Part shown: piece after piece, positions 1 through 32,000 of the stretch
How the letters are laid out: each line of letters opens with the position of its first letter
Position numbering within the stretch: the first letter of the stretch is position 1
Assembly (NCBI GenBank): GCA_050010035.1
Contig: JBEKLU010000057.1
Location: forward strand, 1 to 32,000
Source: Roseiarcus sp.
Lineage (GTDB): Bacteria; Pseudomonadota; Alphaproteobacteria; Rhizobiales; Beijerinckiaceae
Reading direction: 5' to 3'
DNA: 32,000 nucleotides
Position numbers and translations under genes: made by a program
The notes under the pieces: generated by a model
Told to the model about the DNA's origin: nothing
The model's database searches: none
The model's input: the letters and a program-made list of their open reading frames with translations, nothing else

Positions 1-648
1 GAGCGGCGTCAGTTCGTTGCCGGTCACCGTGCCGCCGAGTTTCGCCAAATCGGTTGCCGCCGCCTTTTGCAGCGTATGGCCGAAGGCGTAGTCGGGCGTG
101 ATGAAATGCCACTTCTTGCCGTATCGGCTGAACAGCAGGCTGGAGACCGAATTCGCCTCCATGCTGGTGGTGTTGCAGACGCGGTAGACGTTCCACTTGC
201 AGTCGGGGCCGGTGATCGAGTCGGTGTGGCCGCCCGAAACGATGTGGAGAATCTTCTTTTCGGTGCTGACCTGGGCGATCGCCTGCGCGACGCCCGAATT
301 CACGTCGCCGATCAGGAAGGACACCTGGTCGCGGTCGATCAATTTACGCGCCTTCTGCACGCCGGTGCCGACGTCGTTGGCCGAATCCTCGACCAGCAGT
401 TCGAGCTGACGCCCGAGAACGCCGCCCGCGGCGTTGATCTGACTGACCGCGAGCTTGGCGCCCATCACCTCGTTCTGCGCCACCCCCGCGTAGACGCCGG
501 TCAAGGGATCGATCATGCCGATGCGGATCGGCGTTTCCGCGCGCGCCGCGATGACGAAGGGCGAGGCGACGCTGAGCGCGCCCAGTCCGGCCGCGCCCTT
601 GAGAACCGAACGGCGGTCGAACCGACGAGACGAAAACGGCGCCGCCAT
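1..648 (-). CDS. ABC transporter substrate-binding protein (branched-chain amino acid / LivK-type family), N-terminal part; C-terminus lies off the window
   Basis: My own minus-strand translation from the ATG at 648 gives MAAPFSSRRFDRRSVLKGAAGLGALSVASPFVIAARAETPIRIGMIDPLTGVYAGVAQNEVMGAKLAVSQINAAGGVLGRQLELLVEDSANDVGTGVQKARKLIDRDQVSFLIGDVNSG.... It has a Tat/Sec-like signal (RRFDRRSVLKG) and a GGAGGAG RBS just upstream. It is absent from the ORF track because it runs off the left edge. Confidence 0.8.
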   Translation of the reverse strand, partial: MAAPFSSRRFDRRSVLKGAAGLGALSVASPFVIAARAETPIRIGMIDPLTGVYAGVAQNEVMGAKLAVSQINAAGGVLGRQLELLVEDSANDVGTGVQKARKLIDRDQVSFLIGDVNSGVAQAIAQVSTEKKILHIVSGGHTDSITGPDCKWNVYRVCNTTSMEANSVSSLLFSRYGKKWHFITPDYAFGHTLQKAAATDLAKLGGTVTGNELTPL

Positions 649-775
649 GGAAACTCCTCCCTGAATACGTTGGTCGCGTTTTTCGCCGCCGAGGTTTGGA
701 CATCGCCGCGGCGGCGCCTTCGCGTTCGCCGATATTGCGCATTACTCCCGAGCAAACGCAAGCGGGGCGGCGATC

Positions 776-1939
776 TTATCGCTCGAGTTCGCGCTCTCTG
801 CGGCCGCCGATCCAGACGCCGGCGAGGCCGAGATCGTCGGAGAGGTGGACGAGGTCGGCGCGCAGTCCCGGCGCCAGGCGCCCGATGCGGCCGTCGAGCC
901 GCAAGAGGCGCGCCGGAGTCGACGTCGCCATGCGCAGCGCGTCGGCGAGCGGCAGGCCGAGCGTGGCGACGACGTAGCGCACGGCGTCGAGCATGGTGAT
1001 CGCCGCGCCGGCGAGCGTCCCGTTTTCGTCGACGAGGCGCCCGCCTAAGCGCGTCATGCGCCGCCCCTGCAACGTGAAGACCGGCGGGCCGCCGGCGGCG
1101 GGCGGCATGGCGTCCGAGACGAGCGCCATCCCGCTCGCGCCCTTGGCGTTGAAAGCGGCGCGCATCGCCGCGTCGTGCACGTGATGGCCGTCGGCGATGA
1201 GGCCGCAGACGACATGGGGGTCGGCGAGCGCGGCGCCGACGAGACCGGGCGCCCGCGAAGAGAGCTGGCTCATCGCATTGAAGAGATGCGTCACCGCGCG
1301 CGCTCCCGCCGCAAAGCACGCCTTCGCCTCCTCCGCGCTCGCCTCCGCGTGGCCGAGGCTGACGATCACGCCCGCCGCCGCGAGTCGGGCGATCAGATCG
1401 AGGCCGACGGCCGAGGGCGCCAAAGTCACGACCATCGCGCCCGCCTCAGCCGCGACGAGTTGGTCGGCGTCCTCTTCGCGCATGACGCGCATGAATTCGG
1501 GTCGATGCACGCCCTTGCGCCGCGCATCGATATAGGGGCCCTCGACGTGCACCCCGAACGCGCCCGGCTCGCGGCCAATCGCCTCACGGGCGGCCGCCAG
1601 CGCGGCGGCGAGGACTTCGGGCGCATCGGTGATCACCGTCGGCAGGATGGCGGTCGTTCCCTCGCGCCGATGAGCGCTGGCGATCGCGCCGATCGCCTCG
1701 CGCGTCGGCGTCGCGTTGAACAGCACGCCGCCGCCGCCGTTGACCTGCCAATCGATGAAGCCTGGGGAAAGAACGCCGCCGCCGAGATCGTGTTGCGCGC
1801 CGCCGCGCGGACGCTCCGCGACCGCGGCGATCCCCTGCACGACGCCGTCCTCGACGACGAGCGCGCAATCCTCGCGCGGCGCGGCGCCGTCGAACAGGCG
1901 CGCGCCGTAGAAGACCTGCCGCGCGCTCGCCCCGCTCAT
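776..1939 (-). CDS. nagA: N-acetylglucosamine-6-phosphate deacetylase
   Basis: 387-aa ORF with NagA-type amidohydrolase motifs: GFIDWQVNGGGG, VHVEGPYI, SLGHAEAS, THLFNAMS. Its start overlaps the upstream kinase stop (ATGA at 1936-1939). Confidence 0.9.
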   Translation of the reverse strand: MSGASARQVFYGARLFDGAAPREDCALVVEDGVVQGIAAVAERPRGGAQHDLGGGVLSPGFIDWQVNGGGGVLFNATPTREAIGAIASAHRREGTTAILPTVITDAPEVLAAALAAAREAIGREPGAFGVHVEGPYIDARRKGVHRPEFMRVMREEDADQLVAAEAGAMVVTLAPSAVGLDLIARLAAAGVIVSLGHAEASAEEAKACFAAGARAVTHLFNAMSQLSSRAPGLVGAALADPHVVCGLIADGHHVHDAAMRAAFNAKGASGMALVSDAMPPAAGGPPVFTLQGRRMTRLGGRLVDENGTLAGAAITMLDAVRYVVATLGLPLADALRMATSTPARLLRLDGRIGRLAPGLRADLVHLSDDLGLAGVWIGGRRERELER

Positions 1940-2859
1940 CTTTCGGCGCTCTCGCTCGCCGGCAGAACGCCTCCCGCCAACAGGATCGCGCCGTCGGCGG
2001 CGTCGAACAGCGGCGGGCGCAGCGCCGCCTGCGACGCGGCTTCGAGATAGGGCCGGATCGCCCCGCTCAAGCCGCCGACGATGGCGATGCGTTCGGCGCC
2101 GAGCGCCTCGACGGCGCGGATCAGGGCGTCGACCGCGCGCGCGGCGGCGCGCACGATCGCCAGCGCGATTTCATCGCCCTCGCGAGCGCGCTCGAAGACC
2201 AGCGGCGAGAACGCCCCGTAGCCCGAAGGCTTGGCGCTGATCGCCCATTTGATCGCTACGAGGGGATCGTCGCGAAAGCGTCGCATCACCTCCTGCGTCA
2301 TCGGCGAAGTCGGGCCGAGCCGATCGTGCGCGCGTAAGGCGGCGCGAACGGCGTCGGCGCCGACGCGCGCCGCCGAGCCGTCGTCGCCGATGAGAAAGCC
2401 GCGCCCGCCGATCACGATTTCGCGCCCGCGCACCCGCGCGATCGCCGCCGAGCCGGTGCCGGAGATGACCAGCGCGCCGTCCGCGCCGCCATGGGCGCCC
2501 CGGCACGCCGTCACGGCGTCGTTGGCGGCGCGCACGCCGGCCAACCCCTCGAAGCGCGCTTCGACGCGCTTGGCGTCGTCGGCGCTGGAAAGCCCGGCGA
2601 GGCCGAGACCCAGGGCGAGGCGCGCGCGATCCGCCGCCGCGAGCCCCGCCTTGGCGCAGATCGCGTCGATCTGAGCGCGCCCGGTGGCGATCGCCCCCTC
2701 GAAATCGACGTAGACATTGGCCGCCGGCCCGTCGGCTTCGGCGAGAAATGCGCCGTCGGCGTCGCGAAGGCGCGCCCGGCAGCGCGTCGCGCCGCCGTCG
2801 ACGCCGAGGAAGAAGCGCGGATCGGCCTGCAAGCGATTCCCCCGACGTTCGGTTCGCAA
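1936..2859 (-). CDS. N-acetylglucosamine kinase (BadF/BadG/BcrA/BcrD ATPase family)
   Basis: 307-aa ORF with FLGVDGGATRCRARL (ASKHA phosphate-1 motif) and ISGTGSAA, translationally coupled to nagA. The start is uncertain: TTG at 2859 or TTG at 2832. Confidence 0.8.
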   Translation of the reverse strand: MRTERRGNRLQADPRFFLGVDGGATRCRARLRDADGAFLAEADGPAANVYVDFEGAIATGRAQIDAICAKAGLAAADRARLALGLGLAGLSSADDAKRVEARFEGLAGVRAANDAVTACRGAHGGADGALVISGTGSAAIARVRGREIVIGGRGFLIGDDGSAARVGADAVRAALRAHDRLGPTSPMTQEVMRRFRDDPLVAIKWAISAKPSGYGAFSPLVFERAREGDEIALAIVRAAARAVDALIRAVEALGAERIAIVGGLSGAIRPYLEAASQAALRPPLFDAADGAILLAGGVLPASESAER

Positions 2860-2901
2860 TGGCGGGGCCGTCGCCGGCGCGAACGCCGCGCCCCCGCCCC
2901 C

Positions 2902-4047
2902 TCACGCGAACAGGCTATCCCCTTCGCTCAGGCGCCGCAAATGCGCGTCCATGTCGCCGAAACTCATGTCGATCATCGTCATGCGCTTGAAGAGATGGCC
3001 GAGTTTGTATTCGTAGGTCATGCCGATGCCGCCGTGCAGTTGCGTCGCCTGCTGGCCGATGAAACGGGCGGAGCGGCCGATCTGCGCCTTGGCCGCCGAA
3101 ATGGCCCTGCCCCGCGACGCCGCGTCCTCGTCTCCCGCCGACATCGTCGCCAGCAGCATCATGCTGCGCGCCTGTTCGAGCGCCACCACCATGTCGGCGG
3201 CGCGATGCTGCAACGCCTGGAACGAGCCGATGGGAACGCCGAACTGCTTGCGCGTCTTGAGATAGTCGACGGTGATCTCCTGCGCCTCGCTCATCGCCCC
3301 GACCGCCTCGGCGCACAGCGCCGCGATCGCCTCGTCGACCGCGCGCTCGATCGCCGGCGCGGCGCCCTCGGGATCGCCGACGACGTCGTGCGCTTCGACG
3401 CGCACGTCGGTCAGGGTGATTTCCGCCGCGCGCTGCCCGTCCTGCGTGGCGTAGCCGCGCCGCGCGACTCCGGGGGCGGACGCGTCGACGAGGAACAGGC
3501 CGAGGCCGCCGCGCTCGCGCCGCCCGCCGGCGCTGCGCGCCGAAACGATCAGTTTTTGCGCGCTGTCTCCGTGGATCACCAGCCCCTTCTCGCCGTTGAG
3601 CCTGTAGCCGGCGCCGTCCTTGCGCGCGCTCGAGGCCACGTCGAAGAGGTCCCAGCCCGACTGGCGCTCGCTATGTGCGAAAGCGAGGCGCAGATCGCCC
3701 GACGCGATTGGCGGGACCAGCGCGGCGCGCTGCTCGGCGCTCGCGCCGCGCCTGAGAAGCCCGCCCGCGAGGACGACGGTGGCGAGATACGGCTCCAGCG
3801 CGAGCGCGCGGCCGAACGCCTCCATGATCAGCATCGTCTCGACGGCGCCGCCGCCAAAACCGCCGTCCTCCTCGGCGAAGGGGACGCCGAGCAGGCCGAG
3901 CTCCGCATATTGGCGCCAGAGGTCCTCGCTGAATCCCAGCGGCGTCGCGCGATAGGCCTTGCGGCTCTCAAAACCGTAGCGATCCTTCATCAGCCGCGCG
4001 ACGTTGTCGGCGATGAGGCGCTGTTCCTCGTTGAGATCGAAGTCCAT
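2902..4047 (-). CDS. acyl-CoA dehydrogenase family protein
   Basis: The ORF frame is 2902..4110. The likely start is the ATG at 4047 (MDFDLNEEQRLIADNV...), 5 nt after the upstream ACAD stop. It has typical ACAD N-terminal, middle and C-terminal regions (QLHGGIGMTYEY). Confidence 0.85.
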   Translation of the reverse strand: MDFDLNEEQRLIADNVARLMKDRYGFESRKAYRATPLGFSEDLWRQYAELGLLGVPFAEEDGGFGGGAVETMLIMEAFGRALALEPYLATVVLAGGLLRRGASAEQRAALVPPIASGDLRLAFAHSERQSGWDLFDVASSARKDGAGYRLNGEKGLVIHGDSAQKLIVSARSAGGRRERGGLGLFLVDASAPGVARRGYATQDGQRAAEITLTDVRVEAHDVVGDPEGAAPAIERAVDEAIAALCAEAVGAMSEAQEITVDYLKTRKQFGVPIGSFQALQHRAADMVVALEQARSMMLLATMSAGDEDAASRGRAISAAKAQIGRSARFIGQQATQLHGGIGMTYEYKLGHLFKRMTMIDMSFGDMDAHLRRLSEGDSLFA

Positions 4048-4051
4048 TTCT

Positions 4052-5257
4052 CTAAAGCCCCAGGATCGCCTTGGCGATGATCGAGCGCTGGATTTCGTTC
4101 GACCCGCCATAGATCGAGACCTTGCGCGTGTTGAAATAGCCGGGCGCTATCGTCGCGGCCCAGTCCGGGCCGATCGGCGGCTCGTTCCATCGCTCGCCGT
4201 CCTCGCGCTCCGGCTCGAAAGGCAGCGCATAGGGGCCGACGACGTCCATCAGCAGTTCGGTCGTCGCCTGCTGCAATTCGGAGCCCTTGATCTTGAGCAC
4301 CGAGGAGGTCGGATCGGGCTTGCCCTTCTCGGCCCGCCTCTCTCCCGCGATGACGCGCATCTGCGTCATCTCCAGCGCCTTCAGCTCGACCTCGATCGTC
4401 GCGAGCTTCATGCGGAAGAGGGGATCGGCCATCTTCGGCTGATCGCCGTAGGTCGGCAGCATCGCGAGCTGGCGGATGCGCGCCAGCCGGGCCTTCGATA
4501 TGCCGACCCGCGCGATGCCGTTGCGCTCGTTGCCGAGCAGGAATTTGGCGTAGTCCCAGCCCTTGTTCTCCTTGCCGACGAGATTGTCGAGGGGAACGCG
4601 CACGGCGTCGAAGAACACCTCGTTGACCTCGTAACCGCCGTCGATCGTCTGGATCGGGCGCACCGTCACCCCCGGCGACTTCATGTCGACGAGGAAAAAG
4701 GAAATGCCTTCCTGCTTCTTCACGCCCGGGTCGGTGCGCGCCAGCACGAAGATCCAGTCGGCGTATTGACCGAGCGTCGTCCAGGTCTTCTGGCCCTCGA
4801 TCACCCATTGCCCGCCGTCGCGCCTGGCGGTGGTGCGCAGCCCCGCGAGGTCCGATCCGGCCCCCGGCTCGGAAAAGCCCTGGCACCACCAGTCGCGCAA
4901 ATCGACGATGCGCGGCAGGAAGCGCTCCTTCTGCGCCTGCGAGCCGAAAGTGTAGATCACCGGCCCGACCATGCTGGTGCCGAAGACGAGCGACTCCGGC
5001 GCGTTGGCCTTCTGCAGTTCGTCGTTGAAGATCAGCAGCTTGATCGCGCTCCAGCCCGTGCCGCCCCAGTCGACCGGCCAATGGGGAACCGACCAGCCCT
5101 TGGCGGCGAGGATGCGTGTCCAGCGCACCATGTCGTCCTTGCTGGGATGGCGCCCGGCGGCGATCTTGTCGCGGATTGAGGCGGGCAGCTCGGCGCGCAC
5201 GAAGGCGCGCACCTCCTGGCGAAACGCGATCTCCTCCTCGGTGAAGCGCAAATCCAT
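4052..5257 (-). CDS. acyl-CoA dehydrogenase family protein
   Basis: The ORF frame is 4052..5302. The likely start is the ATG at 5257 (MDLRFTEEEIAFRQEVRAFV...). ACAD-like features include WCQGFSEPGAGSDLA and a C-terminal IYGGSNEIQ. Confidence 0.85.
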   Translation of the reverse strand: MDLRFTEEEIAFRQEVRAFVRAELPASIRDKIAAGRHPSKDDMVRWTRILAAKGWSVPHWPVDWGGTGWSAIKLLIFNDELQKANAPESLVFGTSMVGPVIYTFGSQAQKERFLPRIVDLRDWWCQGFSEPGAGSDLAGLRTTARRDGGQWVIEGQKTWTTLGQYADWIFVLARTDPGVKKQEGISFFLVDMKSPGVTVRPIQTIDGGYEVNEVFFDAVRVPLDNLVGKENKGWDYAKFLLGNERNGIARVGISKARLARIRQLAMLPTYGDQPKMADPLFRMKLATIEVELKALEMTQMRVIAGERRAEKGKPDPTSSVLKIKGSELQQATTELLMDVVGPYALPFEPEREDGERWNEPPIGPDWAATIAPGYFNTRKVSIYGGSNEIQRSIIAKAILGL

Positions 5258-5353
5258 CGCAAGGTCCCTCCTAAGCGCCGCGATCCCTGAGCGCGCCATC
5301 AATTACGAAGGCGGAGGCGCCGTCAACCCTGAGGAGCGCATTGGTGGCGCCGA

Positions 5354-6250
5354 TCATCCGAGAAATTCCACCAGCGTCTGCGCGGTCGCCTCGGGCGCCT
5401 CCTCGGGGAGGAAATGGCCGGCGTCGATGGCATGGCCGCGCACGTCGCGCGCCCAGCGGCGCCAGACGTCGAGCGGGTTCTCGCCTTGCGCCGGCAGCCC
5501 GGCGCCGCCCCACAGCGCCAGCACGGGAATGTCGATCGTGCGGCCGGCGGCGCGGTCGGCTTCGTCATAGGCCCAATCGAGCGTCGCGCCGGCGCGGTAG
5601 TCTTCGCAACAGGCGTGGATGCGCTTCGGTTCGGCGAAGAAGGCGCGATAATGGGCGAGCGCGCGCGGATCGAAGGCGTCGAGGCTCTTCGCCTTGGTCC
5701 AACTGGCCAGCGTATGATCGATGTATTCGCGCCAGGCGCGGCCGATCAGCGTCTCCGGCAGCGGTTCGCTCTGGGCGAGAAACAGCCAGTGATAGACGGC
5801 AAGAGCGCGCGCCGCGCCCATGGAGCGCCACATCTCGGCCGTCGGCACGATGTCGAGGAGGGCGAGCCGGCTTAGCCGCCCAGGATGATCGAGCGCCAGG
5901 CGATAGCCGACGCGCGCGCCGCGGTCGTGCCCGACATAGGCGAACTTGTCGTGCCCGAGCCGGCCCATCGCCGCGACGACGTCGGCCGCCATGACGCGCT
6001 TGGTGTAGGCCGCGCCCTCGGCGCTCGCCGGCGCGTCCGAACTTCCGTAGCCGCGCAGGTCGAGCGCGACGACGGTAAAACGCTCGGCGAGCCGCGGCGC
6101 GATGCGCCACCACTCGACGTGGGTCTGGGGATAGCCGTGCACGAGCACGACCGGCGGCCCCGCCCCGCCGACGCGCGCGAAAATCCTGCCGGCGTCCGTT
6201 TCGAGCCGATGGGTCGCGAAACCGGGGAAGAGATCGGCGAGTTCGGACAC
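5354..6250 (-). CDS. alpha/beta hydrolase (haloacetate dehalogenase / epoxide hydrolase-like)
   Basis: This is the C-terminal 298 aa of the 590-aa track ORF. The proposed start is the GTG at 6250 (VSELADLFPGFATHRLETDAGRIFARVGGAGPPVVLVHGYPQTH), with GAGG 5 nt upstream. It carries the nucleophile motif VGHDRGARV. The remaining upstream part of the track ORF crosses other genes out of frame. Confidence 0.8.
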   Translation of the reverse strand: MSELADLFPGFATHRLETDAGRIFARVGGAGPPVVLVHGYPQTHVEWWRIAPRLAERFTVVALDLRGYGSSDAPASAEGAAYTKRVMAADVVAAMGRLGHDKFAYVGHDRGARVGYRLALDHPGRLSRLALLDIVPTAEMWRSMGAARALAVYHWLFLAQSEPLPETLIGRAWREYIDHTLASWTKAKSLDAFDPRALAHYRAFFAEPKRIHACCEDYRAGATLDWAYDEADRAAGRTIDIPVLALWGGAGLPAQGENPLDVWRRWARDVRGHAIDAGHFLPEEAPEATAQTLVEFLG

Positions 6251-6389
6251 GAAAGCCTCGGCGAAGGACGGTCGGGGGAAGGACGGCGAAGAGGTTACGC
6301 CGATTCCGCCGCGACGGGAATTCTCCGAAACCGCGCGTAGGCGAGCTCGAAGCCGACCTCGAGTCGGACGCCTCGGGCGCGATCGCGCG

Positions 6390-6614
6390 TCAGGGCGGCT
6401 CCTGTTGCGCGTCGGCGCGATATTCGAGGATGTCGCCGGGCTGGCAGTCGAGCGCGGCGCAGATTTTCTCCAGCGTGTCGAAGCGCACGCCTTTGATCTT
6501 GCCGGACTTGAGCAGGGAAACGTTCTGCTCGGCGATGCCGATGCGTTGGGCGAGGTCGCGCGAGCGCATTTTGCGTTTGGCGAGCATGACGTCGAGATTG
6601 ATGATGATCGGCAC
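6390..6614 (-). CDS. small XRE/Cro-type HTH transcriptional regulator (YozG-like)
   Basis: 74 aa: (GTG)PIIINLDVMLAKRKMRSRDLAQRIGIAEQNVSLLKSGKIKGVRFDTLEKICAALDCQPGDILEY. It starts 7 nt after the upstream membrane-protein stop, with GAGG overlapping that stop. Confidence 0.85.
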   Translation of the reverse strand: MPIIINLDVMLAKRKMRSRDLAQRIGIAEQNVSLLKSGKIKGVRFDTLEKICAALDCQPGDILEYRADAQQEPP

Positions 6615-6621
6615 GTCGACC

Positions 6622-7200
6622 TCACAGGATTTGCGCGTGTTCGTCCGCGATTTCCGCGGCGCCCTTGTACACCTGGGCGAGCGCGATGATGATCGCGCCC
6701 ATGAGCAGATTGGAAAAGTCGCCCGCGATGAAGCTGAGCGGCGCGGCGTGCTGATCGGCCGGCAAATGCGCGGTGACGATCACGCCTTCGAGCATCCGGT
6801 AGAGCGGAAACACCGGCACGGCGGCGAGCGTAAAGACGCCCGCCCAGCGCATCCGCAAAGCGGCGGCGACGGTGAAGACTTCGCTGCGCAGGAACCCGCT
6901 GAACAGCCGCCAAATCGCGGCATAGATTGCCAAGTTGATCGCCCACACCGTCGCCAGGGTCAGGGCGAAGCCGAGCCATTTCTGCGTGACGCCGACGTGG
7001 CCGATATCCGTGTGCAGCGTGAATCGCGCCATGTCGGCGATCTTGTCGTCGCTCGTCCAGAAGATCGCGCTCTTGACGAGCAGCCACACCAGCAAAACTA
7101 GGATCATCGCACGCACGGCCTGGCACAGCCAGCCGATCTTATGCAGCAGGGCGTCGCTTGGGATGCTAGACGCCGAGGGGGCGAGGCCGGTCGAACTCAT
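6622..7200 (-). CDS. DUF2975-like multi-pass membrane protein
   Basis: 192 aa with about 4-5 hydrophobic helices, and GGAG before the ATG at 7200. Being followed by a YozG-like HTH is the gene order typical of DUF2975 pairs. Confidence 0.65.
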   Translation of the reverse strand: MSSTGLAPSASSIPSDALLHKIGWLCQAVRAMILVLLVWLLVKSAIFWTSDDKIADMARFTLHTDIGHVGVTQKWLGFALTLATVWAINLAIYAAIWRLFSGFLRSEVFTVAAALRMRWAGVFTLAAVPVFPLYRMLEGVIVTAHLPADQHAAPLSFIAGDFSNLLMGAIIIALAQVYKGAAEIADEHAQIL

Positions 7201-7263
7201 CGGAGGCTCCTTGCGTCGGAAGGGCCGCTGTCAGCGGATGGATTCATCTATAGCATTCACAAT

Positions 7264-7280
7264 TTAATGTCAAACATTAA
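7264..7280. promoter_or_regulatory. perfect 7-3-7 palindrome TTAATGTcaaACATTAA in an AT-rich divergent promoter region (candidate operator of the small HTH)
   Basis: Read directly from the sequence. It lies about 65-80 nt upstream of the DUF2975 start (7200, minus strand), in the only AT-rich patch of the 7201-7458 intergenic region. Confidence 0.45.
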
Positions 7281-7458
7281 TTTTATCGTGATTCGCGTGC
7301 AACCGATGATCCACGCCGGCCGGAACCTCGGTCGCGAAGCCGGATCGAACCGGCCTGCCGACATGTGAAGCAACCGCTTGCGCTCGCGCGGCCGGATCGG
7401 CTAGCGCTGGCGCGCGCCGATCCGCTCGGATCAGGCGCCGAACGGACGGAGCCCGACA

Positions 7459-8670
7459 TTGAAACCGCTCGCCGGCCTGAAAGTCTTGGAGCTCGCGCGC
7501 ATTCTCGCCGGCCCCTGGGCGGGCCAGACGCTCGCCGACCTCGGCGCCGAGGTGATCAAGGTCGAGCGGCCGGGCGCCGGCGACGACACGCGCGGCTGGG
7601 GCCCGCCGTTCGTGGAGGGCGAAAACGGCGAGCGGCTCGACGCCGCCTATTTCCATTCCTGCAATCGCGGCAAGCGCTCGCTCGCGGTCGATTTCGAGCG
7701 ACCCGAGGGCCGCGAGATCGTGCGGCGACTGGCGGCCCGCGCCGACGTGGTGATCGAGAATTTCAAGACTGGCGGGCTCGCCAAGTACGGGCTCGACTAC
7801 GCCAGTCTGAAGCCGCTCAATCCGCGCCTCGTCTATTGCTCGATCACCGGCTTCGGCCACGACGGCCCCTACGCGGCGCGCGCCGGCTACGACTTCATCA
7901 TCCAGGGCATGGGCGGGGTGATGGACCTGACGGGCGAACCCGGCGGCGAGCCGCAGAAGATCGGCGTCGCTTTCGCCGACATCTTCACCGGCGTCTATGC
8001 GGTGGCGGCGATCCAGGCGGCGCTGATCCGCCGTTCGATCACCGGGTTAGGGGGCGAAATCGACATGGCCCTCTTGGACACGCAGGTCAGCGTGCTCGCC
8101 AACCAGGCGCTGAATTTCCTCGTCTCGGGAAAAGCGCCTCGCCGCCTCGGCAACGCCCATCCCAACATCGTGCCCTACCAGGTGTTCGAGGCGGCCGACG
8201 GGCCGCTGATCGTCGCCGCCGGCAACGATCGCCAGACCCGCGACTTCTGCCGCATCCTCGGCCTCGACGCGCTCGCCGCCGATCCCGCTTACGCGACCAA
8301 CGCCGACCGCGTGCGCAATCGGGCGCCATACGTGGCCGCCCTCGCCGCGGCGGCGCGGGCGATGCCGCGCGCGGCGCTGCTCGAAGCGCTGGAATCAGCG
8401 GGCGTGCCGGCCGGGCCGATCAATTCGGTCGCCCAAGTCTTCGCCGACCCGCAAGTGCAAGCGCGTGGGCTACGGCTCGATCTTCCCGCGACGGGCGCAC
8501 GGGGCGGAAGCGCCCCTTCGGTGCGCTCGCCGCTCGTCATCGACGGCGAACCCGCCGCCGCCGAGACCGCCGCGCCGCGCCTGGGCGAGCACACCGACGG
8601 CGTCTTGAGCGAACTGGGCTTGTCGGCGGAAGAAATCGCGGACCTGCGCGCGGCGGGCGCGGTGGCCTAA
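7459..8670 (+). CDS. CaiB/BaiF family (class III) CoA-transferase
   Basis: 403 aa: (TTG)KPLAGLKVLELARILAGPWAGQTLADLGAEVIKVERPGAGDDTRGWGPPF. GGAG lies 7 nt upstream of the TTG start. Confidence 0.88.
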   Translation: MKPLAGLKVLELARILAGPWAGQTLADLGAEVIKVERPGAGDDTRGWGPPFVEGENGERLDAAYFHSCNRGKRSLAVDFERPEGREIVRRLAARADVVIENFKTGGLAKYGLDYASLKPLNPRLVYCSITGFGHDGPYAARAGYDFIIQGMGGVMDLTGEPGGEPQKIGVAFADIFTGVYAVAAIQAALIRRSITGLGGEIDMALLDTQVSVLANQALNFLVSGKAPRRLGNAHPNIVPYQVFEAADGPLIVAAGNDRQTRDFCRILGLDALAADPAYATNADRVRNRAPYVAALAAAARAMPRAALLEALESAGVPAGPINSVAQVFADPQVQARGLRLDLPATGARGGSAPSVRSPLVIDGEPAAAETAAPRLGEHTDGVLSELGLSAEEIADLRAAGAVA

Positions 8671-8674
8671 CCCC

Positions 8675-9172
8675 TCACGCCCCTCGCACCTTCCCGCTCA
8701 CCCCCTCGAACGCCCCCGGCTGCAACTCGCAGTAGAGCAGGCGCTTGGGATCGACCGGGCCGGGCATGACGATGCGGCCGGGCGGCGCGCGCTTGAAGCC
8801 CATGCGCGCGTAATAGGGCTCGTCGCCCACCAGAATCGCCAGTTTCGCGCCCGCCGCCTTGGCCGCTTCGAGCGAACGCGTCACCAGCGCCTCGCCGATG
8901 CCCTGGCTGCGAAACACCGGCTCGACGATCAACGGCCCGAGCAGCAGGGCCGGGCTCGCGCCGACGAGAATCGGCGTCATCGCGTTGGCGCCGACCAGCA
9001 GCGTGCCGACGCGCGCGACGAAGCTCAGCGACAAGTCCGCCGCCGTCGTCTCGCGAATGCGATAGGCGGTGCGCGCGAAGCGGCCCGGCCCGAACACCCG
9101 CTCGTTGAGCCGCAGAATCGATTCGCCGTCGGCGGGCGTCTCCGGTTCGAGGAGCAGCGACAATTCGGTCAT
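8675..9172 (-). CDS. GNAT family N-acetyltransferase
   Basis: 165 aa with the acetyl-CoA motif VEPVFRSQGIGEALV. It is convergent with the CoA-transferase gene. Confidence 0.8.
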   Translation of the reverse strand: MTELSLLLEPETPADGESILRLNERVFGPGRFARTAYRIRETTAADLSLSFVARVGTLLVGANAMTPILVGASPALLLGPLIVEPVFRSQGIGEALVTRSLEAAKAAGAKLAILVGDEPYYARMGFKRAPPGRIVMPGPVDPKRLLYCELQPGAFEGVSGKVRGA

Positions 9173-9258
9173 GGGAGCTTCTTAAGGGACAGGAGGACAG
9201 GCGAGGCGCGCTGTAGCACGGACGCGGCCAGGCCCGGAAGAGCGCGCGCCCTAAGCGC

Positions 9259-9747
9259 TCACCAGGCCGCCGAGATCGGGGCGGCGCCGAGAATCTCGTC
9301 GAGCCGGGCGCGCGTCCCGCGGGTGACGTCGGGCGGCAGCGCGTCGCGGGCAAAGAAGCGCGCGGCGACGATCTCGCGGTCCGGCGCGCGCTCGCCCGTG
9401 ACGCGAAATTGGCGCGCCACATAGACCGCGACGTGATCGCGGCGGGAAACATGAGCGTTGAGGAACAGCCCGTGCAGCAGCGGCGGCGCTTCGAGCACCA
9501 CGTTGGCCTCCTCGGCGAGCTCGCGCGTCAGCGCGCGCTCAAAAGTCTCGCCGACCTCGACGCCGCCGCCGGGAAGGTGCCAGCCCGCGACATAGGTGTG
9601 CTTGACCAGCAGAACGCGATCGTCGCGGTCGATCACCGCCGCCCGGACCCCCAGCGTCATCGGCCGCGTCAGCAGGAAGCTCAGATGCGCGAGCCGCGAC
9701 GTCAGGCGCTGGCGAATAGAGCGGCGGTTTTGGCCTTGCGTCGGCAA
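9259..9747 (-). CDS. NUDIX hydrolase
   Basis: Nudix box GGGVEVGETFERALTRELAEEANV. The start is either TTG at 9747 or ATG at 9660. Confidence 0.85.
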   Translation of the reverse strand: MPTQGQNRRSIRQRLTSRLAHLSFLLTRPMTLGVRAAVIDRDDRVLLVKHTYVAGWHLPGGGVEVGETFERALTRELAEEANVVLEAPPLLHGLFLNAHVSRRDHVAVYVARQFRVTGERAPDREIVAARFFARDALPPDVTRGTRARLDEILGAAPISAAW

Positions 9748-9849
9748 ATTCGTCTCCCTAAGGGTCTCTTCGTCGTCGGACCCTAGCGCGCCGCGGCGCG
9801 AGCGTCAGGCCAAAGCGGGCGTCGCGCCCCATCCGGAATCGACTTGTCC

Positions 9850-10758
9850 ATGAGTTTCACCATCGCGCATCTCTCCGACGCCCATCTCGGGCCCGCGCCT
9901 TTCCCCGGCCTTGGCGAGATGCGGCTGAAGCGCTTCATGGGCTGGGTCAATTGGAAGCGCGGCCGCGAGCGCCTCAACGACATGGCGATGCTGGCGCGGC
10001 TCGTCGCGGATTTACGCGCGCAGTCGCCCGACCATGTCGCGATGACCGGCGACGTCGCCAATATCGGGCTCTGCGCCGAATTCCGCCGCGCCGCGCAATG
10101 GCTCAGCGCCTTGGGCGAGCCCGCCGACGTCAGTTTCACCCCGGGCAATCACGACGCCTATGTGCGCGACGCGGTGCAATGTCTGGCCAAGACGTTCGCG
10201 CCGTGGACATCGAGCGACGCGGGCGCCGGCAGGAACGATCGGTTCCCCTACCTGCGCGTGCGCGGCGAGGTCGCGCTGATCGGCCTCAACTCGGGCGTGC
10301 CGACCGGGCCGCTGATGGCGACCGGCCGACTGGGCGCGCGCCAGATCGCCGAGCTCGGCGATCTCCTGCAAGAGACCGGCGCGCGCGGCCTGGCGCGCGT
10401 CATCCTGATCCATCATCCCCCGCTGTCGCGCGGCGGCTCGCCGCTGCGCCGGCTGACCGACGCGCGCGCTCTCGAGACCATCGTCGGCCGTTTCGGCGCC
10501 GAGGCGGTCCTGCACGGCCATGCGCACGAGCGCATGGTCCATCATCTGCCCTCGGCCGCCGCGCGCGTCGAAGGCGGGCGCATCCCCATACTCGGCGTCC
10601 CGTCCGCCGTCGCCACGTCGGCGGACCTCAGCCATCGCGCCGCCTATCATCTCGTCCACCTGGAGCGCGCCGGCGAATTCTGGCGCGTCGGACTGCGCGC
10701 GCGCGGCATGTTGCCGGGCAGCGGCGAAATCGGCGAGCGCGAGGCGCCGGCGATTTAG
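9850..10758 (+). CDS. metallophosphoesterase
   Basis: MSFTIAHLSDAHLG, GDVANIG, GNHD, HHPP and GHAHE motifs. I prefer the ATG at 9850 to the track's TTG at 9844. Confidence 0.85.
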   Translation: MSFTIAHLSDAHLGPAPFPGLGEMRLKRFMGWVNWKRGRERLNDMAMLARLVADLRAQSPDHVAMTGDVANIGLCAEFRRAAQWLSALGEPADVSFTPGNHDAYVRDAVQCLAKTFAPWTSSDAGAGRNDRFPYLRVRGEVALIGLNSGVPTGPLMATGRLGARQIAELGDLLQETGARGLARVILIHHPPLSRGGSPLRRLTDARALETIVGRFGAEAVLHGHAHERMVHHLPSAAARVEGGRIPILGVPSAVATSADLSHRAAYHLVHLERAGEFWRVGLRARGMLPGSGEIGEREAPAI

Positions 10759-11459
10759 ATCGGCGGCGGGCCGAACCGGGCCGCCCATAGCGCGCGCCCC
10801 CAGGCGTTCCAGGCGGCGTAGGCGCCCAGGCACGCGAGCGCGACGAACGCGATCGAGCCGAGCGTCAGCAACAAGAAGCTGAAGAGGTCGGCGGCGACCG
10901 CCAGCCACCAGCGGCGCTCGACCGCAGGCGCCGTCGCGGCGGCGGGCGGCGCGGCGCCGTCCGTGACGCGCGCCGCGCCGGGAGAGCGCGAAACACGGGC
11001 GCTCGGCGCGACGTCGGCCTCCAGGGCGTCGCGGCTGCGCCAATCCGAGGCGAGCGCCTTCTCGCGCTCGACCAGTCGGCGGGCGATGTAATTGGTGATC
11101 GCGGCGACGACCCGCTCGATCGACGGGCTTTCGGCGATCAGCACGCGGCCATGGCGCGTGTCCTGAAAGAAGCGATAGGTGCGCCGGTCATGGCCGAGGT
11201 CGACGAAGCCGATCATGTCGAGGAACAGCCGCGGCCGCTCGCCGTGGTCGACGCCCGGATCGAACAGGTCGGCCGCCTCGGGCGCCTCATCGAGCACCGG
11301 GCGGATGGCGTCGAGCAGCAGTTCGAGCCGCGCCACCTCCGCCTCGCGCAGGTCGGCGACCGCCTGGCTCTGTTCGGCGCTTTCGACCCGCGCGCGGCGG
11401 ATCGCGGCGCGCAGGCTCGGCGGGACCGGCTTCAAGTGATCGGGTTTTCGCTCGTCCAT
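10755..11459 (-). CDS. conserved hypothetical protein with C-terminal TM helix
   Basis: Frame of track ORF 10755..11699. The first ATG is at 11459 (MDERKPDHLKPVPPSLRAAIRRARVE...). The C-terminal hydrophobic segment is WWLAVAADLFSFLLLTLGSIAFVALACLGAYAAW. Upstream of 11459 the ORF runs through REP repeats. I recognise no family. Confidence 0.55.
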   Translation of the reverse strand: MDERKPDHLKPVPPSLRAAIRRARVESAEQSQAVADLREAEVARLELLLDAIRPVLDEAPEAADLFDPGVDHGERPRLFLDMIGFVDLGHDRRTYRFFQDTRHGRVLIAESPSIERVVAAITNYIARRLVEREKALASDWRSRDALEADVAPSARVSRSPGAARVTDGAAPPAAATAPAVERRWWLAVAADLFSFLLLTLGSIAFVALACLGAYAAWNAWGRALWAARFGPPPI

Positions 11460-11532
11460 GCTCCGCCTCTGGCGCCTCGGCCCCCACGTTACCGCAACGG
11501 CGCCGCGCGTAAAGGGCCCGGCGCGTTTGATT

Positions 11533-11880
11533 GCGTTACGGCATGCACAGATTTGGCGACGCTTGCGGGCTAAGCGATTCACACAAGTCGAAGGCGCCCC
11601 TTCCCCCCTTGCGGGGGAAGGTGGCCGGCGGAGCCGGCCGGATGAGGGGGGCGCCGCAAGGCGCGTCGCTTCGACGTCAGCGAAAGTTTCTCGGCTCATA
11701 CCGCAAGAATTGCCGCCGACTGCGCCTTATCGTGACAACGCGCCTTGCGGCGCGCCCCCTCATCCGTCATCGCTGACGCGATGACACCTTCCCCCGCGAG
11801 GGGGGAAGGGGCGCGCGCCTTGATGAGGCATATCCGTCTGGCCGGCAACAGGAAATTGACTTGTGTGCATACCGTAGCGC
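11533..11880. repeat. composite REP/MITE-like element: two inverted copies of a triple-hairpin GC-rich unit bounded by about 19-bp inverted termini
   Basis: The outer inverted repeats are GCGTTACGGCATGCACAGA (11533-11551) and TGTGTGCATACCGTAGCGC (11862-11880). An inner perfect 10-bp inverted repeat is CACACAAGTC (11580-11589) and GACTTGTGTG (11858-11867). The hairpins are CCTTCCCCCC-TTGC-GGGGGAAGG, GGCCGGC-GGA-GCCGGCC and GCGCC-GCAA-GGCGC. Confidence 0.8.
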
Positions 11881-12030
11881 TTGCGGGGAGAGGCAGAATG
11901 AGGGGCGGGGCGATTAGCCGCGCTGTCGCCAAGTGTGCGCAGCCGCAGTTTGATCGCGGCCCGCGAATGCTGATAATCAGGACGGGGTTCGCTCGGCGCT
12001 CGGGCGCGGCAAGAGACGAAGGCGAGAGGC

Positions 12031-12948
12031 ATGGCGGCGAAGGCGTTGTTGGATCTGTCGGCCGACGCGGCCAAGGCGCTCGCCGCCAAGGGGCCGATCG
12101 TCGCGCTGGAATCGACGATCATCACCCACGGCATGCCCTACCCCCAGAATTTCAACACCGCCTTGATGCTGGAGGAGGCGGTGCGCGCGCAAGGCGCGAC
12201 GCCGGCGACGATCGCGCTCATCGACGGCCGCTTCAAGGTCGGGCTCGACCGCGCCGAGCTCGAGGGGCTGAGCCGCCTCTCGGGCGGCGTCGTCAAGGCC
12301 TCGCGCCGCGACTTGAGCGCGGTGGCGGCGCGCCACGGCGCGGCGGGAACGACGGTGGCGGCGACGATGTACATCGCCGAACTCGCAGGAATAGAGATTT
12401 TCGCCACCGGCGGCATCGGCGGCGTGCATCGCGGCGCCGAAGAGACCTTCGACATTTCCGCCGACCTCGTCGAGCTCGCCCGCACCAAGGTCGCCGTCGT
12501 CTGCGCCGGGGCGAAGTCGATCCTCGACATCGACAAGACGCTCGAATACCTCGAGTCGCACGGCGTGGCGATCTGCGGCTTCCGCTGCGACGAATTCCCC
12601 GGCTTCTACGCGCGCTCCAGCGGCGTCAAGCTCGACCACCGCTGCGACGGCCTGCACGACCTCGCGCGCATGGTGCGCCTGCAGCGCGCGATCGGCCCCG
12701 GCGGCCTCTTGATCGCCAACCCGATCCCCGAGGACAAGGCGCTCGACGCGCACGCGATCGAAAAGCGTATCGCCGAGGCGGTCGCCGAGGCCAAGGCGCA
12801 AGGCGTCGCCAAGAAGGAAGTCACGCCGTTCCTGCTCGGCCGCATCGTCGAACTGACCGAAGGGCGCAGCCTGGAGGCCAACATGGCGCTGGTCGAGAAC
12901 AACGCCATTCTCGCCGCGCAGCTCGCCGTCGAACTGACGCGGCTCTAG
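12031..12948 (+). CDS. psuG: pseudouridine-5'-phosphate glycosidase
   Basis: 305 aa with the diagnostic ALESTIITHGMPYPQN and VFATGGIGGVHRG motifs, and a GAGAGG RBS. Confidence 0.92.
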   Translation: MAAKALLDLSADAAKALAAKGPIVALESTIITHGMPYPQNFNTALMLEEAVRAQGATPATIALIDGRFKVGLDRAELEGLSRLSGGVVKASRRDLSAVAARHGAAGTTVAATMYIAELAGIEIFATGGIGGVHRGAEETFDISADLVELARTKVAVVCAGAKSILDIDKTLEYLESHGVAICGFRCDEFPGFYARSSGVKLDHRCDGLHDLARMVRLQRAIGPGGLLIANPIPEDKALDAHAIEKRIAEAVAEAKAQGVAKKEVTPFLLGRIVELTEGRSLEANMALVENNAILAAQLAVELTRL

Positions 12949-13863
12949 ATGAGCGCGCCGCGAGCGCTCGTCGTCGGCGACGTTATGATCGACTTGATCG
13001 TGCGTCTCGAAGGCCCGATCGCCGTCGGCTCGGATCGGCGCGCCAAGATCGCCGAGCGCCCCGGCGGATCGGCGGCCAACCAGGCGGTCTGGCTCGCCCA
13101 TTTCGGCGTCGCCGTCGATTTCGTCGGCCGCGTCGGTGCGGCCGACATCGAACGCGAGAGCGCGCGCTTTCGCCGCGCCGGCGTCGACGCCCATCTGGCG
13201 GGCGACGCGACGCGCGAAACCGGCCGCCTGATCGCGCTCGTCGACCCCTCGGGCGAGCGCAGCTTCCTCACCGACCGCGCCGCCAACGAGGCGCTGCAGG
13301 CGAGCGACATCCCCGACGGTCTGATCGAGAGCGCCGCGCTGATCCACCTCTCCGGCTATTCCTTCTTCGCCCCCTCGCCGCGCGCCGCGGCGATCGACGT
13401 CATGCGCCGCGCGAAAGGCAAGCCGATCGGCGTCGACCCCGCTTCGGCCGAATTCCTGCGCGAAGTCGGCGCGACGAATTTTTTCGAGTGGACCCGCGGC
13501 GCCTCGATGCTGTTCCCCAACGGCGAGGAGGCGGAAGTGCTGGCGGGAACCGAGGACCCCGCGCTGCAAGGCGAGCGCCTGAGCGCCTGCTACCCCCTCG
13601 TCGTCGTCAAGCGCGGCGCGGCGGGCGCCGAGGCGTTCCAGGGCGAGCGCCGCTGGCGCGTCGCCGCGCCCCCCGCGAAGTCGCTCGACTCGACCGGCGC
13701 CGGCGACGCCTTCGTCGCCGCGTTCCTGGCGGCGCGGCTGCAGGGCGAGGACATGGAAGCATGCCTGCGCCACGCCGCCGCCGCCGGCGCCGCCGCGACG
13801 CAGCTCGTCGGCGCCCGCCCCCTTCCCCCCTTGCGGGTGTCAGGCGAACGTCTCGTTCGCTGA
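12949..13863 (+). CDS. psuK: PfkB-family carbohydrate kinase, likely pseudouridine kinase
   Basis: The ATG abuts the psuG stop. PfkB motifs GGSAANQAVWLA and DSTGAGDAFVAAFL are present. The last ~17 codons plus the stop codon (13811-13863) read into a REP element (ARPLPPLRVSGERLVR). Confidence 0.8.
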   Translation: MSAPRALVVGDVMIDLIVRLEGPIAVGSDRRAKIAERPGGSAANQAVWLAHFGVAVDFVGRVGAADIERESARFRRAGVDAHLAGDATRETGRLIALVDPSGERSFLTDRAANEALQASDIPDGLIESAALIHLSGYSFFAPSPRAAAIDVMRRAKGKPIGVDPASAEFLREVGATNFFEWTRGASMLFPNGEEAEVLAGTEDPALQGERLSACYPLVVVKRGAAGAEAFQGERRWRVAAPPAKSLDSTGAGDAFVAAFLAARLQGEDMEACLRHAAAAGAAATQLVGARPLPPLRVSGERLVR

Positions 13864-14058
13864 GAGGTGTCACGCGAAGCGTGACGGATGAGGGGGCGCG
13901 CCGCAAGGCGCGTCACTTCCGCGTCCAGGAGACCCGGCGGCCGGTTTACGCGGCAAAAATCGTCGCCGATCGCGGCGATTGCAACGAGCGCCTTGCGGTG
14001 CCCCCTCATCCGGCCGGCTCCGCCGGCCACCCGCGAGGGGGGGAAGGGGCGCGCGTCA
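13811..14058. repeat. REP cluster: two inverted copies of the same GC-rich hairpin unit seen at 11.6-11.8 kb
   Basis: Copy 1 (13811-13915) is GCGCCCGCCCCCTTCCCCCCTTGCGGG ... GGATGAGGGGGCGCGCCGCAAGGCGCGTCAC, with inserted hairpins GCGAAC-gtctc-GTTCGC and GTCACGC-gaa-GCGTGAC. Copy 2, in reverse orientation (13981-14058), contains CCTCATCCGGCCGGCTCCGCCGGCCACCCGCGAGGGGGGGAAGGGGCGCGCG. Confidence 0.8.
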
Positions 14059-14569
14059 CGCAGCGGCGGCGCACTTCAAAGGCGGGCGCCAGCGCAAGGC
14101 GATTTTGCTCGGGCGCGGTCGTCAGGACGTAAGGGACTAAAGATCAAGGATTTAACGTTCTGGCCAGCCGGAAACCGAGACCTGTGATCCGGAGGACAGG
14201 GCTGTACCTGAGGCGGCCCGCGGCGCGGAGGTACCACGGATCGTCCTCCCAGGAGCCGCCGCGAACGACCCGAGTTTCACATGTTACATCTGTCCAAACA
14301 CTGCCGTCTTGCGGCGCGCCGCCGTAGCTGTCGTGATAACAGTCTTCGACCCACTGCCATACGTTGCCGTCCATGTCGTAAACCCCAAAGGCGTTCGGCG
14401 CGAAACTGCCGACGGGAACCGTTTTGCCTCGATTCACACCTGTCGGTCCGGCATTGTAACTTTGCGTTCCGTCATAATTCGCTTGGTTCGGCGAAATCGT
14501 CGCGCCTTGCCAAAACGCCGTCGTCGTTCCCGCCCGCGCCGCATATTCCCATTCGGACTCGCTCAACAG

Positions 14570-14579
14570 GCGGTATGGC
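14570..14579. repeat. target-site duplication (left copy) GCGGTATGGC
   Basis: Identical 10-mers directly flank the IS ends, at 14570-14579 and 15865-15874. Confidence 0.9.
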
Positions 14580-15864
14580 CACGGCACGGATTCCAGGTTA
14601 ACGGTTATTTCATTTGCAGGATTTCGAGAAGGAAATTCGTATTCCAACTCGCTGATTTTCTGCGTGTTTTGACGCTTCCGGCTGTTTTGTTGGCGCGCAC
14701 GAGGCCGAGCGCGAAGCGGCGGACGATGGCCATGTTCTTGGCGCCGTGGCCAGCGCGGTAGCGCGACAGATCGTCCTTGAACTCCATGTCGAGCAACCAG
14801 TGCATGCTCTCGACGCCCCAGTGGCCGCGCGCGCCGGCCGCGAGCCGTTCGATATCGAGCGGCGCGGACGAGATATAGAGCCGTGTGTCGAAGGTGCATC
14901 GGTCCGCGTATTCGGTTCGATTGAGAACGCGAACGAGCGTCTTGATGTTTTCGAAACGCGGTTGGCCCGGATAGGACTTGTCGGCCTTGATCCATTCGAC
15001 CTCTTGGGAGGCGGTGTAGAGGCGGGTTTCGATGCGGCCATGGCCTTTCTCGATGGCGGTCTTCGAGACGAGTTCGCCCGCCGGCGCGGTGTCGAAATAG
15101 GAGCCGACCTCCGCTTCCATCGTCGGCTGATTGCCCTTCAGCGGCAGCAGAAATTCGGCTTTGTGCTCGACGATCCCGGCGGCGATCTCGACCTGACATC
15201 CCATGGCGTCGATGGTGACGAGGGCGCCTTCGAGTTGGCCCGCCTCGGCCAGGTGGTCGAGCAGATCGGGGATGGCCGTGATCTCGTTGGTTTTCTCGGG
15301 CACGCTGAGTTGCGCCAGCGTGAGACGGGCGTTTGTCGCATAGGCGCTGAGCGTGTGCAGCGCCTTGAGCGCCTTGCGCTTGTCGTGCGTGCGGCGCGAG
15401 GTCTTGCCGTCGATGGCGATGAGGTCGTGCCGGCCCGGCCACAGCGCCTTGATCCAGCCGTCGAAACAACGCCCGAATGTGAGAGGGTCCACCCGGTTGA
15501 CCAGGGTGCGCAGCCACCGCTCGCAGGGGATTCCATGATGGAACGGCGCGAACATCTTAAGAAAACCGAGATGATGTTCGCCCCAGGCGACGATATCGTC
15601 GAAGTCGTCGCAAGAGGCGATGGTGGCGCAGGTCAGCAGCAGCAGGACTTCGGCCAAGGGATAGACGATCCGCCAGGGCTCGCGCTCGTCCGAGAGCCTG
15701 GAAAAATGCTTCAAGAGCAGGGCTACGCGCGCCCGAGGAACCTCCTCGTCGGCGAAAAAGTCGGCTGTGTCGTCCATGTGGCGCCCCCAAGCGAATCAGG
15801 GCCCCGAGAGAATCACGCCGCCGCGTCAAGGCAAAATCGTCGTTAACCTGAGTTCCGAGCCGTG
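14580..15864 (-). mobile_element. ISAs1-family insertion sequence (1285 bp)
   Basis: The 24-bp imperfect terminal inverted repeats are CACGGCACGGATTCCAGGTTAACG (14580-14603) and the reverse complement of 15841-15864, CACGGCTCGGAACTCAGGTTAACG (20/24 match). It has a single transposase ORF, a 10-bp TSD, and visibly lower GC than its flanks. Confidence 0.9.
14605..15777 (-). CDS. ISAs1-family transposase (H-repeat-associated-protein-like)
   Basis: 390 aa: MDDTADFF...DEREPWRIVYPLAEVLLLLTCATIASCDDFDDIVAWGEHHLGFLKMF...IAIDGKTSRRTHD...VTIDAMGCQVEIA...HWGVESMHWLLDMEFKDDLSRYR. The layout is typical of the ISAs1 DDE transposase. Confidence 0.9.
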   Translation of the reverse strand: MDDTADFFADEEVPRARVALLLKHFSRLSDEREPWRIVYPLAEVLLLLTCATIASCDDFDDIVAWGEHHLGFLKMFAPFHHGIPCERWLRTLVNRVDPLTFGRCFDGWIKALWPGRHDLIAIDGKTSRRTHDKRKALKALHTLSAYATNARLTLAQLSVPEKTNEITAIPDLLDHLAEAGQLEGALVTIDAMGCQVEIAAGIVEHKAEFLLPLKGNQPTMEAEVGSYFDTAPAGELVSKTAIEKGHGRIETRLYTASQEVEWIKADKSYPGQPRFENIKTLVRVLNRTEYADRCTFDTRLYISSAPLDIERLAAGARGHWGVESMHWLLDMEFKDDLSRYRAGHGAKNMAIVRRFALGLVRANKTAGSVKTRRKSASWNTNFLLEILQMK

Positions 15865-15874
15865 GCGGTATGGC
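15865..15874. repeat. target-site duplication (right copy) GCGGTATGGC
   Basis: See the left copy. In the host gene this 10-mer encodes ..PYR. Confidence 0.9.
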
Positions 15875-17423
15875 TCGCCCGTCTTGCTCGACAGCCATTT
15901 GACGTATAGCTGAGCGTCATTCCAGGAAACATTGATCACCGGCCGCCGGCCGCGGCCCCAACCCTGATCGCTCGGCTTGTAGCCGCCGCAGCCGCCGTCG
16001 GCGACGCAAGCGTCCCACTCGTCGAATGTGACCGTGAAAGCCGCTGCCGCGAAGGGCTTGCCGATCCGCGCGTCGTGCTGCGGGCCCTCGTCGTCGGAAC
16101 GGCCTTTCTCGCTCGCGGGCGATCCCATGGTGAACGACCCGGCGGGAACGACGACCATCACAGGACAATTCGCGCATTCCCGGAACTGATCCTTCGGCTT
16201 CAGCCCGCATTCCTCCGCCGCCGAGAGGACGCTTGGCGGCCGCGACGCCAAAGGCGCCAGGGAAACCCACGGGCAATGTCCCCATTCGGTCGCGCCGATT
16301 GTCTGCCCCGCGATCGGCGAGGGCGACACAGTCGGCGCCCCCAAAGCGACAGGCGAAGGAGCCGAGGTCGACGCTGGAGACGCGGAGCTGGTGGACGACG
16401 GGCTAGGCGACGGCGTGAGCCCATAACGTCCGCGCGTCGCAACCACGCCGACGCTCGCCGCGACGACGACGACCAGGGCGACGACCCCGGCGATCAGACG
16501 CCTTTTTCTCGACAGATCGTCCGGCTCAGGACCAGCGAGCGGCGAACGGGCGTCGCCGCTTCCCGGCGAAACGGCCTCTTGCGGCGCTTGCGCAGGCGTC
16601 GCCGCGGTCGGCGAAGCCGCAGCCTCTTCGGGCGAAGCGGGGGCGACGCTCGGCGTTGGACGGTCGGGCGCCGGCGAAGGCGTCGCCGGCGGCGTCTCGA
16701 CGGCCGGCGCGGCCGGCGGCGTTTCCTCGACCCGCTCGGGCGCGATCACGGTCCGCCCGTCGCCCGAATGCGCGCCCTCCGGCGCGGTGCGCGTCGCCAT
16801 CGGCCGCCGCAGCGCCTTCAAGACGTCGGCCGCCAACTCGCCCGCCCAGCGCCGCACCTCCTGCGATTTCGGGTCGGCGTAGAACAGCGGCCTGAAATCG
16901 ATCCACTGCGAGCGGCGCAGCGCGGCGAGGTCGTCGCCGAACACCGTCTCGTCGGGCCTGACGTCGTCGACGCTGATGTAATGGACGGGAAAGACCAGGT
17001 CGTTGCGGCCGAGCCTCTGCATCCGGCGCCGGAACGAGACGAATTCGTCGCGGCAATTTTCGCTCTTCAGGAAGCGCGGCGTGACGATCGGGATGAAGAA
17101 GGTGGTTTGCCCGATGGTGCGCTCGATGGTCTCGGCCCAATCCGCGCCATAGGGAATGGCGGCGATGTCCTGCCACAGCGTCACTTCGACGCCGCATTGC
17201 AGAACGATCTGCTTGCCGACGATCGCGCGCAATAGGCTCAACTGCCCGTCGCTGTGCGCGTCGTCCTGACGCGCGTAGCTCCAAAAGCCTACGGGATCGA
17301 GCATCGCCAACGCCTTCGCCTGGCGTCCCCCGGCGCGGCGCGAGCCGCCTTCTCCGACCCGACCGACCGCCGCCGACAAAGTGCCCCCATCTCACGCGGC
17401 GGACAAGGCGTTTCCGCATCGGG

Positions 17424-17497
17424 GCGCGAAGTTCTTTCGCGCCGGGCGACTCGCGCCTCTCGAAGAGCGGGCCCCTTCCCCCGCGAGGGGGGAAGTG
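17424..17497. repeat. REP-type hairpins between the two TIR paralogs
   Basis: Contains GCGCGAA-gttct-TTCGCGC and CCCCTTCCCCC-GCGA-GGGGGGAAG, the same motif family as at 11.6, 11.8 and 14.03 kb. Confidence 0.7.
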
Positions 17498-17582
17498 GCG
17501 CCGGGGCCGCCGACAAGGGGAGCGGTCTAGGAAATTTCGACCAGGGCTTCGCCCTCGACCCAACACGTAAAGAGGCAAAGAC

Positions 17583-19538
17583 TCAAGGGGCAAGCGTCCG
17601 CCCGACCCGGAAGCCCAAGTCGTTGATCCGGTGGTCGGAGGTGAACGTGTAGCGGTTGGCCGCGCGGAGGCCCCGCGGATCGTTGCTCCAAGAACCGCCG
17701 CGAACGACACGGCCACTGCAATCGCCGGTTGTCCACGCCGAGCCGTCGCTGGGCGCTCCGCTGTAATCGCCATGAAAGCAATCCTGAACCCATTGCCAGA
17801 CGTTCCCCGCCATGTCGTAGAGCCCGAACGCGTTCGGCTTGAACGAGCCGACCGGCGACGTCCCTTTGTTGTCCCACTGGCTGCCGCAGCCATCGCAATT
17901 GGCGTTGCCTTTGCCGATCTCGTCGCCCCAATAATAGGTCGTCGTCGCGCCGGCGCGCGCCGCATATTCCCATTCGGCCTCGGTAAGCGGTCGATAGGGC
18001 TCGCCGGTCTTGCCGGACAGCCACTTGGCGTAGGCTTGCGCATCGTTCGAGTTCACGCAAATCACCGGGTGCGACCCAGTTTGCTCGAATCCCGGAGCGC
18101 GCCAGGAGCGGTTCGATAGCAATTCCAAAGACCCGCCGTTCCAGGCGTAACACGCCGATCCGGCGTCGTAGCGCGTGGCCGCGACGAACGCCTTGAACTC
18201 GTCGACCGTCACCGTAAACTCGCCGACCGCGAACGGCTTTGCGATCGTCACCTCATGCTGCGGAACCTCGAAGTCGGAGAGGCCCGGCTCGCTCGCGGGC
18301 GAGCCCATGGTGAACGAGCCCGCCGGCAGCACGACCATCGCCGGACAATCCGCGCATTCGCGGAAGACGTCTTTCGGCTTCAGCCCGCATTGCTCCGCCG
18401 CCGACAAGACGCCAGGCGCTCGCGACGAGAGCGGCGCCAGGGGGGCGCGGGAACCGTCGCAAGCCCCCGAGTTAGCGGGCGACGCGACGGCCGTCGGGGT
18501 CTGCGTCGGAGCCGTCGCGAGCCCGGACGGGGCCCGTATTGCGATCACGCCGAGAATCGCCGCGACGACACCGACCAGCGTGACGACTGCGACAATCACG
18601 CCCGACCACCGTTGCGGGCCGCGCGGCGCCGAGCTGATCAACGGCAATTCGCCATTTGCGCGTGCCGGCGCAGCCTCTGGCGCGGACGCTTGCGAGGCAG
18701 CCGGCTCTTCGCGCGCGGGCGGGGCGGCGCTTGGCGCTCGGCGCTCGGCGGCCGGCGAAAGCGGCGCCGGGCGAAGCACCGGCAATTCCACGCTTGGCGT
18801 CGCCGGCGCAGCCTCGCGCGGGATCGCTCGCACCTCCGCCGCCGGGGCTGGCGAAGCCGCCGGTTCCTCGGGTGCGGCCGCGCCCGCGACGGGTGCCGGC
18901 GGTTGGGGGGCCGGCCGCAGCGGCTTCGGCGGCGGCGCAATTTCCGGCGCGACGGGCGGCGTTTCCTCGATCCTTTCTGCCTCAGTCGCTCTCGGCGCCT
19001 CATGCAACGCCGCACGTTCGGGCGCCGCCGCCACCGGCCGCCGCAGCGCCTTCAAAACGTCGCCCGCCAGTTCGCCTGCCCAGCGCCGCACCTCCTGCGA
19101 CTTCGGGTCGGCGTAAAACAGCGGGCGGAAGTCGATCCATTGCGAGCGTTTCAGCGCCGCGAGATCGTCGCCGAACAGCGTCTCCTCGGGGCGGACGTCG
19201 GCGACGTCGACGTAATGCACCGGGAAAATCAGGTCGCCGCGGCCGAGAGCCTGCATCCGCCGCCGAAACGACAGGAATTCCTCGCGGCAATAGCGGCTCT
19301 TGAGGAAGCGCGGGGTGACGATCGGGATGAAGAACGTCGTTTGCCCGATGGTGCGCTCGATCGCCTCCGCCCAATCCGCGCCGTAGGGGATGGCGGCGAT
19401 GTCCTGCCACAGCGTGACCTCGGCGCCGAATTGCAAGCCGATCTGCTTGCCGACGATCGCGCGCAGTTGGCTCAACTGCCCGTCGCTGTGCGCGTCGTCC
19501 TGACGCGCGTAGCTCCAGAACCCGACCGGATCGAGCAT
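17583..19538 (-). CDS. TIR domain - Pro/Ala-rich linker - single TM - periplasmic FGE/SUMF1-fold (non-catalytic) domain protein (paralog 2, intact)
   Basis: 651 aa from the ATG at 19538 (the track ORF extends to 19640). The TIR has [29 protein letters not shown] (SxxCxxE catalytic-Glu motif) and WIDFRPLF. About 170 aa of P/A/E-rich low complexity follows, then the TM segment WSGVIVAVVTLVGVVAAILGVIAI. The FGE fold has [52 protein letters not shown] and VVRGGSWSNDPRGLRAANRY. There is no N-terminal signal peptide. Confidence 0.85.
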   Translation of the reverse strand: MLDPVGFWSYARQDDAHSDGQLSQLRAIVGKQIGLQFGAEVTLWQDIAAIPYGADWAEAIERTIGQTTFFIPIVTPRFLKSRYCREEFLSFRRRMQALGRGDLIFPVHYVDVADVRPEETLFGDDLAALKRSQWIDFRPLFYADPKSQEVRRWAGELAGDVLKALRRPVAAAPERAALHEAPRATEAERIEETPPVAPEIAPPPKPLRPAPQPPAPVAGAAAPEEPAASPAPAAEVRAIPREAAPATPSVELPVLRPAPLSPAAERRAPSAAPPAREEPAASQASAPEAAPARANGELPLISSAPRGPQRWSGVIVAVVTLVGVVAAILGVIAIRAPSGLATAPTQTPTAVASPANSGACDGSRAPLAPLSSRAPGVLSAAEQCGLKPKDVFRECADCPAMVVLPAGSFTMGSPASEPGLSDFEVPQHEVTIAKPFAVGEFTVTVDEFKAFVAATRYDAGSACYAWNGGSLELLSNRSWRAPGFEQTGSHPVICVNSNDAQAYAKWLSGKTGEPYRPLTEAEWEYAARAGATTTYYWGDEIGKGNANCDGCGSQWDNKGTSPVGSFKPNAFGLYDMAGNVWQWVQDCFHGDYSGAPSDGSAWTTGDCSGRVVRGGSWSNDPRGLRAANRYTFTSDHRINDLGFRVGRTLAP

Positions 19539-19788
19539 CGCCAACGCCCCCGACTGGCGGCCCCCGGCGCGGCGCGAGCCGCCCTCCGCAACCCGATCGA
19601 TCGCCGCCGACACGATGCCCCGATCCCACGCGGCGGACAAGGCGATTTCGCGCCGGGGCGGGAAGTTCTTTGGCGCGAGACGCCGGCGCGGCAGGCGTCG
19701 AGCCGCCGCGCCGGGTCGTCATGCCGGCGAGCGCGGGCATCCAGAGTCCGGCCGCCGGCGGCGGCCACTCGTTCTGGATCTCCGCTTT

Positions 19789-19965
19789 CGCGCTACGGTG
19801 TGCACACATCTTAGCGCCGCTTGTGGCCAATCCCCAGGCCCCTCACCCTACCTCTCCCCGCTTGGCGGGGAGAGGGGCGCGGCGGCGCCGTTCTTCCCCT
19901 CTCCCCGCTTGCGGGGAGAGGTAGGGGCTGGGGGAGTTTCCGCGCCGCGGCCGAGTTGTGTGCAT
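19789..19965. repeat. MITE-like element (177 bp) with about 19-bp terminal inverted repeats and internal GC hairpins
   Basis: The terminal inverted repeats are GCGCTACGGTGTGCACACA (19789-19807) and TGTGTGCATTTCGTAGCGC (19947-19965), matching 16/19 when reverse-complemented. The internal hairpins are CCTCTCCCCGCTTGGCGGGGAGAGG and CCCTCTCCCCGCTTGCGGGGAGAGG. The termini are of the same type as the element at 11533-11880. Confidence 0.75.
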
Positions 19966-20181
19966 TTCGTAGCGCTTTCGCCGGGACGACCGATTTCTTT
20001 GCCCGGCCGTCCTCGAAAGCGCGCAACATTTTCTTCTAGAAAATCTGAAACTGCGCTACGCTATTCACTGGAATTCAGAATGGCGCCGATCGCGCCGGGT
20101 CGGGCCGCCGAACGCCGTAGCGAACGGAAAAACGCAAAACCGGGCTTTCCGCCCGCAATCCATTGATATCAAACGAAACCG

Positions 20182-20272
20182 CCAAGGAAAAAGTTTGGAA
20201 ATCCTTGGATTTTCCTTGGATTTTCCTTGGAAAAGTTTGCAAAAGACTTGGAATTATTTGGAAATCCTTGCC
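20182..20272. repeat. AT-rich array of short direct/inverted repeats (TTTGGAAATCCTTG x2, ATTTTCCTTGG x2, GGAAAA(A)GTTTG x2) upstream of pirin
   Basis: Read directly: CCAAGGAAAAAGTTTGGAAATCCTTGGATTTTCCTTGGATTTTCCTTGGAAAAGTTTGCAAAAGACTTGGAATTATTTGGAAATCCTTGCC. It lies 130-220 nt upstream of the pirin ATG and contrasts strongly with the GC-rich surroundings. Confidence 0.7.
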
Positions 20273-20402
20273 GTGGCGAGCGCTCGTCCGCCGCGCCGCG
20301 CCGAAGCGCCGCCACGATTGCGCAATTGCAAGCCCGCCCTCTGGACCTTCGGCGCCCTCGCCCCCAAATACGGCCTCTTTCCCACACGACGAGTTCGCCG
20401 CC

Positions 20403-21305
20403 ATGTCCATCCGCCCGATCAAGCGCATCAGCCAATCGAAGCCGACCCTGGAGGGCGCAGGCGTCAGGCTGCGACGCGCCTTCGGCTTCGGCGACACCTC
20501 CGATTTCGATCCGTTCCTGATGATGGACGATTTTCGCGGCGACACGCCCAGCGACTACATGGCCGGCTTTCCCTGGCATCCCCATCGTGGCATCGAGACG
20601 ATCACCTACGTGCTCGCCGGCTCGGTGGCGCACGGCGACAGCCTCGGCAACGCCGGCGTGCTCGGCGCCGGCGACGTGCAGTGGATGACGGCGGGCAGCG
20701 GCATCCTGCATCAGGAAATGCCGACGGGCGACCCACAAGGCCGCATGCACGGCTTTCAGCTCTGGGCCAACCTGCCCTCGCGGCTGAAGATGACGGCGCC
20801 GCGCTATCAGAACGTGACGAGCCACGACATTCCCGAAGTCGTCGACGACGACGGGACGCGCGTGCGCGTGATCTGCGGCGAGTTCTGGGGCAAGGCGGAC
20901 CCGGTCGACGACGTCGCCGCCGAGCCGCGCTATCTCGACGTCTTCGTTCCCGCGGGCAAGCGCAAGAGGTTGCCGGTCGAGACCTACCGCCAGGCCTTCG
21001 CCTATATCTTCGAGGGCTCGGGTTCGTTCGACGGCGCCTCGAAACCCTTCGGCGCGCTCAGCGAAAGCCTGGTCGGCGGCGAGGAAATCCTGGTGCGCGA
21101 TAAAGTCGGCAATCGCTCGCTGGTGGTGTTCGACTCGGGCGACGAAGTGAGCGTCCAGGCGGGCGAGGAGGGCATCCGCTTCCTCCTCGTCTCCGGACGG
21201 CCGTTGCGCGAGCCGATCGCCTGGCACGGCCCGATCGTCATGAACACCCAGGCCGAAATCCTGAAAGCGCTGATGGACCTGCGCGACGGCACGTTCATCA
21301 AGTAG
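20403..21305 (+). CDS. pirin family protein
   Basis: 300 aa from the ATG at 20403 within track ORF 20163..21305: MSIRPIKRISQSKPTLEGAGVRLRRAFGF...GFPWHPHRGIETITYVL...GDVQWMTAGSGILHQEMP. This is the cupin metal-site pattern of pirins. Confidence 0.9.
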   Translation: MSIRPIKRISQSKPTLEGAGVRLRRAFGFGDTSDFDPFLMMDDFRGDTPSDYMAGFPWHPHRGIETITYVLAGSVAHGDSLGNAGVLGAGDVQWMTAGSGILHQEMPTGDPQGRMHGFQLWANLPSRLKMTAPRYQNVTSHDIPEVVDDDGTRVRVICGEFWGKADPVDDVAAEPRYLDVFVPAGKRKRLPVETYRQAFAYIFEGSGSFDGASKPFGALSESLVGGEEILVRDKVGNRSLVVFDSGDEVSVQAGEEGIRFLLVSGRPLREPIAWHGPIVMNTQAEILKALMDLRDGTFIK

Positions 21306-21319
21306 CGCGCCCGGCGCGG

Positions 21320-22529
21320 TCACCGTTCTCCGACTTCGGCGGGCTCGCCCGACGCCGCGCGGCTCCGCCCGGGCGCCGGCCGGCGCATGGCGAGCGCCAC
21401 CGCCAGCCAAACGAGCGTGCAGCGCGATGGCGAAGGCGAAGACGCCGGTCGCGCCGCCCGCCGCCAGCATCCAGCCGCCGCCGGCGCCGCCGACGAAAAT
21501 GCCGAGGAACTGCGACGTCGAGTAGACGCCGGTCGCCGCGCCCTTGGCGTCGGCGGGAGCGAACTTGGTGACGAGCGAAGGCAGCATCGCCTCCATGGCG
21601 TTGAAGGCGGTGAAGAACGCGGTCAGCGCGGCCGTCGCCGCGACGGCGCTGGCGCGGAACGCCGCGAGAGCCGTCAGGCTCGCCGCGATCACTGCGATGG
21701 CGGCGACGAACACTTCCTTCATGCGTCCGCGCGTTTCGGCGACGATGATCGCGGGGACCATTAGCGCCATCGCGGCGACCATCACCGGCAAATAGAATTT
21801 CCATTGGTCCGCGTCGGTCATGTCGAGCGCCCCCGACAGGACGCGGGCAATGACCAGAAAGCTGGCGGTGAGGACGGCGTGCAGCGTGAAGATGGCGAAA
21901 TCGAGCCGCAGCAGCTCGCCGTCGCGCAGCACCCTGACAAAGCTCGACGATGCGGTCCCGCGCGCCACCGTCCGGGCGGGCGTCGGGACCAGGCCGAGGG
22001 TGACGGCGATCCCGGCGAAGGCGAGCCCGGCGGTGAACCAGAAGATGCCCGACAGCCCCACCGCGGCGGCGAGCGGCGGACCGATGAGGACCGCCAGGCC
22101 GAAGGACATGCCGATCGTGATCCCGACCACGGCCATCGCGCGCGTGCGCACTTCGTCGCGCGTGAGGTCCGCCACCATCGCCAGGACGGATGAGCCGATC
22201 GCGCCGGCGCCCTGCAGGACGCGCCCCAGCAGCACGCCCTCGATCGAGGTCGCGAGCGCGGCCACGACGCTGCCGAGAGCGAATAGCGCCAGGCCCGCCG
22301 AAATCACTCGCTTGCGTCCGAAGCGATCGGAGAGAAGTCCGAGCGGGATCTGAAGGAGGCCCTGAGCCAAGCCGTAGGCGCCGAGCGCCAGACCGATCAT
22401 CTGCGGGGTCGCGCCAGGGAGGCCCTGCGCAAGCTGCGCGAACACCGGGTAGATCATGAACAGCCCGAGCAGCCGCGTGGCGAACACGGCCGCCAGGCAG
22501 ATCGCGGCGCGAAGCTCGGTCTTGTTCAT
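21320..22529 (-). CDS. MFS transporter (YajR-like), with an apparent 1-nt frameshift near the 3' end
   Basis: The start is the ATG at 22529 (MNKTELRAAICLAAVFATRLLGLFMIYP...GLLSDRFGRKRVI...). The main frame has no stop until 20169, running antisense through pirin. After about 21410-21420 the +1 frame reads (C)TLVWLAVALAMRRPAPGRSRAASGEPAEVGER and stops at TGA (21320-21322). That reading gives the expected last TM helix and C-terminal tail. Confidence 0.7.
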
Positions 22530-22758
22530 CGGCGGTTCCGCTCGTCGCTCTGCCGGATCGTCCGCCGGCGGCGACGGGCGCCGGACGAGGCGCCACCCCA
22601 TATCAATATCCCGGCGCGCGTCCTAGAGCGTTTCGTCGCCCGAGGCGAACAGGCTACGGCGGCGGTGCCGGGCCTGGCGTTGTCATGCCGTCGGCGGCCG
22701 GCCTAAGATTGGGCGTTTCGCGCGAGGTTTCAGGCGGCGGCCGTCGGCGCGGACGGCC

Positions 22759-23715
22759 ATGAAGGGGCAGACGAGCATGCGCTTCCTCGTTGTCGGCGCC
22801 GGCGCGATCGGCGGCTACTTCGGCGGCCGGCTGCTCGAGGCCGGCCGCGACGTCACCTTCCTCGTGCGCCCGCGGCGCGCGGCTGAGCTCGCCGGCGCCG
22901 GGCTGACGATCCGCAGCCGCTTCGGCGACGCGGCGCTGCCAGCGCCGCCGCGCCTGCTCGCGAGCGAACTGAACGAGCCGTTCGACGTCGTCGTGTTGAG
23001 CTGCAAGGCCTACGATCTCGAAGGCGCGATGGACTCGTTCGCCCCGGCGGTCGGCCCAGGCACGGCGATCGTGCCGCTGCTCAACGGCATGCGCCACATC
23101 GAGGCGCTCGACGCGCGCTTTGGCCGCGACCGGGTGCTAGGCGGATGGTGCACGATCTCGACCACCCTCGACGCGCAGGGCCGGGTCATCCACCTCAACG
23201 ACATCCATACGCTGCGGTTCGGCGAGCGGGACGGCGCCCGCTCCGCCCGCGCCGAGGCGATCGCGGCCGCCTTCGCCGGCGCCAAGTTCGACGGGGCGCT
23301 CAGCGAGGCGATCGTGCAGGAGATGTGGGAGAAGTGGGCGTTCATCGCGACGGCCGCCGGGATCACCTGCCTGATGCGCGCCACGATCGGCGATATCGCA
23401 GCGGCGGGCGCGGCGGATTTGGCCGACGCGCTCGTCGACGAGTGCGCCGGCGTCGCAGCGCTCCAGGGGTTCGCGCCCCGCCCCGAGTTCCTCGAGCGGA
23501 TCCGAGCGATGTTGACCGCGCTCGGCTCGCCGCTCGCCGCCTCGATGCTGCGCGACATCGAACGCGGCGCCCCCACCGAGGGCGACCATATCCTCGGCGA
23601 CCTCATGCGTCGGGCCGGGCTCGCGGGCGCCGATCGCGCGCCCCTGCTGCGCATCGCCTGCGCGCACCTCGGCGCCTACGAGGCGCGTCGCGCGCGAGAG
23701 AATGCGGCGCCGTAG
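22759..23715 (+). CDS. 2-dehydropantoate 2-reductase (PanE/ApbA family) or related oxidoreductase
   Basis: MRFLVVGAGAIGGYFGGRLLEAGRDVTFLVR Rossmann motif. An alternative start is the ATG at 22777. Confidence 0.8.
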   Translation: MKGQTSMRFLVVGAGAIGGYFGGRLLEAGRDVTFLVRPRRAAELAGAGLTIRSRFGDAALPAPPRLLASELNEPFDVVVLSCKAYDLEGAMDSFAPAVGPGTAIVPLLNGMRHIEALDARFGRDRVLGGWCTISTTLDAQGRVIHLNDIHTLRFGERDGARSARAEAIAAAFAGAKFDGALSEAIVQEMWEKWAFIATAAGITCLMRATIGDIAAAGAADLADALVDECAGVAALQGFAPRPEFLERIRAMLTALGSPLAASMLRDIERGAPTEGDHILGDLMRRAGLAGADRAPLLRIACAHLGAYEARRARENAAP

Positions 23716-23813
23716 GCCGGCGCGCCGATCGCCGAGCTGTCGCGCCGCGCTCGGCCCCGTTATAGTCGCGGCGCGACCGTCCGCGACGGACGCAAATTTC
23801 CCAGGAGACCGAG

Positions 23814-24200
23814 ATGATTGTTGCGAGCGGCGCCGCGGGCGCGACGAAGACGATCGTGTCCGCCGGAGAGCGCAGAATCGACGCCGACACGACGCCGCCC
23901 ACCGGCCGAGGCGACGGCGTGCGCCCGCACCAACTCCTCGAGGCGGCGGTCGCCAGTTGCATAGCCATCACGTTGCGGATGATCGCCGACGAACGCGGCC
24001 TGGCGCTCGAGTCGGCCGACGCGACGGTGGAGGTCGATCGCTCGGCCGGCGACGAGACGATGTTCCGCTCGACGATCGATCTGAAAGGCGCGCTCTCGGA
24101 CGCCGAGCGAAGCCTGCTGTTGAAAGCGATCCGGCTGTGCCCGGCGCCCAAGACGCTGTCGAAGCGCATCGCGTTCGTCGAAGCCGGAGCGGGCCGATGA
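23814..24200 (+). CDS. OsmC/Ohr family protein
   Basis: 128 aa with an AGGAGA RBS, two spaced Cys motifs (PHQLLEAAVASCIAITL and AIRLCPAPKTL), and a size typical of OsmC-like proteins. Confidence 0.7.
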   Translation: MIVASGAAGATKTIVSAGERRIDADTTPPTGRGDGVRPHQLLEAAVASCIAITLRMIADERGLALESADATVEVDRSAGDETMFRSTIDLKGALSDAERSLLLKAIRLCPAPKTLSKRIAFVEAGAGR

Positions 24201-24664
24201 GCGCGCTCATTCAACTGCGCCCCGTCGGCCACGTGCGCGGCGGCCGGGCGCAGCCGATCGACGACGCCTGGGATCGCGTCGTCGCCTCGATCGAATTGGC
24301 CCCGGAATTCGGCCCGGAGTCCCTCGCCGGGCTCGACGGCTTCTCCCACGTCGAGGTCGTCTTTCTCTTCCATCTCGTCGCCGACAGCGCGATCGTCACA
24401 TCGGCGCGACATCCGCGCGGGCGCGCCGATTGGCCGAAGGTCGGCATATTCGCCCAGCGCGGCAAGGACCGCCCCAACCGGATCGGCGTCACTATCTGCA
24501 AGCTGCTCGCGGTGCGCGGCGCGACGATCCAGGTCAGCGGCCTCGACGCCGTCGACGGCACGCCGGTCATCGACATCAAGCCCTGCATGCGCGGCTTCCT
24601 GCCGCGAGAGGAAGTCGTCGAGCCCGCCTGGGCGTCCGAACTGATGGAAAGCTATTGGCGATAA
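24197..24664 (+). CDS. TsaA/YaeB (TrmO-type) family SAM-dependent methyltransferase domain protein
   Basis: 155 aa: MSALIQLRPVGHVRGG...LDGFSHVEVVFLFH...GIFAQRGKDRPNRIGVTICKLLAVRGATIQVSGLDAVDGTPVIDIKP. ATGA start/stop overlap with the OsmC gene. Confidence 0.8.
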   Translation: MSALIQLRPVGHVRGGRAQPIDDAWDRVVASIELAPEFGPESLAGLDGFSHVEVVFLFHLVADSAIVTSARHPRGRADWPKVGIFAQRGKDRPNRIGVTICKLLAVRGATIQVSGLDAVDGTPVIDIKPCMRGFLPREEVVEPAWASELMESYWR

Positions 24665-24789
24665 GCGCGGGCGCGAGGCGCCGAAGCGGCGCAATGGCCC
24701 GGGTTGGAGCGCGTAGCGCGGATGTGCGAAACTCTTCGCGTCGGGCCGTGCTGAAACGGTCTCGAATCGCTCGAGCGAGGAGAACAGGG

Positions 24790-25230
24790 ATGGGACGTTT
24801 TCGCATGCCGATCGGCCGCGCGCCGCGCTTCGCCGCGCTCGCCGCCTGCGTCATGGCCGTCGGCGGCCTCTCGGCGGCGACCGCCGCGCCGGCCTGCACG
24901 CCCGGGGCGGAGGCGTGCCCGGTCGTCCTGAAGATGGCGCCGGGCGCGACGTCGATCCGCGCCAGCGGCTCGGTTTCCGGCGAGCGCCCGGACTACTACT
25001 TCACGTTCGAGGCCAGAGCCGGGCAGACGCTGACGATCCATATCGTCGGCGGGAATATCAAGAGCGGGCCCGGCATCCCCATCACGTTCCCGAATGGGGG
25101 CGGCGGCGGGGTCGACGTGGATACGCCCTTCGCTTTGCCGGCGACCGGCGCCTACGTGATCCTCCTCCACGCCAACACCATGTCCGAGGGTCCGTTCGGC
25201 CGGTTCGAGCTGACGCTGCAAGTCAAGTGA
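24790..25230 (+). CDS. secreted small beta-rich protein, PliG-like (candidate periplasmic g-type lysozyme inhibitor)
   Basis: 146 aa with a GAGGAG RBS and the signal peptide MGRFRMPIGRAPRFAALAACVMAVGGLSAATAAPA. The mature part (GATSIRASGSVSGERPDYYFTFEARAGQTLTIHIVGG...FALPATGAYVILLH...FELTLQVK) follows the pattern I recall for E. coli PliG/YcgK. The family assignment rests on memory only. Confidence 0.5.
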   Translation: MGRFRMPIGRAPRFAALAACVMAVGGLSAATAAPACTPGAEACPVVLKMAPGATSIRASGSVSGERPDYYFTFEARAGQTLTIHIVGGNIKSGPGIPITFPNGGGGGVDVDTPFALPATGAYVILLHANTMSEGPFGRFELTLQVK

Positions 25231-25508
25231 ACGCATCGCGCGCGGGGGAAGCGGTCATCCGCGGCGCCGGCGACGCATTGGCCGTCAACGGCGTGATCGC
25301 GCGGCGGCGCCTGACGCAGGACGCGGCGGCCGCCAAGCTCGGCGTCAACGAGCCGAAGGCGTCGGCGCTGACCAATACCAAGCTCGACGGCTTCTCGGTA
25401 GAGCGGCTGATGGTCTTCCTGACCGCGCTCGATCAGGACGTGGAGATCGTGATCAGGAACAAGCCGAGGTCGCGGGCGGCGGGGAGAATTTCGGTGGTGG
25501 CGGCGTGA
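25227..25508 (+). CDS. XRE-family HTH protein (antitoxin-like architecture)
   Basis: About 93 aa from the GTG at 25227, which overlaps the upstream stop (GTGA). The sequence is IARRRLTQDAAAAKLGVNEPKASALTNTKLDGFSVERLMVFLTALDQDVEIVI. The exact start is uncertain. Confidence 0.65.
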   Translation: MNASRAGEAVIRGAGDALAVNGVIARRRLTQDAAAAKLGVNEPKASALTNTKLDGFSVERLMVFLTALDQDVEIVIRNKPRSRAAGRISVVAA

Positions 25509-25635
25509 TCCGATCGGGAAGGTGCAGGCCACAACTTCAACCCAGGAATCAGAGTGACCGTGCGCATATGCTGTATTGAACCGAAGGGGCCAGTCTGCCA
25601 ACTGAAGCGGTCATGCGTTCTGCCGCCACCGCCCG

Positions 25636-28143
25636 TCACGCGACCCTGCCCCGCAAGCTGTCCGCGAGCGCCGAAAGCGCATTGGCGAGTTGTCTCGCGA
25701 TCTCCGGCGGCGGCAGCGGCATTTTGAGGTTTTGAACGCCGGTGGCTGGATCCCGCTCAATCCATGGGTGCGCCGGAGCGCCGGGATCGTTGGCGGCCGC
25801 CAGAGCGGCGACGAACTGGGCGCCGACCTGCGCCAAGGCCCGCCACGGATCGGGGACTGCGTCACGCGCCGGCGCTTCGGCCCCGTCAGTCCGCGCGATC
25901 GCCGTCTCGCCAGCGCCAATGTCTATGTCCGCGTTTACATCTTCCACGGATCCGGCGTCATCGCCGGCGACGATATTCCTCACCTCCTCGGCCGGCGTCA
26001 CGGCCTCTCCCTCGCCCATACCCCCGGTGACGTTTTCCACGTCCTTCATGAAGCGGTTGAGACGCGAACCGCCGAGCGAAATCTCGCCGCTGGCGCCGTC
26101 GAGAATTCCTGCCGACAAGGAGCGTTTGAACGCCAGCACCGAAAGCATGCCCTCCTCGATGGTGCCCTTCGCCACGAAATTGACGATCTGCACCGGCCGT
26201 GTCTGGCCCATGCGATGGATCCGCGCGATGCGCTGTTCGAGGATCGCCGGGTTCCACGGCAAGTCCATGTTCACCAGGGTCGAAGCATGCTGCAGATTGA
26301 GGCCCGTGCTGCCAGCGTCGGTGGACAGGAACACACGGCAGGCGGGGTCGTCACGAAACCGCTCGACCAGCGCCGGTCGCTTGTCCGACGGCACGCCGCC
26401 GTGGAAGCTGACGTAGCCGAACTCACGCGCTTCGAGGCGGCGGATGACGATGTCGTGGGTCCGCGTCCATTGCGAAAACACCACCGCCTTGGCCTTCGGC
26501 TCGGCGAACAAATCGTCGAACAGCGCCGCCAATTCGTCGGCCTTGACGCCATGGTCGGTCTCCTGGTCGAGCAGATAGGTGCTGTTGCACGACATGCGCA
26601 TGTTCTGCAAGGCGCAGGTCAGCCGCCGCTGATCCTGATCCGACAGGAACTTGGTCTTGCGCCAGCGCTGGACGATTCGCGCCACCACGTCGGCGTTTTC
26701 CTGGTGATAGAGCATTTGCATCTCGGTCATCGGCACCAGCAGGTTCTGGTCGGTCCGGCTGGGCAGTTGCCGCAGCACCTCGGACTTGCGCCGGCGCAGC
26801 ATGATCGGCGCCAGCGTCTGGCCGATCTTCTCCAACCCGGTGTAGCCGGTGACGCGCCCGGCTTCGTCCTTGACCTGATGCTCGTGCAGCAGCTTCCAGG
26901 TCGGCCCGAGCCGGTGCTGGTCGACGAACTGGACGATGGAAATCAGCTCTTCCAGCTTGTTCTCCAGGGGCGTCCCGGTAAGCACGATCGCATAGGGGCT
27001 GTCGATGCGTTTCAAGGCGCGCGCCGCGATGGTGTTCCAGTTCTTCACCCGCTGCGCTTCGTCGACGATCACCAGTTCGGGCGCCCAGGCGGCGATCAGG
27101 TCGAGATCGGGCTTGAGTTTCTCGTAGTTCGTGATCTTGCAGAAATCGTCCAGGGCGTAGTCCTTCTGCCGCTGCGCCCGACCGCCGGCGATGACGCGCG
27201 CCGCGTTTTCGCCCTGTCGCCCCGAGAAACGCACGATCTCGCTCTGCCACTGGTACTTGAGCGAGGTCGGGCAGATCACCAGCACTTTCGCGACGCCGAA
27301 ATGCCGCGCCAGTATTTCCGTCGCGGCGATCGCCTGTATGGTCTTGCCCAGTCCCATATCGTCGCCGATCAGGGCCCGGCCGACCCGCACCGCGAACAGC
27401 GCGCCCTCGGCCTGATAGGGATAGAGCGGCGCCTTCAGAAGCGCCAGCAGCTTGGGATCGGCCGCGCCGCGCGGGAACAACTGCTCGAGCTTCGAAGCGC
27501 GCCGGTCCGCGTCCCGCCTTCCCGCGACGAAATCGAGCGCGTCGTCGTAGGCGCGCAATTCATGACCGCACTTCGCCGCCGCGGCCATGAAAGGCTCCAG
27601 CTCGCCAAGGCGCTCGTCCGGCAGCATCCCGTCGCGCTCGACGTCGAACAGAGCGGCGGCGGCCTCGCGCAGCTCCGGCGGGCAATCTGTTCCGGCGCGA
27701 AAATGCACGCGGCGTCGGCCTTCGTTGCGCAAGTACAGCTCGGAAAACGCCGGCAGGTAGCCGCGCTTGAACGCCGCCCTGGCGCCGCGCTTCTTCTCCA
27801 GCCGGGCAAGCGTGAATTCGATGTGCTTGCAGGTGCCCAATTCGCTGGTGGCGTAATCCGGGCAGGAACAGAAATTGCCGCCCGGCCCCAAGCCTCGAAT
27901 CGCCACGCGATAGCTGGATTTCGAAACAGGATTGCTGACCCGAAACTCGGAGAAAAACGGTTCGCTGGTCAGGTTTTCGAGCCCGAAGGCCTGCTCGCGG
28001 CCGAACTGGCGGCGCAAGCCGCGTTGCCAGTCCACCGGCGACAGATCGGCGGGCGCGTGGGTGCGCGAGAGCTTGGTTTCCTTGCTCGGCTTGGTGGCGG
28101 AATTCGGGTTTCGGCGCTCGGCTTTCATCGCAGCACGTTCCAT
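25636..28143 (-). CDS. SNF2-family helicase/ATPase with N-terminal SWIM zinc finger
   Basis: 835 aa. The SWIM finger is CSCPDYATSELGTCKHIEF. The helicase motifs are DDMGLGKTIQAIA (I), DEAQRVKN (II), LTGTPLENKLEEL (III), STDAGSTGLNLQHAS (V) and WNPAILEQRIARIHRMGQ (VI). The start is the ATG at 28143 or at 28128. Confidence 0.9.
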   Translation of the reverse strand: MERAAMKAERRNPNSATKPSKETKLSRTHAPADLSPVDWQRGLRRQFGREQAFGLENLTSEPFFSEFRVSNPVSKSSYRVAIRGLGPGGNFCSCPDYATSELGTCKHIEFTLARLEKKRGARAAFKRGYLPAFSELYLRNEGRRRVHFRAGTDCPPELREAAAALFDVERDGMLPDERLGELEPFMAAAAKCGHELRAYDDALDFVAGRRDADRRASKLEQLFPRGAADPKLLALLKAPLYPYQAEGALFAVRVGRALIGDDMGLGKTIQAIAATEILARHFGVAKVLVICPTSLKYQWQSEIVRFSGRQGENAARVIAGGRAQRQKDYALDDFCKITNYEKLKPDLDLIAAWAPELVIVDEAQRVKNWNTIAARALKRIDSPYAIVLTGTPLENKLEELISIVQFVDQHRLGPTWKLLHEHQVKDEAGRVTGYTGLEKIGQTLAPIMLRRRKSEVLRQLPSRTDQNLLVPMTEMQMLYHQENADVVARIVQRWRKTKFLSDQDQRRLTCALQNMRMSCNSTYLLDQETDHGVKADELAALFDDLFAEPKAKAVVFSQWTRTHDIVIRRLEAREFGYVSFHGGVPSDKRPALVERFRDDPACRVFLSTDAGSTGLNLQHASTLVNMDLPWNPAILEQRIARIHRMGQTRPVQIVNFVAKGTIEEGMLSVLAFKRSLSAGILDGASGEISLGGSRLNRFMKDVENVTGGMGEGEAVTPAEEVRNIVAGDDAGSVEDVNADIDIGAGETAIARTDGAEAPARDAVPDPWRALAQVGAQFVAALAAANDPGAPAHPWIERDPATGVQNLKMPLPPPEIARQLANALSALADSLRGRVA

Positions 28144-28470
28144 TCAGCAAGAGGTTCCCGCGAGACATCGATCTGGCGTCCGACGCCTTTTCCGCGGCGC
28201 TGGCGCGCTACTCCGATATTTGCAACAATGCCCGGCGACCCGTCTCCACGAAATCGACGATCGGCGCACTACCGTTTTCGCGACCACGGTACGGGTTCCG
28301 AATCGGACACGACCTATTCAACAGAGTAGCCGAGCGCCCTATATCCAGTTCGCCGCTCTGCCGCCATACGCGCCAGCACGGGGACCGTCTCATCGACGTA
28401 GTCGACGACGAGAACTTCCCGCTAACCTACGCTAGAAACACCGAAAGTATCCGAAAAGCGCCGACTCTCC

Positions 28471-28626
28471 TCACTCCCACTCGATTGTTTCTTGATGATA
28501 TAACGCCTTGAAACGACCGGCAAATTTCTCCTCCGCGCCAGCATGTTCCGGCAGAGACGCCGTCAAGAAATTACGCTGTTGATTTTTCAAGGCAATTTCT
28601 GCCTCGAGAATTTTCGTTGGCTTCAC
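28471..28626 (-). CDS. candidate small ORF (51 aa), function unknown
   Basis: My own translation: (GTG)KPTKILEAEIALKNQQRNFLTASLPEHAGAEEKFAGRFKALYHQETIEWE*. It lies in a lower-GC stretch, is below the track's length cut-off, has no convincing RBS, and matches no family I recognise. Confidence 0.2.
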   Translation of the reverse strand: MKPTKILEAEIALKNQQRNFLTASLPEHAGAEEKFAGRFKALYHQETIEWE

Positions 28627-29002
28627 CAGCTATCGACGTCGACCGGCGGATGTCATGCGAATTCGTCGCGCGACCACGTCAAAATCAGGCCCAGCAAGCA
28701 CCGTCGCACCTGCGGCCGTATTGTTTCCTGACTTCCGACCGGTCGGCGATTTCGCGGGGGGCCGATCTGAGTAGATTCCGACTCTACGGCTGGGACCCGC
28801 CCGCAACTAATGATACGGATGTCGTCGCGCGCGCTAGCGGATTCGAGCTGGAACGGGGCCAAAATGCCGGCATGGGTGATGGCGCCGCGTAATATCGGGT
28901 TACGGGTTTTCGTGCAATTCGACCATGGAGCGCACACCGAATTCGGCCAACGTCTTCTGCAGCCGCGTCGACGGCGTTTACGGGGCAATCGAGAGAGCGC
29001 AC

Positions 29003-29761
29003 ATGTCGAAAGTGAGCATTGATGCGCTCCAGCCCGACCGGACGGCGCTCTTCCTGGACGTGGACGGCACTCTTCTCGATCTTGCCGCGTCCCCGACGGC
29101 AGTGGTTGTTCCTCGCGGGCTCGTCGAATGCATCGCCGACATCGAACGGGCGCTCGGCGGCGCGCTCGCTCTCGTCAGCGGACGAACGTTAGCGGATCTC
29201 GATCGGCTGTTTTCGCCGCTGCGCCTGCGAGCGAGCGGCGTTCATGGCGCCGAAATTCGCTACGATCCGCTGACGCCCGTCATCGTCGACGCGGCCGCCG
29301 CCGCCTTGCCCGCCCGGCTCTGGCGGTCCTTGAACGAGTCGCTCGCGGATTTTCCCGGCGCCTTCGCGGAAAACAAGCGCTTCAGTTTCGCGGTGCACTA
29401 CAGAGCCGCGCCGAACTGCGGAGCGGACTTGGGGGAGGTTCTGCGACAGCTCGTCGCCGCCGAGGCGATTCCCGACGTGGAAATCATCGACGCGCGCCTT
29501 GCGTTCGAAATCAAAGGCCGAGGGTTCGACAAGGGTTCGGCGATCAATCGATTTCTCGCGCGCTCGCCGTTCGTCGGCCGGATCCCGATCTTCGTCGGCG
29601 ACGATGGGACCGACGAGGCGGGTTTCGCGGCGGTCGTCCAGCGCCACGGCGCGGCCTATTCAGTCGGCCAGGTTAGGCCCGGCGTCAGCGCAGTATTTTC
29701 TAAGCCGTCGTTGGTCCGCGATTGGCTCGCCCGTTCAGCCGCACAAATGGCGCGCCCATGA
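29003..29761 (+). CDS. otsB: trehalose-6-phosphate phosphatase
   Basis: The ATG at 29003 lies within track ORF 28925..29761. HAD motifs are present: FLDVDGTLLD, VSGRT, and FEIKGRGFDKGSAI...VGDDGTDE. Confidence 0.88.
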   Translation: MSKVSIDALQPDRTALFLDVDGTLLDLAASPTAVVVPRGLVECIADIERALGGALALVSGRTLADLDRLFSPLRLRASGVHGAEIRYDPLTPVIVDAAAAALPARLWRSLNESLADFPGAFAENKRFSFAVHYRAAPNCGADLGEVLRQLVAAEAIPDVEIIDARLAFEIKGRGFDKGSAINRFLARSPFVGRIPIFVGDDGTDEAGFAAVVQRHGAAYSVGQVRPGVSAVFSKPSLVRDWLARSAAQMARP

Positions 29762-31566
29762 GCGATCAAGTGCAAGAGAAATTTCAAAACCTCGAACTCG
29801 CGCTGATCGGCAATTGCCGAGTTGCGGCGCTCGTCGATCGTTACGCTCGCATCGTTTGGTGGTGCTTTCCGCGTTTCGATTCCGATCCCGTCTTTTCGAG
29901 ACTGCTCGCGGGCGACGAGGAGAAGGGCTTTTGCGAGGTGGCGCTCGCGGACCTCGTCGATTCCAATGCAAAATACCTGCGCAACACCGCCGTCGTTGAA
30001 ACCGTTCTGACGGATGCGCACGGCGCACAAGTGCGCGTCACGGACTTCGCGCCGCGGTTCGATCGTTACGAACGCACTTTCCGGCCGCCGCAGATCATAC
30101 GGCGCATCGAGCCGCTGCACGGCCTGCCGCGCATAGCGATCAAAGTCAGGCCGACGTGCAACTACGGTCGTCCGGTCGATGAATTCGTCGTTGGATCGAA
30201 TCATATCCGCTACCTCGGCGGCGCCGAGGTGATGCGCCTGACCACGGACGCGCCGCTGTCCTACATCACGTCCGAGATCGATTTCGTATTGACCCAGCCC
30301 GTCAATTTGATTTTCGGACAGGACGATCCGTTCCGCAGCGCGATCGACGTGACAAGTCGGGAATTTCTCGATCGCACGCGTGAGCACTGGCTCGAGTGGG
30401 TGCGCCATCTCGCCGTGCCGTTCGAGTGGCAATCGGCGGTCGTCCGCGCGGCGATCACGCTCAAGCTCTGCAACTACGAGGAAACCGGCGCCATCGTCGC
30501 CGCCCATACGACTTCGATCCCCGAAGCGCCATCGACGCAACGCACTTGGGACTATCGCTACTGCTGGCTGCGAGACGCATTTTTCGTCGTCGAGGCGCTG
30601 AACCGGTTGGGCTCCACCCACATGATGGAATCCTACATCAACTATTTCACCACCATCGCCGCCGCTGGCGTGACGCGGATGCGACCTGTGCATGGCATCG
30701 TGCCGTTCAGTTCCCTCGAAGAAACAGTGGCGCCCGATCTCAAGGGCTTCATGGGGCATGGTCCTGTCCGCGTGGGCAACCAAGCCGCGACCCAAACGCA
30801 GCACGACGCCTATGGCAGCGTCGTACTGGGGGCGATGCAAATGTTTATTGATGAACGTCTGCCGAAAATGGGGGACGAAGCGCTCTTTCGGCGCCTTGAG
30901 CCGCTCGGCGAGCATGCGCTTCAGTACGCGTTTGAGCCAGACTCGGGCATTTGGGAATATCGTGGGCGCGCCAGGGTGCACACGTATTCTGCGGCGCTAT
31001 GCTGGGCCGCATGTGATCGCCTCGGGCAAATTGCACGTCGGTTGCGCCTTTCGGACCGGGCGCAATATTGGGATGCGCACGCGGTCGCGATCAAAGACAA
31101 GATTCTCGCTGAGGCGTGGGATGAGAAACGCGGCGCGCTGACCGGCGCTCTCGGACATCCCGATCTCGACGCAAGCGTACTGTTGTGCGCCGAACTCGGT
31201 CTGCTTGCGTCGACGGACCCGCGCTTTCGCAGCACTTGCGACGTCATAGGAAGCGAATTGATGCGCAACGGGCGCATCATGCGCTATACTGCATACGACG
31301 ACTTCGGCGCGCCCGAAACAGCATTTCTGGCATGCAATTTCTGGTACATGGACGCGCTTTGCCTCATCGGGCGCAAGAACGAGGCGCGGAAAATGTTCGA
31401 GGCCATTCTCGGGCGGCGCAATGCGTTCGGGCTGTTGTCCGAGGACATTCACCCGGAGACCGGAGAGCTTTGGGGCAATTTCCCGCAAGCGTATTCGATG
31501 GCGGGGATCATCAACACGGCAACCCGTCTGTCGTCGAGTTGGGAGGAAGCATGGGCCCGCGTCTAA
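29758..31566 (+). CDS. glycoside hydrolase family 15 protein (glucoamylase/trehalase-like)
   Basis: 602 aa from the ATG at 29758, with an ATGA overlap on the otsB stop. GH15-type sequence includes IGNCRVAALVD, WDYRYCWLRDAFF and NFWYMDAL. Confidence 0.85.
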   Translation: MSDQVQEKFQNLELALIGNCRVAALVDRYARIVWWCFPRFDSDPVFSRLLAGDEEKGFCEVALADLVDSNAKYLRNTAVVETVLTDAHGAQVRVTDFAPRFDRYERTFRPPQIIRRIEPLHGLPRIAIKVRPTCNYGRPVDEFVVGSNHIRYLGGAEVMRLTTDAPLSYITSEIDFVLTQPVNLIFGQDDPFRSAIDVTSREFLDRTREHWLEWVRHLAVPFEWQSAVVRAAITLKLCNYEETGAIVAAHTTSIPEAPSTQRTWDYRYCWLRDAFFVVEALNRLGSTHMMESYINYFTTIAAAGVTRMRPVHGIVPFSSLEETVAPDLKGFMGHGPVRVGNQAATQTQHDAYGSVVLGAMQMFIDERLPKMGDEALFRRLEPLGEHALQYAFEPDSGIWEYRGRARVHTYSAALCWAACDRLGQIARRLRLSDRAQYWDAHAVAIKDKILAEAWDEKRGALTGALGHPDLDASVLLCAELGLLASTDPRFRSTCDVIGSELMRNGRIMRYTAYDDFGAPETAFLACNFWYMDALCLIGRKNEARKMFEAILGRRNAFGLLSEDIHPETGELWGNFPQAYSMAGIINTATRLSSSWEEAWARV

Positions 31567-32000
31567 TCATCGTCTCGAACCGAGTCGCCGTGCCCGAGCC
31601 GGGAAGCAAACAGATGGCGGGAGGGCTCGTGGTCGCGGTGAAGGCGGCGTTGAGAAACCGCACAGGCGTGTGGTTCGGCTGGAGCGGCAACATCGACGAG
31701 ACGGAAACAGCGGAACCGCGCACCGTCGAGCGCAATCACATAACCTATGCCGTCATCGATCTGTCGAAAAATGATTTTGAAGAATATTACAATGGGCTGG
31801 CTAACCGGGTCCTGTGGCCCATCCTGCACTATCGCGTCGATTTGCAAGAATATTCGCGCGCCGACCACTCAGGCTATATGCGGGTCAATCGCCTGTTCGC
31901 CGACAAGCTCAGCGCCTTCATTAGAGATGACGATGTCCTTTGGGTGCACGACTACCACCTGATGCCGTTGGCGCGCGAACTGCGCGCTCGAGGGCATCTC
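31551..32000 (+). CDS. otsA: alpha,alpha-trehalose-phosphate synthase (UDP-forming), N-terminal part; continues off the window
   Basis: My own translation from the ATG at 31551: MGPRLIIVSNRVAVPEPGSKQMAGGLVVAVKAAL...WFGWSG...YYNGLANRVLWPILHYR...DDVLWVHDYHLMPLARELR. It overlaps the GH15 3' end by 16 nt and has a GGGAGGAAG RBS. It is not in the track because it has no stop in the window. Confidence 0.9.
   Translation, partial: MGPRLIIVSNRVAVPEPGSKQMAGGLVVAVKAALRNRTGVWFGWSGNIDETETAEPRTVERNHITYAVIDLSKNDFEEYYNGLANRVLWPILHYRVDLQEYSRADHSGYMRVNRLFADKLSAFIRDDDVLWVHDYHLMPLARELRARGHL

Follow-up and report, generated by a model that had tools for sequence, protein, structure and literature searches.

The question raised by this locus is whether two adjacent genes, located in the 32,000-nucleotide stretch of Roseiarcus sp. 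DNA analysed here (the window), encode membrane-anchored receptors, and if so how these might work. We report that two minus-strand genes are present as stated in the initial annotation (both were confirmed by their open reading frames, ORFs). We give about an even chance to the reading that they encode a self-contained outside-in sensor in which clustering activates NAD cleavage by a TIR domain, one of the two genes (paralog B) having been inactivated by an insertion sequence (IS). The features of the other gene, paralog A, are:

17583..19538, minus strand: paralog A, intact, 651 aa plus stop, TIR-linker-TM helix-FGE-fold domain (based on ORF, homolog N-termini and Pfam)
19029..19538, minus strand: TIR domain of A (aa 1-170), with Glu87 within SRYCREEF
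18609..19028, minus strand: linker of A (aa 171-310), Pro/Ala/Glu-rich, of low complexity and predicted from the sequence to be cytoplasmic
18537..18608, minus strand: single TM helix of A (aa 311-334), hydropathy 3.08 over 19 residues
17586..18383, minus strand: ectodomain of A (aa 386-651), PvdO-like FGE/C-type-lectin fold, ECADCP Cys pair first
17586..17702, minus strand: VR-like hypervariable patch of A (last 39 codons), matching the DGR variable region of relatives
19539..19676, minus strand: conserved leader/promoter region upstream of A, with a copy upstream of B at 17305-17442 (ortholog alignment)

The ATG start of A ('MLDPVGFW') was set by homolog N-termini; the 685-aa ORF that begins at TTG and reaches 19640 is over-extended, because MLDPVGFW is the N-terminus in dozens of homologs. 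Both domains score well above the Pfam cut-offs (TIR_2, 44.3 bits, cut-off 28; FGE-sulfatase, 226.5 bits, cut-off 23.3), and leader plus TIR are 81% identical between A and B across 849 nt.

The TIR fold proposed earlier is supported by the TIR_2 profile, by a high-confidence AlphaFold model (pLDDT 91) and by the top PDB matches of this model, i.e. SPARTA TIR-APAZ, plant NLR TIRs, SARM1 and Cat1. Moreover, the Glu of SRYCREEF (A) and SENCRDEF (B) does align, as had been claimed, with the SxWCxxE Glu of the RPV1 and L6 TIR domains; Glu87 is invariant in 40 of 40 aligned relatives and the S..C..E motif is present at all 80 genome loci. This Glu is the catalytic residue of TIR NADases, and TIR enzymes must come together to build a composite active site. 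By analogy with other TIR systems we infer that the TIR domain in this family would have NADase activity. The fold and the conserved Glu of the alpha-C helix motif are shared with SPARTA TIR-APAZ, SARM1, plant TNL TIRs, Cat1 and Thoeris ThsB, which are switched on by oligomerisation; these are, however, cytosolic and triggered by nucleic acids, nucleotides or NLR oligomerisation, and here membrane-receptor clustering would be the only plausible trigger.

ThsB-type TIRs produce signals instead of depleting NAD+, a precedent for a Thoeris-like alternative in which a cADPR-isomer-type signal made by the TIR domain would act on an effector from another part of the genome; the ectodomain would still be a sensor, but there would be no killing by NAD+ depletion. 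The window covers no more than 32 kb of the genome, and PADLOC, which returned insignificant matches only, gave a weak resemblance to ThsB (E 0.066). Against this, the earlier view that a ThsA/SLOG/SIR2-type partner is missing holds for the window and for the surroundings of relatives: no ThsA, SLOG, SIR2 or Macro gene was found in the former or recurs beside the 80 related loci. Together with top structural matches to NAD-consuming effectors (SPARTA, SARM1, plant TIRs) this makes the Thoeris-like alternative unlikely.

Turning to membrane topology, A has only one strongly hydrophobic segment, VIVAVVTLVGVVAAILGVI (Kyte-Doolittle 3.08, hydropathy being the sole basis of the TM call). No hydrophobic segment was detected at its N-terminus by hydropathy and 10 of its 11 Cys are C-terminal to the helix, in keeping with the earlier description of a protein that lacks a signal peptide and has its Cys on the C-terminal side. 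At least one TM segment follows the TIR domain at 54 of 80 genome loci. In a set of 54 internal-TM homologs, K/R residues are in most cases more numerous before the helix than after it. Caspase-FGE relatives have N-terminal signal peptides, while TPR-FGE relatives carry a hydrophobic anchor at the N-terminus. The Cys pair that opens the FGE domain is present in 53/54 internal-TM and 32/32 signal-peptide forms vs 0/12 TM-less TIR-FGE forms (10/12 vs 0/12 in an independent genome sample). The positive-inside rule, the signal-peptide relatives and the export-linked Cys pair thus agree in supporting the predicted topology, with TIR in the cytoplasm and the FGE domain in the periplasm, as originally suggested. 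TM-less orthologs were also found at the same locus, and therefore the sensed compartment is not fixed.

The linker is shorter than the 150-170 aa given in the initial annotation (approximately 140 aa in A and 100 aa in B), and the two linkers cannot be aligned to each other. Orthologs differ greatly in the length of this linker, their TM helix beginning at positions between residue ~197 and residue ~339. A linker that is long, disordered and variable offers no allosteric path, and hence coupling between the two ends of the protein could come about through proximity alone.

What might the ectodomain do? Both FGE catalytic Cys are missing when it is aligned to the S. coelicolor FGE, and it is predicted to be a non-enzymatic FGE/lectin-fold ligand-binding domain. 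The closest solved structure is PvdO (PDB 5HHA; sequence E 1.6e-63), with a TM-score of 0.91 (normalised to PvdO) and 44% identity in the structure-based alignment. PvdO likewise has a CxxC opening the domain, lacks the FGE catalytic cysteines and is periplasmic, but it is soluble, stand-alone and encoded in pvd clusters, whereas the domain here is membrane-tethered, TIR-fused and without pyoverdine context. This likeness, and the syntenic housekeeping surroundings, would fit a periplasmic enzyme or chaperone that, like PvdO, matures or oxidises a metabolite or protein; the TIR domain would then be regulatory or scaffolding and the module metabolic rather than part of a conflict. We consider this very unlikely: the score against NCBIfam pyoverdine_PvdO (251 bits) is far under the equivalog cut-off of 500, pvd genes are absent nearby, and purified PvdO, a periplasmic protein, was itself inactive and cofactor-free (PMC6206403). 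In addition, the TIR Glu is invariant, the same TIR-TM head bears non-enzymatic repeat ectodomains, and the ectodomain varies most at the positions that DGRs target in relatives, a pattern that suggests a binding surface rather than an active site.

If the ectodomain binds a ligand, this could be a toxin. Tsi3, a T6SS immunity protein with an FGE domain that lacks catalytic residues, binds its effector Tse3 directly, and its diverged paralogs form tandem arrays (bioRxiv 10.1101/2021.05.21.445229). By description it resembles the present proteins in its non-catalytic FGE domain, which protects through protein-protein binding, and in its tandem diverged paralogs (the FGE domains of A and B are 63% identical). 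As a sub-case of the main reading, the ectodomain may bind an incoming antibacterial effector in the periplasm as Tsi3 does, with TIR alarming or killing the intoxicated cell. Tsi3, however, has no TIR, is encoded in T6SS effector-immunity loci and belongs to a clade apart from PvdO-like proteins, and T6SS, VgrG and effector genes were not found in the window; we regard this sub-case as quite unlikely.

The binding-surface interpretation draws on DGR diversification among relatives. True VR/TR pairs were identified at four related loci (L083, L033, L052 and L016). Specifically, L083 and L033 encode TIR-TM-FGE proteins, each with a VR/TR repeat pair of 123-125 nt; at L083, Avd and reverse transcriptase (RT) genes adjoin and VR/TR mismatches are almost all at TR adenines, as are most of those at L033. 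The orthologous pirin/psuK locus in L016 holds Avd, RT and TR. Variable sites among A orthologs correspond to AAC codons in the TRs of relatives and to the highest-entropy columns of 105 FGE domains. Compared with ortholog L001, A shows dN/dS values of 0.42 for the scaffold and 1.97 for the final 39 codons, and in a sister population the only differences between two alleles over 1713 nt are 5 nt, all inside 8 nt of the patch. In A itself no within-population variation in the patch was seen across about 10 assemblies, and a metagenome scan, like the window itself, yielded neither TR nor RT (Avd is also absent from the window). The patch, with its NNC codons and elevated dN/dS, represents a fossil hypervariable signature.

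Paralog B was said to share the architecture of A. The same plan is indeed present in both, but B is split by an IS and is a pseudogene:

15864..17304, minus strand: 5' part of paralog B, comprising TIR (16795-17304), linker, TM helix (~16435-16497) and the first ~110 FGE residues
~14580..15863, minus strand: ISAs1-family insertion sequence within B, transposase ORF 14605-15777
14144..14568, minus strand: 3' part of paralog B, the remaining FGE domain plus stop (Pfam FGE-sulfatase profile positions 111-255)

This IS was not described in the initial annotation. It is bounded by inverted repeats of 33 nt, encodes a transposase that scores 319 bits against NCBIfam transpos_ISAs1 and is flanked by an 11-bp target duplication, GGCGGTATGGC (14569-14579 and 15864-15874). 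The ORF of B ends at 15826 because the element interrupts the FGE domain; removal of the IS and one duplication copy reconstructs an in-frame protein of 621 aa. The same insertion is present on 14 contigs and in every assembly examined that carries the gene. Such fixed disruption of B, the missing DGR that the L016 orthologous locus has and the invariant patch of A might indicate that both genes are functionless remnants of a former DGR-linked system. Yet A is unbroken in every assembly, retains Glu87 and the ectodomain Cys pair, and shows dN/dS values of 0.17-0.30 (TIR) and 0.19-0.42 (FGE scaffold) vs three orthologs; that both are relics is therefore highly improbable.

The locus does not lie in a defence island but in a housekeeping neighbourhood (psuG/psuK, pirin, MFS, panE) of conserved synteny, and no neighbour gene is conserved across related loci, i.e. 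there is no partner gene. Proteins with this TIR head and TM helix and with interchangeable C-terminal modules range over Alphaproteobacteria and Burkholderiaceae, the clade bearing FGE, Sel1, WD40, TPR or unknown ectodomains.

To call the module undescribed was too strong, since FGS/C-type-lectin sensors fused to TIR, caspase or STAND NTPases and diversified by DGRs have already been predicted by Kaur, Burroughs, Iyer and Aravind (FGS systems; eLife 2020, PMC7159879; eLife 2021, PMC8195603), and the locus falls within these predicted conflict systems and not in a separate category. Like the present family, they have a C-terminal FGS domain proposed to bind invader molecules and N-terminal effectors such as TIR or caspase, are often linked to DGRs and occur as several paralogs in one genome. 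FGS systems were, however, described as intracellular, mostly cyanobacterial and built on a STAND NTPase/GTPase/MoxR-vWA core. In the present case an NTPase is missing, the host bacteria are Alphaproteobacteria of unicellular type, and a TM helix separates TIR from FGS, which therefore faces the periplasm. DGR C-type-lectin targets (Mtd, TvpA and the Thiohalocapsa 'antigen sensors', some of which have TIR N-termini; PNAS 2024, PMC10907252) have the same fold and an extreme C-terminal variable region (RGGSW...GFR), and some of these diversified CLec sensor domains were predicted to be periplasmic (PMC10907252); unlike at those loci, reverse transcriptase, Avd and TR are missing from the window and the signature of A is only fossil. 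Animal Toll-like and IL-1 receptors also have a sensor outside, one TM helix and TIR inside, with ligand-induced clustering as the expected activation logic. The proteins here have the opposite polarity (type II, N-terminal TIR, signal peptide absent) and a lectin fold in place of an LRR or Ig ectodomain, and we see no sign that the architecture as a whole was inherited from a common ancestor. The TIR here retains the catalytic-type Glu and is therefore expected to be an enzyme and not an adaptor scaffold as in those receptors.

Taken together, the locus would encode two paralogous type-II single-pass inner-membrane proteins, A functional and B inactivated through IS insertion, each predicted to consist of a cytoplasmic N-terminal TIR domain, a floppy linker, a TM helix and a periplasmic C-terminal FGE/lectin-fold domain. 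The latter would be disulfide-bonded, with the FGE catalytic cysteines lost, and would serve as a ligand-binding sensor. Its variable C-terminal patch would bind a periplasmic ligand that is multivalent or attached to a surface; a phage component, a toxin entering the cell envelope or envelope material of foreign origin are candidates. Such binding would cluster the receptors, so that tethered TIR domains meet and form a composite active site; these would then cleave NAD+, resulting in depletion or a signalling nucleotide. That clustering by ligand would lead to NAD depletion is pure inference from other TIR enzymes. Related forms of this putative receptor-like design have been predicted before. 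Finally, the proteins would belong to a wider family of TIR head, TM helix and interchangeable sensor, the lectin-fold members of which may descend from, or may still be, DGR-diversified receptors.

The region contains two adjacent minus-strand genes sharing one architecture, as the initial annotation had it: an N-terminal TIR domain, a linker, a TM helix and a C-terminal FGE-fold ectodomain. The features referred to below are:

17583-19538, minus strand: paralog A, intact, 651 aa, ATG start at 19538 as set from homolog N-termini
15864-17304 (5' part) and 14144-14568 (3' part), minus strand: paralog B
14580-15863: ISAs1-family insertion sequence (IS), 1.28 kb, inside the FGE domain of B
19539-19676 (A) and 17305-17442 (B): upstream leader of ~140 nt, also kept upstream of the ortholog L001

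The N-termini of the homologs fix the ATG at 19538, and therefore the length of 651 aa, and rule out an upstream TTG as the start of A. Between the TIR domain and the hydrophobic segment of A there is a Pro/Ala/Glu-rich linker; the composition was described correctly, but its length is ~140 aa and not the ~150-170 aa first proposed. The description as tandem paralogs holds for the plan common to A and B, but B is broken by the IS, which interrupts its FGE domain at profile position ~111. The IS encodes an ISAs1-family transposase (319 bits), has 33-nt terminal inverted repeats and is flanked by a perfect 11-bp target duplication, and in-silico removal of the IS together with one duplication copy restores a reading frame of 621 aa. 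Several metagenomes together yielded 14 contigs with the truncated product of B; on each of those that reach far enough the IS follows downstream, and the B knockout is therefore fixed in the Roseiarcus-like population.

Both TIR domains score above the Pfam TIR_2 (PF13676) cut-off of 28 bits, with 44.3 bits for A and 43.7 bits for B. An AlphaFold model of the TIR domain, built from 40 sequences, has a pLDDT of 91.1 and a pTM of 0.87, and a comparison with the PDB gave 43 matches at E≤1e-3, the best being SPARTA TIR-APAZ, RPS4, L6, RPV1, SARM1 and Cat1. The top PDB neighbours are TIRs without exception, and the proposed TIR fold is thus borne out by profile and model alike. In sequence alignments the second Glu of S-R-Y-C-R-E-E-F falls on the Glu of SxWCxxE in RPV1 and L6, in agreement with the earlier motif assignment; this residue, Glu87, is unchanged in 40/40 aligned relatives, and every one of the 80 genome loci in the same TIR clade has the S..C..E motif. 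In TIR NADases the Glu at this motif position is the catalytic residue, and by its retained Glu the TIR of A is predicted to be of the NAD-cleaving type.

The C-terminal FGE-sulfatase fold was likewise recovered, with a Pfam FGE-sulfatase score of 226.5 bits for A, a pLDDT of 88.7 for the model of the domain, and Foldseek matches of this model to FGE structures at E ~1e-19 to 1e-17. The nearest solved relative is PvdO (sequence E 1.6e-63; TM-score 0.91 normalised to PvdO, 44% identity), a periplasmic protein that, once purified, had neither activity nor cofactor (PMC6206403). On alignment to S. coelicolor FGE, where 'ggsylChdsyCnryr' pairs with 'ggsws.ndp..rglr' of paralog A, both copper-binding catalytic Cys are missing in A, and a function of the ectodomain as a formylglycine-generating enzyme is therefore ruled out. 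Nor is it a PvdO equivalog, since its score of 250.8 bits against NCBIfam NF051459 is far under the cut-off of 500; pvd genes were not found within the window. The name given by NCBI to these proteins, 'SUMF1/EgtB/PvdO family nonheme iron enzyme', is misleading.

Four independent lines agree on the topology. A has just one strong hydrophobic segment, with a Kyte-Doolittle value of 3.08 across 19 residues, and its N-terminus has no hydrophobic segment or signal according to hydropathy. Of the 54 homologs whose TM helix is internal, most carry more K/R in the 15 residues preceding it (1-7) than in those following it (0-3). Moreover, close relatives of the ectodomains are exported forms: caspase-FGE proteins with an FGE domain ~66% identical to that of A begin with a classical signal peptide, and the FGE domain of B has its nearest non-TIR relatives (64-66%) in TPR-FGE proteins, which carry a hydrophobic anchor at the N-terminus. 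Finally, a Cys pair opens the FGE domain (ECxDCP and variants) in 53/54 of the internal-TM forms and 32/32 of the signal-peptide forms, and in 0/12 of the TIR-FGE proteins without a TM helix; in a separate reference-genome set the pair is present in 10/12 of the TM forms vs 0/12 of the TM-less proteins, and the latter also have fewer Cys overall. This pattern fits periplasmic disulfide bonding, and with 10 of the 11 Cys of A C-terminal to the helix, the initial annotation's Cys-rich, disulfide-bonded ectodomain agrees with these data. Because of the missing N-terminal signal, the K/R bias, the exported relatives and the Cys pair, the proposed arrangement of a cytoplasmic TIR and a periplasmic FGE domain is well supported as a prediction, which draws on hydropathy, the positive-inside rule and the correlation of Cys pair and signal peptide with export, the helix being itself predicted.

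TM-less TIR-FGE genes adjoin psuK/psuG, as in the window, in two relatives, L009 (P0016) and L018 (P0020). In L009, a more distant relative, the gene takes the same place as the TIR-TM-FGE gene of closer genomes, with the wider Metallophos/NUDIX synteny also kept. Since P0016 and P0020 are without the TM helix and without the Cys pair at the FGE start, yet at this locus, the sensor seems to have changed compartment within one gene lineage.

The TIR head is shared by a wider family. A TIR-alignment scan of reference genomes gave 245 loci, 80 of which were kept for analysis. The alphaproteobacterial hosts are Roseiarcus, Bradyrhizobium, Bosea, Methylobacterium, Acetobacteraceae, Sphingomonadales and Xanthobacteraceae, and loci are also found in Burkholderiaceae; cultured carriers include Paraburkholderia lacunae S27, P. 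oxyphila NBRC 105797, Caballeronia glebae LMG 29325, Burkholderia sp. 8Y and Methylobacterium guangdongense SI9. At least one TM segment follows the TIR in 54/80 loci. The modules after the TIR are interchangeable: FGE (24/80), Sel1, WD40, TPR, an SNase-like piece and unknown domains, and also a Ser/Thr kinase ahead of a TM helix (including one case with RodZ_C), an MFS transporter, and a TM-less Cpn60-like domain. In addition, there are nSTAND1 NTPase proteins of 761-963 aa, most with an N-terminal TIR, in which a TM helix stands immediately before the FGE domain. P0069, P0071, P0084, P0106 and others (~921-963 aa) are examples of the TIR-nSTAND1-TM-FGE order, and with the helix in this position their sensor would be periplasmic, whereas published accounts treat the STAND-FGS class as intracellular. 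In five loci from cultured Paraburkholderia, Caballeronia and Burkholderia sp. 8Y (L021-L025), this TIR head and the TM helix are joined to an ectodomain of ~170 aa of unknown type; in L021, L022, L023 and L025 this gene is followed by genes for a 17-kDa outer-membrane-antigen-like protein and a trypsin-like peptidase, and the L024 locus ends at the contig end. A TIR-only protein search returned mostly short proteins, many with Arg-rich, out-of-frame-looking tails that we attribute to truncations or frame shifts in the gene calls, and gave no information on architecture. The exhaustive representative search with full-length A was swamped by the very large FGE family, 173,192 clusters reaching E≤1e-3, and yielded no count of TIR-TM-FGE proteins.

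Some of these relatives are linked to diversity-generating retroelements (DGRs). At L083 the TIR-TM-FGE gene is followed by the accessory gene Avd, a reverse transcriptase (RT) gene and a 125-nt template repeat (TR), and almost all mismatches between the variable repeat (VR) and the TR are at TR adenines. A VR/TR pair is also present at L052 and L016, and these two loci and L083 have VR/TR, RT and Avd; L033 has a 123-nt VR/TR pair with most mismatches at TR adenines and just a short RT-like ORF. L016, from a related MAG, keeps synteny with the window, and its gene order is pirin, TIR-FGE, Avd, RT/TR, psuK, psuG; the DGR cassette comes after the TIR-FGE gene in this orthologous pirin/psuK locus (7001-10223), with the TR at ~10042-10159. 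The target gene there encodes a TM-less form, and target gene and RT appear frame-shifted, which we suspect to be due to assembly errors.

The VR-like patch of A comprises its last 39 codons (17586-17702, aa 613-651). When A, B and their orthologs were aligned to the TRs of the relatives, the ortholog-variable sites corresponded to TR AAC codons, and they are also the highest-entropy columns among 105 FGE domains. In A, 13/17 of the variable-site codons are NNC vs 39% gene-wide (p 0.002, for sites picked post hoc). Between A and the ortholog L001 the last 39 codons have a dN/dS of 1.97 and 3x the nucleotide divergence of the scaffold, the dN/dS of which is 0.42 (Fisher p 0.03). In a sister population, the ortholog alleles L006/L007/L008 and L095/L096/L097 differ by five substitutions within 8 nt (nt 1669-1676) and are otherwise identical over 1713 nt; the difference lies in the VR-equivalent patch (TAC ATC GGA vs CTC AAC ATA), all at first or second codon positions, and no TR was found on these contigs.

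A DGR acting on A itself was considered and rejected. TR, RT and Avd are absent from the window, the patch is identical in ~10 assemblies (cluster members), and a metagenome scan with the VR scaffold that a TR for A would match ('TCGTTCGCGGCGGTTCTTGG..GGCTTCCGGGTCGG') gave two copies identical to A and no TR or variant; metagenome assemblies are consensus sequences in which microdiversity can be hidden. An active DGR may work on A in trans from elsewhere in the genome. Given that the sites targeted by DGRs in relatives vary in the lineage of A, yet neither TR, RT and Avd nor variation was found, we conclude that A is probably the descendant of a DGR-diversified receptor and that its patch would be a fossil variable region. 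The sequence patterns indicate that the ectodomain is a putative variable binding module.

A and B are not equally diverged along their length. Their TIR halves are 88% identical and their FGE halves 63%, the dN/dS values are alike (0.19 vs 0.25), and dS is 0.40 for the TIR and 1.28 for the FGE domain. Positive selection was therefore rejected as the cause of the greater ectodomain divergence, since it is dS that differs. The TIR together with the ~140-nt leader forms a duplicated block of 81% nucleotide identity. The FGE domain of A is as close to caspase-FGE proteins (66%) as to that of B, while the FGE domain of B is closest to P0014 (77%), followed by TPR-FGE proteins. Given the unequal dS of the two halves and the differing nearest relatives of the FGE domains, the history is mosaic: either the 5' half underwent gene conversion or the ectodomain was swapped. 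A CTTGT box in the upstream region is unchanged in 6/6 aligned sequences and may be a -35 element; a sigma-70 promoter scan of 13800-20200 found none. A structured RNA in the shared leader was rejected, the fold being no stabler than that of shuffled sequence (z +1.5), and Rfam gave no match in the whole window.

Across the whole 32-kb window the genes are metabolic and housekeeping, with those for acyl-CoA dehydrogenases, a CoA-transferase, a GNAT acetyltransferase, NUDIX, psuG/psuK, pirin, an MFS transporter, panE, an SNF2 helicase and a trehalose-phosphatase adjoining a GH15 hydrolase. The order pirin, TIR-TM-FGE, psuK/psuG is kept in related Roseiarcus-type MAGs, with a single copy of the gene; in L001, a 137-aa 'gene' called in the space separating pirin from the TIR gene was discarded, as it looks like translated intergenic DNA. 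A survey of homolog neighbourhoods for defence islands had been suggested, and the locus of A is not one, although some distant TIR-TM-FGE genes lie among SLATT, patatin and TIR genes. No neighbour recurs throughout the 80 TIR-clade loci, the commonest being a TIR-nSTAND1-TPR protein (13/80), and a conserved partner gene was thus rejected. PADLOC, run as a check on prior cataloguing, has no model for protein A and returned insignificant matches only; Thoeris was dismissed, as the ThsB match (E 0.066) is not significant and the window has no ThsA-like gene. The initial observation that a ThsA/SLOG/SIR2-type partner is missing from the window was thus confirmed. With no conserved neighbour and no PADLOC model, gene A is self-contained.

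Other elements of the window were also noted. A nested-palindrome intergenic repeat (MITE/REP-like) has two copies, at 11594-11817 (fold -177.5 kcal/mol, z -15.5) and at 13865-14055 (z -3.3). The latter copy sits in the gap where psuK and paralog B converge, and it holds a terminator-like hairpin (13963-13978). The SNF2/ResIII helicase gene (25636-28143, minus strand, 835 aa) adjoins a small HTH_37 gene in the identical contig L011, and the trehalose-phosphatase gene followed by the GH15/trehalase-like hydrolase gene (28925-31566, plus strand) occupies the lower-GC right end (GC 0.60-0.64).

How might such a receptor work? A periplasmic ligand would bind the ectodomain through the C-terminal patch, ligand binding would cluster the receptors, and the proximity of the tethered TIRs would switch on NAD+ cleavage. 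The clustering step is proposed because TIR catalysis requires self-association in other systems (SARM1, plant TIRs, SPARTA, TIR-SAVED), and because the long, disordered and length-variable linker leaves proximity as the sole plausible coupling. Toxins and phage components are candidate ligand classes, toxins because Tsi3, an FGE-like T6SS immunity protein, acts by binding the effector that comes in and is found as tandem arrays of diverged copies (bioRxiv 10.1101/2021.05.21.445229). T6SS, VgrG or effector genes were not found in the window, and A thus has no T6SS effector-immunity neighbourhood there.

The module had been called undescribed, which goes too far: FGS/C-type-lectin sensors with fused TIR or caspase effectors, and their diversification by DGRs, have already been predicted, and described as intracellular systems on NTPase cores (PMC7159879, PMC8195603), while TIR N-termini are known on some DGR targets and some CLec domains are predicted to be periplasmic (PMC10907252). 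Like the FGS conflict systems, A has an N-terminal effector (TIR) and a C-terminal FGS; unlike them, A and B have no STAND, GTPase or MoxR-vWA NTPase, and none is encoded nearby, whereas the 761-963 aa relatives, many of them TIR-nSTAND1-TM-FGE, have one. Our literature search found no explicit membrane-spanning bacterial TIR receptor, no description of an NTPase-free TIR-TM-FGE receptor or of a 'TIR, TM helix, variable ectodomain' family, and no experimental test of any family member. What is new, as far as our search shows, is the direct, NTPase-free TIR-TM-FGE arrangement of a putative receptor; the sensor class was known as a prediction. With TLRs, A shares a single TM helix, a sensor outside and a TIR inside (predicted), but its polarity is reversed, i.e. 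type II with the TIR at the N-terminus.

It is possible, if rather doubtful at this stage, that Alphaproteobacteria and Burkholderiaceae hold a repertoire of transmembrane TIR receptors, with an enzymatic cytoplasmic TIR, one helix and interchangeable periplasmic sensors, some of them hypermutated by DGRs, such that an antibody-like variable lectin would survey the periplasm and NAD+ cleavage would answer, with no NTPase or partner. If true, bacteria would have their own counterpart to TLR signalling. To our knowledge, all bacterial TIR systems characterised to date sense their trigger in the cytoplasm. If the architecture works as predicted, here a TIR effector would be driven from outside the inner membrane, and sensing would coincide with the adsorption of a phage or its injection, with the entry of a toxin or with damage to the envelope; the protein would also serve as a one-protein model of how receptor clustering switches on TIR catalysis. 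As receptors, the DGR-linked relatives would have a ligand-binding surface reprogrammed by targeted mutation, which would be of engineering value, and since cultured relatives exist the architecture is testable in culture.
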